A stretch of 64,000 nt of DNA from Candidatus Poribacteria bacterium. GTDB taxonomy: Bacteria; Poribacteria; WGA-4E; WGA-3G. Positions 1 to 64,000 of the stretch are shown here, one piece after another (within the stretch, counting starts at the first letter, position 1; every line of letters starts with the position of its first letter). The stretch covers positions 1,874,725 to 1,938,724 of the forward strand of contig OY764016.1 in the NCBI GenBank assembly GCA_963667805.1, read 5' to 3'. The notes under the pieces were generated by a model. The model searched no databases. It worked only from the letters and a program-made list of their open reading frames with translations, and had not been told where the DNA came from. Both the position numbers and the translations under genes were made by a program.

Positions 1-3000
1 GCCACCGTTGACTGTGCGTTGGGTTACACCGTTAGTCCCAACCGCCCAACCGAGGGGGGCAAATTTCATATCAATGCTCGTGAGGTTCTTATTGGTTGAG
101 GTGCGCTGCGGTGCCCAAATCGTCCCACCGTCTGGATTGTGTATAATATCGCCCCCTTCTCCGACAGCCCATCCCTCAGAAAAGTTGCCAAATGCGACCG
201 CATTTATGGCGAACGAGTTCTGGCGTGAGAGTCGCTCTTGCTTGTTTTGTGCTGTCCATTGCGATCCATCCTGCGTGTAAAGTAATGTTGCGTCACGGAG
301 CATCAGCCATCCCCATTTCGGTTCAAGACTGGTGAAGTGAACATCAACAATACGTTGCGTGGTATCACTCTCTAAATGTTGCCACGTCTTTCCGCCATTT
401 TCCGTCGAAAATAAGGCACCGTTATTTCCAGCAATCCAACCGTGTTGCGCATCGATAAATAACACATCACGGAGGGTATTCCGTTGTTCACCGAGCAGGT
501 GGTCCCAGTTTTCTCCGAAATCCGTTGTGCTATAAATCTGGCCTATAGTATCTTGCCCTTGATCGCCAATATCGATATCAAAGTCATCGGAGGTGCGCGG
601 GGATGCCACAATTACACCGACCATCCAAGCGTGTCCATCCTCAAGGATGTGGGCGTTCGTCAATTTGAAGGCGGGGAGAAATTGTTCCTCTGCCATTTGG
701 TGAACCCAGCTTTCATCGCCAACGGTTGCGCGTGGGTTAACAAGCGAGTCATTTATGATCTCCCAACGCTTGCCTTGGTTGTGTGTAATAAGAAGTCTCT
801 TGTCATTGGCTATGCCCCAAGCTTCCGTGTGATTCCGAAATTTCACGGCATGGATTCGAGTGCCCCCGGACATTTTGGAGAGCGTGTGTTTCCATGTCGC
901 GCCGCCATCTGTTGTGAGAAGTGATGCCCCATTCGCCAGGACCACCCAACCAGAAGTCTCATTCGCAAAATGAATACCGACACCATACCAATGCGTTCTG
1001 TCTTGGACCTGCCAGTTATCACCACCATCTACAGTATGCAGAATGTAGCTGCCTTCTCTCATCATGCGTGATATGACTGCCCACCCCTCTTTCGCGTTGA
1101 TAAAGTGTAAGCAGTCAATAGATGGATTTCCAAGTCCTGTTTTCTGCAATCGGAAGGTTTTACCGCCATCGCTTGTGTGAAGCGTTTGCGCATCATTCGC
1201 ACCGAGCCAACCCACTTGCGGATTAATGAAGTGCATCGCACTGATATGGTAAATAGCTTCCAACCCTTCACGGGTTACTTCCCATGTCTCACCGCCGTTT
1301 TCGGTCCGCAGCAGGACCCTATTGCCGCCGATCCAGCCGTGTTTCTCATCAATGAAGACGATACGCTGCAGGTCTTCCGTTACACCACTTCGTTGTGGAT
1401 CCCAGGTTTTGCCACCATCTGTTGTATTTAAAATAACACCCCCGTGGCCGACCGTCCATCCACGCATAGCCGACAGGAAATAGGTATCGGTGAAATACGT
1501 CTGCGATGCGCCTGAGCGGATAATCTCCCAATGATATTCAACGGCTTCTTCGAGTTGTGCTTCTAATTCAGCTGCTACTTCTTCGGCAGATGGGGGCAAT
1601 TCAACAATAAACTTCTCCGTATCCACAGAATAACGCATTGCGATACCATCTTCACCGACAGCAAGAATACCATCCGGGGAAAGCGAAAAACTGTAGAGGT
1701 CATTGGATGTGCCGCTCTTCTGTGATTCCCATGTCATCCCCCCATTGACAGTGGTCAAAATAACACCCTCATCTCCGACAATTAACCCGTGATTTGCATC
1801 GGCAAAGTAGACTTTGTTCAGATTTGCCTGCGTCCCACTCCGTTGAAATTTCCAGGTTTTTCCGCCGTCGAGTGTGTGTAGAATCTCACCGAGTTGCCCG
1901 ACCACCCAGCCGGTATGTCTGTCGATGAAGTAAGCGGCGTAGAGTTCATTGTAACTCTTGCTGTTCTGCCGTTTCCAAGTCCGCCCGCCGTCTACGGTAT
2001 GAAAAACAACCCCGGGCCAACCGACCACCCAGCCTTCTTTCTCATCGAGGAAAAAGATGCCTTTTATCATTTCGTGGAAATAGCGTGGCACCTGTTGGAC
2101 CCACGTCTTGCCACCGTCCGCAGTATGCATCACAGTCCCCAAATCGCCAACGATCCAACCCTTTTTCGGATTGATGAAATGGAGGGCATTCAGCGTATAC
2201 CACCATCCGCTGGTTTGCCGTTCCCATGTTTGACCCGCATCGGTTGTGTGGAGAATGAGTCCACCATCGCCAACCGCCCAGCCTTCCTTGTCGGTGACAA
2301 AAGATAAGTTCCGGATGCGATGCCACGTGTCCATCTCTATATCCATCCAAGTTTTGCCACTGTCATCACTTGTTGTGATTGTGCCCGTCTCTCCGACGGC
2401 GACCGCACGGTTTTCATCCGCAAACGCCACACTCTGCAGGGTATTGGCTATCGTGCCACTTTTCATGTCCCAGGTTACACCGCCGTCTTCTGAGTGCAAG
2501 AGTGTCCCATTCATACCGACAGCCCATGCCTGTTGATGGCTTATGAACTGAACCCCCATCAAATCATTTTTTGTGGGACTCTCTACCAATTGCCAATCGT
2601 TTCCGCCGTCCTCCGTCCGATTAATAAATCCACCTTGTGCGACGACGAGCCCGTAATCCTCACTGAGAAAATGGAAGTTGTTCACAATGGGCCGGACATG
2701 TCCATAAACCGGCGGTATTTTACACACTTGGGTGCTCCATTCTGCCCCCCCGTTGGTGGTATGGAAAATCGTGCCATCTGTGCCACCGCACCATCCCTTG
2801 TAAGGATTGACAAAAAATACCGTGTGCAGGTTACAAACCGTCGAGGTGGTATCCGTTTTAACGAGGTTATCCTGTCTCCGCCACGTATCACTGCTGTCAG
2901 TGGTAACAAAGATCCGGTCGTAGTCCCCGACTGTCCACCCGCGCTCTTTATCTACAAAGAAAACTCCCTTCATTTGGAAGTCACTCACATCTTGATGCTG

Positions 3001-3456
3001 CCATGTTTTTCCACCGTTTTCTGTGTAGAGCATCCCATCCTGTCCCGCAATCCAACCGATCTTTGAGTTGAGGAAAAAGACATCCAAAAGCAGCATAGAA
3101 ACTTCAGTTCTTTGGACAGTCCAATGCCGTCCGCCATCGTCTGTAATCGCAATGACCCCCTTATCCCCAACTGCCCAACCGTTATGGAGGTTTGTGAAAT
3201 AAACGGATTTGAAATCTTCGGTCGTATTGACGCTCTGTTTCTCCCAACTTATACCCCCGTCAGCCGTATGGAGAATCCATCCTCCATGTCCGACGATCCA
3301 GCCGTGTTTGGCATCCGCAAAGTGGAGGTCCATAAAATGGGTTTCCCAATCCGCTTGGCGAGTAATCTCCTTTTTTACACAACCGATGAACAGGAGAGAG
3401 GTTCCAAAGAGAATCGCCATCCAAAAGCGCGTGATGTTTTGAAAAATCTTTTTCAT
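1..3456 (-). CDS. BNR/Ycf48-like (PSII_BNR-type) repeat lipoprotein; 5' end in window, 3' end beyond window start (>1151 codons)
   Basis: Uninterrupted minus-strand frame from ATG at 3456 (AAAGGAGA RBS 7 nt upstream) down to position 1. N-terminal lipoprotein-like signal MKKIFQNITRFWMAILFGTSLLFIGC. More than 20 repeats of the GW(I/A)VG...DGG(x)TW motif. Absent from the supplied ORF track because it has no stop inside the window. Confidence 0.8.
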   Translation of the reverse strand, partial: MKKIFQNITRFWMAILFGTSLLFIGCVKKEITRQADWETHFMDLHFADAKHGWIVGHGGWILHTADGGISWEKQSVNTTEDFKSVYFTNLHNGWAVGDKGVIAITDDGGRHWTVQRTEVSMLLLDVFFLNSKIGWIAGQDGMLYTENGGKTWQHQDVSDFQMKGVFFVDKERGWTVGDYDRIFVTTDSSDTWRRQDNLVKTDTTSTVCNLHTVFFVNPYKGWCGGTDGTIFHTTNGGAEWSTQVCKIPPVYGHVRPIVNNFHFLSEDYGLVVAQGGFINRTEDGGNDWQLVESPTKNDLMGVQFISHQQAWAVGMNGTLLHSEDGGVTWDMKSGTIANTLQSVAFADENRAVAVGETGTITTSDDSGKTWMDIEMDTWHRIRNLSFVTDKEGWAVGDGGLILHTTDAGQTWERQTSGWWYTLNALHFINPKKGWIVGDLGTVMHTADGGKTWVQQVPRYFHEMIKGIFFLDEKEGWVVGWPGVVFHTVDGGRTWKRQNSKSYNELYAAYFIDRHTGWVVGQLGEILHTLDGGKTWKFQRSGTQANLNKVYFADANHGLIVGDEGVILTTVNGGMTWESQKSGTSNDLYSFSLSPDGILAVGEDGIAMRYSVDTEKFIVELPPSAEEVAAELEAQLEEAVEYHWEIIRSGASQTYFTDTYFLSAMRGWTVGHGGVILNTTDGGKTWDPQRSGVTEDLQRIVFIDEKHGWIGGNRVLLRTENGGETWEVTREGLEAIYHISAMHFINPQVGWLGANDAQTLHTSDGGKTFRLQKTGLGNPSIDCLHFINAKEGWAVISRMMREGSYILHTVDGGDNWQVQDRTHWYGVGIHFANETSGWVVLANGASLLTTDGGATWKHTLSKMSGGTRIHAVKFRNHTEAWGIANDKRLLITHNQGKRWEIINDSLVNPRATVGDESWVHQMAEEQFLPAFKLTNAHILEDGHAWMVGVIVASPRTSDDFDIDIGDQGQDTIGQIYSTTDFGENWDHLLGEQRNTLRDVLFIDAQHGWIAGNNGALFSTENGGKTWQHLESDTTQRIVDVHFTSLEPKWGWLMLRDATLLYTQDGSQWTAQNKQERLSRQNSFAINAVAFGNFSEGWAVGEGGDIIHNPDGGTIWAPQRTSTNKNLTSIDMKFAPLGWAVGTNGVTQRTVNGG

Positions 3457-3551
3457 CTGTTTTGTCTCCTTTAGTAGTAGTCAGCCGTCAGCAATCAGCA
3501 AAGCCGCAAGCGTTTCTTTTTTTTCAGGCAGCGACGGTTGACAGCCGATGT

Positions 3552-4778
3552 CTATTCTTCAGAGGGTAGATAAACCCCAATTGCGGCACCAGCATCCGTG
3601 GCGAACCAGAGTTTGCCGCTGCGGTCCTCAAATACTGACCAGACTCGATTGCTCGGTAGACCGTCATCTTTGTTGAAATTTTGGAACGTTTCACCGTTGT
3701 ATACACTTACGCCGCATTTAACTTCAGGGAAAATCATGCTGATACTGTCCTCGGTTTCATTCAACCGCGATGGTAGTTTCCTAACCCCCGTAAACCAAAG
3801 GTTCCCCTTACTGTCCTGCCTGATGTGGTCAACATTGTTCATTGGAAGTTCCGCGCTGCGTGGAAAAATGACCATCTCTTTCCCATCGTATCTACGCAGA
3901 CCACTCTTTTCCTCACCAGTGCCTTCTCGACTTATCCAGAGATTTTGCTGCGTGTCGAATTGTACATCCGTTATGTGTGGAGGACTCGCCTTCGCCATCT
4001 CTTGGAAAGGCACTAAATCCGGATCAATAGCAAAATGACGGAATTGGGACGTTTCGATATTATAGTAGGTAATTCCAGCAGTGCTGCCGAACCACAAATT
4101 GTCTGCTGCATCTTGGGCAACTGCCGTGACTTGACTCCACCAATCGGGTAATATATTCATTCCTATGGGACCGTGCATAGTCAGATGACCGAACTTTTTG
4201 CCATCGTAGTAATTCATACCCAAAGACGTCGCGAACCAAAGCGTTCCCGTTCTGTCCTCAAATATGTCCTTAACAGTATCGCGGAGGAGCCCGTCATTTG
4301 TCGTAAAAATCCGAAACGCATCTCCATCATAGCGACTCACACCTCTTAATGGTGTCGGTATCTCTGTGTCTGTCGGGGTTTCGTTTTCAAGCTCCTTAGC
4401 GAGTTCACTCAATGGGATCTCCATGAAGGACATATCCATAGGTTTGCCTCGTTCCAGAAGACTTGAGAGCATACCCTCCGCGAACCAAAGCATTCCTCGC
4501 CGATCTTCAAAAATGAGACCTATCCTGTTCTTTGCCAAGCCATCTTCTGTTGTGAAGGTTCTGAAGTTCTCTCCGTCATAACGGGTGACCCCCTCAGTCG
4601 TTCCGAACCATATATGACCGCGGCTGTCCTCAAAAATGGTAAGCACCGTGTTAGATGCCAAACCGTCGGTCGCGGTGAGCGTCTTTTCGATTTTGAGTTC
4701 TGCTGCATGAGTAACGGATACTATCCAATTTAACAGTAGTAGTAAGACGAGGATTGTTAGACACGTGTGTTTTTTCAT
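3552..4778 (-). CDS. secreted two-component-regulator-propeller (Reg_prop) repeat protein
   Basis: 408-aa ORF with signal peptide MKKHTCLTILVLLLLLNWIVSVTHA. Repeated G(x)(L/I)WFGTxxGxxRYDG-type motifs. AAAGGG RBS. Confidence 0.7.
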   Translation of the reverse strand: MKKHTCLTILVLLLLLNWIVSVTHAAELKIEKTLTATDGLASNTVLTIFEDSRGHIWFGTTEGVTRYDGENFRTFTTEDGLAKNRIGLIFEDRRGMLWFAEGMLSSLLERGKPMDMSFMEIPLSELAKELENETPTDTEIPTPLRGVSRYDGDAFRIFTTNDGLLRDTVKDIFEDRTGTLWFATSLGMNYYDGKKFGHLTMHGPIGMNILPDWWSQVTAVAQDAADNLWFGSTAGITYYNIETSQFRHFAIDPDLVPFQEMAKASPPHITDVQFDTQQNLWISREGTGEEKSGLRRYDGKEMVIFPRSAELPMNNVDHIRQDSKGNLWFTGVRKLPSRLNETEDSISMIFPEVKCGVSVYNGETFQNFNKDDGLPSNRVWSVFEDRSGKLWFATDAGAAIGVYLPSEE

Positions 4779-5184
4779 TGAGATACCCCTTTCGTTGAAG
4801 CTACGATTGAAATATTAGTTTTAATTTGCAAATTGTATGCCACTCCGAAAACATCGTCTTAGTCGTGGTCTAAATACGAACTTTAGAGGAAATATAGTAG
4901 ATTCTGTAATTACTTTTACACCAAACTCGGTGCGGTTAGAATGCAGATCGCATTTGGGCGAGTACGCCGCAAAACCGCACTTACCGGGGGTATACAGATA
5001 TTTTCGGACTTTACTATATTTGGAGAATACTGCACCAAATAGGGCAAGCAACAGTGGCACCTGCACGGATTTGTGCAATCACCTCGAGGCTGTATTCCTG
5101 TTATTTGCGAACATCAGTAGACCTCTTTATGATATTAATGACGCGAGTTAAGGACGAAATGGTTGCACAATTTTACAAAAGATT

Positions 5185-5220
5185 GGGAAAATGAATAAAG
5201 GGATAGATTCAATCTATCCC
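5185..5220 (-). terminator. rho-independent terminator after SDR gene (GGGATAGA-loop-TCTATCCC then T-rich run on minus strand)
   Basis: 8-10-bp stem read directly; T-rich tract downstream on the minus strand. Confidence 0.55.
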
Positions 5221-5289
5221 CTTTGGTGCGCTTGAAAGGAAAGTATAAGGAGGGTTTTCTGGAGAAACGATAGGCGTGTCGGATGCTGT

Positions 5290-6054
5290 TTAGAGCGATA
5301 GAATTCCGCCCTCAACGAGCATTGGGGCACCCGTCATGTATCTGGATTCATCGGAGGCTAAATAGACGGCTGCCCAAGCGATGTCTTCGGGTTCACCGAT
5401 GCCCAACGGGTGCATCTCTTTAATTTCTCTGTTTATTGCCTCTGGGTCTGGCTGCTTCGATAAAAATTCTTGGTAGAGTTCAGTGTTAATCGTGCCGGGA
5501 CAGAGACTGTTGACTCGGATGTTGTCTTCGGCATACCGGACCGCCATGCTTCGCGTGAGATGCACGACAGCGGCTTTGGAGGAGGTATAGGCGGGGTGCA
5601 TCGGGAACCCGACATAGGCAGATTCACTCGCCATGTTGATGATCGAACCGCCCCCAGCTTCGCGCATCAACGGGATTATCGCCCGAGAAACGAGATAGAT
5701 GCTCTTCACATTGACGGCGTATTGGTGATCCCACTCTGCTTCGGAGATATCTTCTAATTCACCTACGACAGCAATACCGGCGTTATTGAATAGCACATTA
5801 GGGGTACCGAGTTCAGATGTGACGTGAGCAACGGCACTCTCAATCTGTGCCGCGTCGGTTACGTCGCACTCACAGAACAGGGCATTTCCGCCGGAGGATC
5901 GGATCTGCTCCGCGGTTGCTTCGCCGCGTTCTGTGTTTACGTCCCAGATAGCCACGGCTGCGCCTTCACCTGCAAAGAGTTCTGCGCTTTTCGCGCCGAT
6001 GCCTCGGGCTGCGCCGGTGATAATTGCGGTTTTATCTTTCAGTCGGTTCGGCAT
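5290..6054 (-). CDS. short-chain dehydrogenase/reductase (SDR) family oxidoreductase
   Basis: 254 aa with TGAARGIGAKSAELFAGEGAAV Rossmann motif, NNAG, and the YTSSKAAV catalytic Tyr-Lys motif. Confidence 0.85.
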   Translation of the reverse strand: MPNRLKDKTAIITGAARGIGAKSAELFAGEGAAVAIWDVNTERGEATAEQIRSSGGNALFCECDVTDAAQIESAVAHVTSELGTPNVLFNNAGIAVVGELEDISEAEWDHQYAVNVKSIYLVSRAIIPLMREAGGGSIINMASESAYVGFPMHPAYTSSKAAVVHLTRSMAVRYAEDNIRVNSLCPGTINTELYQEFLSKQPDPEAINREIKEMHPLGIGEPEDIAWAAVYLASDESRYMTGAPMLVEGGILSL

Positions 6055-6173
6055 GCAGGATCCTTTTTATGCGGAGGTTGGTACCATTTTCAAAGAAATC
6101 TCAGAACTGAATGGCGAGATAAAGCGAGGGGCTAAACAATGTTGTCATTAGCGTTAACACCTTAAACCGTATA

Positions 6174-6294
6174 GGACTTACGCAGTTTTGAGCGTAGCGT
6201 GCTTCTGTGAGAAGGAATCCGAAAAAACAACAGACGGACTTTTGGAAACCCAAACTGACAGTTTATGCTACAAAAGAGAACCGCGCGTAAGTCC
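6174..6294 (+). repeat. MITE-like hairpin element, copy A (121 bp, 10-bp perfect terminal inverted repeats GGACTTACGC/GCGTAAGTCC)
   Basis: Compared directly with the reverse complement of 14048-14170. Ends ~85% identical, centre divergent. Confidence 0.75.
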
Positions 6295-6297
6295 TAT

Positions 6298-6507
6298 TTA
6301 CGTTTGGTGGGTTCGTTGGATCCGCTTCGCTATTGTCTTGATGTCAGGTTCATCAGCTAACCACTCCTGGCGTTCTTCCGTAAAATTGCCTGTCCCGGGG
6401 CCACACTGTCTAAGAAACCTAACCATGCCCGCAGCACCAAGTTTCTCAGAGAGTACTTTAAGCCCAATTTCGTAAATCTCGTCATCGGTCATATTTCGCG
6501 TATTCAT
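6298..6507 (-). CDS. small hypothetical protein overlapping 3' end of the PIN gene (possible toxin partner/antitoxin-like)
   Basis: 69-aa ORF overlapping the upstream PIN gene by 26 nt in the same orientation. No recognisable domain. Confidence 0.3.
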   Translation of the reverse strand: MNTRNMTDDEIYEIGLKVLSEKLGAAGMVRFLRQCGPGTGNFTEERQEWLADEPDIKTIAKRIQRTHQT

Positions 6508-6970
6508 ATCCTGTTTCCTCTTGTAGCCATGTGTCTGGATATTCTACTCGGACGTGAAGTTCTGTATTGACGCGCTTTGCTATTTTCAGTAGCGAGTCAT
6601 CTGTTGTGAGAAAGATATCTGCGTTGCCACTTTCGGCACAAGCAAGATGTAGAGCATCTAACCGCTCAAAACCAAATGCTTCAAGTTGTTCACCTCGTGC
6701 TATTTCTGCCTCACCAACCCAAACGATTTGGTGTGCCAGAGATAGCAGAGTTTTGACTTTAGCGTGTTTGATTGGTTCTGTGATTCGATCAATTTCATCC
6801 GCATTGACGCTGCTGGCAAGCCATTGCCAGTAACCTATATCAAAATACTCAAGAATTGCCTCAACAGCTTCGGTTTCACGGCGAACTCGATTTTGCGTTT
6901 GAACATCAAAAGGACGACTGAAACAACAGGTATCAAGATAGATTTTCTTATTTTGTTGAGAATTTTGCAC
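6482..6970 (-). CDS. PIN-domain ribonuclease (VapC-like toxin family)
   Basis: 162 aa with conserved acidic PIN positions: IYLDTC near the N-terminus, DALHLA, and FLTTDD. Confidence 0.7.
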   Translation of the reverse strand: MQNSQQNKKIYLDTCCFSRPFDVQTQNRVRRETEAVEAILEYFDIGYWQWLASSVNADEIDRITEPIKHAKVKTLLSLAHQIVWVGEAEIARGEQLEAFGFERLDALHLACAESGNADIFLTTDDSLLKIAKRVNTELHVRVEYPDTWLQEETGYEYAKYDR

Positions 6971-7191
6971 GCGTTAATCTCTGGGCTTTTTGGAAATTTC
7001 CTTTTTATTATTCCTGAGTTAAAGATACCATGAACTTTATTGTAATGTCAAGTTTTTTCAGAAAAAAGGGTGTGTAAAGTTTTTGATATTCAGCGGTTCA
7101 AGAGCCGGGAATCGGAGTTCCGCCCCCCACCAGAAACACACGGTAGGAGCGATATCCCAAGCGCGACCTTCGACGAAATATTTACATACCC

Positions 7192-7230
7192 CAGAAAAAA
7201 TATAGGGCAGATTATGATCCGCCCCTATAT
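7192..7230 (-). terminator. rho-independent terminator after dienelactone hydrolase gene
   Basis: TATAGGGC...GCCCCTATA hairpin, preceded on the plus strand by an A8 run (a T-run on the minus strand). Confidence 0.55.
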
Positions 7231-7255
7231 CTACCGCAAAAGTCCATAGAACTGT

Positions 7256-8065
7256 TTAAAGACCTCTCAAAAGGGATACCCACCGTTCCCAAGCGGCTTT
7301 CGTGGCAGATTTCTGTGCGTCGTTGGCATCCGCTGCCATACCGCGTCTCAGGAAGGCGTGACCGACACCTTCATAGATGACGGGGTCGTAAGTGACGTTT
7401 GCAGCATCCGCGGCGGCTTTTGTGGCATCAATTGTGGCATTGATACGGTTGTCGCTCTCGCCGTAGAAGCCGTACACGGGTGCCGATATTTTGGGGACAT
7501 CTTCTATTGGTGCGGCACGACCGTAGAATACGAAACCAGCGGCGATTGTATCGGAATGGACGGCGTAACTGAACGTTTGTCCGCCTCCCCAGCAGAATCC
7601 GGAGACCGCAACCTTCTCGTTGGTTGACGGTAGATCGCGGGCATATTTCTGGATGGCATCCAGATCAGACGTGACTTGGGCAGGTGAAAGTTCACGGATA
7701 GTCCGTCGGACATCGTCCCCGGAGGCAAAACTCTCCGTGCCACCACCGTCAGGTCCCATACCGGAAAGCAGATCGGGGCAAATTGCCACGAATCCATCAG
7801 CGGCGAGCCTGTCTGCCACGAGCCGGATCCAATCGGTGAGTCCAAAAATCTCGTGGATGACAATGATAGCCGTCGCGGGTTCCTTCACCTCTGGATACAC
7901 AACAAATGTGTTGACGACACGTTCATCGGCGGTCGTTACTTTCACCCATTCGCCGTGTCGCGGTGATGCCTCGAGTTGCGTTTTTATACTGTCAGCACTT
8001 GTGTTTCCGATGAACAATAAACTGGCAAAAAAGAGGACTAACATGAAAGCGGGGTATATCTGCAT
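7256..8065 (-). CDS. dienelactone hydrolase family protein (secreted)
   Basis: 269 aa with signal peptide. VIHEIFGL...ICPDLL and GFCWGGG nucleophile-elbow region typical of the DLH fold. Confidence 0.75.
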   Translation of the reverse strand: MQIYPAFMLVLFFASLLFIGNTSADSIKTQLEASPRHGEWVKVTTADERVVNTFVVYPEVKEPATAIIVIHEIFGLTDWIRLVADRLAADGFVAICPDLLSGMGPDGGGTESFASGDDVRRTIRELSPAQVTSDLDAIQKYARDLPSTNEKVAVSGFCWGGGQTFSYAVHSDTIAAGFVFYGRAAPIEDVPKISAPVYGFYGESDNRINATIDATKAAADAANVTYDPVIYEGVGHAFLRRGMAADANDAQKSATKAAWERWVSLLRGL

Positions 8066-8075
8066 AGCTGATTCC

Positions 8076-9185
8076 TTATTTTTCCTTTGTTTTGTGAATG
8101 ATGGATTCTACGACTTTCTGCAGTTCAGAGGCAGGCATTGCACCGAACAGGAAGAAGTGAATATCCGAACTGGACCAGCTGAAGGCATACGTCGGTCCGC
8201 GTTGGTATTTATGGACACGCGTGCCATCAAGTTCAATTACATCTGATCCTCTGCGTCTGTCGCTGCCACGACGGGCGCGTTTGTCGGTTGTCTCAAATAT
8301 GGAGAAACCCAACAAACCATCTGTGTAGATCAGATGAATGGTATTCTTTTTATTTTTTATACCGTGAATATCCTGCAGCTGGAATCCCGGTGGCAGATAT
8401 TCAGGCTGGATGGGTTTTGTTTTAAGTATCTTTTCTCCGTCTGCGAGCGAGATTGAATAGCTGCGTTGTGGTTCGAGCTTTATCTCTTTTTGAAAGGCTT
8501 CCCATTTCCGTTCTACGACTTCAGGGTCGAAACTAATTCGGGTATAGACGAACATTGCCCGAAGGACACCCTCAGCGTCGAGTGCCTCTAATCGCAGGAT
8601 AACTCCGTTTTCACGGGCAAAGAAAATCCGCTGTGTCGGTCTGCCAGCAAATTTGGGAGTAATCGTTAGGAGGTCGGTTTCATAATTCGCTATATCTTCT
8701 GTAGCGGCAGATTTTTCCAAGTCGTAATTTTGGGCAATCAGTTCAACATCTTTTTCAGAAAATAGACTTCTCACTTGATGCCATTTGTGATCTTCGTGCT
8801 CCCTATCTCGACCATTTCTGCGATTCTCGTTCCGGTCACTTCTTCGGTTGTCCCTGTGCCTTTCGTCTCGACGTTCGTCGCCGTGCGGATCGCCGAACGA
8901 CTTTCGCTCACCCACCACAGACAATTCCTTTCCGTAGAAAATATCCGGGGATTTATGGATAACGAGTTCTTCAAACGTACGGGTGCCTCTTGACGAAATG
9001 AACGTCTTTAAACGAATCCCTACGTAGTTGACTTCACGCTCGGCTGCTGCAATGCGTTCAAGCGTCCCGGTATCAGCCGAAAGGGGTTGAGGTGACCAGA
9101 GCAAAAACGCTAAAACTGGCATACAAAAGAGAGAGTATATAGGTTTCAAGCCCTTGCGAAGGATAAAATATGTATAGATTCGCAT
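8076..9185 (-). CDS. periplasmic protein downstream of anti-sigma factor (MucB/RseB-like, tentative) with R/D/E-rich low-complexity insert
   Basis: 369 aa with N-terminal hydrophobic segment. Highly charged stretch DERRDERHRDNRRSDRNENRRNGRDREHEDH. Third gene in the sigma / anti-sigma operon. Confidence 0.4.
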   Translation of the reverse strand: MRIYTYFILRKGLKPIYSLFCMPVLAFLLWSPQPLSADTGTLERIAAAEREVNYVGIRLKTFISSRGTRTFEELVIHKSPDIFYGKELSVVGERKSFGDPHGDERRDERHRDNRRSDRNENRRNGRDREHEDHKWHQVRSLFSEKDVELIAQNYDLEKSAATEDIANYETDLLTITPKFAGRPTQRIFFARENGVILRLEALDAEGVLRAMFVYTRISFDPEVVERKWEAFQKEIKLEPQRSYSISLADGEKILKTKPIQPEYLPPGFQLQDIHGIKNKKNTIHLIYTDGLLGFSIFETTDKRARRGSDRRRGSDVIELDGTRVHKYQRGPTYAFSWSSSDIHFFLFGAMPASELQKVVESIIHKTKEK

Positions 9186-9216
9186 AGATTCACCTGTTTG
9201 GTTCCTATTGCGTCAT

Positions 9217-9990
9217 TTAATTTCCCACATCCTCCAGATAGAGGTTGAGAAACAGTTCAGCGTCATCGGTCGTTTCTGTGGGTAAAGCGTCTTCCGAAGA
9301 TGTTGTGCGAAAGGAGACACCGACGTTTGCATCATAAGTGTTATCTACTAACTGTTCGGTGTGAAGTCCGAAGTAGAAATCAAGGGTCTCTTCGTATTGC
9401 GATCCAGTCGGATTGTAAAAGTAGAGGGCACCCAAAATCAGGACGAGCGTCAGAATACCGGTTGCGCCTGCGGTAACAGGACGGAAAAACCAGCGTCCCA
9501 GGTCGGGTATCCAGCGTCTTATATCAGGTATCCATCCGGTGTGAGTGGATTCCTCTTTGCGTGCCTGTGCGGCTTGTTGGCGTATTTTCGCCATCACTGT
9601 GCTTTGGATAGATGACGGTGCAGGATGCTGAATTGTTTTGATCCGCTCTCGATTTTGGCGGAACACCGAGAGCATATTGGAACACTCGCTGCAGGAATGG
9701 AGGTGCGCTTCCATCCGATCGCGCATGTCAGGCGCCAATTCGTCATCTAAATAAGCAGAGAGTTCATCTTGAAACTGCGCATGTATTTTTGCCATCACTC
9801 CGGCTTTGAGTGTTGATGGCACTGGGCGCGCGATGTTTACGACCCTCTGACGGTTCTCTTCAAACGCTGCCAGTATATTGGAACACTCGGCGCAGGAACG
9901 CAGATGTGCTTCAATTTGCTTATGCTGGCTCGGGCTTAATTCATTATCTAAGTAGGCGGATAATTCCTCTTGGATTTTTCGATGGTTCAT
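9217..9990 (-). CDS. anti-sigma factor with two tandem zf-HC2 (putative zinc-finger) N-domains and one TM segment
   Basis: Two copies of ELSAYLD(N/D)EL...EAHL(R/H)SC(A/S)ECSN(I/M)L..F(E/R)(E/Q)NR. TM helix ATGILTLVLILGALYFY. Immediately downstream of the ECF sigma gene. Confidence 0.7.
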   Translation of the reverse strand: MNHRKIQEELSAYLDNELSPSQHKQIEAHLRSCAECSNILAAFEENRQRVVNIARPVPSTLKAGVMAKIHAQFQDELSAYLDDELAPDMRDRMEAHLHSCSECSNMLSVFRQNRERIKTIQHPAPSSIQSTVMAKIRQQAAQARKEESTHTGWIPDIRRWIPDLGRWFFRPVTAGATGILTLVLILGALYFYNPTGSQYEETLDFYFGLHTEQLVDNTYDANVGVSFRTTSSEDALPTETTDDAELFLNLYLEDVGN

Positions 9991-10020
9991 ATCTCCAATC
10001 GAGGATCGTGGTAAAAGGTG

Positions 10021-10641
10021 TTACCACTCGACTCGCTCCAATTCTTTTTTTAGTGCTTTTCGGGCTTCATGTAATCGGGATTTAACGCGTCCCAGTGTGC
10101 ATCCCAGAATTTCAGATATTTCCTCATAAGGCAGATCACGCAGTTCTCTTAACACCAAAATCTCTCTATGACTGGTTTTGAGCTTTGCGAGGGCTGCGTG
10201 AACGATTTCTTTCTCTTCGGTGCGTAGTGTTTCCTCTTCAGGTGTCACCGTATCAAGAGGGACCCACGGCTGTGAATCATCAATCTCTGTCGGATCGGTT
10301 TTTCGGCGTTGATATTGATCGATGTGGTTGAGACACTTATTTTTTACAATGCGGTAGAGCCATGTGGAAAATCGGGAGCGGAATTGGAATTTCCCGATAT
10401 TTTCCCATGCAGAGAGGAAGGCATCTTGCGCGACATCTTCAGCGTCTTGGTGATGACCGAGCATCCCGTAGGCGATATTGTAAACCCAGTGTTGATATTG
10501 AATCACAAGGGTTCCCATTGCATCGGCATCACCTTTTTGACAGCGCAAAACAATCTCACGTTCCTGTGCGAGATCCAATTCTTCTGTCTTGCTTATCTCC
10601 GAATAGGTTTCCATAGTAGTTGTCAGGGTCGCAACGGACAT
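10021..10641 (-). CDS. ECF-type RNA polymerase sigma-70 family factor
   Basis: Sigma-70 region 2 (DVAQDAFLSAWENIGKF) and region 4 HTH (LPYEEISEILGCTLGRVKSRLHEAR). Start placed at the ATG with a GGAG RBS; the ORF track extends to 10686. Confidence 0.85.
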   Translation of the reverse strand: MSVATLTTTMETYSEISKTEELDLAQEREIVLRCQKGDADAMGTLVIQYQHWVYNIAYGMLGHHQDAEDVAQDAFLSAWENIGKFQFRSRFSTWLYRIVKNKCLNHIDQYQRRKTDPTEIDDSQPWVPLDTVTPEEETLRTEEKEIVHAALAKLKTSHREILVLRELRDLPYEEISEILGCTLGRVKSRLHEARKALKKELERVEW

Positions 10642-10812
10642 ACTTCTTCTCCAAACTGCCGGGATAAAGAACACGCCTCTATTCAATGCTTCAAGAGTGC
10701 TGATTTTCAGATCTCAGATTCCGCTTAAATCAAGCAAAATTTTGAATAGAAACAAAATGAATGGCTTTCTTGCTTCATTAGACATCTAACAAAACAAAAA
10801 GTTCGTTTTACT

Positions 10813-13356
10813 TTATTTAACCATGTTTTCTTTACCCGGTGTGGTTTGGACCTGTTTGAGTGCGCCACTTCCATTCGGCCATCTGCCGAGGGCAACATCC
10901 TTCTCCTGTTTATCAAACGTTACTGCATCAAGGACTTGATTGCCACGCGTATCGGTATCAACGAGCATTACAGTTTCGCCATTACGGGACAACTTGAAGT
11001 TGGCGTGCAACCCCCCATCGGCTTTACCGTCTTCATCCAACCACACAAGGAGATAGCCTTGCGCTGGAATCGTCGTATTCTCAGGAAATGCCCATTTTTT
11101 AAGATTGTCTATCTTATCTGTGAGATACATCCCAGAGAGATTCACTACATCGCTGGTGAGGTTGTGCAACTCAAGCCAGTCTTCGTATTGTCCTTGCGGA
11201 TCGGCAAGCGTTTTGGTGTTGGATGCCATCAGTTCGTTAATGACGATTGGTGTCTCCTTTGCAACGGGGACTCCAACGCGATACTGCGCCGCGCCTTGTT
11301 CAGCCCTCGCGGGTGAAAAGGCAGTTGTCCCGTGTGTTTCGACGGCGTTCGCCTCTACGTAATAGAAAACTGTGGTGTCTGCGCGGAAACCCGGGATGTG
11401 TCCGACATAACTATCCCCTTCTTTTGCCATCACCACTTGATTAAAAACGACATACCGATCCGTACTATAATACAACAAAACCGAATCAACGGCAATTGAT
11501 TTGTCAAGTGTCGCTTTAACTGAGACAGCCTGATTCGCTATGGGAGGCGTGCCAGATCCGATTTCAACTGAAACAATCTCCGGGACCGGCTGGTTGAGTT
11601 CAGGATGATTTATCAGATGCTCACGGCGTTGGTTCACAAACCGCTCAAGGTCGGCAGGAACACCGGTTGCAAATTCCTCATATCCATACAGTTTCTTATC
11701 GTCTTTCTGCACCTCTGTATCAATGAGGGCTTGATATTCCTTGATAATCGGTTCAAATACGTCCCAATCGAGCCATTCGTCCCTAACGGTTCGGACGTGT
11801 GCGAGATACCGTGCACGCCACTGCGGATTTGAGAGCAACCGCTTAATCAGCGGACGTCCAGCATTGTCTTCATGTGCGACGGGAGATACCATTCCATTTT
11901 CCAAGTCTCCCCAGGACCAGCCACCGGGTCCTCCACCCCCAGGACCGCCTCGACCTGATCGACCGAATCTGAGACTTTCATTGTTATCGTGCGGCACGAG
12001 GTGGAATCTACCGTTGACATCCTGATAAAGGGTATAATCGCCGCCTTTGTGGATGTAGCCATCGTCATCCATGAAGACGTTTGAAACGGCGAGTTGCCAC
12101 AGGACCTGGTCAATGTTAAGAACAGCTGGAAGCTTCTCCGCAAGTTCCGCGTCAGGTGTGGCATCGTCAAGCATTTTAGTGAGCGCAATAAGACCTTCCC
12201 ATGGATTTTCTACATTGCTGGTTTTGAGTTGATACGTTTCTTGGTAGGATGCTGGATCGTCTCCGGCATAAGTCAACGCACCGCCTCTACCGGGACCTAT
12301 TTTCCAGCGGATCCCTCCCCTTGTGCCAAACCATTCAGCAAGAAAGTCCTTGTTGTATTGTTGGAGATTGATATAGACACCCCAATTTTCACCGTTGATA
12401 ACCAATTTCACGAGGTTCGTTTTCATCGCGGGGATATAGTCACGAGAGATTTGATTGTAGAGGACTTCACGCAGAAAAGAGGCATCAACGTGTCCGTTGA
12501 GTAGGTTCAGCGTTTTGTAGCCATAGAGGCGCTGTCCATCTTCAGCGTAGTCAACAGCGATGTTGAAAGATTTTTTCTCCGATTGGACAGTAAAGTAGGA
12601 GGAAGTGCCTCGAAAATGGACACCGACTTCCGGGTAAACCTTGCCATCAACAATCAGTTCTGCTGGAACTTCAATATCCGTGCGATAAAACGAGGACATC
12701 TGTTCGTACCAGTCTTCATGATGGAATCGGAGATAAAGGGTGCGAAGTGTTTGTGCGTTGTAGAGTGAAGGGGAGCCTTCTGGTGTCATATCAAGGCTGG
12801 TCTGGATATCGTTCTGAACCCCCGCCTTCAAACTTTCCTGGCTCATGAGAGACAAAGTTCCACCATCGCGCGCGTCCAGTGCGGCTTGCCGCTCGGTACC
12901 GGTGAGTTTCCCGTTCTTATCTTCGTCGAATTGATCTCGCAGTTTTTCTGGGGGTTGGGGTCCGCGACGTCCTCCTCGTCCCCCGCCAAAGCCAAAACCG
13001 GGCATCCCACCCGGGGGACCTCCGAATCCCATGTCAGGACCTTGGTCATCCTCCATCCGCTTAATTTCTTCTGGTGTTAGTGTATTGCCTGTAAGGGCTT
13101 CGATGCTGGTAACCCGGAGCATGAGATCGCCCTCTTCATTGCTCAGTTCGCCATCTCCATTGAGGTCAAACCGCTTCTGATCGTCTGAGAGTTTTGGGGT
13201 ATCCTGATTGTCTTGAGCGTTGGCGTGTATTGCCCACCCCATGATTATGAGCGCAATGAGTGTTATTGATTTAAGGTGTTTCACGATATTCTCCTTTTTG
13301 GTTTTAGATTTGGACAAGATAGAAAAGTTCGCGGTTTCTCCGCCTGCTCTGTTCAT
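10813..13356 (-). CDS. CotH kinase-family protein with EF-hand/dockerin-like N-terminal motif and C-terminal lamin-tail domain (LTD)
   Basis: 847-aa ORF. DLNGDGELSNEEGD calcium-binding-like loop. Central CotH region. C-terminal LTD (INELMASNTKTL...WLELHN...NLSGMYLTDK...FKLSRNGETVMLV). ATG at 13356 overlaps the upstream stop (ATGA). An alternative GTG at 13284 with an AAGGAG RBS would start directly at signal peptide MKHLKSITLIALIIMGWAIHA. Confidence 0.75.
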   Translation of the reverse strand: MNRAGGETANFSILSKSKTKKENIVKHLKSITLIALIIMGWAIHANAQDNQDTPKLSDDQKRFDLNGDGELSNEEGDLMLRVTSIEALTGNTLTPEEIKRMEDDQGPDMGFGGPPGGMPGFGFGGGRGGRRGPQPPEKLRDQFDEDKNGKLTGTERQAALDARDGGTLSLMSQESLKAGVQNDIQTSLDMTPEGSPSLYNAQTLRTLYLRFHHEDWYEQMSSFYRTDIEVPAELIVDGKVYPEVGVHFRGTSSYFTVQSEKKSFNIAVDYAEDGQRLYGYKTLNLLNGHVDASFLREVLYNQISRDYIPAMKTNLVKLVINGENWGVYINLQQYNKDFLAEWFGTRGGIRWKIGPGRGGALTYAGDDPASYQETYQLKTSNVENPWEGLIALTKMLDDATPDAELAEKLPAVLNIDQVLWQLAVSNVFMDDDGYIHKGGDYTLYQDVNGRFHLVPHDNNESLRFGRSGRGGPGGGGPGGWSWGDLENGMVSPVAHEDNAGRPLIKRLLSNPQWRARYLAHVRTVRDEWLDWDVFEPIIKEYQALIDTEVQKDDKKLYGYEEFATGVPADLERFVNQRREHLINHPELNQPVPEIVSVEIGSGTPPIANQAVSVKATLDKSIAVDSVLLYYSTDRYVVFNQVVMAKEGDSYVGHIPGFRADTTVFYYVEANAVETHGTTAFSPARAEQGAAQYRVGVPVAKETPIVINELMASNTKTLADPQGQYEDWLELHNLTSDVVNLSGMYLTDKIDNLKKWAFPENTTIPAQGYLLVWLDEDGKADGGLHANFKLSRNGETVMLVDTDTRGNQVLDAVTFDKQEKDVALGRWPNGSGALKQVQTTPGKENMVK

Positions 13357-14012
13357 TCCTTATCCATTTTTACGTCTGTGACGTTTTCAATCCCTGAGAG
13401 TTCGTTAAAGAAAGCGATCCATTCCTGTGGATTCGTCAATCTCACCCGAAATGTCAATTCAATCAACTGTGTTTTTTTTACGCGTTGTTCGAGGAGCCGT
13501 TCATAAATCAGATGCTTATCGAAAATCGGACGATAGATAGTTTCGGGATCCTGATTTGTTGGGAGACAGAATTCGAGACTGAACTCGTTATCGTTACCAA
13601 AGCGTTGATGCCAATGGTACATACAGAGGATAATAATACCGATAAGGAAGGTCGCCAGAATCGCGACAGATGGGTTTCCAGCGCCGACCGCCATCCCGAC
13701 AGCTAAGGCGTAAAAAACGAAACCGATGTCGCGTGGATCTTGGATGGCGGTCCGGAACCGAATGATAGACAAGGCTCCGACAAGGCTAAACGCCCGCGCG
13801 ATGCTATCACCAATCACCACCATCACCACAGAAATCAACATACATAGGATGATGAGTGTATCGGTAAACGATTTTTGTGGGACCTTGGCATGGGTCCAGA
13901 AATAGATGTTAACAATGAAAACGCCGAGCGCGAATGAGAGTAAGACTCTGAGGGCATCAGCACCGAGGTTTACAAGTGGTGGGAGCGTTAAAAAATCAAA
14001 GAATATATGCAT
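13353..14012 (-). CDS. DUF4956-like polytopic membrane protein
   Basis: 219 aa with 4-5 predicted TM helices. SLVGALSIIRFRTAI motif. Translationally coupled to the CotH gene. Confidence 0.55.
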   Translation of the reverse strand: MHIFFDFLTLPPLVNLGADALRVLLSFALGVFIVNIYFWTHAKVPQKSFTDTLIILCMLISVVMVVIGDSIARAFSLVGALSIIRFRTAIQDPRDIGFVFYALAVGMAVGAGNPSVAILATFLIGIIILCMYHWHQRFGNDNEFSLEFCLPTNQDPETIYRPIFDKHLIYERLLEQRVKKTQLIELTFRVRLTNPQEWIAFFNELSGIENVTDVKMDKE

Positions 14013-14047
14013 TCCGGTTTGCCAATTAGAAAATTGTATTATAGTTA

Positions 14048-14170
14048 GGACTTACGCAGGGTTGCTCTTTTGTAGCATAAACTGTTCGTTTGGGTTTCCA
14101 GAAAGTTAACAGCGTTTTTTAGAGAATTGCTATCTAACAGAACGCGCTACACTCAAAATTGCGTAAGTCC
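14048..14170 (-). repeat. MITE-like hairpin element, copy B (inverted orientation relative to copy A)
   Basis: Same TIRs and conserved internal segments (TTTTGAG(C/T)GTAGCG, GGAAACCCAAAC, ACAGTTTATGCTACAAAAGAG). Confidence 0.75.
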
Positions 14171-14293
14171 TGATAGTCTACCATAATTAGACAGGTATGT
14201 GGAGAAAATGTTGAAAAATTGTCTCAAAAAGTGAATTAAAGCAGTTTACTGTGGTTCCACCCATTTGGACGTTCGGAAATTTTTGGACACCCC

Positions 14294-14725
14294 CTATTCG
14301 GTTGATGTGCCTGATTCTGCCCCGTAAAGGACTATCCGATCAACCATTCCTATTGATGATGATAACACGATGCGGATAGCATCTGTAGAGAGCGGCGCCC
14401 GAACGATATAGGGTGATGTCCGGATCGGGGTTTTGACTGCCTTGACAACTCGCCAATTGTCTTCACCCATCCGAGCGTAGACAGTCATATTCTTCAGTGG
14501 GTCAATCGGATCAAAGTGAATCTCAATGCGACTGATAGACCGTCTTTCGGGAAGTATCCACTTCTGAATTGCCCCTGTGCCGCTCTCGGACATTTCAAAG
14601 GTCTCCGTCATGCCCCCATCAACGCGCACTGTGTTCTGTGCTGCCATCGAAAGGCAACCGAGCATCACGAACGGAAGTAAGGCAAATGCGAAAGTGTGAT
14701 AGATTGGGTTTTTGAGGTGTGTCAT
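14294..14725 (-). CDS. hypothetical secreted protein
   Basis: 143 aa with signal peptide and no recognised domain. Confidence 0.4.
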   Translation of the reverse strand: MTHLKNPIYHTFAFALLPFVMLGCLSMAAQNTVRVDGGMTETFEMSESGTGAIQKWILPERRSISRIEIHFDPIDPLKNMTVYARMGEDNWRVVKAVKTPIRTSPYIVRAPLSTDAIRIVLSSSIGMVDRIVLYGAESGTSTE

Positions 14726-14761
14726 AATTTGTTTCTCCTATTGTTTTCGTAATGTTTGTGC

Positions 14762-16333
14762 CTATTCTCGTGCGTGTCCCTCATGACGAATCAGGACACC
14801 AACGAATATTCCTGAAAGCGCGAGAATCGCAAGCGCGTAAGGTGCGGCTTCGGCGAACATCGCCTCTGATGTGTAACTCCAGACGTTGAGCGCGAGTGTT
14901 TCATATCCAGCGGGTGATAAAAGAAAGGTAAGTGGTAATTCTTTCATTGTCGCCAGAAAAACGAGTGCCGTGGCAGTCAGCATGCCACGCATGAGAATTG
15001 GGAGAAGTGCCTTGAAAAACGCTTGTATCCGTGAATAGCCAAGCGAGCGAGCGGCTTCTTCTAAATTGGGTGAGGCTTGATAAAGTGAACTCCGCACGGG
15101 TCCGATGGCTTCCGCGAGGAAATGTAGGGTACAGGCGTAGATCAATACAGGTAACGTTTTATAGATAAAGGTCATCGTGTTTAAGACGAAAAAGATGAGG
15201 GACAGCGCAAAGGCGAGTGGCGGTATGGCGTAAACGATATAGGCAACACGCCCTAACATGTTTGACAGACGCGATGGATGTCGCACACTTACATAGGCGA
15301 ATGGAACCGCCAAAAACGCACACAGAATTCCGGCAGGTATTGCGATCGACAATGAACCGATCAGCGCATCCACAAGTCCTTCCAGCACAGTAGGATCAAA
15401 CCCTCTAAACATCCAGAGGAAGACGGCACCCGCGGGAACAACTACAGTCGCGAATGAAAGGATACCGAGATACAGGTAAGCGGAGACTTGCCACCTGCCG
15501 AGTGGGATCTGCGGGAGTTGCCGTGAAACCCCACTCCCTGCTCGATGGAGAATCACCCGATTTAGCAACTTTGCCTCAAGATAGAGCAGACCTCCCGTAA
15601 ATACAAGGAGCATGAGCGCAAGCCATGCTGCATAGATGTGCTCAAAAGAGAGCGTATACTCTATGTAAAGGGCATAACTGAAGGTCTCATAACGCATCAA
15701 TGACACGACCCCGAAGTCCCCGAGGACATGTAGGCTAATGAGTAAACCACTGGCATAAAGGGCAGGCCGTAACTGCGGAAGGATAATATGAAAAAAAGTT
15801 TCGCGGTATCGGTAGCCGAGACTCCGAGCGGATTCCTCAAGACTTGGATCGAGACCTAACAGGGCGGTCCGCAGATTCAAAAAGAGATAAGGACTCGTGT
15901 ACGCGCTGAGTGCGAGGAGGGCGCCCCAGTAACCGCCGAGACGCGGGATGCTTTTGCCGAAAAATTGGGCGATGATACCCGTGTTCCCGCCGAGTGCCAG
16001 CAGTGCATAAGCCATCACATAACCTGGGATAGCGAGTGGTAAAGCACACAGCACCGTAAAGAGACGTTTCCCCTTTAAATTCACTCTGGTTGTTAACCAT
16101 GCGGCGGGGGTTGCCAAAAGCAAATCTAATGCGAGAACACCGGCTGTCAGCAGGAGTGTGTTAAAGAAAAGCCGCGCGTTTCGCCAGCGGAAGACAATTT
16201 GCACAAGCGCAGTGCCTTCCGCAGAAAACGCTTTGACGAGCAGGTAAACCAATGGGATCAACCCGCCGGCACCTACGACAACTGCCGGTATGAGGAGATA
16301 GGGATTTACGTTTACCGTTTTTGGCTTTGACAT
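14762..16333 (-). CDS. fbpB: iron(III) ABC transporter permease (two fused BPD_transp_1 domains)
   Basis: 523 aa with ~12 TM helices and duplicated permease EAA-like loops. Downstream of FbpA-like binding protein. Confidence 0.75.
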   Translation of the reverse strand: MSKPKTVNVNPYLLIPAVVVGAGGLIPLVYLLVKAFSAEGTALVQIVFRWRNARLFFNTLLLTAGVLALDLLLATPAAWLTTRVNLKGKRLFTVLCALPLAIPGYVMAYALLALGGNTGIIAQFFGKSIPRLGGYWGALLALSAYTSPYLFLNLRTALLGLDPSLEESARSLGYRYRETFFHIILPQLRPALYASGLLISLHVLGDFGVVSLMRYETFSYALYIEYTLSFEHIYAAWLALMLLVFTGGLLYLEAKLLNRVILHRAGSGVSRQLPQIPLGRWQVSAYLYLGILSFATVVVPAGAVFLWMFRGFDPTVLEGLVDALIGSLSIAIPAGILCAFLAVPFAYVSVRHPSRLSNMLGRVAYIVYAIPPLAFALSLIFFVLNTMTFIYKTLPVLIYACTLHFLAEAIGPVRSSLYQASPNLEEAARSLGYSRIQAFFKALLPILMRGMLTATALVFLATMKELPLTFLLSPAGYETLALNVWSYTSEAMFAEAAPYALAILALSGIFVGVLIRHEGHARE

Positions 16334-16372
16334 TCAATTCCAGTTACCTCAACTGCCGACGGGTTGGTGTGT

Positions 16373-17383
16373 CTATAGAATCTCAACATCTCTCAACAGT
16401 TTAACCGTGCCGTCAAGATCGTCCATATCATTGAGATTGAAGGTCGGTGCCAATTGAAGCAGTTCAGAAAGGGGCAGTAGGCTTGCGTGCGGTGTTACGC
16501 CCTTGATGGCGGGATATTCAAAAACATCGCTGGTGAAGTACTGCTGTGCTTTAGAAGATAGCAGAAATTCCACAAATTTCAGTGCGGCCTCTTTATTCTT
16601 GCTGCTTTTCAGCAATCCGATACCAGCAATATTGACAAGGTTGCCTGGGTCACTCGATTTAAAGAAGGTTTGTTCTACAGGAAAACCGGAGTCTTTGCTT
16701 TTGAAGCGAAGGAGATAGTAGTGATTCGGCAAGCCGACATCTATTTCTCCAGCAGCGAGTGCCTCTATGATGGGTGTGTTCTTCGCATATTTTTTCACAC
16801 CATTTGCTTTCATGCCTTTGAGCCATTCCGCTGTTTTTTCTTCACCCACCTGCACACGCAGGGAAGTGACAAACGCCTGAAAAGACGCATTTGTTGGTGC
16901 CCAACCGACTCTACCTTTCCACATCGGTTTTGTTAAATCGAAGATGCTGTCGGGAAGTTCTTCCATCTTAACGCGTTCTGGGGAGTATGCGAGTACACGG
17001 GCTCTACCGCTTGTTGCCACCCAGAACCCTTCGGCATCACGGAAACCTGAAGGCACTTGTGTAAGGATGGATTCGGGCAATTTTTCAAACATCGCTTTTT
17101 TGCTAACGGCACCAAGGGCACCAGCGTCCTGCGCCCAAAAGAGGGCGGCAGGGCTTTTGTCGCCTTCTGTGAGAAGCGCGGCGGCGAGCTGGGTCGTCCC
17201 CCCGTAACTCACTTCCACTTGGATACCACTTTTCTCTTCAAATTGCTTAATAATCGGCTCAACAAGGCCCTTACTTCGTCCGGAATAGATAGTCAGCGTT
17301 TCAGCGTGAACCATCCCGATGAGGGTGAATAAGAGCAAAATCAGTGAACAGGAACTGAATAAACTGGATCGGTTGTTAAACAT
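16373..17383 (-). CDS. fbpA: ferric-iron ABC transporter periplasmic binding protein (FbpA/AfuA family)
   Basis: Signal peptide. LTIYSGRSKGLVEP...LTEGDKSPAALFWAQD, TSGRARVLAYS, PNHYYLL, LLKSSKNKEAALKFVEFLLS. These match the FbpA family as recalled from memory. Confidence 0.8.
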   Translation of the reverse strand: MFNNRSSLFSSCSLILLLFTLIGMVHAETLTIYSGRSKGLVEPIIKQFEEKSGIQVEVSYGGTTQLAAALLTEGDKSPAALFWAQDAGALGAVSKKAMFEKLPESILTQVPSGFRDAEGFWVATSGRARVLAYSPERVKMEELPDSIFDLTKPMWKGRVGWAPTNASFQAFVTSLRVQVGEEKTAEWLKGMKANGVKKYAKNTPIIEALAAGEIDVGLPNHYYLLRFKSKDSGFPVEQTFFKSSDPGNLVNIAGIGLLKSSKNKEAALKFVEFLLSSKAQQYFTSDVFEYPAIKGVTPHASLLPLSELLQLAPTFNLNDMDDLDGTVKLLRDVEIL

Positions 17384-17483
17384 GATGTCTCCTTATACAA
17401 TTCATAGACTGTTATCCGAATCAAATCTGGTATAAATTTAGTCAGATTTAATTGCGAAAGGTTCAAAGTTTTTAAATAGACGC

Positions 17484-18644
17484 TTAATGCGTGTTTTCTT
17501 GAGGTTTTGGGACCACCCGCCAACGCGTGTTCATCCCCGCCGTAATGTGATCAGCGACATGGCAATGATAGAGCCAGTTGCCGGGAGTTTTCGCTGTCAT
17601 ATCCACCGTAACCATAGAACCGGGAAGTAGATCTACCACGTCCGTGCGTTTTCCAGCATTTAGCACCGTCTGGCCGTGCCAGTGCGCGGTGTGCATATCC
17701 ACTTCAGTGCCTAACCCAATAAGATACCACCGGACCCTATCGAACTGTTCAACTTCCAACCCGTGTAGATTGCCGAAGATATAGCCATTAATAGCGTGTT
17801 TGAGATTCCCCTCCTCGGCTTCCTCGGGAGAGTCATATTCCGCACTTTGTCCACTTTTGACGATAGGGCGATCATTTTCATTGAAGATCAGAAACAGCGT
17901 CGTGAACGCTTTGTCGATATCTTTGGGATGTGGATCGTTCACAGAGCGTTCCATCCCTTTTTTCGTAACGACGATGGTTCCAATCAAACCGTCGTAGACT
18001 TCGGTAACCGCATCAACATGCGAGTGGTAAAGCCAAACGATAGACGATGGATCGTTCGGACCGGGAGCGGCATCACTATCGGCTTCCCAGTGATAGGTGA
18101 ACTTTCCGCCTGGTGGGACAGCGGCACCCGACCCTTTCATATCCGCCCCTTCGTTCGCCTCGTCGTATTGTAATCCGTGCACGTGAATGCTCAGAGGTTT
18201 ATCGGCGCGATTGAGAAAATGCACCCGGACGCTATCCCCTTCAACAGCGTGCAGTTGTGGTCCAAGAATACCCATCCACAAAGGTTGTTCAACCTGTGTC
18301 GTGTAGGTATCATCGGTGTATTGGATGTAGCGGTATTTTTCGTATATGAGGGCTTTCCCCCAAACATCCAACCCCATCGCGGGTTTGATGAGATTCTGCC
18401 CACTGGGGGCATAGTTCCATTCGACCTTCTCAGCGGCGACCCAATACTCGCGTGTTGCGGCTTCAGCGGAACTGGCACAGAAGTAAAGTAGGACACTTAT
18501 AAGGGGCAGAAACATATAAGACACGATTTGTAGGTTTCCCGGGCTGAGTCGGGAACGGAATCGGTGGGTATTCCATATTGAGCCCAATTTTATGATATTG
18601 AGACTCATTTTCAAAAACAAACCTTTTTTTAAAGCAGACTCCAT
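17484..18644 (-). CDS. multicopper oxidase (cupredoxin-domain) family protein
   Basis: HSHVD, HTAHWHGQ and C-terminal HCHVADHITAGM copper-ligand motifs. An alternative start at 18515 gives the signal peptide MFLPLISVLLYFCASSAEA. Confidence 0.75.
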   Translation of the reverse strand: MESALKKGLFLKMSLNIIKLGSIWNTHRFRSRLSPGNLQIVSYMFLPLISVLLYFCASSAEAATREYWVAAEKVEWNYAPSGQNLIKPAMGLDVWGKALIYEKYRYIQYTDDTYTTQVEQPLWMGILGPQLHAVEGDSVRVHFLNRADKPLSIHVHGLQYDEANEGADMKGSGAAVPPGGKFTYHWEADSDAAPGPNDPSSIVWLYHSHVDAVTEVYDGLIGTIVVTKKGMERSVNDPHPKDIDKAFTTLFLIFNENDRPIVKSGQSAEYDSPEEAEEGNLKHAINGYIFGNLHGLEVEQFDRVRWYLIGLGTEVDMHTAHWHGQTVLNAGKRTDVVDLLPGSMVTVDMTAKTPGNWLYHCHVADHITAGMNTRWRVVPKPQENTH

Positions 18645-18760
18645 AAAAGACTAAACCTCGCTGGGTTAAATTTGCATTGAATTATACTACAAAAAGGAGG
18701 GCGTGTCAAGCAATTTTATATTTTATTGTTCGTCTGCTCATACCAGCATCTTTGCTAATT

Positions 18761-19615
18761 TCAATCTATTTGCGGGTCAAGGGCATCTCGGAGCGCGTCC
18801 CCGAGTAAATTGAAACCCAAGACAATCAAGAAAATAGCAATGCCTGGCGCCGTAACAGCCAAAGGGGCGCGGCGGATAAACTTGCGGTTTTCATTGAGCA
18901 TCGCGCCCCATTCTGGTTCGCCAATCTCAGCACCCAGCCCGAGGAAACTCAGTCCTGCGGCATCTAAAATCGCAGCACCGATACCTAAAGTCGCTTGGAC
19001 GATCAACGGCGCGATACAGTTCGGGAGAACGGTCGTGAGAAGGATGCGCCCATCACTCGCACCGATGACCCTCGCAGCGACGACATAATCTAACTCCCGG
19101 ACTTTCAGGACAGCGGCACGCAAAATGCGGGCATATTGCGGAATATAGACGATAGAAACCGCAATAATCGCATTCGTAAGACTCTGTCCCAAAATGGTGA
19201 CAATGACCATCGCCAAAAGGATGCTCGGCATTGCAAGCATCATATCCATCACACGCATAATTAGATTGTCGAGTTTTCCACCGTAATACCCCGAGATTGC
19301 CCCGAAGAAGGTTCCAAATCCTATGGAAAATGACATGGCGATGAGTCCGACCTTCAGAGATATACGCGTTCCGTAAACAATCCTGCTGAAGATGTCACGC
19401 CCAACCCCGTCCGTGCCGAGGTAGTGTGTATCCGACCAGCCTTTGAGACGTTCAACGACGTTGGCATGCCTCGGATCGTGCGTTGCGATTAGCGGTGCGA
19501 AGATAGCGACGATAACGAAGAACAGTATAATAGATGCCCCGATGGTGGCAGAACGGTGTCTTAAGAGTTTCCGAAGGACGTATTGTTGACTGGTGATGGG
19601 TGTTGCGTTGTTCAT
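18761..19615 (-). CDS. ABC transporter permease, DppC/OppC type
   Basis: 284 aa with 6 TM helices and a BPD_transp_1 core. Overlaps the upstream permease gene by 4 nt. Confidence 0.8.
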   Translation of the reverse strand: MNNATPITSQQYVLRKLLRHRSATIGASIILFFVIVAIFAPLIATHDPRHANVVERLKGWSDTHYLGTDGVGRDIFSRIVYGTRISLKVGLIAMSFSIGFGTFFGAISGYYGGKLDNLIMRVMDMMLAMPSILLAMVIVTILGQSLTNAIIAVSIVYIPQYARILRAAVLKVRELDYVVAARVIGASDGRILLTTVLPNCIAPLIVQATLGIGAAILDAAGLSFLGLGAEIGEPEWGAMLNENRKFIRRAPLAVTAPGIAIFLIVLGFNLLGDALRDALDPQID

Positions 19616-20634
19616 GTGGCTTCATTTCCGACTCGAATGCGTGGGTCAAAGTAGGCATACAGCATATCCACGATAAGATTAACGAGCATAAAGATCGATG
19701 CGACGAAAAGCACACCCCCTTGCACCGCACGAACGTCACGCGCTTCGACAGCGGCACGTAGCCATGAACCGAGTCCGGGCCAGGAGAAGATGTGCTCGGT
19801 TAAGATCGCGCCGCCTAACAAATAGCCGAATTCTAAGCCAATAATTGTCAGAACGGGCACCATACTGTTTTTCATTGCATGTTTACTAATAACCTTCCAC
19901 CGCGGCAAGCCTTTCGCATAAGCGGTTGTAATGTAAGGCTGGTTCAGCACTTCAAGGAGGCTGGATCGGGTCATGCGTGCGATAATTGCTAACGGAATCG
20001 TGCCTAACGTTATCGCGGGGAGGATCAGGTGCGCGACGGCGTTGCGAAAGGCGGTGAAGTTTCCAGTAAGCAGGGTGTCAATAAGATAAAAACCCGTGCG
20101 CGCCTGGACATCTAAATCCAATACAACATCCAGGCGTCCTGTGCTCGGCAGTATCGGCAGGAAATATGAGAAAAGCAGGATGAGCATTAATCCCAACCAG
20201 AAGATCGGCATAGAGATACCCGCGAGGGATATTGACATGGAGAAATAGTCCAAAAATGTTCCACGCGAGACCGCAGCGATGATACCCGCCGCAATACCGA
20301 ACAGGATCGAAAATGCCATTGCTGCGAGGGTCAGTTCAGCCGTTGCTGGGAAATAGCGTTTGATTTCTTCAATAACGGGTTGCTTCGTTTTAAAAGAGCG
20401 TCCGAAGTCGAGGTGTGCGACATCCCATAAGAATTTGGCGTATTGGTGATACAAAGGCTTATCGAGTCCCATCTCTGCTCGGAGTTCAGTGAGTGCCTTT
20501 TCAGTTGCGCGTTCCCCCAGAATAGCGACGGCGGCATCGCCGGGTATGAGATGCACCATCAGGAACACAAGGAGCGATACCGCCAAAAGGGATAAGCCGA
20601 TCGAAAGAAAGCGTTGAAGGAGATACGAGAGCAA
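19612..20634 (-). CDS. ABC transporter permease, DppB/OppB type
   Basis: 340 aa with a typical DppB N-terminus MLSYLLQRFLSIGLSLLAVSLLVFLMVHLIPGD. Confidence 0.8.
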   Translation of the reverse strand: MLSYLLQRFLSIGLSLLAVSLLVFLMVHLIPGDAAVAILGERATEKALTELRAEMGLDKPLYHQYAKFLWDVAHLDFGRSFKTKQPVIEEIKRYFPATAELTLAAMAFSILFGIAAGIIAAVSRGTFLDYFSMSISLAGISMPIFWLGLMLILLFSYFLPILPSTGRLDVVLDLDVQARTGFYLIDTLLTGNFTAFRNAVAHLILPAITLGTIPLAIIARMTRSSLLEVLNQPYITTAYAKGLPRWKVISKHAMKNSMVPVLTIIGLEFGYLLGGAILTEHIFSWPGLGSWLRAAVEARDVRAVQGGVLFVASIFMLVNLIVDMLYAYFDPRIRVGNEAT

Positions 20635-20655
20635 GAGTCGAACCTTAGTTAGAAA

Positions 20656-21498
20656 TTAGAAAAATGGGTTGTGTGCTTTTTCTTCCCCTACGGTGGTGGA
20701 GGGACCGTGTCCCGGAAAGAGCCTAACCTCGTCTGGAAGGGACAACAGATTGTCTCGAACGCTGTCGATTTCATCCTGAAGGGAGATGTTAGGACCCCCG
20801 ACTGAGCCAGCGAAAATGGCATCGCCAACGAACGCTATGTTCTCTGCGATGAAGCTACATCCGCCGGGTGTATGTCCGGGTGTATTGACGACGGTTACCG
20901 TGAGTTCACCGACGGTAAGGGTATCTCCGTGTGCGACCTCGCGTAATCTCGTTTCGCTCCGCGGTTTCGGTTCATCCGTATGGATGTAAGTTTCGCATCC
21001 AGTAGCGGTCTGGATCTTTGGCAACCCGTCGGTATGATCGCTGTGGGCGTGGGTCAAAAGAATCGCTGTAGGCTTCACAGGACGCGCCGCTAACTGTTCC
21101 AAGATAAGATCAGGATGTGCAGCGGTATCGACAATCGCAGCGGCATGGGTCGCCTGGCAGATCAGGAGATACGCATTGACGGGCCAGCCGCCCACCGGCG
21201 CGCTGATTGTGATAACCTCAAGGGGTGAAGTACTTATCTGTTGCGGGGGTTCAGGTGCCCACGCTTCTGTCGCAATATCGAGTAGCTTGGTGCCGTCTAA
21301 ATTTAGGACTTCGGCGAGCCGAAGGACTTGCGTTTCTGTCGGTTTTAAGGTATACTGTTCCATACGAGAAAGTTCTGTCTCTGTGATACCTGCCGCAGTA
21401 GCGATTTGGCTGTGAGACAAGTCTTGCCCGCGTCGGGCTTTGCCGATGATGTCACCGAATTCGTCTTCAAGTGCATAAGCCATAGTAGTATTCTCCAA
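20656..21498 (-). CDS. XRE-family HTH domain fused to MBL-fold metallo-hydrolase (glyoxalase II-like)
   Basis: N-terminal HTH (LSHSQIATAAGITETELSRMEQ). C-terminal THAHSDHTDG metal-binding motif and downstream H and D ligands. Confidence 0.65.
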   Translation of the reverse strand: MENTTMAYALEDEFGDIIGKARRGQDLSHSQIATAAGITETELSRMEQYTLKPTETQVLRLAEVLNLDGTKLLDIATEAWAPEPPQQISTSPLEVITISAPVGGWPVNAYLLICQATHAAAIVDTAAHPDLILEQLAARPVKPTAILLTHAHSDHTDGLPKIQTATGCETYIHTDEPKPRSETRLREVAHGDTLTVGELTVTVVNTPGHTPGGCSFIAENIAFVGDAIFAGSVGGPNISLQDEIDSVRDNLLSLPDEVRLFPGHGPSTTVGEEKAHNPFF

Positions 21499-21583
21499 TA
21501 GTTATTGATTTAAGGAACATTGTAGCAAAAAATTCGGTATAATACAATTGAAAACAGCGGACACCCAAACAGGAGGCATTCTG

Positions 21584-22156
21584 ATGGACATCCCGAAAAA
21601 CGGTTATGAACAAGCGGCAATATCCCTCGCTCCTATAAAAACCGATATGACGTTAGATGAATTTTGCCAATCCGACTTGGAGGGATATGAATACGTGAAG
21701 GGAGAATTGGTACCTATGGCACCACCGACAATGGAGCACGGTGATATCAGTATGAGTCTTAGCTTACTTTTAGGTGTTTACATTCGTGAAAATGAGTTGG
21801 GACGTTTATATCCTGCGGATACAGACTTTAAATTAGGGGACCGATTGGTTAAACCCGATATTGCGTTTGTTTCAACAGCGAGATTGCCTGAGAACAGACG
21901 CCAAGCATCCCCTGTAGCACCGGATCTGGCGGTTGAAGTTGTCTCACCGACAGATATTCAGTATCGTGTTGTCGAAAAGGCGTTTGCCTATCTCAACGCT
22001 GGCACGCGACTCGTCTGGATTGTTGAACCTGTGGGAAAGACGATAACCGTGTACCGCTCCAAAACAGATATCAAAGTGCTTACGCGCGAAGATACACTTA
22101 CGGGTGAGGATGTTGTTGAAGGGTTTTCGTGTCACGTCGCAGAACTTTTTGAATAG
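21584..22156 (+). CDS. Uma2-family (DUF820) putative restriction-endonuclease-like protein, copy 1
   Basis: GGAGG RBS. Conserved YEYVKGEL, PDIAFVS and PDLAVEVVSP motifs. Confidence 0.7.
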   Translation: MDIPKNGYEQAAISLAPIKTDMTLDEFCQSDLEGYEYVKGELVPMAPPTMEHGDISMSLSLLLGVYIRENELGRLYPADTDFKLGDRLVKPDIAFVSTARLPENRRQASPVAPDLAVEVVSPTDIQYRVVEKAFAYLNAGTRLVWIVEPVGKTITVYRSKTDIKVLTREDTLTGEDVVEGFSCHVAELFE

Positions 22157-22198
22157 ATACACCTAAGACAGGGTCAATTAATGAGGGAGGAACAGGAG

Positions 22199-22768
22199 AT
22201 GGATCCACAAAACACCCGCGAATTCAAACAAGAAATGCCCCTGCCTGAACACGGCAAGATGACGCTTGAGGAATTTCTTGAAAGTGATTTAGAGGGATAT
22301 GAATATGTAAAAGGAGAATTGATACCGATGCCAGCTGCCTCTGCGGAACACGGAATTGTCAGCGCGCGGGTTTTTCTACACTTGGGTTTGTACGTGCGCG
22401 AGAATCAACTCGGCGAGGTGGTCACTCCGGACACCGGTTTCCAGGTCGGTGAGCGTGTTCTGAAACCAGATATCGCTTTCCTTTCAACAGCACACTTGCC
22501 TGAGGACCTGAGCAAGGCATTCCCAGTGCCGCCAGATCTTGCGATTGAAGTCGTGTCCCCATCGGATGCTTTTCGGCGTGTCATTGAAAAAGCACTCGCC
22601 TATATCGAGGCAGGCACACAGATCGTCTGGGTGATTGAACCCGGATCAAAAACGGTAACCGTCTATCGTTCGGAAACAGACATCAAGCTACTTACGCGCG
22701 AAGATACACTTGACGGTGAAGATGTTGTCGAAGGCTTTTCGTGCCGAGTGGCACAACTTTTTGAATAA
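22199..22768 (+). CDS. Uma2-family (DUF820) putative endonuclease, copy 2 (tandem paralog)
   Basis: About 65% identical to copy 1 over the same motifs. GAGGGAGG RBS. Confidence 0.7.
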   Translation: MDPQNTREFKQEMPLPEHGKMTLEEFLESDLEGYEYVKGELIPMPAASAEHGIVSARVFLHLGLYVRENQLGEVVTPDTGFQVGERVLKPDIAFLSTAHLPEDLSKAFPVPPDLAIEVVSPSDAFRRVIEKALAYIEAGTQIVWVIEPGSKTVTVYRSETDIKLLTREDTLDGEDVVEGFSCRVAQLFE

Positions 22769-22777
22769 GGAGATTTT

Positions 22778-23536
22778 ATGAAACTTGGTTTAGTTACATA
22801 TAATATGGCAAAAGATTGGGATGTCCCAACAATCATCGAAAACTGCGTAGAAACGGGGTTCTCAGGTGTGGAATTGCGGACGACGCATGCCCACGGCGTT
22901 GAGGTCGACCTTTCGGCAAGTGAACGGGCGGCGGTAAAACAACAGTTCGCTGACTCTCCAATCGAGATTGCCGGTTTGGGATCGGCGTATGACTATCATG
23001 CCACCGATCAAGCAGTGGTTCGCCGGAATATAGCAGGAACGAAGGCGTATTCTCAACTCGCAGCGGATGTCGGAGCACCCGGCGTAAAGGTGCGTCCCAA
23101 TGGGCTTCCCAACGAAGTTCCCGTCGAAAAGACGTTGGAACAGATCGGGTTGGCATTGCGCGAGTGTGGCGAATTTGCCGCAGACCTCGGTGTTGAGATT
23201 CGGTTAGAAGTCCACGGGGGTGGCACCTCTGAACTCCCGCATATCCGCACGATTATTGATGTCGCTGACCACGAGAACGTCTACGTCTGCTGGAATTCTA
23301 ATTTCGGAGAGGTGGAAGACGGCTCTATACTGAATAACTTCAACTATGCGAGAGGTAGAATCGGCTTGGTGCATATCACGGAACTCCATCGGCGCGAGTA
23401 CCCGTGGCGGGAACTCTTTACATTGCTGAAAGCATCTGGATATTCCGGTTACACTTTGGCGGAGATTGCTGGAAGTTCCGATCCCATCCGTGTGATGAAT
23501 TTTTATCGGGCGTTGTGGGAAGAATTGTCAAGCTAA
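22778..23536 (+). CDS. sugar phosphate isomerase/epimerase (xylose isomerase-like TIM barrel)
   Basis: 252 aa with the typical AP_endonuc_2-like pattern: LGLVTYN...GFSGVELRTTHAHGV, and E/H metal ligands. Confidence 0.7.
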   Translation: MKLGLVTYNMAKDWDVPTIIENCVETGFSGVELRTTHAHGVEVDLSASERAAVKQQFADSPIEIAGLGSAYDYHATDQAVVRRNIAGTKAYSQLAADVGAPGVKVRPNGLPNEVPVEKTLEQIGLALRECGEFAADLGVEIRLEVHGGGTSELPHIRTIIDVADHENVYVCWNSNFGEVEDGSILNNFNYARGRIGLVHITELHRREYPWRELFTLLKASGYSGYTLAEIAGSSDPIRVMNFYRALWEELSS

Positions 23537-23557
23537 TTTGAATGAGGATAGATACCG

Positions 23558-25879
23558 TTGTCCAAGATACTATTTCGCATTTCGTTATCTATAGGGATGT
23601 TTCTGCTGACATCTATCGGTATGAGTGACACACTTGAAAGCGTTCGTTTCAGCAACGCCGTTTGGGACGTTGAAATCTTTCCGCAGTCGCTTGCCGTGAA
23701 TGTCTATCCTGCGGGGACGGACCTAACAGTTCGGATTTCATCGGGTCAGATAGGATTGGGTCCTGTGACGGATGTTTCTCATGAAGGCAACGGTATCAGT
23801 TGGAGACTGCCGGAACGCGCCGTTACCGTTTATGTTGTATCGCTAAAGGATTCGCTAACGATTGAATTCATTCAAGACGATCCCGCAAACGACACGCAAA
23901 ATTTCACGTGGCCCGTTATTGAAAATACTGAATCCATCCACGGCTATATTTTTCCCTTTTTTGAGGGGAGTTACGTCCCGAAAGATGACCTCACATGGCG
24001 AGATTTTTTGCGCGATCGGGGACCGATAAACACAACAGCGGGTCTCTCTATGCCGTTTTGGGGCTTGGATCTCGGTGAGAGAACACTTACCTATATTCTG
24101 ACAAATCCGTTCAACAATCAAATCCATTTCAGTGAGACGGAAACGTCTGACTTAGGTATGCGGGTATCACACGCCTTCACGTCGAATTGGGAACAGAAAA
24201 GGTATGGGATGCGTCTTTCACTCGGTTCAGCATCACCGATTGAACCTGCGAAACAGTATCGGCAGTGGTTGATTGAGAAGGGTGAATTCGTTTCATTTGC
24301 TGAAAAGATCGAAAAGGTTCCAGCGGCGGAAAAATTGCTCGGTGCGGCGCACATCTACCTCTGGAACGGCAAACTTCTCAGTCAATACGATGTAACGGAT
24401 TGGAAGGCGTTTGCAACAAGACTGAGCGGCAATAGCGTCGTGGCAAAACAACTCTGGACGCAACTCAACACAGAGATGCAAGGAATTGTCCGAGACATTG
24501 CGCAGTCAGATTATGCCTCTACCCACAGCCGACGCGTTGTGAGTCGGGCATTCAGTGAACACCTTGAGAAACCCGGTTTTTATGATGCCGCTGCGTGGAC
24601 AGAGATTCCGCTTGGGTCAGAAATAGAGGTGTTGCTTTCACGAGATGTATCCACACTGTCGCTTCCAGAAATTTACCGACGGAACTGCCTGCTGCTTCAC
24701 GCAGCGTTCCCCGACACACTCCGGCATCCAGACGCATGGGGGGACGGTCCCTCTGTGAAACTCCTGGAGCGGTTTGCTGAGAGTGGATTGGACAGACTTT
24801 GGCTCGGTGTGGATTCATGGCAGGACGGATTTCGGCACCCGACTGCCGTCGCGAAGGCGAGAGAACTCGGTTATCTGATTGGACCCTACGATTCTTATCA
24901 TAGTATCCATCACCCTAACGAAAAGGATACATGGGAAACGGCACAGTTTGACCTGTCGCTTTATGAGACGGGTGCGATTGTCAACGCAGATGGCACGAAG
25001 AATCGGGGGTTTAAAAAGAAGGGGTATCACTTAAGTCCACTCATTGCGCAACCTTATGTTGAAGATCGCGTCAATGGCATCGTTGCACAGATGCCAATGG
25101 ACTTCAATACGTGGTTCATCGACTGCGACGCTTACGGTGAACTCTTTGACGATTATTCGCCATCCCATCCTGCAACGCAATTAGATGATATGAACGCACG
25201 ACTTGCCCGTATCGCATGGATTCGGGACATGCACAAGATGGTTGTCGGTTCAGAAGGCGGTGCTGCCTATTCTGCGGCGGTGCTTCACTTCGCGCACGGG
25301 ATGACGACCCCTGTCATCGGGTGGGGTGATCCTGATATGAAAGAAAAGACCTCACCTTACTATATCGGCGGGTACTGGCCCCCCGAGGCTCCAGCAATTC
25401 ACATAAAACAGGTGCCGCTCAAACCGAACTATTTGTATCACTATTACGATCCACGTTTCCGACTCCCCCTCTACCAGATTGTGTTCCACGATTCAGTGGT
25501 CACGACGAACCATTGGCTCTCTGGAAGCCTCAAATTCGAAAATGCTATCAAGACATTAGCACTCTTAGAGTTGCTTTACAACGTCCCGCCGTTATATCAT
25601 CTGAACATGGCGGAGTTTTCAAAGCATAAAACGTGGATAAAACGACACTACGCTTTCTTTTCGCCTCTACATAGAGAAATCGGCGGTCAGACGATGACCG
25701 ATTTTGAGTGGTTGCGCGATAACCGTCAGGTCCAGCGTACCGAGTTTGGGGATGCAGTCGAAATATTTGCAAATTTCGGGACGGAGCCTTTTGTATACAA
25801 AGATGTCGTGATTCCGGGCAAAAGCGTGGTTGCGAGGTGGATTGGAACAGGTAAAATTGCGGTGTTTTCTGTGGAATAA
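23558..25879 (+). CDS. large secreted hypothetical protein (possible glycoside-hydrolase-like)
   Basis: 773 aa with TTG start and signal peptide. No confidently recognised domain. Confidence 0.45.
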   Translation: MSKILFRISLSIGMFLLTSIGMSDTLESVRFSNAVWDVEIFPQSLAVNVYPAGTDLTVRISSGQIGLGPVTDVSHEGNGISWRLPERAVTVYVVSLKDSLTIEFIQDDPANDTQNFTWPVIENTESIHGYIFPFFEGSYVPKDDLTWRDFLRDRGPINTTAGLSMPFWGLDLGERTLTYILTNPFNNQIHFSETETSDLGMRVSHAFTSNWEQKRYGMRLSLGSASPIEPAKQYRQWLIEKGEFVSFAEKIEKVPAAEKLLGAAHIYLWNGKLLSQYDVTDWKAFATRLSGNSVVAKQLWTQLNTEMQGIVRDIAQSDYASTHSRRVVSRAFSEHLEKPGFYDAAAWTEIPLGSEIEVLLSRDVSTLSLPEIYRRNCLLLHAAFPDTLRHPDAWGDGPSVKLLERFAESGLDRLWLGVDSWQDGFRHPTAVAKARELGYLIGPYDSYHSIHHPNEKDTWETAQFDLSLYETGAIVNADGTKNRGFKKKGYHLSPLIAQPYVEDRVNGIVAQMPMDFNTWFIDCDAYGELFDDYSPSHPATQLDDMNARLARIAWIRDMHKMVVGSEGGAAYSAAVLHFAHGMTTPVIGWGDPDMKEKTSPYYIGGYWPPEAPAIHIKQVPLKPNYLYHYYDPRFRLPLYQIVFHDSVVTTNHWLSGSLKFENAIKTLALLELLYNVPPLYHLNMAEFSKHKTWIKRHYAFFSPLHREIGGQTMTDFEWLRDNRQVQRTEFGDAVEIFANFGTEPFVYKDVVIPGKSVVARWIGTGKIAVFSVE

Positions 25880-25965
25880 TTAAGGTTCGACACGTACCTG
25901 AAGAAATTAAAATCTATACCGAATGCCAGACATGATTCTTTTAAACTTCCAAGGAGGTAGAACCT

Positions 25966-26304
25966 ATGTTTACGCAGAAGCTCACAGCCAGCCTCCGGTT
26001 TATAGGTATTCTGTTGCTGAGAGTTCTGCTGGGGTACGTTGTAGGTTATGTATGGTCTTTCGTTGTAGCATATCTTTTTCATATCATTATGGATGTCAGG
26101 ATCCCTCGCGACCTATTTGATTACTTCTATGATTCTGGTCCTCCCCGAGAAGGACGCTACGGTGGTAGGGCAGGCGAGGTTTACGGTTTTGCTTGGCAAA
26201 TTGGATTCAAAGGTTTCTGGGTATGGTTTGCTATCGGCATCCTCTGGGGTTTTTTGCAAGGACGGTTGGATTTGCGGAGATTAATAAGGAAGCGGCATAC
26301 TTAA
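25966..26304 (+). CDS. small integral membrane protein
   Basis: 112 aa with 3 hydrophobic helices. Strong AAGGAGG RBS. Confidence 0.45.
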   Translation: MFTQKLTASLRFIGILLLRVLLGYVVGYVWSFVVAYLFHIIMDVRIPRDLFDYFYDSGPPREGRYGGRAGEVYGFAWQIGFKGFWVWFAIGILWGFLQGRLDLRRLIRKRHT

Positions 26305-26330
26305 AACAGAATTTACCCAAAATTAGCATG

Positions 26331-26360
26331 TAACCCCCTAAATCCCCCTTATCAGGGGGA
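26331..26360. repeat. palindromic G/C motif TAACCCCCTAAATCCCCCTTATCAGGGGGA (copy 1)
   Basis: Same motif as 31596-31626, located after the stop of the small membrane protein gene. Confidence 0.6.
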
Positions 26361-26419
26361 CTGATGGATCTACTGTGTAAGTCTAAAAAAAATAAAGTCG
26401 TCCTTGGTAAAGGAAAGTT

Positions 26420-26809
26420 ATGAATCACATTGAATTTTATCAAGCGAAATTGAATTATGAGACGGATTCTTGGGATCTCTTTGAGGCACTCAATAACGGT
26501 GAACCGATCGTTGTGATAGACGCGCGTTCTCCGGAGGCGTATGCCCTTGAACATATACCAACATCAATAAATATCCCGCATCGCACAATGTCTGAGGCGA
26601 CGACACGTGAACTCGATACATCTAAAGTGTATGTAACCTACTGTGATGGTATCGGTTGCAATGCCTCCACCAAAGGTGCTCTGAATATGGCGAAATTGGG
26701 GTTTCAGGTTAAGGAATTGATGGGCGGCTTAGATTGGTGGAAACGTGATGGCTATGAAACGGAAGGCGCGCATGGGGTTTCAGGAACGGGAATTGCCTGT
26801 GGGTGTTAA
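26420..26809 (+). CDS. rhodanese-like sulfurtransferase domain protein
   Basis: 129 aa with an active-site loop YCDGIGCNAS after VVIDARSPEAY. Confidence 0.75.
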   Translation: MNHIEFYQAKLNYETDSWDLFEALNNGEPIVVIDARSPEAYALEHIPTSINIPHRTMSEATTRELDTSKVYVTYCDGIGCNASTKGALNMAKLGFQVKELMGGLDWWKRDGYETEGAHGVSGTGIACGC

Positions 26810-26883
26810 ATACAATAACCCAAGTTGTCATTGGCAGCAAAACACCCTTTTCAGAAAAATCGGTGAAAAACTTTGAATTTAAT

Positions 26884-26912
26884 TTGCAATTGCGGGTGAA
26901 ATGGTGTATAAT
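26884..26912 (+). promoter_or_regulatory. sigma-70-type promoter for tRNA-Asn (-35 TTGCAA / 17 bp / -10 TATAAT)
   Basis: Near-consensus hexamers with 17-bp spacer, 11 nt upstream of the tRNA 5' end. Confidence 0.7.
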
Positions 26913-26923
26913 TACATTAACAA

Positions 26924-26996
26924 TCCCCCATAGCTCAGTTGGTAGAGCAGATGGCTGTTAACCATCGTGTCGGCGGTTCGAGTCCGTCTGGGGGAG
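26924..26996 (+). tRNA. tRNA-Asn (anticodon GTT)
   Basis: Cloverleaf: acceptor TCCCCCA/TGGGGGA, D-arm GCTCAGTTGGTAGAGC, anticodon loop CTGTTAA, T-arm GGTTCGAGTCC. Discriminator G; CCA not encoded. Confidence 0.9.
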
Positions 26997-27005
26997 CTCT
27001 CAATT

Positions 27006-27062
27006 TTGCTGACGGGCTTCGCCACTCATTTTGGTTGTCAAGGTCCGTCAGCAAAAATTTTT
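27006..27062 (+). terminator. hairpin (10-bp stem TTGCTGACGG/CCGTCAGCAA, large loop) followed by A3T5 run downstream of tRNA-Asn
   Basis: Inverted repeat plus T-run read directly. Confidence 0.45.
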
Positions 27063-27108
27063 AACCTGTTCCTGTCCAAACTCGCCTTACTCTCCAGTGG
27101 AGGTCAAA

Positions 27109-27933
27109 ATGCCTAAGAAATTTACCGATGCTCAGCTTGATGAACTCTTAGCGAAAGGCTACTTAATTGTACCCGACTACTATTCAGGGGATCAACTTGC
27201 GGAGATGCAGGCTGCCCAACGCCGTGTACTCCCGACATGGGAAGAAGTTAAGGATGACCCGCCCCCCGGTAGAGCGACTTTGACCGAATTCCCGCCCGCT
27301 GAAATGGCTTTATTACGTGCGATCGTGGACCACGATGCCTGGGAATTCGCACGTAAGTTTCTGAAAACAGAGCATATTCACTACCGTGCTGGCTGTATGA
27401 TTGCACGCTACCCTGGATTTAAGGGACCCGGTGTCGATAGCGATCCGAGCAATTTGCACATCGATAACGGCAACAACTCACTGTTACCACAGTCCGAGAG
27501 TGCACGTGAATTCGGGCAAATCGGTTTTTGGGTACACCTTGAGGATGTTGACGCAGACCAAGCACCGCTGAGACTCCTCGCGAAGGAACACGGACGGGAT
27601 ACCTCTAAATACGAACCCCTTGTTTGTAAAGGCGGAACTGTCTGTATCTTCAATAACTATACGTTGCACTCAGCAAGCGATTATCTGCGGGAAGATGGAC
27701 AACGCTTCACATGGGGATTCGGCTTAGGACGGGCAGACCACTATTGGGAAGGCTTCCGGCACTATACAGACAAAGGTCGGAATCCAACGTTCTCGAAATT
27801 CATCGGCACGCTGACAGCGGCAGAGCGTGAGGTTTTTCGGTTCCCACCTGCTGGACATCCATACTATACGCCGCAAACGCTTCAGGCGTTAGAAGAACAG
27901 TATCCCGGCTGGAACGCCCGCGGCGAGTATTAA
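27109..27933 (+). CDS. phytanoyl-CoA dioxygenase (PhyH) family Fe(II)/2OG-type dioxygenase, copy 1
   Basis: GGAGG RBS before MPKKF. HID...H ligand pattern (NLHIDNGN, YTLHSASD). The ORF track's 27031 start is probably over-extended. Confidence 0.7.
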   Translation: MPKKFTDAQLDELLAKGYLIVPDYYSGDQLAEMQAAQRRVLPTWEEVKDDPPPGRATLTEFPPAEMALLRAIVDHDAWEFARKFLKTEHIHYRAGCMIARYPGFKGPGVDSDPSNLHIDNGNNSLLPQSESAREFGQIGFWVHLEDVDADQAPLRLLAKEHGRDTSKYEPLVCKGGTVCIFNNYTLHSASDYLREDGQRFTWGFGLGRADHYWEGFRHYTDKGRNPTFSKFIGTLTAAEREVFRFPPAGHPYYTPQTLQALEEQYPGWNARGEY

Positions 27934-29564
27934 AAAGCCGTGTTTCGGAGCGGTTCGGACATCAGCCATCCGATGACGTTGACGATGTCGTCCTGCCGGT
28001 CCTGTAGCATCACTTCGATGAGTGCAGGTTTTTCGGCAGCGAGGGCATCTCGTAACGTGTCCTTGAAATCTCCCAAATTCTCGACCCGCTCGGCATACGC
28101 ACCGAAAGACTTTGCGAATTCAACGAAATTCGGATTGAGCAGATCCGTGTCGATTGTGCGTCCTTCACACCCTTTCTGTTGAGACCCCTTAATCGCTGAC
28201 AATGCCCCGTCGTTCACCACAATCGCAACGACATTGATGCCGTATTTCATGGCGGTCGCCATTTCTACGGCTCCCATCAGGAACCCGCCGTCCCCACTGA
28301 AACAGATGACAGGTCGATCGGGATGCGCGACCTTCGCACCGATCGCCGCAGGATACGCATGTCCCAATGCGACACCGATATTCGGGTAGAGGAACGTCCT
28401 CGGATCGTAGACCGGAAATTCACCGAAAGAGGCGTAACCGAGCGCATGGACATCGATGGCGTAGATGGTATCTCGTGGTAGCACGTCCTGCAGCTCATGA
28501 ATGACCGGCAACGGGGGTTGGGCATCGAATGCCTGTCGGAGTTGTGCCAGTGTTTCATCCCACCCGTTTTCACCCGGGGCAACGTCCTCGATGAGTGCCT
28601 GCAACGTCAGTTTCAGATCACCCACCACACCTATATCACACGGATATTCAAGCCCGATTTCGTCGGCGTCTTCGTCTATTTGGATGAAGGGTTGTGGGAG
28701 TTCCAGACTCCAATTTCGGGTATCAATAGAGGTAAACCGCGGTCCGATCCCGATTAAACAATCCGTCCGTTGGAGTGCCTCGCGTCCGAGGTAGCCGTAG
28801 CAAATTTGGAGTGCCAACGGATGGTCCTCGGATAAAACGCCTTTTGCATTACGGGTAACAATGACGGGAGCATTCAGTTTTTCAGCGAGGAGACGCAATT
28901 CGTTTCGGGCGTTTGAGTGAAAGACAGCGGAACCCGCGAAAATCAGGGGCATCTTGGCATTTTGGATTGTTTCGACTGCGGCACTCAGGGATGCATCGTC
29001 GGGCGGGGATAATTCAGGACGTTCGACACGCGGTGGGATTCGGACATCTCCGTCTCCGGTGACGACATCCATCGGGAATTCCAGCATGGTGGGTCCCGGT
29101 CTCCCAGTGCGCATCGCTTTAAAGGCGTTTTCAATGACGACAGGAATTTCAGCGACGGTGTGTGCAATCGCGCAGTATTTGGTAATCGACTCGAAAAACC
29201 GCATCTGATCCAAGCCGTGGAACATCTTGCTCGGATGTTTGCTGTAGAGACTGGAATCGCTCTGTCCCGTAATTAGCAGGACAGGGGCACAATCCGTGAA
29301 CGCCTCTAAAATCCCCGTCGAGGCGTTGCTGGCACCCGGTCCCGGCACGGTGATAGCGACACCGGGTTCACCTGTTGCGCGCGCAAAGCCATCCGCCATC
29401 TGTGTCGCCGCATATTCATGTCGGACGAGGTAGTGGTCGATTGTGCCTTCGCCGCGTCGCAACAGGGCATCGTAGATTTGGATGTTTTGGGTGCCGGGCA
29501 TTCCGAAAACCGCCGAAACGCCTTGTGCTTTCAAACATTCAATGATTATATCTCCGCCTTTCAC
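27930..29564 (-). CDS. thiamine-pyrophosphate-dependent enzyme (acetolactate synthase large-subunit-like)
   Basis: 544 aa. N-terminal TPP_enzyme_N (GVSAVFGMPGTQNIQIYDAL). C-terminal TPP-binding GDGGF...N motif. GTG start with AAGGAG RBS. Confidence 0.8.
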   Translation of the reverse strand: MKGGDIIIECLKAQGVSAVFGMPGTQNIQIYDALLRRGEGTIDHYLVRHEYAATQMADGFARATGEPGVAITVPGPGASNASTGILEAFTDCAPVLLITGQSDSSLYSKHPSKMFHGLDQMRFFESITKYCAIAHTVAEIPVVIENAFKAMRTGRPGPTMLEFPMDVVTGDGDVRIPPRVERPELSPPDDASLSAAVETIQNAKMPLIFAGSAVFHSNARNELRLLAEKLNAPVIVTRNAKGVLSEDHPLALQICYGYLGREALQRTDCLIGIGPRFTSIDTRNWSLELPQPFIQIDEDADEIGLEYPCDIGVVGDLKLTLQALIEDVAPGENGWDETLAQLRQAFDAQPPLPVIHELQDVLPRDTIYAIDVHALGYASFGEFPVYDPRTFLYPNIGVALGHAYPAAIGAKVAHPDRPVICFSGDGGFLMGAVEMATAMKYGINVVAIVVNDGALSAIKGSQQKGCEGRTIDTDLLNPNFVEFAKSFGAYAERVENLGDFKDTLRDALAAEKPALIEVMLQDRQDDIVNVIGWLMSEPLRNTAF

Positions 29565-29721
29565 TTATGAGTCTCCTTTGTGTTCTCTGAGGAAATTTTC
29601 TAACCACGCATCGGGATCGTATCCGAATCGGCGTAAGAGTTGGCAGCCGACACGTTTGAGAAAATTAGGGATAAAATTAAAGAGTTTAAGTCGCCAATTC
29701 ATTTTTTAATTTGTTGTTCTT

Positions 29722-30047
29722 GGGCTGCTCTCCATTACATTACGAGCAGGTTTCTGGTTAATTTATACTGGATTTGGGAATTTTGACGCTTCTTCGACAA
29801 AACATTAAACCTTTAGCCTGCAACAATACGCAAAAATACCCCGCTGAATGCCACACGCGCAAATGTAATACATTGTCCCGCAAGTCCACACGCGACTTGC
29901 GCTACGGATTTCGTCTATTCCCAGATAAAATCCAGCGTTGATTCGCAAAAACACGCAGGCGGATATACGCAAAGGAACATTATTTATCTGCGGAAACACC
30001 CAAGCAAAAACACCCGCTTCACCGAACCGCAAGGAATAATTAAAAAA
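29722..30047 (+). repeat. composite intergenic repeat region (modules A, B, C-like, D, E of a dispersed repeat family)
   Basis: Contains GGGCTGCTCTCCATTACATTACGAGCAGGTTTCTGG, AGCCTGCAACAATACGC, CCCAAGCAAAAACACCCGC and CCGCAAGGAATAATTAAAAAA, each matching copies at 53.4-59.9 kb. Confidence 0.7.
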
Positions 30048-31167
30048 GTGCGTTGCCACTATTTTTATCGAAAAAATGCATCCGGTCTGGAACAAACGCG
30101 ACGTAGAGGTGCTGTCCGATTTCCGCTTCAAAGTTCGGTGCTGTGCATGCTTTAAGAATCGTGTGTGCGCCGGATGTATCCGTTCCGAGCGTCAATTCGA
30201 CGATTGTTTCTGCCCCGAGGGGTTCACTGCTATAGACTTCCGCCTGAAACGCGTTGGGAATTGGCTGATGACTCACGATAACATCTTCAGCATGCGTGCC
30301 GAAGATCAGGTCTCGGTCTGGATCGCTGTTTTTTACAACTTTAGCGATTTTGGGGTCCTGAATTGCGACTGAATTACCACCGTCGAGATGGCTCGCTAAC
30401 GTCATGAGGAGGTCGCCATTCGCGGTGGAGATGTCGCACGGGATGCAATTCATACTTGGATTCCCGATGAAACCGGCGACAAAGAGATTCGTGGGATGAT
30501 TATAGATGTCAGCAGGTGTTCCCAATTGCTGGATTCTGCCGGCTTCAAGGACGGCGATCCTGTCTGCCATTGACATCGCTTCGATCTGGTCATGCGTCAC
30601 GTAGAAGGTGGTTGTGCCGAGTTCGCGTTGCCGCCACCGGATTTCGGCGCGCATCTCGGTCCGCAGTTTCGCATCCAGATTGGAGATCGGTTCGTCCATG
30701 AGGAAGACTTGAGGACGCCGCACCATTGCGCGTCCGAGTCCAACGCGTTGTGTCTCACCGCCGCTCAACTGGTTGGGTGTTCGCAGGAGCAGGTGTTCGA
30801 TATGCAGCATTTGGGCAATATCTTTGACACGCCGGTCGATCTCTTCTTCGGAGAGTTTTCTCGGATGCAGGGGAAACGCCATATTCTCGTAAACGCTGAG
30901 GTGTGGATAGAGGATATGCGATTGGAAGACGAAAGCGACATCGCGTTCCGCGGGGGTTTTGTCGTTGACGCTCACATCGTCGAGATAGATCGTGCCTTCT
31001 TCGGGTGTGTCCAAGCCGGCGATACACCGAAGGGTCGTCGTTTTGCCGGCACCCGTTTGACCGAGGAGCACAAAGAATTCCTCGTCTCGGATATCCAAGT
31101 TGATGTCGTCAAGTGCGATGAGATCGCCGAATCGTTTTGTAATGTTTTCGAGTCGGACTGTTGCCAT
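30040..31167 (-). CDS. ABC transporter ATP-binding protein, MalK/UgpC sugar-importer type (orphan)
   Basis: Walker A GQTGAGKTT, signature LSGGETQRV, Walker B VFLMDEP, and a C-terminal TOBE-like domain. Confidence 0.85.
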   Translation of the reverse strand: MATVRLENITKRFGDLIALDDINLDIRDEEFFVLLGQTGAGKTTTLRCIAGLDTPEEGTIYLDDVSVNDKTPAERDVAFVFQSHILYPHLSVYENMAFPLHPRKLSEEEIDRRVKDIAQMLHIEHLLLRTPNQLSGGETQRVGLGRAMVRRPQVFLMDEPISNLDAKLRTEMRAEIRWRQRELGTTTFYVTHDQIEAMSMADRIAVLEAGRIQQLGTPADIYNHPTNLFVAGFIGNPSMNCIPCDISTANGDLLMTLASHLDGGNSVAIQDPKIAKVVKNSDPDRDLIFGTHAEDVIVSHQPIPNAFQAEVYSSEPLGAETIVELTLGTDTSGAHTILKACTAPNFEAEIGQHLYVAFVPDRMHFFDKNSGNALF

Positions 31168-31245
31168 AGGGAAATCTACGCTTCTGTGTTGTGGATATTG
31201 CTACAAGTGTAGCACAAATTGCGTTTAGCGGTCAACAAGAATTCT

Positions 31246-31273
31246 TTGAACGGATGTATAAATATTTTATAAT
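31246..31273 (+). promoter_or_regulatory. orphan sigma-70-like promoter (-35 TTGAAC / 16 bp / -10 TATAAT)
   Basis: Hexamers read directly; no protein-coding ORF follows. Confidence 0.45.
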
Positions 31274-31279
31274 GAATCC

Positions 31280-31553
31280 GAAAAATAAATGGACATTTTT
31301 GTAGTGTAGGAAATCGTTAGCGTGCGTCCTCCCTCCAAGGTGTTGCTTGAGAGTTTCGATTGGGATTCGCATTACCTGAGAAGTGAGTGGACGGTTTCGA
31401 CGTCTACGCCTGCTGCGCCTTCGCAGGTAAAAGGGAATATTGTTGGGACATGGGGTGAATTGAAAAAACAATAGGCAGAGATACGCCACAGATACGGCTT
31501 GAGGCGTGATAGTCGGTCGGTTTTCTACCGGATGCTATCACGCCTCTTTTTTT
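31280..31553 (+). ncRNA. candidate ~270-nt non-coding RNA or orphaned leader, delimited by promoter and strong intrinsic terminator
   Basis: No credible ORF on either strand. Internal hairpins (for example CCTGCTGCGCCTTCGCAGG). Ends in a 12-bp perfect stem GAGGCGTGATAG/CTATCACGCCTC plus T7. Confidence 0.35.
31501..31553 (+). terminator. rho-independent terminator (12-bp GC-rich stem + TTTTTTT)
   Basis: GAGGCGTGATAG...CTATCACGCCTC followed by seven T. Confidence 0.8.
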
Positions 31554-31560
31554 ATAGTAG

Positions 31561-31581
31561 ATTTTAGAATTACTTAGACAT
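31561..31581 (+). repeat. solo IS terminal-inverted-repeat-like fragment (ATTTTAGAATTACTTAGACA)
   Basis: Matches the right IR of the IS at 32500-32521 (AAAATGTAAATTACTTAGACA) in 17 of 21 positions. Confidence 0.5.
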
Positions 31582-31595
31582 TAGAGATGAAGACT

Positions 31596-31626
31596 TAACC
31601 CCCCTAACCCCCCTTATCAGGGGGGA
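31596..31626. repeat. palindromic G/C motif TAACCCCCCTAACCCCCCTTATCAGGGGGGA (copy 2)
   Basis: Near-identical to 26331-26360; contains a C5-6/G5-6 hairpin. Confidence 0.6.
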
Positions 31627-31676
31627 ATTAGCGGTCTTTCTCATGACACATTGACTTGCAAATGTCTAAGTAGTGT

Positions 31677-32279
31677 TTACATTTTTTTAGCAGTCATAAG
31701 AATGGCTGCTAAATAAACAAATCCAAGGTATCGGACTGCGTATTTATCATAGCGAGTGGCAACACGACGAAACTGTTTCAAGCGATGAAAAAAACGCTCA
31801 ATGACATTTCGAAGTTTGTAGACGCCTTTATCATAAGGGCGTTCTTCAAGGCGGTTGCGCCGCGGACGAATCACCGCAACGCCCCCTTGAGCAAGAATCT
31901 CGGCTCTCAAAGGATCCGAGTCATAGGCAGTATCGGCAACGACACAGTCAAAGGTCTGTCCGGCAATCAATGCCGAGGCTTGGCGAACATCATGACTCGC
32001 ACCTGCCGTCAAGATAAAACGCAAGGGGCGAAAGGCATCACTCACCGCAGCGTGAAGTTTCGTCGTGAATCCCCCGTGGCTCCGACCCAAAGCTTGCTTG
32101 TTTTGACCGCCATTTTTTTTTCGGGGCACCTGCTGCGGAGGTGTGTGCCCGGACGATCGTCGAATCAACGAGGAGTGCCGAGATTTCACCCGCAGCATGG
32201 AAATGTTGATGAAGTTTTTCAAAAACACCCGCATCACACCATCTTCCAAAGCGGCGATAGACGCTGTTCCAATATCCAT
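31677..32279 (-). CDS. IS5-family transposase OrfB (DDE_Tnp_1 catalytic part; expressed as OrfAB fusion)
   Basis: DDE-region motifs (VVADTAYDSD, RNVIERFFHRLKQFRRVATRYDK). The in-frame continuation from OrfA requires loss of one A in the A9 run. Confidence 0.75.
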   Translation of the reverse strand: MDIGTASIAALEDGVMRVFLKNFINISMLRVKSRHSSLIRRSSGHTPPQQVPRKKNGGQNKQALGRSHGGFTTKLHAAVSDAFRPLRFILTAGASHDVRQASALIAGQTFDCVVADTAYDSDPLRAEILAQGGVAVIRPRRNRLEERPYDKGVYKLRNVIERFFHRLKQFRRVATRYDKYAVRYLGFVYLAAILMTAKKM

Positions 32280-32475
32280 AGGCTTTTGGCAGCCCTCGCC
32301 ACGTCGCTCCTTCTTTGGTCATCCAGACCAGAGCCGAGAGAAAGCGTTTACAGGTTTCAGGATTTCCGACATAGACGTTTGGAAGGACTTTGAGAAACGG
32401 GAGTATGCTCTGCCAAGCCACATCAGAAATCATCACGGGTAGGTCTTGAGTTGGCTCTCTGTTTTTAGATGTCAT
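32038..32475 (-). CDS. IS5-family transposase OrfA (DUF4096-like N-terminal part)
   Basis: 145 aa (MTSKNREPTQDLPVMISDVAWQSILPFL...); ends just after the A9 run. Confidence 0.7.
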   Translation of the reverse strand: MTSKNREPTQDLPVMISDVAWQSILPFLKVLPNVYVGNPETCKRFLSALVWMTKEGATWRGLPKAYGYWNSVYRRFGRWCDAGVFEKLHQHFHAAGEISALLVDSTIVRAHTSAAGAPKKKWRSKQASFGSEPRGIHDETSRCGE

Positions 32476-33002
32476 AGAAAAGAGTATACTAAAACCTACT
32501 CAAAATGTAAATTACTTAGACAATGTAAACACTACCTACTTATTTATAGGATTTACCATATTTGAGATGGACATAACCGCGCGTATCAGACGACTTTTTT
32601 AAAATTATGCAACCTTTTTGCCTTTAGGTTGTATCTATATAGATAGAGAGTGTTTCTTTCTGATGCCAAAAGACGTTTTTTTTATCGAACGCACGTTGGG
32701 CAGTGTGCGAAAAACAGACCCTCATCGCGTAAAAAGTAGGCAGATATATGCCGCATCCGAGGGTTTGCCCCATATAAATGGTGATAATAGCCGATTTTGT
32801 GAAGTGGCATTGTTCTTGCATGTTAAATAAAAAAGAACCTTACAACAAGGTCCTATAGATACCGTATTCACAGGAACAGAAGATCAGACAAATTTACTAA
32901 AAAAGTGTAACTTTTTTCGCTAACTTCCGTTTAACGTTGTGTTGGACTATATATTCAATTTTTAGAGAATCTATACGAACTCTTTTAGAAAGGGGTAAAG
33001 CA

Positions 33003-33203
33003 ATGAAATCCACTAATGTCCGTAAGAACCATCCATCCCTATATGAAACCGCTGTGTGTCTCGCGATTGCGAAAGCACGTCAAGATGAATTACGCTGGGA
33101 ACTTTTTATTGATAATTTGTCCCAGATTTGCGATACATTCGCCTATCAGATTGCTGCGAAAGGCACTGCCCCTTCTAAGCAATCTAATCAATCACAGCAC
33201 TAA
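33003..33203 (+). CDS. small hypothetical protein
   Basis: 66-aa ORF with an AAAGGGG RBS and no recognisable domain. Confidence 0.25.
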   Translation: MKSTNVRKNHPSLYETAVCLAIAKARQDELRWELFIDNLSQICDTFAYQIAAKGTAPSKQSNQSQH

Positions 33204-33237
33204 CCAGTTTCTGTCCAGTAATCGGAACCTTCCTGAC

Positions 33238-34482
33238 TCAAACCGATTCTTGGAGTTTTGGATGGTTGCCAAAGATCTTCACAAGAGAGCGGACTAATTT
33301 TTCGGGATCGTGGCGGATAACGTTCATCTGAACGCCGCCTAACCATGTGCCGAATTCAGTGACGACCATATCCCGGATGAGGTCCGCCTCAATCACCTGG
33401 ATCCCCTGCGCTTCAAGGTTCTCCTGCTCACGATCATAAGAGACTTGCACTTTTGAAGCGTCTGCGACTTGCATTGTCTCAACAGACAGAGACGAAATAT
33501 CTTTCGCTAAGTTCAGCACGTCCATGAGGTGCTGCGTATCTTCATAGAGCATTGAAAGCCCTTCCTCGGAAAGTGAACGAATTCGAGTCAACTGCGAAAC
33601 CAGTTCCTTCCGAACATACTCTTGCATGATTTCCGTTGGCGCGGGTTGGTTATTCACCACGACGTAATTGAGCGGAATCTTGGCATGGTCCAAAATAGCA
33701 TTAACGTGATCCGTGACCGCATAACCATCGGTTTCACCCGGCTGTGTCATAACGTTACAGACATAGATCTTCATGGCGTCTGAACGCTGAATCGTTTCCA
33801 CGACCCCTTTGATAACCAGGTTCGGCATAATGCTGGTATAAAGGCTTCCGGGACCGATGATGATGACATCGGCGTTAATCAGGGCATCTACGGCTCCTTC
33901 ATGCGCTTGGCATTCATAGATTGCATCGGGGGAATGGTGTGTTTTTCCGTTCTCGCGGGGTTCAAAAAAGACACGCTTGATCGGCTCACGATTTTCTCGG
34001 ATAGGGATCGTAGATTCGCCGCGAACGATCTCTCCATCGGTGAGTTCGGCACACAAAACGGTATAATCCAACGTAACAGGGATAATCTGTCCACGCACTG
34101 AGAGTAATCTGGATGCCGCCTGGATGGCTTTCGGGAAGTTTCCTTCAAACTTTTCCGTCAGTGCTGTTAACAATAGATTGCCGACCGTATGTCCACCGAG
34201 TTCCCCATTGCTTGAAAAACGATATTCAAAAAGCCCTGCGAGTTCATCAGCATCGGACAATGTGAACAGGAGTCTCCGGATATCGCCCGGTGGGAGCATG
34301 TCAAACTCTTCAACGAGCCGTCCTGAACTTCCACCATCATCAGAAACGGTAACAATTGCCGCCAGACTATCCAAATCAATGAGGTGGTCTCTACCTTTCT
34401 CCAAATCAGCGTAGTGCTTAATGCCACTCAGCAACGCGGATAAACCACTCCCGCCTCCGATGCAGGCAAGCTTCAAAGCCAT
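33238..34482 (-). CDS. gluconeogenesis factor YvcK / CofD-like (UPF0052) family protein
   Basis: GGGSG...TVSDDGGSSG...LPPGDIR motifs. Confidence 0.8.
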   Translation of the reverse strand: MALKLACIGGGSGLSALLSGIKHYADLEKGRDHLIDLDSLAAIVTVSDDGGSSGRLVEEFDMLPPGDIRRLLFTLSDADELAGLFEYRFSSNGELGGHTVGNLLLTALTEKFEGNFPKAIQAASRLLSVRGQIIPVTLDYTVLCAELTDGEIVRGESTIPIRENREPIKRVFFEPRENGKTHHSPDAIYECQAHEGAVDALINADVIIIGPGSLYTSIMPNLVIKGVVETIQRSDAMKIYVCNVMTQPGETDGYAVTDHVNAILDHAKIPLNYVVVNNQPAPTEIMQEYVRKELVSQLTRIRSLSEEGLSMLYEDTQHLMDVLNLAKDISSLSVETMQVADASKVQVSYDREQENLEAQGIQVIEADLIRDMVVTEFGTWLGGVQMNVIRHDPEKLVRSLVKIFGNHPKLQESV

Positions 34483-34507
34483 AATTCCTCCATTTTTTTA
34501 ACTATTA

Positions 34508-34810
34508 AATCTGAGCGGGGTTTCCGTTGTCAACCCCGATCCAAAATTAATAAAGCACTTTTTTGAGGGTATGAAAGGTAAACCTAACTCAAAACCGCCA
34601 TGTCATGAATCTGAGCGGAGTGTCCGGTGTTAATCCCAGTCCAAAATTAATAAAGCACTTTTTTGAGGGTATGAAAGGTAAACCTAACTCAAAACCACCG
34701 TGTCATGAATCTGAGCGGAGTGTCCGGTGTTAATCCCGATCTAAAATTAATAAAGCACTTTTTTGAGGGTGTGAAAGGTAAACTCGACTTAAAACTGTCG
34801 CGTAATAACC
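34508..34810. repeat. three tandem copies of a 100-bp repeat (copy 3 diverges at its 3' end)
   Basis: Unit AATCTGAGCGGAGTGTCCGGTGTTAATCCCGATCCAAAATTAATAAAGCACTTTTTTGAGGGTATGAAAGGTAAACCTAACTCAAAACCACCGTGTCATG starts at 34508, 34608 and 34708. Confidence 0.9.
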
Positions 34811-34862
34811 TGAATAGTCAGAAAAAAGGCGTTCCTACCCTATATAATAGATAACGGAATTA

Positions 34863-36260
34863 CTACGAAATTTGTTTCATTAACATCTTGAGTGTTTCAA
34901 TCGTCTCGTCACACAACTGTTCCGCCACAGTGAAAGTCGGTGCTTCACTAAAAACCCGAATGACAGGTTCTGTGCCGGAAGGACGGATGTTGACCCATCG
35001 GTCCTTCCAGACCCGTTTCACACCGTCCGTTAATTCCAGTTGCGGTTCCGCGCCAGCGCCACACGCTTCTTTGTAGACCTCCAAAGCGAGGTCCACAAGA
35101 CCTTCCGCAAGCTCCTGCGACGGAATTTCCAGTTTCTTTCGACACATCTGATAGTGGGGCATATTCTCCACAAGCTGCGTTACCGTCGCACCAGATTCAG
35201 CGAGATACTGCGCAATCGCTGCAATAGAAGTGATACCGTCCGTGGTGTAATGGATATTAGGATAGATAACACCGCCAGTGCCTTCACCGCCGATAGCTGC
35301 ATTCACGGCGTGCATCTTCTCAACGACCCAACCGACACCGACTTTCGTTCGGTGGAGCACAACACCGTGATCCGCCGCAATATCATCCAACATTCGACTC
35401 GTTGATACCGTGGCAACGACATCGCCTTTCGTCTTACGCAGCATAAAATCAGTGATAAACGCAAGCGTCCATTCACCGCTCAATGGGACACCACGCTCCG
35501 TCACAACGACAAGCCGGTCGGCATCTCCGTCGTGGGCAAAGCCAATATCCGCACCAGAAGCGACAACTGCTTTACAAAGTTCATCTAACGCCTCAGGTGT
35601 GGGTTCGGCAGGACGGCGGAAATGTCCATCGGCGACACAGTTAAGCGCAACAACCCGACACCCCAGTCTCCGCAAGAGGGACGGACTTATCACACTGCCG
35701 GCACCGTTGCCAGCGTCCATGACGACCTTCAAATCAGCCTTTCGAATTAAATCGGGTGCCACCCAAGAGGAAGACAGAATTTGATCGAGGTGATAACCGA
35801 CTGCCTCTCCACACGTTTCAAGCGTTCCTTGTTCGTTCCAAGAGGCAAGTGCGAAATCCTCTTTTGCGTAGATTCGCATCAATTCGTCCCGTTCCGCCTG
35901 TGTCAGAAGATGTCCCGAAGCAGAGGCAAATTCAATGCCGTTCCACGCAACGGGATTATGACTGGCGGTAATGGTAATACTCCCTTGGGCACCGAGTGCT
36001 TTCGCCATTAGGAGTATCGTCGGCGTTGGACAAAGCCCTACATCTATGACGTGGCATCCTGTGGCGAAAAGTCCAGCAAGGACGGCATGCCGAACTGTAG
36101 GACTGGAAGTTCGGGAATCTCTGCCAACAATCACCGTTCTACCACCAACGAAGGTGCCAAACGCCATCGCAAATTGCGTAATGATTCGGACATCGAGCGA
36201 AAAGCCGACCTCACCCCGAACGCCTGAAACACTCACAATCGGTTTTTCTGCCTTACCCAT
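34863..36260 (-). CDS. phosphoglucosamine mutase / phosphomannomutase family protein
   Basis: Active-site loop TASHNP. PGM_PMM domains I-IV. Start placed at the ATG with a GAGAGGA RBS; the track ORF extends to 36290. Confidence 0.8.
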   Translation of the reverse strand: MGKAEKPIVSVSGVRGEVGFSLDVRIITQFAMAFGTFVGGRTVIVGRDSRTSSPTVRHAVLAGLFATGCHVIDVGLCPTPTILLMAKALGAQGSITITASHNPVAWNGIEFASASGHLLTQAERDELMRIYAKEDFALASWNEQGTLETCGEAVGYHLDQILSSSWVAPDLIRKADLKVVMDAGNGAGSVISPSLLRRLGCRVVALNCVADGHFRRPAEPTPEALDELCKAVVASGADIGFAHDGDADRLVVVTERGVPLSGEWTLAFITDFMLRKTKGDVVATVSTSRMLDDIAADHGVVLHRTKVGVGWVVEKMHAVNAAIGGEGTGGVIYPNIHYTTDGITSIAAIAQYLAESGATVTQLVENMPHYQMCRKKLEIPSQELAEGLVDLALEVYKEACGAGAEPQLELTDGVKRVWKDRWVNIRPSGTEPVIRVFSEAPTFTVAEQLCDETIETLKMLMKQIS

Positions 36261-36279
36261 ACAATCCTCTCTGTAGCCT

Positions 36280-37056
36280 TTATACAGCATATCTACGGGA
36301 TCTGGTTATCAGCCATGCTCCCAAAAAACAGCACCCGCCAATCACTATCTGCCAGACTCCCACAAGATACCACGGCTTCGGATAGTAGAATACATACGAA
36401 GGAACAGGCGTGAGTTCATAGAGAAGCGGATTTCTAAAGATGTCAAATCCCTCAAAGATACAGCACACAACAATCAGGGGGTTCAGGTGTAAGACTGGTG
36501 GAATGAAAGGTTGAAGATCGTCCACATACCGTTGTAACGGGTTGAGCAGAAACGCGCCACCCATCAAAACACACCATAACAGGGTGGCAAACTCCGCGCT
36601 GAAGAGGGCATCTCGGAAAACCTGAGTCCCCCAAACCCCGACCGCCGCTGCCGACAAACTATAAATCCCCAGTATCACGAACATCTGTAACGCCGTGGCG
36701 ACGGGAATACGCGTAACGAACAGAGCCGCCCCTGTCGATAAAAACACCCAGCATAACATCGGTATCTGACTTATCAGCAGCAGTCTTAACAACCGTTGTC
36801 CAGACGAGATAGAGGCAAGGGCATATTGTGCGTCAAAGCCGGTATTTAGGAAATCGCAACGCACAGCACGGGCAGCAAGATAGGGTGCTACCAAAAGCAC
36901 AACAAACACCTGCGCCATAAAAAAACACTCTATCGGTAAACCGAGTTTTGCTTGTATCAACACCCTATAGAGAAGATAGAGCAAAAAACTCGAAATGACA
37001 CACCACGTGATAAGTGTTCGCAGGAAATGGTTTCGATCGCTCAGAGTCGCATCCAT
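36280..37056 (-). CDS. polytopic membrane protein, hypothetical
   Basis: 258 aa with 6-7 hydrophobic helices. Overlaps the start region of the mutase gene. Confidence 0.45.
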   Translation of the reverse strand: MDATLSDRNHFLRTLITWCVISSFLLYLLYRVLIQAKLGLPIECFFMAQVFVVLLVAPYLAARAVRCDFLNTGFDAQYALASISSGQRLLRLLLISQIPMLCWVFLSTGAALFVTRIPVATALQMFVILGIYSLSAAAVGVWGTQVFRDALFSAEFATLLWCVLMGGAFLLNPLQRYVDDLQPFIPPVLHLNPLIVVCCIFEGFDIFRNPLLYELTPVPSYVFYYPKPWYLVGVWQIVIGGCCFLGAWLITRSRRYAV

Positions 37057-37064
37057 ACGCCGAT

Positions 37065-37718
37065 TTACTCACTTTGTGTCCGAGCCCGAAGTCGTAATAC
37101 TGCTTCAGCGATAGAGACAAGGTTCGGGTTAATAACCAAAGCTTGCTTATACGCCGCAAGTGCCTCGTCCATCTTGCCGAGTCTGACATAAACGTGTCCC
37201 ATCCCAGCAAACGCACCGAAGTGATTCGGGTTCAGGGAAATCGTCCGTTTGCAATCACGAATTGCCTTGCTCCATTCCTCAAGCATGAAATACGCGATTG
37301 CGCGTTGGTTATACCCTTCGGCGAAACTCGGCTCCGTCTCAATTACAGCGGTGAAGCATTCAACGGCTTGCTGATACGCTTCGTTTTTGAGTAAGTCTTT
37401 ACCGTTCTCCAGCATCACGTCAACCGCATCATCCCCGGAATGTGACCAAATTTCCCACAATGCGTATTCCGCATTGAAGCGCGTTCCCCGGTCACTATTT
37501 TTCAGAGCATCCACCAACGCAGGAATTGCTTTTGAACTCCCAACCAACCGAAGTGCGAATCCCGCAGCGCGCCCGAGTAAAGGTTCTTTGCTGTGAAGAT
37601 AGGCAGCCAAATCGGTTTCCGAATAGTTAGAAATTAGAAGTCGTTTGAGCGTCTCCTCGTCCGCTGAATTCTTGAATATCAGCTTCGCCAATTCGGAAGA
37701 TCCGTTGCGCATCTGCAT
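37065..37718 (-). CDS. HEAT/TPR repeat protein
   Basis: HEAT-like AIPALVDALKNSDRGTRFNAEYAL. TPR units (YNQRAIAYFMLEEWSKAIRDCKRTISLNPN...). Confidence 0.6.
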   Translation of the reverse strand: MQMRNGSSELAKLIFKNSADEETLKRLLISNYSETDLAAYLHSKEPLLGRAAGFALRLVGSSKAIPALVDALKNSDRGTRFNAEYALWEIWSHSGDDAVDVMLENGKDLLKNEAYQQAVECFTAVIETEPSFAEGYNQRAIAYFMLEEWSKAIRDCKRTISLNPNHFGAFAGMGHVYVRLGKMDEALAAYKQALVINPNLVSIAEAVLRLRARTQSE

Positions 37719-37810
37719 AATTCAGCTCTCCGTGTGGTCCTAATTTTAAAAAAATTATATCAGATTCCCATTGGAATGACAACCTTAAATCCCAGGCCAC
37801 ACAAAAAATC

Positions 37811-37839
37811 TTGTGATTCAAACAGATACCTGCTATAAT
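37811..37839 (+). promoter_or_regulatory. sigma-70-type promoter (-35 TTGTGA / 17 bp / -10 TATAAT) upstream of phosphodiesterase gene
   Basis: Hexamers and spacing read directly. Confidence 0.6.
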
Positions 37840-37901
37840 TATTGGGTCAGATAGGTAGGTAATCCAACACGTATGCCAGATAGTGGAGCAAGATCCAGAA
37901 C

Positions 37902-39011
37902 GTGAAAAGACGAAAAATTCTCATCCTCTGTATCGACGCGGGTAGCCATGAGTATCTCGCAGCGAGCGACCTTCCCAACATCCGCCAGTTGGCAAAAAAC
38001 GGATTTTATGTCCATGCCAACGCCGTTATCCCTTCGGTCACGAACGTAAACAACGTCAGCATCGCAACCGGCTCCTTCCCAGAAACACACGGTATCACAA
38101 CGAATTACCATGTAGACAGGGCAACCGGCAAAGGGGAATTTATCGAGGACAACCGCTTCCTCCTCGCACCGACCCTCTTTGAGATTGCAAAAACCTGTAA
38201 ATTCGCAGACAAAACGGCACTCTTCGTAACAAAGAAAAAATTACTACGCATGCTCGAAGCAGGCACGGATATAGCCGTTGCTGCTGAAGCACCGCCCTCT
38301 GAATACATCCAAAAGGTCGGTCAGGTTGAACCGATCTATTCCGCTGAAATCAATTGGTGGTTGCTCCGTGCCGTGCATGCAGTCCTGCGGGCAGACGACC
38401 CAGAACTCGTCTATTGTTCAACAACGGATTGGGGGCAACACAAATATGCGCCCGATGACGACCTATCCCAACAACATCTTGCGGAATTGGATCGGATTAT
38501 CGGGAATATCATTGATGATGAACCGGAACGTGAAATCTATATTACAGCCGATCATGGGATGTTGGCAAAAACCACTGCTATTGATCCGGGACGCGTCCTA
38601 ACCGAACACGGTATCCCCGCAAGTTCTATCCCCATTATTAAGGATCGGTATGTTGCGCATCACGGTAATTTAGGCGGTGCCGCTTATGTGTTCCTCAAGG
38701 ATCGCGCCGATACAGGGCAAGCGATTCAGGTCCTTCTGAATGCGTCCGGTATTGAAGAGGTCTATTCTGCGGAAGATGCGGCACGCACATTTCGGCTCCA
38801 TCGTGAACGGATTGGGGACCTTTTCGTATTGGCAGACGAAGCGACTGTTTTCGGTGAATTGGAAACGGCAGTGGAACCGACCGCAGTGCGTTCACACGGG
38901 TCGCGCCACGAAAGTTACGTGCCCATCATTGGCTACAATAGCCCGTGGTCGGCAACAGATTTTGAATACAATGTCGATGTCGGAAGACTATTTCTACAGA
39001 GTTTGCGTTAG
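37902..39011 (+). CDS. alkaline-phosphatase-superfamily nucleotide pyrophosphatase/phosphodiesterase
   Basis: ILILCIDAGSHEYL and ATGSFPETHGITTNYHVD metal-ligand region typical of the type I phosphodiesterase / NPP family. GTG start. Confidence 0.7.
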   Translation: MKRRKILILCIDAGSHEYLAASDLPNIRQLAKNGFYVHANAVIPSVTNVNNVSIATGSFPETHGITTNYHVDRATGKGEFIEDNRFLLAPTLFEIAKTCKFADKTALFVTKKKLLRMLEAGTDIAVAAEAPPSEYIQKVGQVEPIYSAEINWWLLRAVHAVLRADDPELVYCSTTDWGQHKYAPDDDLSQQHLAELDRIIGNIIDDEPEREIYITADHGMLAKTTAIDPGRVLTEHGIPASSIPIIKDRYVAHHGNLGGAAYVFLKDRADTGQAIQVLLNASGIEEVYSAEDAARTFRLHRERIGDLFVLADEATVFGELETAVEPTAVRSHGSRHESYVPIIGYNSPWSATDFEYNVDVGRLFLQSLR

Positions 39012-39057
39012 GCAATTGTAGCGTAGACTGTTAGTCTGCGCCATAAAAGGAGAAACT

Positions 39058-39666
39058 ATGTCAACAGAAAAAGAGAAAACTGAAGGATGGATATCCCTGT
39101 TCGATGGGGAGACACTCAACGGTTGGGGCGCCACCGGAAATGCCGAAGGATGGGTTATTGATGATGGCAGTATTCTCTGCACGGTTCAGGGCGGAAAATA
39201 CCTCTATACCGAACAACACTACGACAACTTCATACTGGCACTCGACTTCAAAACTGAGCCGAAAGTCAATAGCGGAATTTTTGTCCGATGGGCAGATCTG
39301 GAGGACGCCGTTCAGAGCGGACTCGAAATCCAGATTTTAGATACACACGGCAAGGAACCCACCGATAGCCACGACTGTGGTGCGCTCTACGATGCCCTGG
39401 GACCCACCCGAAATACGTGTAAACCCGCTGGGGAGTGGAATCAGATGACGATCACATGCGATGGGAGCATCATTGCTGTGACACTCAACGGCGAAGAAAT
39501 CGTCCGCGCAGATTTGGATACGTGGGACACACCCCACCAAAACCCGGATGGCAGTCGGAACAAATTCGGCATTGCCCTCAAAGATTTCCCCCGAAATGGC
39601 CATATCGGTATCCAAGACCACGGCGGAAAAATCTGGTGCAGAAACATCAAAGTCAAATCGCTATAG
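39058..39666 (+). CDS. DUF1080 (3-keto-disaccharide hydrolase-like) domain protein
   Basis: 202 aa (WISLFDGETLNGW...GIQDHGGKIWCRNIKV) with an AAAAGGAGA RBS. Confidence 0.7.
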   Translation: MSTEKEKTEGWISLFDGETLNGWGATGNAEGWVIDDGSILCTVQGGKYLYTEQHYDNFILALDFKTEPKVNSGIFVRWADLEDAVQSGLEIQILDTHGKEPTDSHDCGALYDALGPTRNTCKPAGEWNQMTITCDGSIIAVTLNGEEIVRADLDTWDTPHQNPDGSRNKFGIALKDFPRNGHIGIQDHGGKIWCRNIKVKSL

Positions 39667-39746
39667 AGAGGGCTGTAGCCATTTCGTTCTTCTGTAGGTA
39701 GGAGAAACATCGAAGTGAAACACTTTGATTCCCCGATGTCACGGTA

Positions 39747-39777
39747 AGCGCGATCTTCCGATCGCGCTCTCCTTTTG
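39747..39777 (+). terminator. rho-independent terminator (AGCGCGATC-TTCC-GATCGCGCT + CTCCTTTT)
   Basis: Perfect 9-bp stem and T-run after the DUF1080 gene. Confidence 0.7.
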
Positions 39778-39957
39778 GGCAGAAAAGCAAATTGATGGCA
39801 AAAACCAGAGCCATTCAGTTTTCGGTTTCTGAGTGCCTTATCGAGAATAGATATGTGACTTTCGGCACAAATCGGGGTTACAAACCCCTCCCACAAGAGA
39901 AATTTGGGACAATTGAATGGCTCTGTGGCGAAAACTAAATTCTATGGACACCCCTAC

Positions 39958-39975
39958 AGAAGTTGTGATATACTA
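39958..39975 (+). promoter_or_regulatory. extended -10 promoter (TGaTATACT) immediately upstream of lepA; likely near-leaderless mRNA
   Basis: TG-N-TATACT element ends 8 nt before the lepA ATG, and no SD is present. Confidence 0.4.
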
Positions 39976-39983
39976 TCTACACT

Positions 39984-41789
39984 ATGCCAACACATCTTGA
40001 AAATATACGGAATTTCTGCATTTTAGGGCACATCGACCACGGAAAAAGCACCTTGAGCGATAGGCTTCTTGAGCATACGAACACGCTCACCGAGCGCGAT
40101 ATGCGCGAACAGGTGCTGGATTTGATGGATTTAGAGCGTGAACGCGGTATTACCATTAAAGCAACGGCTGTCAAACTCCATTACCCCGCCACTGACGGAA
40201 ATCGATACGAACTCAATCTGATCGACACCCCCGGACATGTCGATTTCACGTACGAGGTCTCCCGCAGCCTCGCGGCGTGCGAAGGTGCCATTCTCATCGT
40301 TGATGCCGCGCAAGGGGTTGAAGCACAAACCTTAGCAAACGCATATCTCGCGATTGACAACGATCTTGAGATTATCCCAGTCGTCAATAAAATCGATCTA
40401 CCCACCGCACAACCCGATGAAGCCAGACGGCAGATAGAAGAGGTTATCGGTATCCCTGCCGACGATGCGCTCCTCGTTAGCGCGAAAATGGGGATCGGTA
40501 TTCCCGCCATACTGGACGCAATTATCAACCGAATCCCCGCCCCCGTTGGCGAGCCTGAAGCCCCTTTAAAGGCACTCGTGCTCGACTCTGTCTATAATAA
40601 CTATCGCGGTGTCATCATGTACACACGAATCTTTGAGGGGAGTGTGAAACCGGGGGAAAAGATTCAACTCATGGAGACGAAACGCTCCTATGAGGTTGAG
40701 GAGGTCGGCATCTTCACACCAGAAATGCAACCGACTTCCGAACTCCGCACGGGTGCTGTCGGCTACCTCATCGCAGGCATCCGAGAGATCGACAAAGCAA
40801 AAATCGGGGATACAATTACACATCATACGAAACCGACAGCAACACCCCTTCCCGGTTATCGCGAGATGAAACCGCTTGTATTCAGCGGTCTCTATCCAGC
40901 AGACACAAACCAGTTTCATGCCCTGCGCGAGGCACTCGACAAACTACGCCTCAATGATTCCTCCTTCAATTTTGAACCTGAGACGTCCATTGCGCTCGGA
41001 TTCGGGTTTCGGTGCGGGTTTCTCGGTTTACTTCACATGGAGATTATCCATGAACGCCTTGAGCGGGAATTCGGACTCGCGCTTGTCCGAACTGCCCCGA
41101 GCGTGATGTATCGAGTCTACCTGAAAACCGGTGGATACGTACCGGTCGACAATCCAGCACACCTTCCAGAACCAAATGATATCGAACATATAGAAGAACC
41201 GTATGTCAATATTGACATTATCGTTCCGCGCGACTATATTGGAAACGCGATGGAACTTTGTCAGAAGCGTCGGGGTGTATATAAGCGGATGAACCAATTG
41301 GACGTAAGTCGCGTGCAACTGCTCTATGAACTTCCGCTCAGCGAAATGCTAACGGATTTCTATCCGAAACTCAAATCATTGACACGCGGGTACGGTTCGT
41401 TAGAATATGACATTGGGGACTACAAAACCGAAGAACTCGTTAAATTAGACGTGCTACTGAACGGTAATCCGGTAGACGCTCTCTCAACGATTTTACCACG
41501 AGACAACGCGGAAACGCGGGGCAAGGCATTAGTGTCCAAGTTGAAAGAACTCATTCCGCGTCAAATGTTTGAAGTCCCCGTTCAAGCCGCAATTGGTAAC
41601 AAGATTGTTGCCCGTGAAACAGTGCGAGCCCTCCGAAAAAACGTTACTGCGAAATGCTACGGCGGCGATGTGACGCGAAAACGGAAATTGTTAGAGAGGC
41701 AGAAAGAGGGCAAAAAGCGACTCAAACAGATCGGTAATGTCGATGTCCCACAAGAAGCTTTTACAGCGATGTTGGCAACTGATGAATAG
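39984..41789 (+). CDS. lepA: translation elongation factor 4 (LepA)
   Basis: [25 protein letters not shown]1 motif, DTPGH, NKID, and full-length 601 aa. Confidence 0.95.
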
Positions 41790-41873
41790 GAAAAACAAAA
41801 CACACAATCGCGACCAGAGTAGCGACAAAGGAGAACGCTCTTTTCATTGAAGCTTCATAACATTATGAATAAC

Positions 41874-42641
41874 AACGATACGCAATTATCCAAATGGCAA
41901 AAATTTCGGAAAACAATTGTATGGGAATATACCCAAGTTATTGTTGTGGCACTCATTCTCGTTTTCGGATTTATACGCCCCTTTGTTGTTGAGGCATTCA
42001 AAATTCCTTCCGGTTCAATGGAGGATACGCTTCTTATCGGAGACCGGATTCTGGTATGTAAATTTATCTACGGCATTAAAATCCCCGGCACGGACATCAA
42101 GGTTCTCGATTTCCATAAACCTGCCCGAGGAGATGTTTTCGTTTTCATTCCACCCCACGATCGGGAACGAAATTTCATCAAGCGCATCGTAGCCGTTGAA
42201 GGGGATACTATTGAGACCCGCGGCGACACACTCTATGTAAACGGTGAAGCTGTCGACGATGGTTATTACACTAAGCACATGACCTTTAGCCATTTCAGAA
42301 GAGGTAATTTTCCACCCTTCCGTCAACCGGAGTATCTGCCAGAGAGCGATGGTTTTTCGGATTTCGCCCTAACGGCAAGTCAATTCAAACGTAAGTTCCC
42401 TGAAGGTAAACCGTTCACTGTCCCTAAAGGCATGGTGTTTGCTATGGGTGATAATCGCGATCAGAGCAGCGATAGCCGTTCCTGGGGACCCGTGGATGTA
42501 AACGACATCAAAGGGCAAGCCTTTATGGTGTACTGGTCATTTGACGCCCGTCCAGCGAAATTGTGGGAAGTGTGGAAAATGGTAGGGAATGTCCGTTTCA
42601 ATCGAATCGGCAAACTCATCCATGCCTACCCATCTTTTTAA
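41874..42641 (+). CDS. lepB: signal peptidase I
   Basis: Catalytic Ser region PSGSMEDTL, and the K-containing box plus GDNRDQSSDSRSWG. Start uncertain; the track ORF starts at TTG 41847. Confidence 0.85.
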   Translation, partial: NDTQLSKWQKFRKTIVWEYTQVIVVALILVFGFIRPFVVEAFKIPSGSMEDTLLIGDRILVCKFIYGIKIPGTDIKVLDFHKPARGDVFVFIPPHDRERNFIKRIVAVEGDTIETRGDTLYVNGEAVDDGYYTKHMTFSHFRRGNFPPFRQPEYLPESDGFSDFALTASQFKRKFPEGKPFTVPKGMVFAMGDNRDQSSDSRSWGPVDVNDIKGQAFMVYWSFDARPAKLWEVWKMVGNVRFNRIGKLIHAYPSF

Positions 42642-42776
42642 TGATTGCTTCTGAGCTGCTGCGGACGTTGTCCTTGCAGATTCTGAATCGTTAAAAAGCC
42701 TTTGATAACTTGGAAATGGTTGGCATTAACCAAAAATCACCGTGAAACGAAGTGGAACGATTTAACAGTTTAAAAA

Positions 42777-44717
42777 ATGCATCAAGACAGACGACACCTC
42801 ATCATTGGCACAGCAGGACACGTTGACCATGGAAAAACCGCGCTCGTCGGGGCACTTACCGGTATGGAAACCGATCGGCTCAAGGAAGAGCAAGAACGTG
42901 GTTTGTCTATTGAGTTAGGGTTTGCCTATTTTGACCTCTCGGACGACTCGCGGGCAGGTATCGTTGACGTTCCAGGTCATGAAAAATTCATCCGAAGCAT
43001 GCTCTCCGGGGCTTACGGTATGGATATCGTCCTCTTCGTCGTTGACGCGAAAGAAGGCGTTCAGGAACAGACCCTCGAACATCTGGCAATCTTAGATCTG
43101 CTCGGCATCTCAAACGGTATCCTCGTCATGACGAAATCCGACTTGGCGACTGCTGATGAATTGGCAGAAGCAACCGAAATGACGCAGGAGATGCTCATCG
43201 GGACAAGCCTTGAAGCCATCCCAACTGTGAGTGTTTCCGCATTAACCGGCGCAGGTATTGAAACACTAAAAGAGACCATCGTCAAACAGGTAGCACTCGC
43301 GACGGAAACCGAAGAAAACGATGGTATCCCGAGATTATACGTTGACAGGGTTTTCACCGTTCAAGGGTTCGGCGTTGTTGTGACAGGCACGCTCATCGGT
43401 GGATCGATCCAGCGAGACCAGCGGATGGTGATTCTTCCACAGGGGCATACTGTGCGGATCCGAGGGATACAGGTCCATAATGAAACTGCACCCGTAGCGC
43501 AAGCCGGACAGCGGACAGCAGTGAACCTTTCCGGCGTCTCTGCCCAGGACCTCCAACGCGGCGATGTCCTTTGCCCAATTGATTTCTCACAAGTGACGGA
43601 CAATATTGACGTGTCGATGCAAGTGCTGTCCTCATTTCCAAGGATACTTGAACATTGGACGCGTCTCCGGGCGTATCTCGGCACTCGCGAAATATTTTGC
43701 AGATTAATCCTACTCGTGGACGATGCCATTTTGCCGGGGGATACCATTCAGGTTCAACTCCGCTTAGAACAACCCATCCTAACGTTCAGAGGCGACAGAA
43801 TTATTTTACGCGATTTTTCAGCGCAATATACAGTCGGGGGTGGTGAAGTTATTAACCCATTTGCCCCAAAGCATAAGCGGTTCACCCCTGAAACCATCGC
43901 TACTTTAGCACAATGGGAAGAAGCCGATGATGCCCAGGTCGTGAACACTGTCTTAGAAAATAGCGAGTCACTCTGCGTGCCAGAGTCCTTCCTGCATTAC
44001 TATTTACCACAGTCACAGACGAACGTGAATGCGATCTTAACCGGCTTGGAAGCAGACGGGAAAATTGTGCGCTGGGATAAATCGGGCAGGTCGCCGCTCG
44101 TTTCTGATGCTGTTCGGACGGCAAATATCAAAGAGAAAATTATAGAAACGTTGACAGCATTCCATTCGGCAGAACCCCTCCTTGCCGGTCAAAATGCTTC
44201 ACAACTGCGTCGAGAACTCAAATTGGACGAAATCGGCTTTGAGAAACTCGAAAACCAACTCATTACCGAGGGGCAACTCGCCAAAGACGGCAATCTTCTC
44301 CGATTGGCATCTCACGAAATCCAGTTTTCCGAAGAGGAAGAAACCGCGAAGGAGAGACTCGAAAAACTATTCTTGGAAGCAGGTATGAATACACCCACTT
44401 TCAACGAACTCAGCACGCACCTTCCAGACTATACACCGCAGTTACTGGAATCCACGTTTTTCGCACTTCTGAACTTAGGGCAGTTTGTCAAAATAGCGGA
44501 TAACTTCTTTATCCACAAAACCGTTTTTGAGGAGATACAGGAATTATTAACCACTTACCTTCGCAAAAATGATACAATAACCGTTGCCGAATTTCGAGAA
44601 ATGGCACAAACTTCTCGAAAATATGCGGTGCCGTTTTTGGAATACTGCGATAGCCGGAACCTCACGATCCGAGACGGGAATATCCGTAAGTTGCATCCGC
44701 GGCACTTGCAGGCATAG
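42777..44717 (+). CDS. selB: selenocysteine-specific translation elongation factor SelB
   Basis: [22 protein letters not shown]-domain. 646 aa with C-terminal winged-helix region. Immediately followed by tRNA-Sec. Confidence 0.9.
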
Positions 44718-44734
44718 TTTGCAGTGTCCATGAT

Positions 44735-44828
44735 GGGGGAGGATAGGGTCCGGTGGCCCTACCGGTCTTCAAAACCGGCTTGTCCATGCAAGTGGATAGG
44801 TGGGTTCGACTCCCACCCTCTCCCGCCA
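44735..44828 (+). tRNA. selC: tRNA-Sec (anticodon TCA), 94 nt with 8-bp acceptor stem and long variable arm; CCA encoded
   Basis: GGGGGAGG...CCTCTCCC acceptor. Anticodon loop CTTCAAA. Extra arm CTTGTCCATGCAAGTGGATAGG. T-arm GGGTTCGACTCCC. Terminal GCCA. Confidence 0.85.
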
Positions 44829-44849
44829 TTAGCTTAGAAGTAGACGGCA

Positions 44850-44880
44850 GCCATGCAACAACGGCGCATGGCAGATTTTT
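44850..44880 (+). terminator. rho-independent terminator after selC (GCCATGC-AACAACGGC-GCATGGC + AGATTTTT)
   Basis: 7-bp perfect stem with T-run. Confidence 0.7.
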
Positions 44881-44924
44881 GAAAGGTTCGTGCCTGACAG
44901 CTCCCGTTAGGGGTAAATTGAAAG

Positions 44925-45818
44925 ATGTTAAAAACGCTTCCATTAGTTGAACAAAGAACACCCCAAAGACGGCATCCGTCCTGGATTAAAGCTCGGATGC
45001 CGAGTGGCGGTAACTACGCTGAACTCAAGAAATTGATGCGGGATCTGCAACTTCACACAGTCTGCGAAGAGGCACGCTGTCCCAACATCGGTGAGTGTTG
45101 GAACAGCCGGACCGCTACCTTTATGATACTCGGTGATGTCTGCACGCGCCGCTGCATGTTCTGTGCGGTGAAAAAAGGCACGCCCGGTGGGATCGTTGAT
45201 GCCGATGAACCGCGCAGACTCGGTGCAGCCGTCGGTCACTTAAAACTCAAGCACGTGGTTATCACCTCAGTCAATCGGGACGACCTTGTGGACGGAGGTG
45301 CGAGTATTTTCGCCGCATGCATCGCCGAAGCCCGAAAACATCGTCCGGGATGCACCGTGGAAGTTCTCATCCCCGACCTCGAAGGCAATTGGGAGGCCCT
45401 CGCTGTCATTGTGCAAGCACGACCGGAAGTGCTCAATCATAACACCGAAACGGTTCCACGTCTTTATCGCCGCGTCCGTCCGTATGCGAATTATCAACAA
45501 ACCCTGAACCTGCTCCGCACCAGCAAACAACTGGATGCACAGATGCTCACAAAGTCGGGACTTATGGTCGGCTTAGGTGAGACTGTGACAGAACTCTTAG
45601 AGACAATGGAAGACCTCCGCAACACCGAATGTGATATTCTCACTGTGGGTCAATACCTCTCCCCTTCCCCGCGTCATTTGCCCATTCAACGCTATTATAC
45701 CCCTGAAGAATTTGAAGAGATCAAAGAAGCAGGCATCGAAATGGGGTTTCGACATGTAGAGTCGGGACCCTTAGTGCGGAGCTCCTACCATGCCGGTGAA
45801 CAAGCAAAGTTAGCATAA
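44925..45818 (+). CDS. lipA: lipoyl synthase
   Basis: CEEARCPNIGEC and radical-SAM CTRRCMFC cysteine clusters; 297 aa. Confidence 0.9.
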   Translation: MLKTLPLVEQRTPQRRHPSWIKARMPSGGNYAELKKLMRDLQLHTVCEEARCPNIGECWNSRTATFMILGDVCTRRCMFCAVKKGTPGGIVDADEPRRLGAAVGHLKLKHVVITSVNRDDLVDGGASIFAACIAEARKHRPGCTVEVLIPDLEGNWEALAVIVQARPEVLNHNTETVPRLYRRVRPYANYQQTLNLLRTSKQLDAQMLTKSGLMVGLGETVTELLETMEDLRNTECDILTVGQYLSPSPRHLPIQRYYTPEEFEEIKEAGIEMGFRHVESGPLVRSSYHAGEQAKLA

Positions 45819-46044
45819 AACTAACCCTCATTATAGCATTTAACACCGGTCCCATCTTCAATCGCGCCCTCTACATATTTCCGAGAAATTTTCAGACTTT
45901 ACATTAAATCCGATTTTTGATATACTAATGCCTGAAGCACACATTTTTGCAGCACTGCAAAATACCTCGCGTTTCCTTCATGACACGGTTTCTAAAGAAG
46001 TAAGAAGTTGGGATTGTCTCACCATCAGCACAAGGAGGGGGAAC

Positions 46045-47772
46045 ATGAACAGACATATTTTCTCTGAAGCATCAAACTGTTGTTCACACATAAAACGCGT
46101 AAGTTTCATTATCTTCGTCGTAAGTTTAGTATTTGCTGCGACACCGAGTCTCATCACAGCTGGAACCACACCGGATATCCAACCCGTCACGAACGAGATG
46201 TTACTCTCATCACAAGACGACCCTGAAAGCTGGCTGATGTATGGACGGGACTACAGAAGCTGGCGATATAGTCAACTCACACAGGTTAACACTGAAAACG
46301 TCAAAAAACTCGTCCCGAAATGGGCATTTCAAATTGGAACGCCCTTCGATAAGTTTGAATGCACGCCACTTGTCGTCAATGGTGTGATGTTCATCACCAC
46401 TCCCTACAGCACTATCTACGCTGTGGACGCAAGAACCGGCAAGGAAATATGGCGGTATGATTATGAACTCCCTGACGATTTAGCGATCTGCTGCGGTATG
46501 GTGAACCGTGGTGCTGCTATCTTGGGCGATAAAATCTTTTGGGTAACGCTTGACGCACACCTCCTCGCCCTCGATGCGAAGACCGGCAGGGTCCTCTGGG
46601 ACAGAGTGGTCGGAGATCTGACGAACGCTGAATCCCTCACTGTCGCCCCGTTAGTCGTCAAAGACAAAGTGATCGTCGGCATATCAGGCGCAGAATACGG
46701 CATCCGAGGCTATATCGATGCGTATTACGCCGAAACAGGTGAACAGGCATGGCGATTTTACACCGTCCCGTCAAAAGATGAACCCGGCGGCGACACATGG
46801 GAAGGCGATTCATGGATGACAGGTGGCGGATCCGCTTGGGTCACAGGTTCCTACGACCCGGAATTGAATCTCGTCTACTGGGGAACGGGTAACCCGGCAC
46901 CAGACTGGAACGGTGCTGTCCGGAGAGGCGACAACCTCTATACCGACTGTATCGTTGCGTTGGATGCCGATACCGGAAAACTCAAATGGTATTTTCAAGC
47001 CACACCCCACGATCTATGGGATTGGGATGGCGTGAGTGAACCCGTCCTGATCGATATGGAGATAGATGGCGCACCGGTCAAAGCGTTGATGCAAGCGAAT
47101 CGCAACGGCTATTTCTATGTGCTTGATAGAACCAACGGAAAATTTCTATACGCAAGCACTTACTGTGAACAGAACTGGTCGGCTGGACTCGATGAAAACG
47201 GACGTCCTACCGTCCTACCCGGCGTGTCCACCTCAGAAGAAGGCACGATTCGCGTCTGTCCCGGCGTTGAAGGCGGCAAGAACTGGCCCCCTTCAGCCTA
47301 TAACCCGCTCACAAATTACCTCTATATCCCATCGTTGGAACTCTGCGGCTCCTATCATCAAGGGCGCGTTTTCTATGTGAAAGGGCTACCCTACCTCGGA
47401 AGTGGTATGACAGCAGACAGGGACGAAGCTGGCAACATGGAGATGTGGGGACATATCAGTGCAATCGATGTTTCTACAGGTGAGATTAAATGGCGCCACA
47501 AAACGAACTTCCCACAATGGGGTGGATGCCTCACAACGGCAGGAGGTCTCGTTTTTGCGGGGGATTTAGAGGGCAGATTCATGGCACTCTCGGCAGAAAC
47601 CGGCGAAGTGCTTTGGGATTTTCAGACTGGATCCGGGGTTCTCGCACCCCCCATTACCTATCGACTCGACGGTGTCCAATATGTTGTGATAGCGTCAGGT
47701 GCTGTGAAATATGCTGAAGTCAACGCTCGCGAAGGCGGAACCCTTTTTGTGTTCGCGCTCTTTGATGAATAG
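46045..47772 (+). CDS. PQQ-dependent alcohol/methanol dehydrogenase, XoxF/ExaF-like (signal peptide; vicinal CC; DWD motif)
   Basis: AGGAGG RBS at the MNRHIF start. Signal peptide. Eight-bladed PQQ propeller W-motifs. Vicinal disulfide AICCG. Asp-x-Asp (WDWDG) at the position recalled as lanthanide-type. Confidence 0.85.
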   Translation: MNRHIFSEASNCCSHIKRVSFIIFVVSLVFAATPSLITAGTTPDIQPVTNEMLLSSQDDPESWLMYGRDYRSWRYSQLTQVNTENVKKLVPKWAFQIGTPFDKFECTPLVVNGVMFITTPYSTIYAVDARTGKEIWRYDYELPDDLAICCGMVNRGAAILGDKIFWVTLDAHLLALDAKTGRVLWDRVVGDLTNAESLTVAPLVVKDKVIVGISGAEYGIRGYIDAYYAETGEQAWRFYTVPSKDEPGGDTWEGDSWMTGGGSAWVTGSYDPELNLVYWGTGNPAPDWNGAVRRGDNLYTDCIVALDADTGKLKWYFQATPHDLWDWDGVSEPVLIDMEIDGAPVKALMQANRNGYFYVLDRTNGKFLYASTYCEQNWSAGLDENGRPTVLPGVSTSEEGTIRVCPGVEGGKNWPPSAYNPLTNYLYIPSLELCGSYHQGRVFYVKGLPYLGSGMTADRDEAGNMEMWGHISAIDVSTGEIKWRHKTNFPQWGGCLTTAGGLVFAGDLEGRFMALSAETGEVLWDFQTGSGVLAPPITYRLDGVQYVVIASGAVKYAEVNAREGGTLFVFALFDE

Positions 47773-47864
47773 TTTTCAGTTATCGGTTGTCGGTTATCAG
47801 TTAAGAGACGCTTCGGTTGATTCAGAAATCTCTTTAACCGAAAACCAATAGATAGGAGGGTACC

Positions 47865-48734
47865 GTGAAACACTATATTCTCTTGTGGGCAGCACTTTTC
47901 ATACTGTCTGCTCCGATGTTGCACACTGCAGACGCTGTCGATGCCTTGGAAGAAATTCGAGCAAAGGGTGTCTTAACGGTCTGTATGGACATCCGAAATC
48001 TGCCTTACTCCAACGTTGATCCCGAACTTCCTGGATTATATGTTGAGATCGCTCATCTACTGGCAGCGGAACTCGGTGTTAAGTTGGAATTCCACTGGCT
48101 TAGCACCCTCCGTGATAGTCTGCTGGCTGACATGATACGCGGACATTGCGACTGTGTGATCGGAGTTCCCATTGAGGAGCGCGCCATGGCTGAAGCGATT
48201 CAATTGGGGGAAAACGTTGATTTCTCTACGCCCTTCTACGGGACGGGATACGTATTGGTAAAACAGAAAAGTAATCAAGCGTCACCGAAAACGCTGGAGG
48301 ACATTAAGTTAGAAACGATTGGGACAGAAGCGGGTTCCATCGCAAGCGATGTCCTTCGACAGACGGGATATAAGCGTCGCGTTTATCGCTCACAAATTGC
48401 CGTCTTGGACGCTCTCAAGAAAGGGCAAATTGCTTACGGATATGTCTGGTCAAATATTGGGTGGTTGATTGAAAAGGGTTCCCGAATTCAGCAGCCAGAA
48501 CACACGGATACTGTTTATCCTGAATTAGAGATTGTTAAAGAATACACCCCTGAAGCGCGTCTCCGTTGGAATATCGCTATTGCTTTTGGCAAAGATACAT
48601 CAACACGAGAAACACGTGAACTTCAAGATGTTGTTAACACAATTATCGAACAGAAATGGAGTGAAGAAAAACTCAGAGAACTCTCTGAAAAGTATTATTT
48701 GCCTTACTTCGCTCCGTTTCAGGAGGATGAATAG
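47865..48734 (+). CDS. quinoprotein-dehydrogenase-associated periplasmic binding protein (MxaJ/XoxJ-like, SBP family 3)
   Basis: GTG start with AGGAGGG RBS. Signal peptide. Family-3 solute-binding fold. Lies between the PQQ dehydrogenase and the cytochrome c. Confidence 0.65.
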   Translation: MKHYILLWAALFILSAPMLHTADAVDALEEIRAKGVLTVCMDIRNLPYSNVDPELPGLYVEIAHLLAAELGVKLEFHWLSTLRDSLLADMIRGHCDCVIGVPIEERAMAEAIQLGENVDFSTPFYGTGYVLVKQKSNQASPKTLEDIKLETIGTEAGSIASDVLRQTGYKRRVYRSQIAVLDALKKGQIAYGYVWSNIGWLIEKGSRIQQPEHTDTVYPELEIVKEYTPEARLRWNIAIAFGKDTSTRETRELQDVVNTIIEQKWSEEKLRELSEKYYLPYFAPFQEDE

Positions 48735-48736
48735 AA

Positions 48737-49660
48737 ATGATGTATTATTCTACCCGCGTTCGAACCTCTACCGTCCGAATAACGTGGTGCATTCTTCTCC
48801 TCTCTCTGGGGCTAAGTCTCTTCTTTTTTTCTGTCGTAAATGCCCAAAACTTAGAGGTGGATATTGCCCCCGAAGCACCGAGAGACGTGAGTTATGACGA
48901 AGACGTTATCGACGGCGCGTTCTACTTCCGTTTGATGTGTTGGAATTGTCACGCCCAACAAACACGCGGTGGCAGAGCACCCGATCTCTTTAAACCGCAG
49001 TGGCTTTACGGATGGACTGATGACGGTATCTTCCAGACTGTATTCAACGGACTTCCGGGGACCGAGATGCAGAAGTTTGGTGGCAAACTTTCTGATGAAG
49101 CAATTAATATGATTGTTGGCTACGTTCGTTCGGAACAAGCGAAAGCGGCGGGGGTCTCTTTAGAGGAAGCGAAACCGACTCAGGACTGGACGCCATATAT
49201 GGAAGGCGATGTCAAAGCAGGAGAAGCCATTTTCTTCTCAGAAGGGTACGCTTGCGGTAAGTGCCACACAGTTCACGGGAGAGGTGCCACCGGAACAGGC
49301 AGCGAAATAGGTCCCGATATGACGTATGTCGCTCGCACCCGTTCACCGCAATTCATTGTCGAGTCTATTCTCAATCCACGCGCGTATATCGCGCCTGAAT
49401 ATGAAATGATTACCATTTTCACGAAAGACGGGCAGGAAATCACAGGTAGGAAGCGCCACCAATACGATCACAGAGACAGATTAGACCCTGAAACGATCCA
49501 GCTCCTCGACAATTCTGGGAAGTTGTGGACAACCTACCTCATAAAGGATATAAGGAGCACCAGCGTTCCACAAGCAGGTGTTATGCCTGAAAACTTCGCA
49601 GATATTCTGTCAGTCAAACAGATGCACGACCTTTTGGCGTATCTATTCACGTTGAAATAA
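48737..49660 (+). CDS. diheme cytochrome c (XoxG-like partner)
   Basis: Two CxxCH motifs (CWNCH, CGKCH) and an N-terminal signal-anchor. Confidence 0.75.
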   Translation: MMYYSTRVRTSTVRITWCILLLSLGLSLFFFSVVNAQNLEVDIAPEAPRDVSYDEDVIDGAFYFRLMCWNCHAQQTRGGRAPDLFKPQWLYGWTDDGIFQTVFNGLPGTEMQKFGGKLSDEAINMIVGYVRSEQAKAAGVSLEEAKPTQDWTPYMEGDVKAGEAIFFSEGYACGKCHTVHGRGATGTGSEIGPDMTYVARTRSPQFIVESILNPRAYIAPEYEMITIFTKDGQEITGRKRHQYDHRDRLDPETIQLLDNSGKLWTTYLIKDIRSTSVPQAGVMPENFADILSVKQMHDLLAYLFTLK

Positions 49661-49718
49661 CCGTCAGCAGTATGGCTGACTGCTATTCTGTCATTTAACC
49701 GCAAGGAAAATTAAAAAG

Positions 49719-50522
49719 ATGATTGGTGTGATTATTAATGGGGCATGTGGCCGTATGGGACGGCTTATTATCCGAGGTGTTACTGAACAAACCGATATGG
49801 AAATCGTCGGCGCGATTGAGTTCCCGGAACACCCACAGCTCGGGAGTGATGCCGGTGTTGTTGCCGGCATCGGAGAAATAGGCGTCGCGGTTACAGGTAA
49901 CCTTGAAGATGTACTTGACAACGCAGATGTTGTCATCGAATTCTCGAAACCTGAGGCTACTCTGGACCACCTCCGACAAGTCGTCAATGCCGACAAAGCG
50001 ATGATAATTGCAACAACCGGATATGACCCTGATGAACTCGCCACTGTCGAAGAACTCGCATCACAGATCCGTTGCGTAATGGCACCCAACATGAGTCTCG
50101 GTGTCAATGTGATGATTCAGGCACTGGAATTAATCGCCAAAGCCCTCGGGGACGATTACGACATTGAAGTGATAGAGGCACATCACAATCACAAAGCAGA
50201 TTCACCCAGCGGCACGGCACTCCGCTTAGCGGAAACCGTTGCTCAGGCATTGGGGCGAGATTTAGATGAGGTCGGTGTCTACGGTCGCCACGGTATCGTT
50301 GGCGCAAGACCGAAAAAACAGATAGGCATTCATGCAGTTCGAGGGGGTGATATCGCCGGCGACCATACAGTATTGTTCGCAACAGAGGGTGAGCAACTCA
50401 GCGTCGTCCACCGAGCACACAGCCCAGAGGCTTTCGCTAAAGGCGCAATCCGCGCAGCGAGATGGGTCATCGACGCCCCTAAAGGATTACATGATATTAG
50501 CGAAGTCCTGTTTCAGGAATAG
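49719..50522 (+). CDS. dapB: 4-hydroxy-tetrahydrodipicolinate reductase, copy 1
   Basis: GACGRMGR NAD(P)-binding motif and EAHHNHKADSPSGTA DapB signature; 267 aa. Confidence 0.85.
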   Translation: MIGVIINGACGRMGRLIIRGVTEQTDMEIVGAIEFPEHPQLGSDAGVVAGIGEIGVAVTGNLEDVLDNADVVIEFSKPEATLDHLRQVVNADKAMIIATTGYDPDELATVEELASQIRCVMAPNMSLGVNVMIQALELIAKALGDDYDIEVIEAHHNHKADSPSGTALRLAETVAQALGRDLDEVGVYGRHGIVGARPKKQIGIHAVRGGDIAGDHTVLFATEGEQLSVVHRAHSPEAFAKGAIRAARWVIDAPKGLHDISEVLFQE

Positions 50523-50593
50523 TAGACACGCCTCTATATCAAAACCGTCAAAGCTCGAATCCACGTTATTTAACCGCAAGGAAAATTAAAAAG

Positions 50594-51391
50594 ATGATTC
50601 GTGTTGCTGTCACCGGTGTTTGCGGTCGTATGGGACGTTGCATCACGCGCGGCATTGCCCAACACCGCAATATGCAACTCGTTGGAGCCGTCCAATACCC
50701 CTCACATCCACAGATCGGAAGTGATGCGGGTGTTGTCGCCGGTATCAGTGAGATTGGCGTAACCATTACAGGCAAACTTGACGACGTACTTCACCGTTCA
50801 GATGTTGTCATCGAATTTTCAAAGCCTGAAGCAACCCTGGACCACCTCCAACACGTCGTCGATGCAGATAAAGCCATGGTTCTTGGAACAACCGGTTTTA
50901 CCGCAGACGAACTCGCGACCCTCCAAGCGCTTGCATCACAGATCCGTTGCGTAATGGCACCCAACATGAGTCTCGGTGTCAATGTAATGATACAAGCATT
51001 GGAATTAATTGCCAAAACCCTGGGAAATGATTATAATATTGAAGTGATAGAGGCACATCACAATCACAAAGCAGATTCACCCAGTGGCACAGCACTCCGT
51101 GTAGCGGAGACGCTTACCACGGCACTTGAGCAAGATTTAGACGAGGCGTGTGTTTACGGTCGCCACGGCATCGTTGGCGCAAGACCGAAAAAACAGATAG
51201 GCATTCATGCAGTTCGAGGGGGCAACATTGCCGGGGATCATACAGTGTTGTTCGCAACAGAGGGTGAACAACTCAGCGTCATCCATCGAGCACACAGTCC
51301 AGAGGCTTTCGCCAAAGGTGCAATCCGCGCAGCGGAATGGATAATCGACGCGCCTAAAGGGTTACACGATGTTAGCGAAGTCCTGTTTTAA
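50594..51391 (+). CDS. dapB: 4-hydroxy-tetrahydrodipicolinate reductase, copy 2 (tandem paralog)
   Basis: About 75% identical to copy 1, with the same signature. Same conserved 25-bp leader before the ATG. Confidence 0.85.
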   Translation: MIRVAVTGVCGRMGRCITRGIAQHRNMQLVGAVQYPSHPQIGSDAGVVAGISEIGVTITGKLDDVLHRSDVVIEFSKPEATLDHLQHVVDADKAMVLGTTGFTADELATLQALASQIRCVMAPNMSLGVNVMIQALELIAKTLGNDYNIEVIEAHHNHKADSPSGTALRVAETLTTALEQDLDEACVYGRHGIVGARPKKQIGIHAVRGGNIAGDHTVLFATEGEQLSVIHRAHSPEAFAKGAIRAAEWIIDAPKGLHDVSEVLF

Positions 51392-53405
51392 CCGATGCCT
51401 GATACCTCACACCTATTTTATTCTGCTATGCATCGGTATTCTATTTATGGTCGGTTGTGAACAAACAGCGTCCCAAAAACAGGTCCGGTACGAGTGGAAA
51501 ACTGTCATAGAAGGCGATTGGAGTTCACACCTCTACGATGTTCATTTCGTTTCTGAAAAGCGGGGTTGGGCAGTTGGTAACGCCATAGATGTACTTCCTG
51601 GCGCCGATTTTGGAGAAGGCGCGGAAAGTCTCATCGTTCACACAAACAACGGTGGCGAAACATGGCACAGACAACACAGCGGCGTTTTCAACAAACCCCT
51701 CCGAAACGTGTATTTTCGTTCAGCGTCAGAAGGCTGGTGTATCGGTGAAGGCGGCGTTCTGATCCGGACAACCGACGGCGGGGAAACCTGGCAGCACATT
51801 GAAACCGGGACGGAAAACAACCTGCATGACCTCTTCATAGGCAATGAAACGGGTTGGATTGTGGGCGACTGGGGCACAGTGCTAAAAACAACCGACGGTG
51901 GGCAGACGTTCGCACAGATTGATGGACAGGCGTTCGGCAGAAAGTCATTGAAAGGTGTCCATTTCGTAGACGAAAACCGAGGATGGGTCGTTACCTATAG
52001 CACACCGACCTCCGAAACAAAATCAGGAAAGGCCGGCTATATCTATCGGACAACCGATGGTGGAGAAACTTGGGAGGTCCAATTCGTGACAGAAGCCGCC
52101 CTGTTCAACCTCCATTTCATAGACAAACAAACGGGTTGGGTTGTCGGTGACCGACGGAGCATCTTCCTGACAACCGACGGTGGGAACACATGGGACTTCG
52201 TCACTCGCGGAACCAATGAACGCCATAAAAGTAGCTACGGTCAACCGGATTATCTCGGCAATGAGCCGCTGCATACCTTTACACTTTACGATCTTGACTT
52301 TATAGATGCCCAAAACGGTTGGATTGTTGGCGACTTAGGCGTGATTCTCCACACCGCGTCGGGTGGAAAAGAAAAATGGAAACATCAACGTGGGGGTCCG
52401 CGTTTCCACAACAGCGCAGATGCCGTCCTGTTAGGTGTTGACTTCGTTTCCAAGCAAATCGGTTGGGCAGTCGGTGAAAACGGCACCATCCTGCACACCC
52501 GCAATGGGGGTGTGACTTGGGAATCCCAATCCAGTCCGAGCCATCTCTTGGTAGGTGTATGCGCCATCTCGCCCGATGAAGGATACGTTGTCGGTGACCG
52601 GGGCGCGATTCTACGAACCGAGGATGGAGGGGTCGTATGGAACGCGCAAGACAGCCGCACGACTGAGTGTTTTGGGGCAACGCATTTCGTGTCATCACAA
52701 ATAGGATGGGCAGTCGCAGAAGCCGGCGTCGTCCTGCATACCACAAATGGTGGCACGGTATGGCAACGTCAAGTTTCAGGGACACAGCAGGACCTGCTCA
52801 GTGTTTTCTTTACAGACGAAAAAAATGGATGGTGTGTCGGAAGCGGCGGTGAAATCATCCACACAGATGATGGTGGGAAAACATGGCAACCGCAAAAGAG
52901 CGGAACCCATTGGAATCTGTTTGACGTTTATTTCATCTCCAAACGACGCGGTTGGGCAGTCGGTCTGAACGGAACAATACTTTTTACAACTGATGGCGGT
53001 ACCAATTGGAAGTTGTTACCGCTCAGCCAACGCTACCCGTCTTTTCTATTGGATGCCGTCACCTTCGTCACCCCAGAGAGAGGCTGGGTCGTAGGATTAG
53101 ATTTACGCAGTTTAGGTATGGATGGTTTGATCCTACATACCGAGAATGGCGGTAAAACATGGCAACGTCAAGAGAGCCATACCCGCAATTTTCTTGACGA
53201 TGTATTTTTTCTATCAGAAACAGAAGGCTGGATTGTTGGAAAAGAGGGACTTGTCCTCCATACAAAGAATGGTGGACAAAACTGGAGACCGCAGCATACA
53301 GATACCAGAACGGATCTGAAGGCTATCCACGTAAGCAGTACAAATAGCGGATGGGCAGTTGGGCAAAATGGAACAATTCTCAGATATGAAGCCGTTCCGT
53401 TTTAG
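51369..53405 (+). CDS. BNR/Ycf48-like (PSII_BNR-type) repeat lipoprotein
   Basis: 678 aa. Lipoprotein-like signal ...LLCIGILFMVGC. About 12 repeats of GW(A/I)VG...T(T/D)DGG(x)TW. Overlaps the dapB copy 2 3' end by 23 nt. Confidence 0.75.
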   Translation: MLAKSCFNRCLIPHTYFILLCIGILFMVGCEQTASQKQVRYEWKTVIEGDWSSHLYDVHFVSEKRGWAVGNAIDVLPGADFGEGAESLIVHTNNGGETWHRQHSGVFNKPLRNVYFRSASEGWCIGEGGVLIRTTDGGETWQHIETGTENNLHDLFIGNETGWIVGDWGTVLKTTDGGQTFAQIDGQAFGRKSLKGVHFVDENRGWVVTYSTPTSETKSGKAGYIYRTTDGGETWEVQFVTEAALFNLHFIDKQTGWVVGDRRSIFLTTDGGNTWDFVTRGTNERHKSSYGQPDYLGNEPLHTFTLYDLDFIDAQNGWIVGDLGVILHTASGGKEKWKHQRGGPRFHNSADAVLLGVDFVSKQIGWAVGENGTILHTRNGGVTWESQSSPSHLLVGVCAISPDEGYVVGDRGAILRTEDGGVVWNAQDSRTTECFGATHFVSSQIGWAVAEAGVVLHTTNGGTVWQRQVSGTQQDLLSVFFTDEKNGWCVGSGGEIIHTDDGGKTWQPQKSGTHWNLFDVYFISKRRGWAVGLNGTILFTTDGGTNWKLLPLSQRYPSFLLDAVTFVTPERGWVVGLDLRSLGMDGLILHTENGGKTWQRQESHTRNFLDDVFFLSETEGWIVGKEGLVLHTKNGGQNWRPQHTDTRTDLKAIHVSSTNSGWAVGQNGTILRYEAVPF

Positions 53406-53455
53406 TACCAGCGGGGAAACCCAAGGGGTGTAGAGAAACATTACACCGAAAACGC

Positions 53456-53597
53456 AGCCTGCAATAATACGCAGAAATACGCAGAAATACCCTATCAAAA
53501 ACCCCAAGCAAAAACACGCGGGGGTTTTTCTTCAACTCGAACATGGAAACCGTTAAAGCACAGACTGCATCGCTTAGCCGCAAGGAAAAATTAAAAA
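53456..53597 (+). repeat. intergenic repeat modules B, C, D, E
   Basis: CAGCCTGCAATAATACGCAG, GAAATACCCTATCAAAAACC (identical 20-mer also at 59848), CCCCAAGCAAAAACACGCGGG, and TTAGCCGCAAGGAAAAATTAAAAA ending at the ATG. Confidence 0.7.
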
Positions 53598-54341
53598 ATG
53601 ACAGACGAACAGAAATATCTATTTGATCTGCAAGGCTTTATTGTCCTGAAGAGTGTTATCCCCCAGGCAGTCGTCGAGGCGTGTAACGCTGTGTTAGATC
53701 AGTACGAGAATATGCCACCCGACGACTATCCACCCCCGCTGTGCCTCGGCACACAGCGAACGGAGAAAGAACTCTACATCTCTAACATCTTAGAGGCAGA
53801 CAGTGTATTCAATACGCTGATCGACATTCCGGAGGTCCTGGACGTAATTCAAGGCGTAACCGGGGGGCCGTATCGACTCAATCACACCTACACAATCTAC
53901 CGGTGGGGAGGTGGTTATACCGGGTTGCACATGCACGGAACACCGATTATCCCGAAATGCCAATATCATTGTAAAAACGGAGAGATGGTATCAACGTTAA
54001 CAAAAGCGGTCTTTCCGATGCTGGATTGTGATATGGAGGACGGGTGCTTCGCTGTTATACCGGGGGCACATAAGAGCAATTTCCCAAAACCTTGGGGAAG
54101 CCACCCCGATGAAAATCCTGTGCTGACCCCGATCCCAGCAAAAGCAGGAGATGCCATCATTTTTACAGAGGCACTTACACACGGGTCTGTCATCAATGTT
54201 TCCGATAAACCGCGTCGGACCCTCTATTACTGCTACAGCATCGGCTATATGCCAGATTGGGGCGGCCAAGGTCTACATTTCAGCCCGAACGTTATGGACA
54301 GCCTCAGTGAATCCCAACAGTCAATCCTTCATCTAAAATAA
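53598..54341 (+). CDS. phytanoyl-CoA dioxygenase (PhyH) family dioxygenase, copy 2
   Basis: 247 aa; His/Asp ligands (RLNHTYTIY... HMHGTP..., HGSV). Confidence 0.65.
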   Translation: MTDEQKYLFDLQGFIVLKSVIPQAVVEACNAVLDQYENMPPDDYPPPLCLGTQRTEKELYISNILEADSVFNTLIDIPEVLDVIQGVTGGPYRLNHTYTIYRWGGGYTGLHMHGTPIIPKCQYHCKNGEMVSTLTKAVFPMLDCDMEDGCFAVIPGAHKSNFPKPWGSHPDENPVLTPIPAKAGDAIIFTEALTHGSVINVSDKPRRTLYYCYSIGYMPDWGGQGLHFSPNVMDSLSESQQSILHLK

Positions 54342-54360
54342 TTTTTAACGATGGACTCCT

Positions 54361-54533
54361 GGACTGCCCTCCATTTCATTACGGGCAGGTTTTTGGTGAG
54401 TCCACAACTACCATAAGGATATGTACGGCATATCATCAAAAAAACAAGCCTGCAACAACGGCGCAGGCGACTCGAACACGCAAGCCGTTAAATTCGCGGA
54501 CCCTATGACTTATCCGCAAGGTAAATTTAAAAT
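54361..54533 (+). repeat. intergenic repeat modules A, B, E
   Basis: GGACTGCCCTCCATTTCATTACGGGCAGGTTTTTGG (matches 29722-29757). GCCTGCAACAACGGCGCAGGC hairpin. TTATCCGCAAGGTAAATTTAAAAT ending at the ATG. Confidence 0.7.
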
Positions 54534-55703
54534 ATGATTACAATCGCAGAACGGTTAGAAAAACTTCCACCCTATCTTTTTGTAGACCTGCGCCAAAAAA
54601 TGCAGGCAGCACAAGCGCGCGGTGTCGATGTGATTAGCCTCGGTATCGGTGACCCGGATCTTCCAACACCTGACCCAGTTGTTGAAACCTTATGTAGTGC
54701 GATTCAAAATCCCGATGATGCAGACAGGCACCGCTACGGCTGCGACAACCCTGTTGACGATTTTCCACAGGCAGTCCTCGACTTTTACCAGCACCGTTAC
54801 GGGGTCTCCTTATCCGATGATCAGGTAGCGACAACGCTCGGTAGTAAAGACGCAATTGTCAAAATGGCACTCGGTATCCTCAATCCGGGCGATATTGGTA
54901 TAGCGGCGAGTCCAGGCTACCCTACCTACAATATCGGACACGTCTTCGCCAGTGCAACGAGCTACTATGCTCCGCTTCTGCGAGAAAATGATTTCTATGT
55001 TGACTTTGACGTTATTCCTGATGAAGTGAAACGACTTGCCAAAGTTCTCTGGATCAACTATCCAAACAATCCGACAACCGCCACTGCCAACCTCGATTTT
55101 TTCGAGCGTGCCGTGGAGTTTGGTAGACAAAATAACATCCTGATCGCGCACGACAACGCCTATAGTGAGAACACCTACGACGGTTATCGCTCACCCAGTA
55201 TATTGCAGGTGGAAGGTGCAGCGGAAGTTGCGGTTGAGTTTTTCTCATTAAGCAAAGCGTTCAACATGACAGGCTGGCGCTTGGGATTTGTCGTTGGCAA
55301 CCCAACTGCTGTTAGTGCAGTCAAAACGGTGAAAGATAATATCGACAACGGTTCACTCCGCTCACTTCAATTCGCCGGTGCAAAGGCACTTTCAATAGCG
55401 GACGAGATTACCCCCGCAATCAATGTCGTTTATCAAAAACGCCGCGATATGGTGGTAGATGCCCTGAGAGACAGCGGGTGGACACTCGAGAAGCCGAAAG
55501 CAACAATGTATGTTTGGGCACCGGTCCCTGAGCGTTTTAACGGTTCAAGTCGTGCCTTTGCGACGGCATTGCTTGAAGAAGCGGGTGTTGTTGTAACACC
55601 AGGTCTCGGATATGGACAGTGGAGCGAAGGCTATTTTAGAATCTCGCTGACATACCCAGACGGAGTGATTGCGGAAGCCATTTCGCGTATTCGCGCTTTT
55701 TAA
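54534..55703 (+). CDS. class I (fold-type I) PLP aminotransferase, LL-diaminopimelate aminotransferase (DapL)-like
   Basis: KLPPYLFVDL...GVDVISLGIGDPDLPTP N-terminal pattern and SLSKAFNMTGWRLG PLP-lysine region. Linked to the dapB genes. Confidence 0.7.
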   Translation: MITIAERLEKLPPYLFVDLRQKMQAAQARGVDVISLGIGDPDLPTPDPVVETLCSAIQNPDDADRHRYGCDNPVDDFPQAVLDFYQHRYGVSLSDDQVATTLGSKDAIVKMALGILNPGDIGIAASPGYPTYNIGHVFASATSYYAPLLRENDFYVDFDVIPDEVKRLAKVLWINYPNNPTTATANLDFFERAVEFGRQNNILIAHDNAYSENTYDGYRSPSILQVEGAAEVAVEFFSLSKAFNMTGWRLGFVVGNPTAVSAVKTVKDNIDNGSLRSLQFAGAKALSIADEITPAINVVYQKRRDMVVDALRDSGWTLEKPKATMYVWAPVPERFNGSSRAFATALLEEAGVVVTPGLGYGQWSEGYFRISLTYPDGVIAEAISRIRAF

Positions 55704-55790
55704 TCTTACCTTGCGGTTCGGTCAGGTGGATTAATAATCTCACGTGCCCTTTCGTATATCCGCCTGCTCCGTTGTTGCAGGCTGCCATCA
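55698..55790 (-). repeat. intergenic repeat modules E and B in inverted orientation
   Basis: CTTACCTTGCGG (rc of CCGCAAGGTAAG) and CCTGCTCCGTTGTTGCAGGC (rc of the module B hairpin). Confidence 0.65.
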
Positions 55791-55893
55791 CTATAATATC
55801 AAGAACCAAACCTGTAATGAAATTTTAATTGGGTGTTTCTTCAAGTTGACAGTTAAAACGGACACAGCGGGCCAGGAGCCCAGAAATTAAAGA

Positions 55894-58800
55894 ATGAAAA
55901 ACGCCATTTTAATCCTTAGCATAGTCTGTCTTACGCTCCTCGTATGTGTAGAAACGGAGTCTGAGCAAATCCTTACCTACACCGTCGCCGATGGATTAAT
56001 AGGTCCCGTTGTCCCTGTCGTTTTTCAGGACAGTCGGGGGGATCTATGGTTCGGTTCCGATCGGGGTGGGGTGAGCCGATTCGATGGGATCAGGTTTGAA
56101 TCTTACATCGGATCTCCAGATACTTCTGAGAACGCGCCCACCTCCAATGTAGGACCTGGGGCACTCCTTGGACAGACACGTCAAATCGTCGAAGACAAAT
56201 GGGGACATATCTGGTTCCTCACGCATTTCCGCGCAGAAAACTCAGGGAGAGTCAGTCGGTTTGACGGTTCTTCTATTAATCTGATAGGCACCGGCAATTC
56301 GCTGCTGGTTGACGATCACGGCGATATATGGGTCGGTGAAAACCAGCAACTTACGAAGTACATCACTCCAGGTGTCCAACGCCTGCCCCAAGCACATCCA
56401 AACGAAATTATAGGCGAAGATCTGCTCCGCTCAAGGGATTTCACAATAAACATTATCTTTCAAAGCGCTGACGGAACGATTTGGATCGGTGGCAGCGAAG
56501 GTGAGGAACAACCACACGGTGTAATCCTCAGTTTCCGAGAGAATCGTTGGGTAGAGGACCCCTTAAAAATCACGGACAGTGATAACGCAAACGAGAAAAC
56601 GGATGATGGAACACAGCGGGTTCATCCAAATATTGGATTTACACGCTACGACTTGTCAAATCTTAACGCTGTGAATGCGATCGAAACGATAGGCGAAGAT
56701 ACTTTTGGAAACCTGTGGTTCGGTGGCTACAATCTTCTCTTACGTTTTGATGGGAAAGTCTTTGAGAAAATCCTCCCTTTAGCTTGGGGACAGAGTGGAT
56801 CCATAGGTAGTAGACCTGCCTCAATACAGAGACTGGCATCAATACAGAATGACACGAAAAATCGAGTCTGGTTCAGCGATGGACGCACGACAAGATGGTG
56901 GCATGACTCTCAGCACGGAAACCTACTGGGGTTTCTTGAGCTCGAGGATGCATGGGGCAATCTATGGTTTACTGACGAAGCTGGAGCACATCAATACGAT
57001 GCCAACCTCACGCAACTGCCCGACCGTATCAACAGTGGACTCGGCGTTGAAGGGATTCATACGATTTATGAAGCCATAGATGGTAAATTGTGGTTTGGCC
57101 ACGATAATGGCGTAACATCATTTGACCCAACACCTGCTATCAGCACACACGCTGGCCTCGGAACCAATAGAGTCCGGATGATATTTGAGGACAGTCGAGG
57201 TTACCTCTGGTTTAGTGTGCCAGGCGGGGTCGCCCGTTACGATGCAGAATCCGAAGAACTTACCACACATATTTTCAGAGTGAGTTCAGTGCAAAATGAT
57301 TCATCGCGCGCCTCTCAAACTGACAATAGAACTATGGAACGCGTTCGGCCCCTTCGAACTGAAATCGAAAAAATATTTGAAGTTGGCGGGCACGTCTGGT
57401 TTATTGACGAACCAGGGGTGGGGGGGAGTTCCACGCGATTGCGATACACTTTCTTTCGATACGCAAATGGCAAGTTCGGTCAAGTGTCTATTCCCATCCA
57501 AACAGCAATCGGGCCCGGTGGCGAACGGTCAGATACCAACACAAATGTTCTCGTCCACGAAGGCGAACATACTTGGATGGCTTTCGGAGGGCACCTCTTT
57601 AGAGCCGACGCAACGGGATTATTACGGTTGACAAACACCGGCTTTCAAAGAATCCCGTTTCAAGAAATCGGTCCGAACACTACGCCTACGCCAATACCCC
57701 CAATAACATTCGGTGCAGCCGCCATCACCGATGTATACAGAGATTCCAACGGTAGATTATGGGTCCACCTCGATAACGGAGAGTCTCTACGCTATCCGAA
57801 AGCAATTAACACGGCAACAAATCGTCCGAGTAAACCCGAAACCCTTCCCCTTAAAGCGACAACCCTGTTAAAAATTGCATCAGGAAGCAAATGGTTCTTT
57901 AACGCCGTAACGGGAAAATTGATACTTTGGAGTGATACTGAACTCGGTAGCCCACTTCCGCTCGATGGAGAGTCGAGTACGCTCCCGATTGCTGTTTGGA
58001 AGAACCCAAGAGCGGAAAATAACCGAATAACTTTTCTTTTTCCCGATGCTCTCAAGACTTATCACGGCACAACGCTCATTTCTCTTGAGTCCATTGAACT
58101 CGCTGAACTACAAGACTCCCTAACGACGCAGGACGGCGTGCTCTGGTTAGCAACATCCCGCGGGGTAATCCGCTATGATGGCGAAAAGGCGAAAACCTAT
58201 ACAACAAAAGAAGATGGCTTTCTCGTTGACAACGTGAAAGATGTCATGGAGGATAGCCGCGGAAATATATGGTTCGCGACATGGGGCGGCGGCACTGTCC
58301 GATACGACGGTGAAACCTTTTATAACCTCACAACAAAAGACGGGCTCACTCATAACAATATCTCGAAAATTCATGAATCTTCCAATAAAGATATTTGGTT
58401 TACAACCGAAGGGGGCGTCACACAATATACACCCACACGTGGTGGACTGCCAGAATGTCGACTGACCTCCCTTGAATCTGATAAAATTTACACCGACCTT
58501 TCATCGAGTTTAACGCTACCCTCGCGCGGAACGAAGATATTAAATATCCAAGGTATCAGTCCGCTCCGAGAAGGGCTTTCCTATCGATTTAAATTAATTG
58601 GGCTGGACACCCCTACATGGACAAACGTTTCGGCACAGGAGTTCTCGCTTCTGGCAACAGGTGCCGGCGGAACCTCCGACGCCTGGACCCCTTCTACCAC
58701 CTCCGTGTCGACACCGCAGCATACCATGCGCGACAGTGGTATTGTTCAAGAACTCCAAAATCAAGATGGGATTCTGCGTATCCGATATACAGGGCTTAAA

Positions 58801-59766
58801 GCAGGCAATTACAGGTTCCTGGTCACGGCATTCCGTAAAGATTGGCCCTATACACATACGCCAGCAGTGGTGGATTTCAGTATATCACCACCCCTCTGGA
58901 CGCGGTGGCGGACTTATCTTCCAACAGTCATCTTTATGACCGTTGTTCTAACGCTCATTGGTCGTCTGATTGTAAACCGTCGCCATACCCTACAACTGCG
59001 TAATGAAGTGCGTCAAAGGGAAGAAGCGGAGATACAACGTATCCGTGCTGAACTGAGCGAAGCGCAGAATATTCAGATGGGACTTCTACCGACCGAAGCC
59101 CCGGATACGAAAGGGTTTGATGTCGCAGGTATGTCGGTCCCCGCAACACAGGTAGGTGGCGACTTCTACGATTACCTCACCGTCGCGAACGGACAGACCG
59201 CTATCGCGGTCGCAGATGCCGCCGGAAAAGGATTAAGAGGCGCAATGAATGCCGTGCTAACGAATGGGATGCTATATGAAGTCTCGCGTTTCAAGTCCGA
59301 ATCGGGTATCATTCTCACGGATCTCAATGCCGGGTTAGCCCCACGCATGTACGGACCGAGTTTCATCGCGCTGAACCTCGCTGTGCTTGATGAAAATAAT
59401 AAACGCGTTGACTATGCGAACGGCGGACAACCCTATCCTGTTCTTAAGCGAGGGGCGGAGATCATTGAAATTGAAAATAGCGATCTTCCACTTGGCAGTA
59501 TGAAAAAGGTGGAGTATGAGTCGGTCACCTTCGATTTAGATGCGGGTGACGTCCTAATTTTTCATAGCGACGGTCTGATTGAGGCGCTCAATACAGAAGA
59601 GGAAATGTATGGCACGGAACGTTTAAAGGAAGTGGTTTCAGAAATTCCTGATGGTTTCACTGCGACAGAAGTTATCCAAAGCCTCGTTGACGATGTTCAA
59701 AACTTCGTGGGAGAAGCGGAGCAATACGACGATATGACAATCGTTGTTATCAAAATCCCCTTTTAA
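55894..59766 (+). CDS. giant sensor: periplasmic Reg_prop/Y_Y_Y beta-propeller region - TM helix - coiled coil - PP2C-type (SpoIIE/RsbU-like) serine phosphatase
   Basis: 1290 aa with signal peptide. Reg_prop-like repeats. TM LPTVIFMTVVLTLIGRLIV. Coiled coil REEAEIQRIRAELSEAQNIQ. Phosphatase motifs GGDFYDY, DAAGKG, FHSDGL. Confidence 0.8.
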   Translation: MKNAILILSIVCLTLLVCVETESEQILTYTVADGLIGPVVPVVFQDSRGDLWFGSDRGGVSRFDGIRFESYIGSPDTSENAPTSNVGPGALLGQTRQIVEDKWGHIWFLTHFRAENSGRVSRFDGSSINLIGTGNSLLVDDHGDIWVGENQQLTKYITPGVQRLPQAHPNEIIGEDLLRSRDFTINIIFQSADGTIWIGGSEGEEQPHGVILSFRENRWVEDPLKITDSDNANEKTDDGTQRVHPNIGFTRYDLSNLNAVNAIETIGEDTFGNLWFGGYNLLLRFDGKVFEKILPLAWGQSGSIGSRPASIQRLASIQNDTKNRVWFSDGRTTRWWHDSQHGNLLGFLELEDAWGNLWFTDEAGAHQYDANLTQLPDRINSGLGVEGIHTIYEAIDGKLWFGHDNGVTSFDPTPAISTHAGLGTNRVRMIFEDSRGYLWFSVPGGVARYDAESEELTTHIFRVSSVQNDSSRASQTDNRTMERVRPLRTEIEKIFEVGGHVWFIDEPGVGGSSTRLRYTFFRYANGKFGQVSIPIQTAIGPGGERSDTNTNVLVHEGEHTWMAFGGHLFRADATGLLRLTNTGFQRIPFQEIGPNTTPTPIPPITFGAAAITDVYRDSNGRLWVHLDNGESLRYPKAINTATNRPSKPETLPLKATTLLKIASGSKWFFNAVTGKLILWSDTELGSPLPLDGESSTLPIAVWKNPRAENNRITFLFPDALKTYHGTTLISLESIELAELQDSLTTQDGVLWLATSRGVIRYDGEKAKTYTTKEDGFLVDNVKDVMEDSRGNIWFATWGGGTVRYDGETFYNLTTKDGLTHNNISKIHESSNKDIWFTTEGGVTQYTPTRGGLPECRLTSLESDKIYTDLSSSLTLPSRGTKILNIQGISPLREGLSYRFKLIGLDTPTWTNVSAQEFSLLATGAGGTSDAWTPSTTSVSTPQHTMRDSGIVQELQNQDGILRIRYTGLKAGNYRFLVTAFRKDWPYTHTPAVVDFSISPPLWTRWRTYLPTVIFMTVVLTLIGRLIVNRRHTLQLRNEVRQREEAEIQRIRAELSEAQNIQMGLLPTEAPDTKGFDVAGMSVPATQVGGDFYDYLTVANGQTAIAVADAAGKGLRGAMNAVLTNGMLYEVSRFKSESGIILTDLNAGLAPRMYGPSFIALNLAVLDENNKRVDYANGGQPYPVLKRGAEIIEIENSDLPLGSMKKVEYESVTFDLDAGDVLIFHSDGLIEALNTEEEMYGTERLKEVVSEIPDGFTATEVIQSLVDDVQNFVGEAEQYDDMTIVVIKIPF

Positions 59767-59888
59767 TTTTTCCTTGCGGATCTTTAATTATACCTTGCGG
59801 AGAAAGGACGTGCGTTGGAACTATTAGATGCGTTCCTCAAATCTGAAGAAATACCCTATCAAAAACCCTGCACCGTTGTTGCAGGCTA
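59761..59888 (-). repeat. intergenic repeat: two inverted module E copies, module C, and inverted module B hairpin acting as minus-strand terminator
   Basis: TTCCTTGCGGATC and TACCTTGCGGAG (rc CCGCAAGG...). GAAATACCCTATCAAAAACC. CCTGCACCGTTGTTGCAGG. Confidence 0.7.
59858..59885 (-). terminator. rho-independent terminator for the minus-strand kinase/nucleotidyltransferase gene (CCTGC-AACAACGGT-GCAGG + GTTTTTGAT on minus strand)
   Basis: Hairpin with T-run when read on the minus strand, 48 nt past the stop at 59933. Confidence 0.6.
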
Positions 59889-59932
59889 CACCTTTGGTTT
59901 AATGTTCTATTCTTATAAGGGTATCAGTTGCC

Positions 59933-61852
59933 CTAAGCCCCCATGAACTCAATAACTGTTTGCCGATATTCCTCAGGGAGACCGATGTCAAACCGTCTCC
60001 CTTTGACAATGTACCCGGAAAATCCGTCCGCCTTCCGCAATTCGTCTAAACAGGACGTAAGTTGAAATTCGCCTCGCTCCCGGAGATTATGGGTGATATT
60101 TCGTTCCAGAAACTCGAAAATCTGGGGTTGAAGCACATAGATACCGAACACCGTTAAGAACTGGTCCATATCCATCCCATCTACGTGCAAATGTTCCATT
60201 GCATACTCAGGATCGGGTTTCTCATAAATCTCTGTTAGCGAGAGTAGGGAATTCTGTTCTCTCCATGCGCCGGTGACACAACCGAAGTTCGACAACTGCT
60301 CGATCGGTGTCACTTTCAGACCGACGACACTATGGCCCACCCGCTCATAAGCCTCTACGACCTGTCGTGCACAACATCTCTCCTCATCTGAACCGTAGAG
60401 ATGATCGCCGAGCATGAGCAGAAACGGTTCGTTTCCAACCCATTCTCTCGCGCAATAGACGGCATGTCCGAAACCCTCTTGAACGTCTTGTGTGACGAAT
60501 GACACGCGGCTCCCCAATTCCAGCAGCGCGTCGCAATACGCCTGGTTCTCCTTACTGAGTTTGTTATAATGTTCAATCCGTGGCGGTGTCTGGAAAAACG
60601 ATTCAAAAAGCTCGGTATCTCCGGGCTGCACGATAAGGCAGACTTCTTCAATGCCGGCATTGATCGCCTCTTCAACGATTGCCATGATTGCCGGTTTGGC
60701 ACGTCCAGACTTATCAATAACAGGGAAGAGTTCCTTCTTCATCGCCTTTGATGCCGGAAAGAGTCGCGTTCCGAAGCCAGCGGCAGGAATAACGGCTTTG
60801 CGGACATGCCGACCCGCCTCAATAACCAGTTTCAGGCACGACATCTCCAAATCCCGTTCAATAATCTCAATGACGCGCTGTTGGCTCGCTTCATCTTTGA
60901 CAATGAATTGCGCAGAACCATCCCCTTGCGATCCCACACCTTTACCGCCCCAGATATACGGCTGAATCGGTTCATAATTCAGGACTTTGTGGAGAACAGG
61001 TGCCGTCAATTGTGATGGACATGCGGGTATCAAATGCTTATCGAATTCTGTTTGTGCGCACGTCATGAGTTTACCGACCGCTTCTGCATCTCCATCGCGA
61101 AGTGCTTGATACGCCTGCTGCGTAATCTCTGCACTCAACGGACCGAGATAGTGTTGCACGTTTTTTTCTAATTCACTCTCTGCAAATGGATAACAGTGAT
61201 TTAATTGGCTCAATATCAGGCGTGTATCTTTACTGGCACCGAGATCAACAATTACAAGGTACATGTCGTGAGGCACACTGAAGTCTTTTACATCAATATG
61301 GTCACCGTCAAACGTCATGAGAATAGGACGTTGGTATGCACACCCTTGGTCCATGCGTCCACACCGTGAAGGCGTTGTCGTCTCCCCTCGGTAAGCATAT
61401 TCCATTTCTCCGCGCGTTGTTAATTTAAGATCATAGGTCCGGTTAAAGGCGCGTGCCACCAGCACACTGATAGCGGCACTCGAAGATAACCCTTTTCTGA
61501 CAGGTAAATCTGTGAGATAGTTGTCGATTTCCAAGCCTTGCACACGGTAGTTCGTTAAAATCTCATAGGCGACGCCAGCAGCATAACTAAAAAACTCACC
61601 TTTTTCAGCTTCAGCGAGCAGGGCGCTTCGCTCCATAGGCAAACTATAAGGACCGTGGCGTGTCCCATCGCTGAGGGTCGTTTTTAAAATCAGACGGTTC
61701 GGATGCGGTTTAACCTCGGCGTATACACCTTGGTTTGTGCTGGTTATTAACGTATAGCCCCTTTCGAGCGCTGCGTTACTTCGCCGGTGCCCACCTGCCC
61801 AATCGCTGTGCTCACCGAACAGGCAAATCCTTCCCGGCACAAAAAGTTTCAT
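59933..61852 (-). CDS. bifunctional GHMP sugar-1-kinase (galactokinase-like, N-terminal) / sugar-1-phosphate nucleotidyltransferase (UTP--glucose-1-P uridylyltransferase-like, C-terminal) fusion
   Basis: N-terminal PGRICLFGEHSDWAGG (galactokinase signature) and GLSSSAA GHMP motif. C-terminal KAVIPAAGFGTRLFPASKAMKKELFPV (GalU-type signature). Confidence 0.8.
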   Translation of the reverse strand: MKLFVPGRICLFGEHSDWAGGHRRSNAALERGYTLITSTNQGVYAEVKPHPNRLILKTTLSDGTRHGPYSLPMERSALLAEAEKGEFFSYAAGVAYEILTNYRVQGLEIDNYLTDLPVRKGLSSSAAISVLVARAFNRTYDLKLTTRGEMEYAYRGETTTPSRCGRMDQGCAYQRPILMTFDGDHIDVKDFSVPHDMYLVIVDLGASKDTRLILSQLNHCYPFAESELEKNVQHYLGPLSAEITQQAYQALRDGDAEAVGKLMTCAQTEFDKHLIPACPSQLTAPVLHKVLNYEPIQPYIWGGKGVGSQGDGSAQFIVKDEASQQRVIEIIERDLEMSCLKLVIEAGRHVRKAVIPAAGFGTRLFPASKAMKKELFPVIDKSGRAKPAIMAIVEEAINAGIEEVCLIVQPGDTELFESFFQTPPRIEHYNKLSKENQAYCDALLELGSRVSFVTQDVQEGFGHAVYCAREWVGNEPFLLMLGDHLYGSDEERCCARQVVEAYERVGHSVVGLKVTPIEQLSNFGCVTGAWREQNSLLSLTEIYEKPDPEYAMEHLHVDGMDMDQFLTVFGIYVLQPQIFEFLERNITHNLRERGEFQLTSCLDELRKADGFSGYIVKGRRFDIGLPEEYRQTVIEFMGA

Positions 61853-62035
61853 TTTTTTAACTATGGCCTCCTGGACATCACTCCACTACGTTTCGTGATG
61901 GTTTTTGATAAATTCCGACGCGATTGGGGATAGGCACGGTTAGAAACCTCTCTGTTTTCTCTACTCACGCTTTGAATTGTCGCTGTTATCAATGATATTA
62001 TATTATGAAGCCAACCCTTAAGTCAACAAGGGACC

Positions 62036-63985
62036 TCATTTTCTGTCTTGCGCCCATTGACATCTTTGTTTCCACTCCTCTGCCTTTCGTATGGTTCCGA
62101 GGGGCAGTGCTACATCCTCCGCTATCATAGAGAATGCCGCCATTGCATTCACATAATCTCTCTGGTGATACCCATTGATGCCCACCTTCCTCCATGTCTC
62201 TAACACAAGACTTTGGTGTTGTTGGGCTGTTAATTGCCCTAACGAGGGTGTCTCGGAGAAAGCCGGATCCGATGCCTGTACTTCCTCCAAAAGGGTTATC
62301 GTCCGACGCAGATACTGATTACTGCTTTGCCACGCTCCCTCTCCATGAAGCAACTCACCCGCTAAAAGATATGCCAACCACATATCAGGTTCGGTTTGCA
62401 TACACATTGACAGATACGCCATCTTCTCCCCAGCATCCTTAGGCTCAACTAAAACGACACGGAGCAACTCGCGGAGGGACCGATTTTCCTGCCCCGTCCC
62501 GTTCGACTGGGTATCCCATCCGCCCGGAACTACATCCGGATAAGAGAGTGCTGCAATCCGTTTGATTCGCCTCCGCTCAATTGTCTCATACTCTGTTTCA
62601 ACCGCTGCGTATGCATTCATCGCTTGTTCATATTCACCCTTCAGCCAATAAAGGTCACCTTTCAATAGCATCGCTTCTGGGCTGAACCGTGTGTCCTCTT
62701 TGCTGGCAACATCGATCGCTAAAGATAACGCTTTATCATAATCCTCCATTCGATACGCGGTGTACATCAATCCCCAGAGTGTGCTCAAGTTCCCAGGTTC
62801 ATCTGATAGTATCGTCTCAAACGTCTCCATAGCAGTGACAAAATCTTTGCGGTAATATGCCTGCCAAGCGGTATCTCGCAATGCCGCCATCTCATGGGCA
62901 CAGACCTGTTCAAAAACACTTTGTCGCTTTAAACGGTATGTCGCGTAGGCGACCTCATCGTCTCGCAACGGAACTGTTTCCAAAAATTCAATCCACTCGA
63001 CTTCCAGAGCAGATAAGTCTTTCGCGTAATGCTCCACAAAATTGCCGGTCGGAAAAACGCCCTTAAATTTTTCTATGCCGTAGGTATCAACAAGAAACCG
63101 AACGAAGGAACCTGCCAACAGGTAACTCCGCGAACCGGCATGCCTCCAAAATCCAAACCCCATGACGCCTGACAAGGGAGGTGCGACCTCCATCTCACGC
63201 ATCGCCTTTGCCCACTGATGTCCAGTGAGCCTGCCTTCATCCCAATCTGCGGCGACCGCAATCCCTTCGTGAAGTCCTATTTTTAGACTCACCTTCAACG
63301 GGGACCACGGCACAGTAAAGACGTGCGCCAATTCATGTTTCAGGACAGGATGCGGAAAGCCCTGTGCATGAATGTGAAACCCGTGTCCGAATGGGTCTTC
63401 GACAGATGTGCCGCGGGCACCCATCAACCGCTTTTTCTGTTCAGGGGAGGCATAGATATACGCCCGGACCTTACGAGATTGCATCGCGCCTTCAGGATCG
63501 AGATAGTTAGACACCTGTGCATACTGAAATTCACAATCATCAGCGATCCGTTCAATCTCGGCTTCAAGCTCGCGGGCATAGAAGATTTCAAAGTGTGCCG
63601 TTTCACGCAAGCCTCCGAGTTCGCGGGCAATATCGGCGCGCGTAGGTCGTATTCCCAACGTTCCTGCATAGAACTGGAAACCGAGTAAGCCGATGGCTAA
63701 CAGATATACCCCTATAATAGGACGGGTTTCCAGCGGGCTGAAAAGCTTACGCCACCTCAACTGCGGCATCAATCCCGTCTCTCTACTCACCTCACATAGA
63801 CTGACAGCAAGTCCCAAAAATAGCAGTGCCCACAATAGCGTTTCCGCCCGTGCGATCAGGAGTGTATTTGTTATCGGAATAACGAAATCATAGATCGGTC
63901 CTGGGAAATACCCGAATGTCGCGTGATACGCAAACACGGGTGGATGAAATATTAGATTGATAACCACCGGAATGCAAGAAAGCAA
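62036..63985 (-). CDS. membrane-anchored TPR-repeat protein with HExxH (zinc-metallopeptidase-like) motif; 5' end may lie beyond window
   Basis: N-terminal hydrophobic helices, HELAHVF motif, and multiple TPR-like repeats in the C-terminal half. Confidence 0.5.
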   Translation of the reverse strand: MLSCIPVVINLIFHPPVFAYHATFGYFPGPIYDFVIPITNTLLIARAETLLWALLFLGLAVSLCEVSRETGLMPQLRWRKLFSPLETRPIIGVYLLAIGLLGFQFYAGTLGIRPTRADIARELGGLRETAHFEIFYARELEAEIERIADDCEFQYAQVSNYLDPEGAMQSRKVRAYIYASPEQKKRLMGARGTSVEDPFGHGFHIHAQGFPHPVLKHELAHVFTVPWSPLKVSLKIGLHEGIAVAADWDEGRLTGHQWAKAMREMEVAPPLSGVMGFGFWRHAGSRSYLLAGSFVRFLVDTYGIEKFKGVFPTGNFVEHYAKDLSALEVEWIEFLETVPLRDDEVAYATYRLKRQSVFEQVCAHEMAALRDTAWQAYYRKDFVTAMETFETILSDEPGNLSTLWGLMYTAYRMEDYDKALSLAIDVASKEDTRFSPEAMLLKGDLYWLKGEYEQAMNAYAAVETEYETIERRRIKRIAALSYPDVVPGGWDTQSNGTGQENRSLRELLRVVLVEPKDAGEKMAYLSMCMQTEPDMWLAYLLAGELLHGEGAWQSSNQYLRRTITLLEEVQASDPAFSETPSLGQLTAQQHQSLVLETWRKVGINGYHQRDYVNAMAAFSMIAEDVALPLGTIRKAEEWKQRCQWAQDRK

Positions 63986-64000
63986 AATATGACCGAAGTA

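Follow-up and report, generated by a model that had tools for sequence, protein, structure and literature searches.

Does the three-gene module found in Candidatus Poribacteria, a sponge symbiont, encode a XoxF-type, lanthanide-dependent dehydrogenase with its XoxJ and XoxG partners, as the original prediction proposed from gene order and an aspartate signature, or a quinoprotein system of another kind? We analysed the module within a window of 64 kb, the window being the whole stretch of DNA (64,000 nucleotides). An open reading frame survey recovers the three predicted frames, all on the plus strand, at 45928..47772, 47865..48734 and 48737..49660. The features on which the analysis draws are the following.

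45898..45926, plus strand: sigma-70-like promoter candidate (TTTACA-17-TATACT, extended TG) upstream of the dehydrogenase gene; a consensus match only
46045..47772, plus strand: PQQ-dependent alcohol dehydrogenase of 575 aa; it carries a signal peptide and a lanthanide-type metal site (D-x-D)
46489..46494, plus strand: codons of Cys149-Cys150, the vicinal pair of the disulfide ring over PQQ; no variation among 38 poribacterial orthologs
46903..46911, plus strand: codons of D287-W288-N289; N289 is the Asn metal ligand and D287 a clade-specific one-residue insertion
47020..47028, plus strand: codons of D326-W327-D328, the catalytic Asp and the lanthanide-diagnostic Asp
47865..48734, plus strand: orphan periplasmic family-3 solute-binding protein, 289 aa, MoxJ/XoxJ-like, with a GTG start and AGGAGG upstream
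48737..49660, plus strand: periplasmic diheme cytochrome c, 307 aa, with a cL/PedF-like N-domain (CWNCH) and a TIGR02603 C-domain (CGKCH)
49663..49680, no strand assigned: short G+C hairpin, after the cytochrome stop codon and before dapB, scored on the minus strand; the plus-strand T-run is weak

The dehydrogenase gene probably starts at the ATG at 46045 and not at the longest-ORF start at 45928, because AGGAGG lies 7 nt upstream of the former and full-length close relatives are 574-576 aa long; residues are numbered from this methionine, and the codons listed above were verified. Shine-Dalgarno sequences precede all three starts, and a gap of 2 nt separates the stop codon of the binding-protein gene from the cytochrome start. 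Judged by eye, the dehydrogenase has the signal-peptide-like N-terminus claimed for it, as do the binding protein and the cytochrome. The promoter candidate carries little weight, since the regional count of such sites equals the shuffle expectation, and the hairpin may mark the end of the operon. No genes for handling formaldehyde or other aldehydes are adjacent to the trio.

Against the NCBIfam methanol/ethanol PQQ-dehydrogenase family TIGR03075, whose cut-off is 480.05, the dehydrogenase reaches 661.7 bits (E = 7.6e-199), and the match spans model positions 4-527 of 530; at such a score the pattern is not a product of chance. Eight W-motifs had been counted in the protein; six are canonical by the strict pattern A-x-D-x-x-T-G-x-x-x-W and the remainder are degenerate. 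The eight-bladed fold is nonetheless backed by an alignment with PedH over the full length and by an AF2 model (mean pLDDT 87.3), for which Foldseek gives TM-scores of 0.88-0.90 to PedH and 0.85-0.88 to XoxF and MxaF. The lanthanide enzyme PedH is the best PDB match by sequence and also the top match by structure. Judged from its sequence, the protein would bind PQQ and oxidise an alcohol.

The active site is complete. The vicinal Cys-Cys of the AICCG segment is C149-C150, and this pair, E217, N289, D326 and R353 fall on their counterparts in the reference enzymes; moreover, the catalytic residues (CC, E, N, D, D, R) are invariant in 38 poribacterial orthologs at 74-100% identity. The WDWDG segment is present as D326-W-D328, and alignment around the metal aspartate places its second Asp where the original prediction had put it, at the diagnostic position: D-W-D matches, column for column, the D-Y-D of XoxF5 and the D-F-D of PedH, whereas D-Y-A is found in a genuine MxaF, taken from an mxaFJGI locus, and D-F-T in a quinohemoprotein ADH. 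The 120 best database homologs all carry D-x-D. According to the published rule, D-x-D denotes a lanthanide enzyme and D-x-A/T/S a calcium enzyme (PMC11996626). D-x-D is also present in E. coli mGDH, which uses Ca/Mg, and in most of the computationally identified reference relatives of mGDH (PMC11996626), so the motif is not proof of lanthanide use; as a single-residue motif it suggests that the poribacterial enzyme depends on a rare earth.

A second property of the metal site emerged from alignment against MxaF, XoxF5, PedH and the quinohemoprotein ADH. D287 is an inserted Asp, two positions ahead of the Asn ligand; it is invariant in Poribacteria and matched by an Asp in 110 of the 120 best homologs. 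It is kept even where members of the clade have lost the Asn ligand, and some members without an Asp at the inserted position carry one at the Asn position instead. The metal loop that holds D287 is modelled by AF2 at low confidence (pLDDT about 67-71).

Despite its D-x-D motif, the enzyme could be an active PQQ alcohol dehydrogenase that runs on Ca2+ or is promiscuous for its metal; mGDH would be the precedent, and seawater contains Ca at roughly 10^-2 M and lanthanides at about 10^-11 M. Pfam scans of the larger ORFs, inspected by eye, revealed no TonB-dependent receptor or other lanthanide-uptake genes in the 64-kb window. We found no characterised member of the query clade, including among the 30 tested PQQ dehydrogenases of a published list that holds MxaF, XoxF1/2/4/5, ADH types 2a/2b/4, mGDH and sorbose dehydrogenases only (PMC11996626). 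In that list, however, lanthanide dependence holds for every tested soluble methanol/ethanol-family enzyme with the second Asp, a position occupied by A, S or T in the Ca enzymes. D328 is invariant in Poribacteria as well as in the 120 nearest homologs, and D287 would bring a further carboxylate close to the site, where more negative charge would suit a trivalent ion. Use of calcium, or indifference to the metal, thus seems to us unlikely.

The xoxF label itself did not survive phylogenetic placement. In a neighbor-joining tree with 100 bootstraps, in which the XoxF references were XoxF5 and one XoxF3-like sequence only, the query lies outside the clade of MxaF, XoxF5 and the XoxF3-like enzyme (bootstrap 100); for XoxF1, XoxF2 and a second XoxF5 the comparison was by PDB score only. 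PedH forms a clade with the Sphingobium and Phaeobacter enzymes (bootstrap 100), and the query is outside this one too, the deeper nodes, on which any sister relationship would depend, being weak (bootstrap 46-60%). The query enzyme belongs to a separate group of Poribacteria, Verrucomicrobia, Acidobacteriota and others, whose traits are the extra Asp two residues ahead of the Asn ligand and a diheme cytochrome partner. It is 40% identical to XoxF5, 38% to MxaF and 42-45% to PedH, and among PDB matches PedH scores 466 bits against 401, 372 and 361 bits for any XoxF. The dehydrogenase would be expected, from its sequence, to work like XoxF or PedH while being a member of neither clade.

The comparison with PedH/ExaF (type 2b, PDB 6ZCW/6ZCV) is instructive in both directions. 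The vicinal Cys-Cys, the Glu/Asn/Asp ligands and D-x-D are common to both, as are the character of a soluble periplasmic single-subunit enzyme, a c-type cytochrome acceptor and a family-3 binding protein nearby, for which the pedF-SBP-DH locus of Sphingobium provides the comparison. Unlike the query, PedH has no Asp insertion ahead of the Asn ligand, and its partner PedF is a monoheme c550 whose family, TIGR04494, is not matched by the cytochrome of the query locus. The nearest non-poribacterial relatives are those of the TIGR04528/Acidobacteriota-Verrucomicrobiota PQQ-ADH radiation (41-58% identity), which share the Asp insertion and D-x-D and many of which have the same diheme cytochrome adjoining. 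In many of these relatives the Asn ligand is replaced by Tyr or His and the motif reads D-W-D-A, whereas the poribacterial enzyme has Asn and D-W-D-G; within this comparison the binding protein is confined to the Poribacteria/Verrucomicrobia branch.

The middle gene encodes a Pfam SBP_bac_3 protein; it stands between the dehydrogenase and cytochrome genes and has no ABC permease or ATPase gene as a neighbor. The claim of an MxaJ/XoxJ-like family-3 protein thus stands as to the family, and as to J-likeness by position and distant homology, but the protein falls below the MoxJ and MoxJ_2 cut-offs. It scores 37.6 bits against TIGR03870 (MoxJ/XoxJ; cut-off 258.1), and its best NCBIfam family is TIGR03871, the quinoprotein-dehydrogenase-associated SBP family, at 67.5 bits (cut-off 212.15). 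Aligned by hhalign with the MoxJ/XoxJ profile alone, it matches over nearly its full length with 99.3% probability (E = 1.7e-20), a comparison that speaks for specificity only in part, and it carries the MoxJ/XoxJ-type motifs LxVCxDxxNxPxS, CDxVIGVP and PYYxxGYV.

The third gene does encode a diheme cytochrome c, with the two expected CxxCH motifs (CWNCH and CGKCH), and is not a XoxG: at 26.8 bits it is far from the MoxG (TIGR03872) cut-off of 147.8, PedF (TIGR04494) is not listed among its matches, and it is G-like by position and distant homology without being a member of the family. Its N-domain agrees with MoxG and PedF at the heme motif, at the axial Met and at six further invariant positions. 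Its C-domain (residues 157-304) passes the cut-off of TIGR02603, a putative heme-binding domain of Planctomycetes/Verrucomicrobia type, with 76.6 bits against 68.15; the verrucomicrobial ortholog scores 115.4 bits on TIGR02603, 56.8 bits on MoxG and 44.5 bits on PedF. Orthologs of the cytochrome adjoin related dehydrogenases in other phyla. Among 42 non-poribacterial loci, about 18 have a homologous diheme cytochrome beside their dehydrogenase, as does L004.

Taken as a genuine XoxF-XoxJ-XoxG methanol dehydrogenase system orthologous to XoxF1-5, the locus would have the right three-part logic, an F-J-G order like that of mxaFJG, the D-x-D of XoxF, a distantly MoxJ/XoxJ-like binding protein, a cytochrome N-domain distantly like cL and, in XoxF 6DAM, its third-best PDB match. 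Such an identity is nevertheless highly improbable given the fully supported position of the enzyme outside the MxaF and XoxF clade, the higher PDB score of PedH, the Asp insertion that XoxF and MxaF both lack and a cytochrome that is diheme, with a TIGR02603 C-domain and about 300 aa long, not a monoheme cL of about 180 aa. The locus also has no small subunit.

Synteny of the trio extends to about 38 poribacterial species. Wherever a poribacterial contig extends past the dehydrogenase, all three genes are kept, with lipA and dapB flanking them in almost every case. All three genes are under purifying selection, with dN/dS values of 0.06 for the dehydrogenase (against an 89%-identical ortholog), 0.15 for the binding protein and 0.10 for the cytochrome. 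In two relatives (56-58% identity), of which one is a Verrucomicrobia MAG, the order is dehydrogenase - SBP - SBP - diheme cytochrome, and in both the module is directly beside pqqE, pqqD and pqqC, which pass their equivalog cut-offs, and a pqqB-like gene. We conclude that the poribacterial module is probably a functional, vertically inherited three-gene operon for periplasmic alcohol oxidation, pairing a lanthanide-type quinoprotein with a diheme cytochrome.

The supply of PQQ bears on whether the enzyme works at all. As had been noted for its surroundings, PQQ biosynthesis genes are absent, and this holds for the whole 64-kb window by ORF survey, Pfam scans and tblastn (best E = 0.3 with genuine PqqB/C/D/E); nor are pqq genes present within 8 kb of the dehydrogenase gene in any poribacterial locus. 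A PqqC search with a verrucomicrobial query gave no poribacterial sequence among its best 120 matches, all of which are at least 65% identical to the query, so this search is uninformative and not negative. One might then suppose that there is no working quinoprotein here, only an 'empty', non-catalytic beta-propeller or an apo-enzyme without access to PQQ, the more so as the protein scores 521.8 bits on TIGR04528 ('acido-empty-quinoprotein group A') and papers on sponges file PQQ domains and repeats under eukaryote-like proteins. We give this very little credence, for the TIGR04528 score is under the cut-off of 650 while that of TIGR03075 is passed, the catalytic and cofactor-site residues are invariant, purifying selection is strong, the cytochrome is a dedicated one, clade relatives stand directly beside pqqBCDE, and uptake of external PQQ is well known, as for E. 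coli Gcd.

For the functional operon that we favor, the following mechanism can be proposed. The eight-bladed quinoprotein would hold PQQ under the Cys149-Cys150 disulfide, with the metal bound via Glu217, Asn289, Asp326 and Asp328; because of this second Asp, we propose a trivalent lanthanide as the most likely cofactor. The dehydrogenase would take two electrons from an alcohol or aldehyde and hand them on singly to the co-translated diheme cytochrome, whose cL/PedF-like N-domain would dock on the dehydrogenase and whose TIGR02603 C-domain would relay them to the respiratory chain. The orphan binding protein may be an accessory factor in maturation or activity, as has been proposed for XoxJ.

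The wide distribution of lanthanide-type enzymes of this kind in the sea is already known, and the poribacterial enzyme is not a true XoxF. A bolder suggestion, which we make tentatively and with some doubt, is that it represents a family of rare-earth quinoproteins still unexplored by biochemistry and set apart by its metal site, with the extra carboxylate of D287, and by a diheme cytochrome partner of its own, a family that would be core to Poribacteria and vertically inherited there. Were this so, the physiology of sponge symbionts, among which Poribacteria are a dominant phylum, would include lanthanide-dependent alcohol oxidation, and D287, as an extra ligand, could make the enzyme differ from XoxF and PedH in metal selectivity or redox tuning.

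The C-terminal half of the cytochrome also has a counterpart of known structure. Kustd1711 of the anammox bacterium Kuenenia (PDB 7ZS0), which has no known link to a quinoprotein, matches residues 148-307 (E = 2e-25). The match is to the C-terminal half only, the N-domain of the query being cL/PedF/CcoP-like; the C-terminal heme domains are homologous, including the region of the beta-strand 'nose' insertion. Both proteins are diheme, His/Met-type and secreted, and the high potential of Kustd1711 is tuned by Ca2+ (PMC11791136).

Three adjacent plus-strand ORFs make up the module, and the ORF survey recovered all of them where the original prediction had placed a xoxF-xoxJ-xoxG-like cluster (45928-49660).

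45928..47772, plus strand: PQQ dehydrogenase ORF in its longest form
47865..48734, plus strand: family-3 binding-protein ORF, GTG start with AGGAGG ahead
48737..49660, plus strand: diheme cytochrome c ORF, ATG start with AGGAGG upstream

Translation of the dehydrogenase probably begins at the ATG at 46045, which has AGGAGG 7 nt to its 5' side and yields a 575-residue protein (numbered here from this Met), in keeping with the 574-576 residues of close full-length relatives. An earlier in-frame ATG, at 45928, was discarded because it lacks a ribosome-binding site and would add 39 residues that are missing from full-length relatives. All three proteins, the dehydrogenase as anticipated, have signal-peptide-like N-termini, judged by eye. 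The binding-protein stop codon and the cytochrome ATG are 2 nt apart, and a short hairpin lies 3' of the cytochrome stop codon. A sigma-70-like candidate site is found at 45898-45926, upstream of the dehydrogenase gene, but it is weak evidence since the count of such sites equals the shuffle expectation.

The dehydrogenase passes TIGR03075, the NCBIfam model for methanol/ethanol PQQ dehydrogenases (661.7 bits against a cut-off of 480), and NCBI already gives the poribacterial protein this family name. Its best-scoring solved relative is PedH, the lanthanide-dependent ethanol dehydrogenase (6ZCV/6ZCW, 466 bits), followed by XoxF (6DAM, 401 bits), a type II quinohemoprotein ADH (1KV9, 397 bits), ExaA (1FLG, 359 bits) and various MxaF structures (about 300-350 bits). 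The AF2 model of the protein (pLDDT 87) ranks the solved relatives in the same order as sequence does, with a TM-score of 0.88-0.90 to PedH.

We aligned the protein with references whose identity was fixed by gene context: loci of Paracoccus (mxaFJGI), Sinorhizobium (xoxF5 with xoxJ), Methylocella (XoxF3-like, with cox genes) and Sphingobium (pedF), and a quinohemoprotein ADH of Stutzerimonas. C149-C150, E217, N289, D326, D328 and R353 each align as expected. At the diagnostic position the D326-W-D328 of the poribacterial enzyme aligns with D-Y-D of XoxF5 and D-F-D of PedH, where MxaF has D-Y-A and the quinohemoprotein D-F-T. The marine survey of Voutsinos, Banfield and McClelland reads D-x-D as lanthanide use and D-x-A/T/S as calcium use (PMC11996626); the D-W-D segment fits this rule, and the key observation of the original prediction, a lanthanide-type second Asp, is thus correct. 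The chief reservation is that D-x-D is by itself no proof of lanthanide use, since E. coli mGDH carries it and yet works with Ca/Mg (PMC11996626).

The xoxF label itself does not hold. In a neighbor-joining tree (100 bootstraps, numpy distances) bootstrap support is 100% both for the MxaF/XoxF5/XoxF3-like clade and for the PedH clade, and the poribacterial enzyme lies outside both, so that phylogenetically it is neither xoxF nor pedH/exaF; its identity is 40% to XoxF5, 38% to MxaF and 45% to PedH. Its companions in the tree are uncultured Verrucomicrobia, Sumerlaeota, Planctomycetes, Acidobacteriota, Latescibacterota and Pseudohongiella sequences, and the deep nodes around it are weak (46-67%). 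We found no characterized member of this clade, and none is present among the 30 biochemically tested PQQ dehydrogenases tabulated in PMC11996626 (reference set of 2,424 sequences), which comprise only MxaF, XoxF1/2/4/5, ADH types 2a/2b/4, mGDH and sorbose dehydrogenases. The source is Candidatus Poribacteria, a label borne by some of the database relatives at 83-96% identity. With one genome scanned per species, the gene turned up in about 38 poribacterial genomes at 73-100% identity. Many of these are complete chromosomes of 5-7 Mb, OZ244804.1, OZ242349.1, OY282374.1 and OX639992.1 among them.

The alignment also revealed a one-residue insertion, common to the whole clade, two residues ahead of the Asn ligand. 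The loop reads NPAP-D287-W-N289 (codons at 46903-46911 for D287-W-N289) as against NPAP-W-N in all references; the inserted Asp is found in the Poribacteria/Verrucomicrobia/Acidobacteriota clade and not in MxaF, XoxF, PedH or quinohemoprotein ADH. D287 is unchanged across Poribacteria, and 110 of the 120 nearest homologs have Asp at this position. In 24 of the 120 the Asn ligand is replaced by Tyr, His or Arg with the inserted Asp kept, and in another arrangement (4 of 120) Ser occupies the inserted position and Asp the Asn position. The retention of the Asp where the Asn is lost, or its exchange to the Asn position, hints that the additional carboxylate matters. Residues 281-300, which include this loop, are the least confident part of the AF2 model (pLDDT about 67-71).

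The third protein is, as predicted, a diheme cytochrome c with two CxxCH motifs. Its C-terminal domain passes TIGR02603 (76.6 against 68.15) and matches the C-terminal half of Kustd1711, an anammox diheme cytochrome (E = 2e-25). The N-terminal domain, of class I, bears a weak likeness to CcoP, cytochrome cL (PDB 2C8S, E = 6e-5; MoxG model, 26.8 bits) and c550. The same domain of a verrucomicrobial ortholog scores 56.8 bits with MoxG and 44.5 bits with PedF, and in an alignment the N-terminal domain shares the heme motif, the axial Met and several further positions with MoxG and PedF.

The second protein belongs to Pfam SBP_bac_3, and its gene has neither an ABC permease gene nor an ATPase gene as a neighbor. 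Its description as MxaJ/XoxJ-like stands by position and distant homology but not as family membership, its scores lying below the curated cut-offs: the top NCBIfam family, 'quinoprotein dehydrogenase-associated' SBP, gives 67.5 bits, far short of the cut-off of 212, and the MoxJ model 37.6 bits against 258. Because the AF2 model is poor (pLDDT 59), a consequence of shallow homologs confined to Poribacteria, profile-profile comparison was used in place of a fold search. A profile of the poribacterial orthologs matched a small MoxJ/XoxJ profile over almost its full length (99.3% probability, E = 1.7e-20), with the motifs LxVCxDxxNxPxS, CDxVIGVP and PYYxxGYV in common. Only 174 relatives are found at E <= 1e-5, compared with thousands for the adjoining dehydrogenase, and the best 120 of the 174 are all poribacterial; judged by its homologs, the binding protein is lineage-restricted.

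Across Poribacteria the trio is complete in every locus whose contig extends beyond the dehydrogenase, nearly always between lipA and a tandem dapB pair. In the window the two dapB (dihydrodipicolinate reductase) paralogs lie directly downstream (49719-50522 and 50594-51391), are 78% identical, and the duplication is kept in a related poribacterial genome. Every active-site residue of the dehydrogenase is invariant in 38 orthologs of 74-100% identity. Against an 89%-identical ortholog, dN/dS is 0.06 for the dehydrogenase, 0.15 for the binding protein and 0.10 for the cytochrome, values that are only rough because dS is about 1. Outside the phylum a homologous diheme cytochrome adjoins the dehydrogenase in about 18 of 42 loci, so that the dehydrogenase-cytochrome pair is the conserved core and the binding protein an addition in one branch. 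In one genome (L004, 5144-10352, on a 2.2 Mb contig; 54%-identical relative) diheme cytochrome and PQQ dehydrogenase genes alternate as two pairs, the dehydrogenases having Tyr or His at the Asn ligand and D-W-D-A in place of D-W-D-G.

Two relatives of 56-58% identity, one from a Verrucomicrobia MAG, have the order dehydrogenase, SBP, SBP, diheme cytochrome. In both, pqqE, pqqD, pqqC and a pqqB-like gene lie directly beside the module, an arrangement that ties the clade to PQQ; the first three score above equivalog cut-offs (NCBIfam models TIGR02111, TIGR02109 and TIGR03859 were applied to pqq genes). At L002 (10306-13698) and L003/L052 (Verrucomicrobia MAG nzgw608) these pqq genes are tail-to-tail with the module and are interrupted by small unrelated genes for a HEPN protein and a 23S rRNA-intervening-sequence protein. 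No pqq genes were found within 8 kb of the dehydrogenase gene in any poribacterial locus, and a homology check found none anywhere in the 64-kb window, in line with the original prediction. Two candidates there were rejected: the upstream radical-SAM gene, considered as PqqE, encodes lipoyl synthase (lipA, with a LIAS_N domain), and the metallo-beta-lactamase ORF at 20656-21498, considered as PqqB, carries an HTH domain at its N-terminus and is not matched by PqqB in tblastn. A search of a 5.8-billion-protein collection with a verrucomicrobial PqqC listed 120 matches, all at least 65% identical to that query; none of the 120 bore a Poribacteria label or came from a contig of 5-6 Mb, an outcome that does not count as evidence against poribacterial pqq genes. 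Pfam scans of the larger ORFs and inspection by eye showed no TonB-dependent receptor or other lanthanide-uptake candidate in the window.

Beyond the observed family, residues, synteny and selection, we infer a metal, a substrate, an electron path and an accessory role. The dehydrogenase would be a PQQ enzyme of the periplasm that probably carries a lanthanide at E217/N289/D326/D328; it would oxidize an alcohol and reduce the diheme cytochrome, from which electrons would reach the respiratory chain, with the J-like binding protein as a putative accessory factor. This proposes a concrete respiratory role for a gene that is conserved throughout the Poribacteria, an uncultivated phylum of abundant sponge symbionts: a small alcohol would be oxidized in the periplasm, electrons would enter a c-type cytochrome, and a rare-earth metal and PQQ would probably be needed. 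We found no paper tying Poribacteria to lanthanides or quinoprotein dehydrogenases. In the sponge papers found to mention them, PQQ repeats are grouped under 'eukaryote-like proteins'; the poribacterial protein, at least, belongs to a complete enzyme module. D-x-D quinoproteins are already reported to dominate in the ocean, with 61% of the marine PQQ dehydrogenases and members in 14 of the 33 phyla represented among Tara MAGs (PMC11996626), so that the finding extends this picture and changes nothing in it. Two traits of the clade might merit experiment: the extra Asp, a natural variant of the metal site of interest to lanthanide biochemistry, and the unusual diheme acceptor.

Several other genes of the window were noted. 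SelB, the selenocysteine-specific elongation factor, is encoded at 42777-44717 by the second gene upstream of the operon (lipA is the first), and from its presence the source organism probably makes selenoproteins. On the minus strand (14762-18644) a two-domain multicopper oxidase of 386 residues has an Fe3+-type ABC binding protein and a fused permease as neighbors, a grouping that suggests a locus for iron uptake linked to a ferroxidase. The PhyH (phytanoyl-CoA dioxygenase) family is expanded in Poribacteria; one Pfam PhyH protein is encoded at 53598-54341, and 27031-27933 resembles a second by eye. Also by eye, from translations, adjacent paralogs at 21548-22156 and 22181-22768 resemble Uma2-family endonucleases and 31677-32279 is an IS5-like transposase ORF. 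Secreted or membrane 'two-component regulator propeller' repeat proteins are encoded at 3552-4778 and 55894-59766, the latter of 1290 residues; its ortholog has a SpoIIE-type phosphatase domain at the C-terminal end. At 10813-13356 lies the gene for a secreted CotH-kinase protein of 847 residues that carries a lamin-tail domain, and at 23558-25879 that for a GH129 glycoside hydrolase of 773 residues.

Follow-up and report, generated by a model that had tools for sequence, protein, structure and literature searches.

A module of 19 to 22 nt that directly precedes four genes in the window (the whole 64,000-nucleotide stretch of DNA analyzed here) is probably the 3' terminal part of a small, mosaic, intergenic repeat family specific to Candidatus Poribacteria, a phylum of sponge symbionts. 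Because the tail of this element lies flush with gene starts and the element is widespread among Poribacteria, we regard it as a general-purpose genome repeat rather than a control signal for the lysine pathway.

Copies of the element in the window

To locate the module, called module E in a preliminary description, we searched the window for CCGCAAGGWAWAATTAAA with up to three mismatches. The eight matches (30027+, 49699+, 50574+, 53578+, 54514+, 55699-, 59762-, and 59783-) are the eight copies reported previously. About 0.2 would be expected by chance: shuffled sequences gave a mean of 0.23, and none of 100 shuffles reached eight. The underlying pattern is CCGCAAGG(W)A..TTAAA, and the bare octamer CCGCAAGG occurs nine times against 1.97 expected. 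As had been claimed, four plus-strand copies stop 0 to 1 nt 5' of the ATGs of dapB copy 1 (49719), dapB copy 2 (50594), PhyH (53598), and an aminotransferase (54534); orthologues begin at the same codons, so these starts are real. Modules A to D, said to travel with module E, are real too. Module B, AGCCTGCAACAACGG, has exact copies at 54447+, 55783-, and 59887- and degenerate ones at 29815+ and 53456+; for module C, the stretches 53483-53504 and 59847-59868 are identical over 22 nt; and module D at 29999-30013 matches 53503-53517. Module A does not stand as a separate module, however; on the minus strand it reads as a member of the same family of hairpins, with a loop of 13 nt, within a short form of the element.

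Two complete long forms are present. The plus-strand copy at 54440..54533 (nhmmer E = 1.2e-14, profile positions 5-97) has the hairpin GCCTGC-AACAACGGC-GCAGGC at 54448-54468, a GACTCGAACACG-type centre, and module E at 54514-54533, flush with the aminotransferase ATG. The reverse copy at 55698..55788 (minus strand, E = 2.9e-17) has its hairpin at 55762-55782 and module E at 55698-55716, where TTTTTAAT provides the stop codon of the aminotransferase (TAA, 55701-55703). On the same strand, 59761..59896 is a long form with a 22-nt mini-insert (module C, 59847-59868), a hairpin at 59866-59886, and module E twice (59783-59800 and 59761-59779), the latter providing the TAA (59764-59766) of a 1290-aa SpoIIE-type gene. 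The remaining long-form copies are on the plus strand and are less complete. They comprise a degenerate copy at 53455..53597 (hairpin remnant 53456-53474, mini-modules C/D 53482-53520, module E 53578-53597 flush with the PhyH ATG), a 5'-truncated copy at 50542..50593 (centre plus module E at 50574-50592, before dapB copy 2), a remnant of module E only at 49690..49718 (module at 49699-49717, before dapB copy 1), and an expanded degenerate copy at 29815..30047 (hairpin remnant 29816-29836, module D, module E 30027-30047). The tail of this last copy overlaps the stop codon (TAA, 30040-30042) of a minus-strand ABC ATPase gene, in agreement with the earlier account.

Short forms account for both occurrences of module A. 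The first, at 29700..29762 (minus strand, E = 2.4e-11), has the hairpin GCTC-GTAATGTAATGGA-GAGC at 29727-29747 and a tail ending in ACAAATTAAAAA; next comes the ATG of an ORF of 45 codons that lies upstream of a TPP-enzyme gene. The other, at 54342..54399 (minus strand, E = 1.1e-13, hairpin 54366-54386), has the tail AGTCCAGGAGTCCATCGTTAAAAA directly 3' of the PhyH stop codon (54339-54341) and forms, with the plus-strand copy at 54440-54533, a head-to-head doublet whose tails point outward. Two short forms had been missed. One is partly degenerate (42726..42776, plus strand, E = 3.7e-06, hairpin 42740-42760), and its tail, TTTAACAGTTTAAAAA, is flush with the SelB ATG at 42777; the other (61853..61913, minus strand, E = 1.9e-16, hairpin TCAC-GAAACGTAGTGGA-GTGA at 61878-61898) has the tail TGTCCAGGAGGCCATAGTTAAAAAA, flush with the ATG (61852, minus strand) of a GHMP-kinase/nucleotidyl-transferase gene. 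The ATG of the 1290-aa gene, at 55894, is itself preceded by a short-form-type tail without an intact hairpin (CCAGGAGCCCAGAAATTAAAGA, 55872..55893, plus strand), which has two mismatches to the short-form tail where zero matches are expected. Finally, a solitary hairpin belonging to this family but with a compensated stem, GCCATGC-AACAACGGC-GCATGGC (44850..44872, plus strand), is followed by ATTTTTG and sits just 3' of tRNA-Sec.

Distribution across genomes

The motif is not local to this region. When we scanned 185,579 species genomes for the exact pattern CCGCAAGGAAAAWTWAAAA, we recovered at least 118 stretches, and 76 of 80 among the matches listed carried the label Poribacteria, from many species. 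The 70 nt 5' of each match align as one family, with a mean column identity of 69%. Repeat density amounts to 11 matches in the 64-kb window and, in the anchored loci of relatives, one extra copy per 9.3 kb; copy number is probably in the hundreds per genome in many species of the candidate phylum, although the copy numbers from the scan, whose pattern itself resembles a ribosome-binding site and thus introduces ascertainment bias, are no census. Tandem arrays also occur, with periods of 86, 117, and 137 nt. A scan of viral contigs gave single scattered matches only and did not indicate a link to phages.

The element appears to be absent from existing catalogues, as the preliminary description had supposed. 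Rfam 15 matched only tRNA genes in the window, both at the gathering threshold and at E ≤ 0.5, and did not match the element in 149 kb of related loci that hold about 50 copies. In the literature searched, we found no paper with a matching repeat. Weinberg and colleagues reportedly described a 'Poribacteria-1' RNA motif in 2017.

Architecture of the element

Each unit consists, in order, of an A-rich 5' flank, (G/A)TA, a 21-nt hairpin, a variable centre, and an initiation tail. Long forms measure about 88 nt and short forms about 65 nt, within an overall range of 65 to 115 nt. Tails of both forms are Shine-Dalgarno (SD)-like and A/U-rich and terminate in TTAAAAA; the long-form tail is CCGCAAGGAAAATTAAAAA and the short-form tail AGyCCAGGAGnCCATAAATTAAAAA. 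The hairpin combines a covarying stem of 4 to 6 bp with a conserved loop of 9 to 13 nt, either GNAAYRNARTGGA or AACAACGGN, two loop types with little sequence in common. Among 57 copies chosen by their loop alone, 40 had a perfect stem of at least 4 bp, and these represented 13 stem sequences; short-form stems are 6 bp and covary as well. The stem is kept by compensatory changes. At its 5' foot, most long-form copies have CGTA-G, TGTA-G, or CATA-G, and short-form copies have ACCT or ACCA in place of GTAG. For the central segment there are three or more versions, which can replace one another and in some copies contain a nested 22-nt mini-insert, so that at least three centres, two tails, and the insert combine with one hairpin family. 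The ends of the element, A-rich flank plus hairpin on one side and CCGCAAGG..TTAAAAA on the other, are not complementary and form no terminal inverted repeats.

Structure predictions for the remainder of the unit were modest. The spacer has a predicted unpaired probability of 0.7 to 0.9 up to the ATG, and folding energies computed for single sequences do not stand out (z from +0.9 to -1.7). For a further helix in the centre, pairing is only suggestive (67% paired versus 60% in shuffles): a second helix (columns 37-42 with 66-71 of alignment A2) was unsupported, and a third (A2 columns 44-51 with 74-81) was only suggestive, as co-inheritance within subfamilies could explain it.

The proposal that the element donates terminators is doubtful. 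No U-tract lies 3' of the hairpin when the element is read in its own direction, the region has no more terminator-like sites than background (10 versus 11.7 expected), and only some copies resemble terminators, on the opposite strand: two hairpins (54448-54468 and 59867-59885) have T-runs behind them in the minus-strand reading. A promoter was likewise not evident, since a sigma-70 consensus scan, using a consensus that may not be poribacterial, gave 18 sites versus 12.7 ± 3.4 expected, and none recurred within the element.

Position relative to genes

Copies are closely associated with gene starts. Among the matches listed, 81 of 119 copies (68%, a figure that is no census given the pattern's resemblance to a ribosome-binding site) have a tail that abuts the start of an ORF at least 60 codons long. 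In 54 of these 81, the start codon is at an offset of exactly 20 nt from the motif's first C, and in 70 the offset is 20 ± 1. In 94 of 106 informative cases (89%), the closest gene upstream points in the same direction, at a median distance of 153 nt. Together with its modularity and its occurrence across Poribacteria, this supports the earlier suggestion of a mosaic in the style of BOX, Correia, or REP elements that donates translation-initiation regions. The same description had also raised the possibility of a leader shared by DAP/lysine and PhyH genes, for which the downstream genes offer no support: the 78 proteins encoded downstream sort into 58 BLASTP families unrelated to one another, and 73 of them match 115 Pfam families, among which no lysine theme emerges. 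Copies in reverse orientation fuse with T-runs at the 3' ends of genes, to which they supply a TAA stop.

From position, we infer that the tail is a portable ribosome-binding region for the downstream gene. The SD-like core lies 11 to 15 nt from the ATG, compared with 6 to 9 nt for the AGGAGG of native genes in these genomes. Many native leaders are likewise A-rich. We also considered the ATG as part of the element and rejected this, because although ATG follows 94% of copies, 35 of 42 element-free genes use it too and reverse copies lack CAT.

Turnover at orthologous sites

Copies have been gained, lost, and changed in form at orthologous sites. An orthologous gene may have a long-form element in one related genome, a short-form element in another, and none in a third. 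The PhyH start, for example, has a long form in the window, a short form in relatives L207, L208, and L209, and none in L001 and L002. The dapB1 site has a long or a short form, depending on the genome, with the full long form in L001 and L207; the remnant at 49690..49718 is shared with L155, a relative that is roughly 95% identical. That same relative has unrelated intergenic sequence at the SelB site (42726..42776) and lacks the hairpin at 44850..44872. The aminotransferase starts with ATG preceded by module E in the window, L207, and L208, and with TTG preceded by a native AGGAG in L001 and L002. At some orthologous genes, module E has been kept across species while the upstream parts changed.

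The 3' end of the aminotransferase gene allowed a junction to be compared with its ancestral state. The protein ends in ..RAF* in the window versus an ancestral ..RDFSH*, encoded by CGC GAT TTT TCG CAC TAA. The insertion is also present in L209, where the GAT TTT TAA junction is intact: L209 reads CGC GAT TTT TAA TTTTACCTTGCGG and the window CGC GCT TTT TAA TCTTACCTTGCGG. A nested 22-nt insert is found in the L209 element and not in the window copy. Global alignment with empty-site relatives failed past the T-run because the flanks were too diverged, and no clear target-site duplication was seen at this junction. A metagenome scan with a conserved aminotransferase 26-mer recovered five loci from two populations, with one informative allele. 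As we found no terminal inverted repeats, no clear target-site duplication, and, in the loci searched, no transposase, mobility rests on these comparisons of presence and absence. The RAYT/IS200-type ORF candidates returned by a motif search were all Ldh_2 dehydrogenases.

Proposed mechanism and alternative explanations

We propose that the tail, with its SD-like AAGGA or AGGAG and unstructured A/U-rich spacer, would serve the downstream gene, while the hairpin might act on the transcript or the DNA, for example as an mRNA-stabilizing stem or a protein recognition site. New copies could arise by insertion or illegitimate recombination at A/T tracts beside ORF ends, and gene conversion between copies would then generate mosaics. 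A bolder version, which we consider quite unlikely, is an actively targeted mobile translation-initiation cassette, in which a machinery dedicated to it, either a single-strand transposase resembling RAYT or a process templated by RNA, would use the covarying hairpin as its recognition site and place the unit beside A/T tracts, precisely at the boundaries of ORFs. Hundreds of genes would over time have their native ribosome-binding sites replaced in this way, and a factor binding the hairpin might go on to impose post-transcriptional control across the phylum. Should the tail indeed work in ribosome binding, a sizeable share of the genes in this abundant phylum of uncultivated sponge symbionts would owe their translation signals to a spreading repeat rather than to evolution gene by gene. 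The element also provides a precise marker of true start codons for annotating Poribacteria, and it explains the complete intergenic divergence between genomes that are about 95% identical over the aligned segment. The covarying hairpin with its conserved loop is a concrete candidate site for protein binding.

The element might be a true REP/RAYT system, in which the GTAG-headed hairpin is a palindrome mobilized in single-stranded DNA by a REP-associated tyrosine transposase and the initiation tail is a passenger, comparable to the mosaic BIME clusters of Escherichia coli. With REP, SMAG, and BIME repeats (PMC3184786) it shares a short palindrome, high copy number, extragenic location, mosaics with other motifs, and inverted, head-to-head doublets, and most long-form copies have a GTAG-type head, (C/T)(G/A)TA-G, immediately 5' of the covarying stem. 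However, the poribacterial stems are much shorter (just 4 to 6 bp, with loops of 9 to 13 nt), the hairpin makes up one module within a longer, oriented unit, and short-form copies have ACCT, not GTAG, before the stem. Moreover, 89% of copies lie upstream of co-directional genes, whereas REP repeats prefer 3' ends and gaps between convergent genes. A motif search of 724 kb of loci found no RAYT gene or other HUH/Y1-type ORF, and the loci searched held no inverted hairpin pair around a transposase-sized ORF. We view a REP/RAYT origin as unlikely. Still less do we favor a cis-regulatory leader, a very unlikely reading under which a trans-acting protein or RNA would read the hairpin loop and SD region to co-regulate the carriers, and repetition would reflect a selected binding site rather than mobility. 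The conserved loop and covarying stem do resemble protein-bound RNA hairpins, most copies are oriented with the downstream gene, and module E is retained at some orthologues across species despite upstream change. Yet the downstream genes have no common function, and orthologues in close relatives, including those of dapB, PhyH, and the aminotransferase, carry another form or no element. Furthermore, the complete and well-preserved reverse copy at 55698-55788 has no ORF to serve, the two loop types are barely alike, and tandem arrays and nested inserts are typical of selfish repeats. The element is a warning against reading repeated leaders in poribacterial genomes as regulons.

A lineage-specific repeat is also to be distinguished from a purely local product, that is, from segmental duplication or gene conversion of one upstream region within the 30-kb locus. 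Such an event has support at the dapB genes, which are tandem paralogues, 75% identical, whose leaders share 32 identical nt (49693-49724), including ATGATT, the first two codons. L001 and L207 lack an element before dapB2, and the central part of the copy at 50542..50593 matches the dapB1 element of L001, so the dapB2 copy probably arose by local conversion from the dapB1 upstream region. Local duplication, which the preliminary description had named as the competing account, thus applies to the dapB1/dapB2 pair but not to the family: the same element stands before unrelated genes in dozens of other poribacterial genomes, and the remaining copies in the window differ among themselves in their upstream modules. 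As a general explanation it is refuted, surviving for the dapB2 copy only, and we consider it highly improbable for the locus as a whole. The same near-negligible probability attaches to convergence, by which the hairpins would be ordinary intrinsic terminators and the tails ordinary ribosome-binding sites. Although two hairpins have T-runs on the minus strand and the tails are A-rich like many native leaders, about 88 nt align across copies, non-functional spacer positions included, and, among the matches listed from 185,579 species genomes, the exact 19-mer is all but restricted to a single phylum. This alignment and this distribution contradict convergence, as do the background frequency of terminator-like and promoter-like sites and the lack of a U-tract after the hairpin in the element's own orientation.

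Comparison with known repeats

The closest analogues of the poribacterial repeat are Neisseria REP2 and REP/BIME repeats. REP2, of 120 to 150 bp, has about 26 copies in one genus and carries a promoter, and the genes that it precedes are co-regulated (PMC3184786). Like REP2 and the Borrelia plasmid IR (PMC3184786), the poribacterial element is dispersed and intergenic, lacks terminal inverted repeats, has one or more stem-loops near its 5' end, and carries a 3' ribosome-binding site, here a putative one, fused to the ATG of unrelated genes. The poribacterial element differs in its size of 65 to 115 nt, its copy number of probably hundreds per genome, its two alternative tails and several centres, its reverse copies fused to stop codons, and the lack of an evident promoter by a sigma-70 consensus that may not be the host's. 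If the proposed role is true, it would be a much larger version of the one that REP2 plays for about two dozen Neisseria genes.

Other repeats share fewer features. MIRU units (PMC3184786), of 40 to 100 bp in polycistronic regions, are similarly intercistronic, occur in tandem arrays, have ends that overlap the ends of flanking ORFs, and are missing at orthologous sites of relatives. In contrast, MIRU contain small ORFs for translational coupling and have short direct repeats at occupied sites, features that were not evident in the poribacterial copies, and they have no counterpart to the conserved hairpin-plus-SD arrangement. Putative mobile promoters (Matus-Garcia et al. 2012, PMC3488235), an operational class defined at ≥80% identity and read as promoters, resemble our element as closely similar stretches of 50 to 100 nt upstream of non-homologous genes within and between genomes. 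The poribacterial element, however, has a translation-initiation region as its conserved functional end, its mean column identity is 69%, and most copies lie between co-directional genes. With MITEs such as Correia and BOX, the latter also modular, it has in common that it is a small non-coding modular repeat that would alter the expression signals of its neighbors, but it lacks terminal inverted repeats and a recognizable target-site duplication, and it keeps a fixed polarity to the downstream gene.

Copies in the window and across Poribacteria

Module E, a leader motif of 19 to 22 nt that forms the 3' tail of the element described here, is overrepresented in the window. With up to three mismatches, CCGCAAGGWAWAATTAAA has 8 matches (0.23 expected from shuffles), the strict 19-mer has 6 (0.04 expected), and the octamer CCGCAAGG occurs 9 times (1.97 expected). 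A pattern search of the window recovered all eight copies reported in the preliminary description. These include the four plus-strand copies said to abut the ATG codons of two tandem dapB genes (dapB1, 49719; dapB2, 50594), a PhyH gene (53598), and a DapL-like class I/II aminotransferase gene (54534), each of which ends 0 to 1 nt upstream of its ATG. Three copies (30027 and, on the minus strand, 55699 and 59762) contain the TAA of a gene that reads into the module, and the copy at 59783 duplicates that at 59762 in tandem, at a distance of 21 nt. Short-word BLAST of intergenic regions against the window, together with pattern searching, bore out the accompanying modules B (the hairpin GCCTGC-loop-GCAGGC), C (a 20- to 22-mer), and D (a shorter shared word). 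Module A, a 36-mer at 29722 and 54361, is also repeated but is not a separate module, being the short form of the element read on the minus strand. A profile search with both the long (~88 nt) and short (~65 nt) forms returned 11 matches in the window, all within 29.7 to 61.9 kb. Beyond these, a solitary hairpin lies beside tRNA-Sec and a solitary tail precedes a 1290-aa gene.

To follow the motif across genomes, as had been proposed, we scanned 185,579 species-representative genomes with the pattern CCGCAAGGAAAAWTWAAAA and found it in at least 118 stretches. Among the matches listed, 76 of 80 carry a Poribacteria label and come from many different MAGs as well as complete chromosomes. Two more are unnamed MAGs, and the last two, from a Chlamydiae MAG and Vagococcus, have no upstream similarity and are probably chance matches. 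This phylum-wide distribution refutes the scenario in which local duplication confined the motif to one locus. A looser pattern gave only single isolated matches in viral contigs. As a rough estimate, which rests on minimum counts and on loci picked by the motif itself, there is one element per ~6 to 20 kb, equivalent to a few hundred copies in each genome.

Anatomy and structure of the element

When the 80 nt preceding each match were aligned, they formed one family. From 5' to 3', the long form consists of an A-rich flank, (C/T)(G/A)TA plus a 21-nt hairpin, a centre of ~44 nt, and CCGCAAGGAAAATTAAAAA. At least three versions of the centre exist: GGATATACGG..CCTGACCGAA, GGATTTAAGAAAGG..CGTyGTTTCT or TTTAA, and GACTCGAACACG..TATGACTTAT. 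A "type 2" variant carries ~22 to 23 additional nt (GTTTTTGCTTGGGyGTTTCTTCA) directly 3' of the hairpin, and modules C and D are this extra segment on the opposite strand. The short form has the same hairpin as the long form, the flank TTAACCGAAAACCT, and the tail AGyCCAGGAGnCCATAAATTAAAAA, which is likewise flush with the ATG.

Our first alignment had been preselected for the stem, making its 100% pairing circular. We therefore made a new selection of copies based solely on the 13-nt loop sequence (n = 57). Of these, 40 form a perfect stem of 4 bp or more, against a chance expectation of ~0.4%, and the stems comprised 13 different sequences (e.g., GCCC/GGGC, GTCC/GGAC, GCCT/AGGC, GCTC/GAGC, CTCT/AGAG, and GTTC/GAAC). 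Short-form stems are 6 bp long and also covary (e.g., CTGCCC/GGGCAG, CACCGC/GCGGTG, and CATCAC/GTGATG). Folding energies of single copies were unexceptional (z = +0.9 to −1.7). Judged by covariation rather than stability, the hairpin is under structural selection. An extra helix joining the two ends of the centre is only suggestive (67% paired versus 60% in shuffles), and its signal could reflect co-inherited subfamilies. Another candidate helix was unsupported by the pairing test.

Position relative to genes

The window and 77 poribacterial loci together contain 119 copies, and after 81 of these an ORF of at least 60 codons begins. Measured from the first C of the motif, the start codon is at exactly 20 nt in 54 of these 81 cases and at 20 ± 1 nt in 70. 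At 16 copies, a converging ORF has its TAA inside TTTTTAAT of the reversed module, and the remainder are mostly internal units of tandem arrays with periods of 86, 117, or 137 nt. In 94 of 106 informative cases the closest gene upstream runs in the same direction, with a median distance of 153 nt, and the intercistronic gap is typically filled by one element. An ATG follows the element in 94% of cases, an excess not clearly above the background of 35/42. The SD-like core sits 11 to 15 nt from the ATG versus 6 to 9 nt for native AGGAGG sites of the same genomes, so that initiation may lean more on the A/U-rich unstructured spacer, which from that core to the ATG is 70 to 90% unpaired in predicted ensembles. 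Separately, the minus strand has a 45-codon ORF (29565 to 29699) that starts at 29699, immediately next to the short-form tail, and extends to the GTG with which a TPP-enzyme gene begins (29564). This ORF could be spurious, or else an upstream ORF that the element created or serves.

Two readings had been offered for the window copies. One, a leader coordinating DAP/lysine genes with PhyH dioxygenases, is not supported, as the 78 downstream proteins fall into 58 BLASTP families, and the 73 with Pfam matches hit 115 families (including TIM-barrel sugar isomerases, PhyH, ABC permeases, LpxC, sulfatases, and ECF sigma factors), with no lysine or DAP theme among them. The other reading, a mosaic repeat that donates translation-initiation regions, is borne out as to the repeat, which is more general than had been supposed. 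The element is a dispersed, oriented, modular repeat with a structurally conserved hairpin and a tail at a fixed distance from start codons. The window copies represent, at one locus, a family of mosaic repeats in Poribacteria that would give start-proximal translation signals; the ribosome-binding role, like the mechanism of spread, is something we infer. The tail would serve as the translation-initiation region of the downstream gene. By analogy with REP stem-loops, which affect upstream mRNA stability, the hairpin probably acts on the transcript in operons; alternatively, whatever copies the element could use it as a handle. Reverse copies would be tolerated at gene 3' ends because TTTTTAAT quickly ends an ORF.

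Turnover at orthologous sites

Related poribacterial loci differ in what occupies the same site. At the PhyH start codon, the window has the long form, three relatives (L207, L208, and the JGI metagenome population L209) have the short form, and two (L001 and L002) have a native SD. Before dapB1, L001 and L207 have the long form, L002 and L208 the short form, and the window and L155 a remnant consisting of module E. In the window, L207, and L208, the aminotransferase start consists of module E followed by ATG; L209 has a hairpin-less AGGAG..ATAATTAAAAAT there, and L001 and L002 have AGGAG plus TTG. Over the 8 kb covered, L155 is ~93 to 95% identical to the window; the intergenic DNA before SelB and after tRNA-Sec is wholly different, and the coding sequence at these gaps aligns right to the stop and start codons. 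The dapB2 copy shares 32 identical nt with the dapB1 leader, including ATGATT, in genes only 75% identical. Its centre matches the dapB1 element of L001, and neither L001 nor L207 has an element before dapB2. On these sequence comparisons, the simplest reading would be local conversion from dapB1 at the 5' end of the second gene copy in the window lineage.

The ancestral aminotransferase gene ends in ..ATT CGC GAT TTT TCG CAC TAA (L001 and L208; L002 is similar), compared with ..CGC GAT TTT TAA TTTTACCTTGCGGTTCGGTCAGG in L209 and ..CGC GCT TTT TAA TCTTACCTTGCGGTTCGGTCAGG in the window. These ends indicate that a reverse long form joined inside the T-run, with the loss of two codons and a stop supplied by the element. 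In L207, another sequence, CGCGTTTTTTAGATATTGGG, is joined at the same T-run, suggesting that A/T tracts beside ORF ends are preferred junctions. No target-site duplication was seen at the aminotransferase junction, and divergence prevents alignment of the distal flank. The L209 copy of this 3' element contains a 22-nt mini-insert that is absent from the window copy, so sub-modules come and go within existing copies. A ~60-nt palindromic repeat (ATCATCAACTCGTGC ... GGAGTCGAGTTGATGG) also follows T-runs at gene 3' ends (L207:11150-11290 and L208:8862-8960) and is a candidate terminator-like dispersed element that shares its T-run junction with the reverse long form.

Four relatives (L001, L002, L207, and L208) share the gene order SelB, tRNA-Sec, lipoyl synthase, PQQ protein, solute-binding protein, cytochrome c, dapB, dapB, BNR protein, PhyH, aminotransferase, SpoIIE-type protein, and GHMP/nucleotidyl-transferase. 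This conservation indicates that the tandem dapB pair (49719 to 51391 in the window, and present in all of these syntenic relatives) is old and that the genes of the block are core genes. Aminotransferase homologues number in the hundreds at 85 to 93% identity, and those named are Candidatus Poribacteria MAGs. The SelB gene is directly followed by tRNA-Sec (42777 to 44828; tRNA-Sec at 44735 to 44828, 78 bits to RF01852), indicating that the organism uses selenocysteine.

Comparison with known elements and other repeats

Neither the window nor 149 kb of loci containing ~50 copies has a match to any Rfam family, and a full-text literature search returned nothing relevant on Poribacteria repeats or the motif itself. 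The closest functional analogues are Neisseria REP2 and the similar Borrelia IR, repeats with 5' stem-loops and no terminal inverted repeats, in which downstream ORFs are joined to an RBS and ATG of the repeat (PMC3184786). The hairpin, whose head is GTAG-like in most long-form copies, resembles REP/SMAG sequences and the mosaicism resembles BIMEs, but the positional preference is opposite to that of REPs, and no RAYT was found by motif search of 724 kb of loci or by inverted-hairpin-pair search. Like MIRUs, the element is intercistronic, forms tandem arrays, and overlaps ORF ends. It fits "putative mobile promoters" in an operational sense and does not qualify as a MITE.

The intergenic DNA of Poribacteria appears to be pieced together from several repeat families. 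At sites where the window carries the element, relatives (L155:189-370 and intergenic regions of L002 and L001) have heptamer-like GTTATCA/GTTATCG runs and paired CCC..AGTAACGGG..GGG hairpins. At 39806 to 39927 lies a 122-nt intergenic element whose terminal inverted repeats (CCAGAGCCATTCA ... TGAATGGCTCTGG) match perfectly over 13 nt. It shares 97.5% identity with L099:5134-5255 from a different poribacterial MAG and is a candidate MITE-like element or long-stem RNA unrelated to the long- and short-form family. Between two minus-strand genes, positions 34508 to 34807 hold three tandem 100-nt units (83 to 91% identical), the first of which contains, on the minus strand, the hairpin GGGGTT-GACAACGGA-AACCCC, with a loop resembling the module B loop AACAACGG. 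Finally, inverted copies of a ~120-nt repeat (6161 to 6290 and 14052 to 14171; 80% identical; core CAAACTGACAGTTTATGCTACAA) flank ~7.8 kb of minus-strand genes, and related pieces in four other loci (L002, L126, L137, and L145) point to another dispersed poribacterial repeat family.

Follow-up and report, generated by a model that had tools for sequence, protein, structure and literature searches.

A tandem dapB duplication in sponge-associated Candidatus Poribacteria and a candidate division of cofactor use between its copies

Genes and leader elements at the locus

The window, a 64,000-nt stretch of DNA from the sponge-associated Candidatus Poribacteria, contains two tandem dapB open reading frames (copies 1 and 2), followed by genes for a BNR-repeat protein, a PhyH-family protein and an aminotransferase, all found where an earlier note on this DNA had placed them. 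The features are listed below.

49695..49718, plus strand: start-proximal leader TTAACCGCAAGGAAAATTAAAAAG, 5′ of dapB copy 1
49719..50522, plus strand: dapB copy 1, 267 aa; conserved housekeeping-type 4-hydroxy-tetrahydrodipicolinate reductase; E34, A98; TIGR00036
50570..50593, plus strand: leader copy before dapB copy 2, 100% identity to the copy 1 leader
50594..51391, plus strand: dapB copy 2, 265 aa; accessory paralog; T7, V9, C16, I21, Q34, G98; TIGR00036
51369..53405, plus strand: BNR/Ycf48-like double-propeller probable lipoprotein; PF14870, 261 bits
53406..53573, no strand: intergenic mosaic insert made up of short repeat modules, 5′ of the PhyH leader
53574..53597, plus strand: leader variant TTAGCCGCAAGGAAAAATTAAAAA before PhyH, 86% identity
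53598..54341, plus strand: PhyH-family 2OG-oxygenase-fold protein, 247 aa; PF05721, 49.9 bits (gathering threshold 22)
54342..54509, no strand: intergenic repeat-module mosaic; contains the hairpin GCCTGCAACAACGGCGCAGGC (54448-54468)
54510..54533, plus strand: leader variant TTATCCGCAAGGTAAATTTAAAAT before the aminotransferase
54534..55703, plus strand: class-I PLP aminotransferase, 389 aa; from a divergent sister group of TIGR03540/PRK09276
55697..55716, minus strand: inverted leader copy over the aminotransferase stop codon (GCT TTT TAA TCTTACCTTGCGG)

The back-to-back dapB pair was found to be real and intact. Both proteins far exceed the curated TIGR00036 equivalog cutoff of 122 bits (302.2 bits for copy 1, 292.1 bits for copy 2), contain the Pfam DapB_N and DapB_C domains, and match the DapB structures of E. 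coli (1ARZ, 229 bits) and P. aeruginosa (4YWJ, 261 bits) over their full length. The two-domain layout, the GxxGxxG dinucleotide-binding loop (GACGRMG in copy 1, GVCGRMG in copy 2) and the HH..K catalytic motif are shared with these enzymes, whereas the presence of two tandem copies, instead of one, is unlike known bacterial DapB. The GxxGRMG loop and the catalytic ExHHxxKxDxPSGTA motif, which corresponds to E. coli His159, His160 and Lys163, are intact in 123/123 poribacterial DapB sequences; the motif reads EAHHNHKADSPSGTA in both window copies, and its HHxxK and PSGTA parts are invariant over all copy 1, copy 2 and single-copy genes. The copies share 209/265 residues (79%) and 75% of the first 300 nt of DNA, close to the roughly 75% identity estimated earlier, and the substrate/catalytic half is 89% identical with all catalytic residues kept. 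Judged by sequence, both copies thus retain everything that 4-hydroxy-tetrahydrodipicolinate reductase needs to bind its substrate and catalyse the reaction. An exact-sequence lookup of the copy 1 protein gave no match, and relatives were used instead; a search for literature on bacterial dapB paralogs returned nothing usable.

The leader motif CCGCAAGGAAAATTAAAA occurs six times in the window at three or fewer mismatches, compared with 0.06 occurrences expected by chance. The sequences upstream of the two dapB copies match at 28/29 nt, with the leader core 12 nt before the ATG. The claim that all the genes are preceded by the same leader holds for both dapB copies, PhyH and the aminotransferase, but not for the BNR gene, which has no leader and whose start overlaps the stop codon of dapB copy 2. 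The description of the leader as repeat-borne was contradicted by relatives with short spacers, in which the leader or its core stands without inserted modules. At locus L006, 96-99% identical to the window over the whole cluster, the 32-nt spacer between BNR and PhyH contains the leader and lacks the repeat modules; between PhyH and the aminotransferase, the modules are missing from L030 and L002 (spacers of 29 and 19 nt), the AAGGTAAATTAAAAAT core being present in L030. The AAGGTAAATT..AAAAT part of the aminotransferase leader is native to that gene across relatives. It was also considered whether each spacer is filled by a MITE with the leader as its terminal repeat, as the inverted 8-mers that flank an insert between the aminotransferase and SpoIIE genes of L006 would suggest, but elsewhere the leader stands without any insert. 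Among relatives it is lineage-specific and patchy, preceding PhyH in 2/76 loci, the aminotransferase in 8/77 and the SpoIIE gene in 5/72, and it is found at further genes and 3′ ends too. The common leader is a lineage-specific, start-proximal element, consisting of a Shine-Dalgarno-like AAGGA and an A/T-rich spacer.

Scans of the 45.7-60.1 kb region returned sigma-70 promoters (23 versus 16±4) and intrinsic terminators (16 versus 15±4) at chance level, so that transcription units are not definable from them. Two terminator-like hairpins, at 54448-54468 and 59867-59885, were rejected, as both are repeat modules and their strand does not suit the genes around them. An Rfam scan of the whole window at the gathering threshold detected tRNA-Asn and tRNA-Sec only, and no lysine riboswitch or leader RNA near the cluster. 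No further DAP genes were found within the window.

The downstream genes and the proposed second role

The BNR gene overlaps dapB copy 2 by 23 nt, and at nearly every poribacterial locus examined dapB and BNR either overlap (about -19 to -25 nt) or are less than 100 nt apart; the BNR gene is probably translationally coupled to dapB. Its product has a lipobox-like MVGC. Assignment to the photosystem II assembly factor Ycf48/HCF136 was rejected, as the equivalog score of 264 bits falls below the cutoff of 326, and the protein is 678 aa long with repeated matches, whereas Ycf48/HCF136 is a single seven-bladed propeller of ~330 aa; the protein was classed as a BNR-repeat propeller lipoprotein.

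Orthologs of the PhyH protein are 66-89% identical across phyla, and those in Gemmatimonadetes, Latescibacteria and Chloroflexota (72-77% identical) lie in unrelated contexts with no dapB or aminotransferase neighbours. Foldseek searches with its model retrieved HygX, FtmOx1 and AndA (probability 1.0, TM 0.64-0.75), all generic family members. The double-stranded beta-helix fold, the distal His and the Arg that binds 2OG are shared with HygX (4XC9), FtmOx1 and AndA, H195 and R206 being invariant in the orthologs. In place of the His-x-Asp/Glu of other PF05721 oxygenases, 26/27 orthologs have His-x-His (H111-M-H113), and one has HxE; these residues were assigned by spacing and alignment, and the AF2 model is unreliable at 112-126. 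Use of a three-histidine metal site by this cross-phylum-conserved protein is a less likely possibility. PhyH genes make up >1.9% of poribacterial genes (PMC3909097), and the window PhyH is one of about a hundred such genes per genome, probably acting on an unrelated substrate.

A second PhyH-domain gene (27031/27109-27933, 30 bits) is convergent with a gene for a TPP enzyme (27930-29564), and short repeat modules lie nearby at 29815-30044. The location given in the earlier note was therefore correct, but the paralogy was not: pairwise comparison of the two window PhyH proteins gave no detectable similarity (E = 0.6), so they share only the superfamily. Neither could be identified with the characterised poribacterial 2′-O-methyl-nucleoside demethylase (PMC12709175), to which the PhyH protein of the dapB locus is 24% identical (E = 1e-7) and the other has no significant match.

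The best models for the aminotransferase are the two families of ‘direct’ LL-DAP aminotransferases, TIGR03540 (483.2 bits, cutoff 593.25) and PRK09276 (490.6 bits, cutoff 507), which lead the next NCBIfam model by ~120 bits, although both scores are below cutoff. The function of these families was reportedly assigned from genome context, not from assays. Characterised DapL enzymes (EC 2.6.1.83; Arabidopsis 2Z1Z, Chlamydia 3ASA, Chlamydomonas 3QGU) belong to the same fold-type I superfamily (PF00155), but matches to solved DapL are weak (2Z1Z 100, 6OXM 98, 3QGU 86 and 3ASA 88 bits), whereas the T. maritima aspartate aminotransferase 1O4S matches better (137 bits) and the uncharacterised 2X5D far better (299 bits). 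The description ‘DapL-like’ thus holds only in a loose sense, being borne out by the best-scoring models and weakened by the cutoffs and by the solved structures. Likewise, on the question of clustering with aspartate aminotransferases, the enzyme is nearer to 1O4S than to the solved DapL structures, but the TIGR03540-type family is nearer than either. Relatives with 44-49% identity pass the cutoffs, and out of 57 loci they lie directly downstream of dapF in nine and of dapB in two, those adjoining dapF or dapB scoring 598-620 bits. Scores for the window enzyme and for relatives 63-72% identical to it range from 464 to 499 bits, under 507 and 593; the non-poribacterial members of this group have unrelated neighbours, with no DAP genes among them. 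In Poribacteria, the aminotransferase is always three genes downstream of dapB, with BNR and PhyH between, and the whole region is collinear. With TIGR03540/PRK09276 as the nearest curated family, the aminotransferase belongs to a divergent sister group of the ‘direct’ LL-DAP aminotransferases. Because these relatives pass the cutoffs and some of them adjoin dapF or dapB, a DAP-pathway role, in which THDP is converted to LL-DAP, is plausible from family resemblance. The dapB plus dapL route to lysine proposed earlier is supported to that extent, and weakened by the below-cutoff scores. No usable literature was found on the DAP/lysine route of Poribacteria, on the characterisation of TIGR03540, or on PDB entries 6L1L and 2X5D.

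The earlier note had also hinted at a second role, such as production of a hydroxylated or cyclic amino-acid derivative. Spelled out, dapB copy 2, PhyH and the aminotransferase would form a module, co-regulated through the shared leader, that makes such a derivative of DAP or lysine. The order dapB-dapB-BNR-PhyH-aminotransferase is indeed kept across Poribacteria, and in the window the leader stands before all four enzyme genes. However, the functionally unrelated flanking genes (selB, lipA, a SpoIIE-type regulator and a GHMP/NTP-transferase) are as syntenic as PhyH; about half of the species have PhyH and the aminotransferase but no copy 2, while three loci (L056, L066, L075) keep the aminotransferase without PhyH. 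PhyH is unlinked to DAP genes in other phyla, its fold matches are generic and its family is abundant in Poribacteria; the substrate-site residues of copy 2 are unchanged; and the leader is patchy, lineage-specific and present at the SpoIIE gene as well. Such a module is therefore highly improbable. PhyH shows no sign of acting in the same pathway, so that most of the region is ordinary housekeeping DNA, probably best described as a collinear housekeeping stretch, rather than a dedicated biosynthetic cluster.

Distribution and age of the dapB duplication

The same tandem arrangement was found in independent ENA, JGI and NCBI assemblies, long-read chromosome-level MAGs among them. An expanded repeat is a general risk in metagenome-assembled genomes, and an assembly artefact had been named as an alternative, but the recurrence of the pair across independent assemblies, the congruent copy 1 and copy 2 phylogenies, and the mere 75% DNA identity of the copies leave it practically no chance of being correct.

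Two copies were found in 40 of about 82 loci; about half of the ~80 poribacterial species have two copies and half have one, and dapB abuts BNR in the single-copy loci. Phylogenies of the DapB copies, built by neighbour-joining only, placed poribacterial DapB as monophyletic relative to outgroups, with copy 1 and all single-copy genes in one clade. Copy 2, a TIGR00036 DapB like copy 1, is basal and mirrors the copy 1 topology, but forms a paraphyletic grade with short internal branches between, so that its single origin rests mainly on shared derived residues. The presence of Gln34 and Gly98 in 41/41 copy 2 sequences points to one old duplication, followed by repeated loss. The trees and residues thus indicate a single tandem duplication of dapB early in poribacterial history, after which every genome kept copy 1, whereas copy 2 was kept in about half of the species and lost many times. 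No decaying remnants of copy 2 were found in the single-copy loci with larger gaps (L082, L058, L067, L069, L047, L023). Its repeated loss indicates that copy 2 is dispensable.

Differences between the copies and cofactor use

Both copies are under purifying selection (omega 0.051 for copy 1 and 0.102 for copy 2 over 562 genome pairs), and copy 2 evolves about twice as fast, its dN exceeding that of copy 1 in 99% of the pairs. Within genomes, the copies differ by dN 0.174 and dS 1.09 in the N-terminal domain, and by dN 0.056 and dS 0.74 in the C-terminal domain. The dS of 0.74 rules out that gene conversion made the C-terminal halves alike, and the values indicate that the substrate/tetramerisation half is constrained.

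Six differences between copies 1 and 2 are fixed (N7T, A9V, L16C, V21I, E34Q and A98G), and all fall in the NAD(P)H-binding Rossmann domain; at a relaxed threshold, 11 of the 12 copy-specific sites fall at or before position 98. N7T and A9V belong to the glycine-rich loop, E34Q lies where beta-2 ends, and A98G is part of the GTTG motif. Position 34 is Glu in 81/82 copy 1 and single-copy sequences and Gln in 41/41 copy 2 sequences, while position 98 is Ala in 82/82 and Gly in 41/41, respectively. These positions align with E. coli Glu38 and Gly102. Compared with known DapB, copy 2 therefore has Gln where Glu or Asp is normal, and copy 1 has Ala in place of the usual Gly of the GTTG motif; the position of E. 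coli Arg39 is occupied in both copies by non-basic F/Y35.

In E. coli, Glu38 binds the ribose hydroxyls of NADH, and roles in NADH/NADPH binding have been described for Glu38, Arg39 and an Asn of the beta1-alpha1 loop, although the cofactor preference of DHDPRs is not yet readable from sequence alone (PMC5962572). Among DHDPRs with documented preferences, the E. coli enzyme is dual or NADH-leaning, and PaDHDPR of Paenisporosarcina prefers NADPH (PMC5962572). The poribacterial copies resemble these in that their copy-specific substitutions affect the two regions on which cofactor choice depends in those enzymes, the N-terminal loop and the beta1-alpha1 loop, but differ in being two paralogs in one genome, known from sequence, rather than single enzymes of different organisms.

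As the long-fixed differences lie in the Rossmann domain and the substrate-site residues are unchanged, we infer isozymes that differ in cofactor, rather than a new substrate; the two copies would reduce the same substrate, and give redox flexibility where both are present. The best explanation of the locus, which we regard as probable, is a single early dapB duplication that produced cofactor-differing isozymes in an ordinary neighbourhood, copy 1 being NADH-type and copy 2 more tolerant of NADPH. A fuller version is more tentative: a long-lived, cofactor-specialised pair, NADH-type through Glu34 in copy 1 and NADPH-tolerant through Gln34-Tyr35 and the altered glycine loop in copy 2, that would have had a single origin at the base of the sponge Poribacteria and been dismantled at least eight to ten times. 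Mixed tetramers might form, given the 89% identical tetramerisation/substrate half. A true NADPH preference of copy 2 is uncertain, because the Arg39 position is not basic in either copy.

The differences might instead mark tolerated change in an undifferentiated, redundant dosage duplicate, drifting under relaxed constraint toward loss. Such drift would fit the doubled dN of copy 2 and its disappearance from many independent lineages without remnants, and part of the N-terminal bias is expected under simple relaxation, since this domain is also the faster, less constrained half between orthologs. However, copy 2 has been retained at an omega of about 0.10 across deeply diverged species (dS >1), and drift would be expected to scatter changes, not to fix the same ones at cofactor-contacting sites, as seen at six positions that are invariant or nearly so in copy 1 and single-copy genes. 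A mere dosage duplicate is thus considered rather unlikely.

These findings call for caution in annotation, as the poribacterial ‘DapL’ is a below-cutoff relative of a family reportedly defined from genome context, and pathways should not be read from gene order in Poribacteria, in which PhyH genes are everywhere and the genomes are highly collinear. If the cofactor division is real, it would be a clear natural case of a single genome dividing an essential enzyme of DAP/lysine synthesis into an NADH-type and an NADPH-type isozyme, and the diagnostic positions 7, 9, 34 and 98 could help to predict or engineer the cofactor preference of DHDPRs. The repeated losses of copy 2 provide built-in evolutionary replicates, and the pair would, in that case, represent a natural replicated experiment in cofactor switching.

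The dapB cluster across Poribacteria

The earlier note's observation of a dapB-dapB-BNR-PhyH-aminotransferase cluster was essentially right, with the minor corrections given below, and the positions of its open reading frames (ORFs) were confirmed exactly:

Upstream of the cluster: PQQ-dependent dehydrogenase, MoxJ-like binding protein and dihaem cytochrome c
49719-50522, + strand: dapB c1, the upstream copy (ORF, 267 aa)
50594-51391, + strand: dapB c2, the downstream copy (ORF, 265 aa)
51369-53405: BNR-repeat protein (ORF, 678 aa), its start overlapping the c2 stop by 23 nt
53598-54341: PhyH-family protein (ORF, 247 aa)
54534-55703: class-I/II aminotransferase (ORF, 389 aa)
Downstream of the cluster: SpoIIE-phosphatase regulator (1290 aa)

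The rest of the window contained no other DAP or lysine genes, and no riboswitch was found in the window. Both DapB copies scored far above the curated cutoff of the dapB equivalog model (302 bits for c1 and 292 bits for c2; cutoff 122), each with both Pfam DapB domains. They share 79% identity in protein and, across the first 300 nt, 75% in DNA.

The nearest proteins belonged exclusively to Candidatus Poribacteria, symbionts of sponges and corals. Locus L006 (JAJEDB010000017.1) matched the window with 96-99% identity across the full cluster, and the order dapB-dapB-BNR-PhyH-aminotransferase-SpoIIE recurred in independent ENA, JGI and NCBI assemblies, as well as in many chromosome-level MAGs. 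This recurrence excludes an assembly artefact, a concern raised earlier, and the tandem dapB is thus real. Annotation of 84 poribacterial loci, using the window proteins as reference, revealed a shared, near-universal backbone, selB-lipA-dapB-BNR-PhyH-aminotransferase-SpoIIE-(GHMP/NTP-transferase, opposite strand), which differs between loci in two respects: whether it includes the PQQ-dehydrogenase block, and whether it carries two dapB genes (roughly half of the loci) or one (the others). In single-copy loci, dapB directly abuts the BNR gene and no c2 remnant was detectable. The block, a PQQ-dependent alcohol-dehydrogenase-type enzyme with the MoxJ-like binding protein and dihaem cytochrome c (45928-49660 in the window), forms an optional insert between lipA and dapB that 34 of ~82 poribacterial loci carry. 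The BNR-propeller lipoprotein gene begins within the end of dapB in most poribacterial genomes, with an overlap of 19-25 nt (about 80 loci; window 51369-51391), which suggests conserved translational coupling of dapB to an envelope lipoprotein gene.

In neighbour-joining trees, rooted by midpoint or by outgroup, all c1 and all single-copy genes formed one clade under either rooting. The c2 copies fell outside it, on longer branches, with an internal topology mirroring the c1 tree. Gln34 and Gly98 were present in all 41 c2 sequences, including the outlying loci L066 and L070. We read this combination as pointing to one dapB duplication early in the poribacterial lineage, followed by at least 8-10 independent losses, each of c2.

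The aminotransferase and the PhyH protein

The aminotransferase had been called DapL-like. Its best NCBIfam models were indeed both LL-DAP aminotransferase families, PRK09276 (490.6 bits) and TIGR03540 (483 bits), but the cutoffs of both were missed (507 and 593, respectively); the third-ranked model, an aspartate aminotransferase, reached 370 bits. The closest solved structures, 2X5D (299 bits) and 6L1L (261 bits), are both uncharacterised enzymes, and the orthologs carry generic names only at NCBI. True DapL structures were far from the window enzyme (86-100 bits), farther than the T. maritima aspartate aminotransferase (137 bits), so clustering with aspartate aminotransferases, named earlier as a refuting outcome, holds for these structures, but not for the top-ranked models. 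A metagenome scan gathered relatives at two identity levels. Those at 44-49% passed both curated cutoffs (598-620 bits) and, in 11 of 57 loci, lay directly downstream of dapF (9) or dapB (2); those at 63-72% scored 464-499 bits, as the window enzyme does, and had unrelated neighbours. The below-cutoff scores, together with the cutoff-passing relatives, make the aminotransferase, as judged from sequence, a diverged sister group to the 'direct' LL-DAP aminotransferase family, and a role in the DAP pathway is plausible.

The PhyH domain occurs in more than 1.9% of poribacterial genes, compared with less than 0.05% elsewhere (Kamke et al., PMC3909097), and two PhyH genes per 64-kb window is the background rate for Poribacteria. 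The second of them had been described as a paralog of the first, although pairwise comparison of the two proteins detected no similarity. Orthologs of the cluster PhyH, 66-89% identical and equal in length, were found in Latescibacteria, Gemmatimonadetes and Chloroflexota. There they lie among other PhyH genes, sulfatases, alginate lyase, gamma-glutamyltranspeptidase and PurU-like genes; neither dapB nor a DapL-like aminotransferase ever adjoins them. The position of PhyH in Poribacteria is conserved no better than that of unrelated flanking genes. From the high background rate, the DAP-free ortholog contexts and the unremarkable synteny, we conclude that PhyH lies outside any DAP-related pathway. 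The earlier interpretation is partly supported: the DAP context proposed for the cluster is plausible, but the second role, in which the additional DapB copy would act with PhyH and the aminotransferase, for example to make a hydroxylated or cyclic amino-acid derivative, is not borne out, because PhyH orthologs in other phyla lack DAP neighbours and both DapB copies keep the catalytic motif.

Sequence and fold searches with PhyH returned generic family members only (HygX, FtmOx1, AndA), and identity to the poribacterial nucleoside demethylase of PMC12709175 was only 24%, which led us to reject that assignment. The conservation of PhyH across phyla is unusually high. Residues 111-113 are His111-Met-His113, where the family standard is His-x-Asp/Glu; the cross-phylum orthologs carry HxH in 26 of 27 cases and HxE in one, with the distal His195 and Arg206 invariant. 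The protein may have a three-histidine metal site within a 2OG-oxygenase fold.

Leader, repeats and other features of the window

With up to 3 mismatches allowed, the window contained six copies of the leader CCGCAAGGAAAATTAAAA, where 0.06 would be expected. It lies 12 nt upstream of the ATG of both dapB copies, PhyH and the aminotransferase; it is absent before the BNR gene, to which the earlier claim of a shared leader does not extend. Its distribution among relatives is patchy: it was found upstream of dapB c1 in 16/40 loci, c2 in 8/40, single-copy dapB in 1/42, PhyH in 2/76, the aminotransferase in 8/77 and SpoIIE in 5/72, and at no locus upstream of selB, lipA, the PQQ dehydrogenase, the binding protein, cytochrome c or BNR. 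The leader is not a conserved regulon signal. When spacers with and without inserts were compared, the mosaic repeat modules proved to be inserted 5′ of the leader, which can occur without them, so its description as repeat-borne was inaccurate. The leader regions before the two dapB copies are identical at 28 of 29 nt, compared with a dS of ~0.7-0.9 within the genes, so that either the leader postdates the duplication or selection on it is very strong. Inverted leader copies (TTT TAA TnTTnCCTTGCGG, - strand) overlap the stops of the aminotransferase (55697-55716) and the SpoIIE regulator (59754-59800) genes. In L006, an insert in the aminotransferase-SpoIIE spacer is bounded by the inverted 8-mers CCTTGCGG and CCGCAAGG.

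Elsewhere, a 133-nt inverted repeat (6170-6296 / 14046-14175; 82% identity) surrounds ~7.8 kb encoding an ECF sigma factor and anti-sigma zinc-finger, MucB/RseB-like, CotH kinase-like and dienelactone hydrolase proteins, a segment that could be invertible or mobile. A DDE transposase fragment (31677-32279, - strand) between 31-nt inverted repeats (31660-32545) suggests an IS element or remnant. Another tandem gene duplication is a pair of Uma2-family putative endonuclease genes (21548-22156 and 22181-22768; 76% DNA identity over 191 nt), and three tandem 100-nt repeats (34508-34807; 83-91% identical) lie directly upstream of a CofD-like gene (33238-34482, - strand). At 42777-44828, tRNA-Sec (44735-44828) directly follows selB, indicating an organism with selenocysteine decoding machinery.

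Constraint and the cofactor domain of DapB

Pairwise dN/dS over 562 genome pairs was 0.051 for c1 and 0.102 for c2, demonstrating purifying selection on both copies; c2 is less tightly constrained, with a higher dN than c1 in 99% of the pairs. All 123 sequences kept an intact glycine-rich loop and an intact catalytic motif, ExHHxxKxDxPSGTA. Six positions are fixed differently between c1/single-copy DapB and c2 (N7T, A9V, L16C, V21I, E34Q and A98G), and at a relaxed threshold 11 of 12 copy-specific sites lie at positions ≤98. Within genomes, the nucleotide-binding half showed a dN of 0.174 (dS 1.09), and the substrate/tetramer half a dN of 0.056 (dS 0.74). Given that dS, it is constraint that keeps the C-terminal halves 89% identical, and gene conversion is ruled out.

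Alignment with the E. coli DapB sequence equates residue 34 with Glu38 and residue 98 with Gly102, consistent with the +4 offset of the match to the E. coli structure 1ARZ. Rossmann folds that accept NADPH have classically lost the acidic residue that ends beta-2. In the DapB enzyme (DHDPR), Glu38 forms hydrogen bonds to the 2′/3′-hydroxyls on the adenosine ribose of NADH, Arg39 interacts with the 2′-phosphate of NADPH, and, in another DHDPR, an Asn of the beta1-alpha1 loop touches the ribose; this N-terminal loop region governs cofactor choice, although sequence alone cannot yet tell the preference (PMC5962572). A basic residue at position 35 is absent from both c1 and c2. From the fixed differences at cofactor-contacting sites and the loss of acidic residue 34 in c2, we infer that the two copies would differ in cofactor preference and not in substrate.

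Glu37 (window about 49827-49829) was found in c1 of 38 of 41 two-copy genomes and in 17 of 41 single-copy DapB sequences. This bias could mean that c1 turns more acidic, NADH-like, once c2 is present, or could just be phylogeny.

The tandem pair is a modest variant of a well-known enzyme family, and its remaining interest is that of an old, repeatedly lost dapB paralog with fixed differences confined to the cofactor domain.
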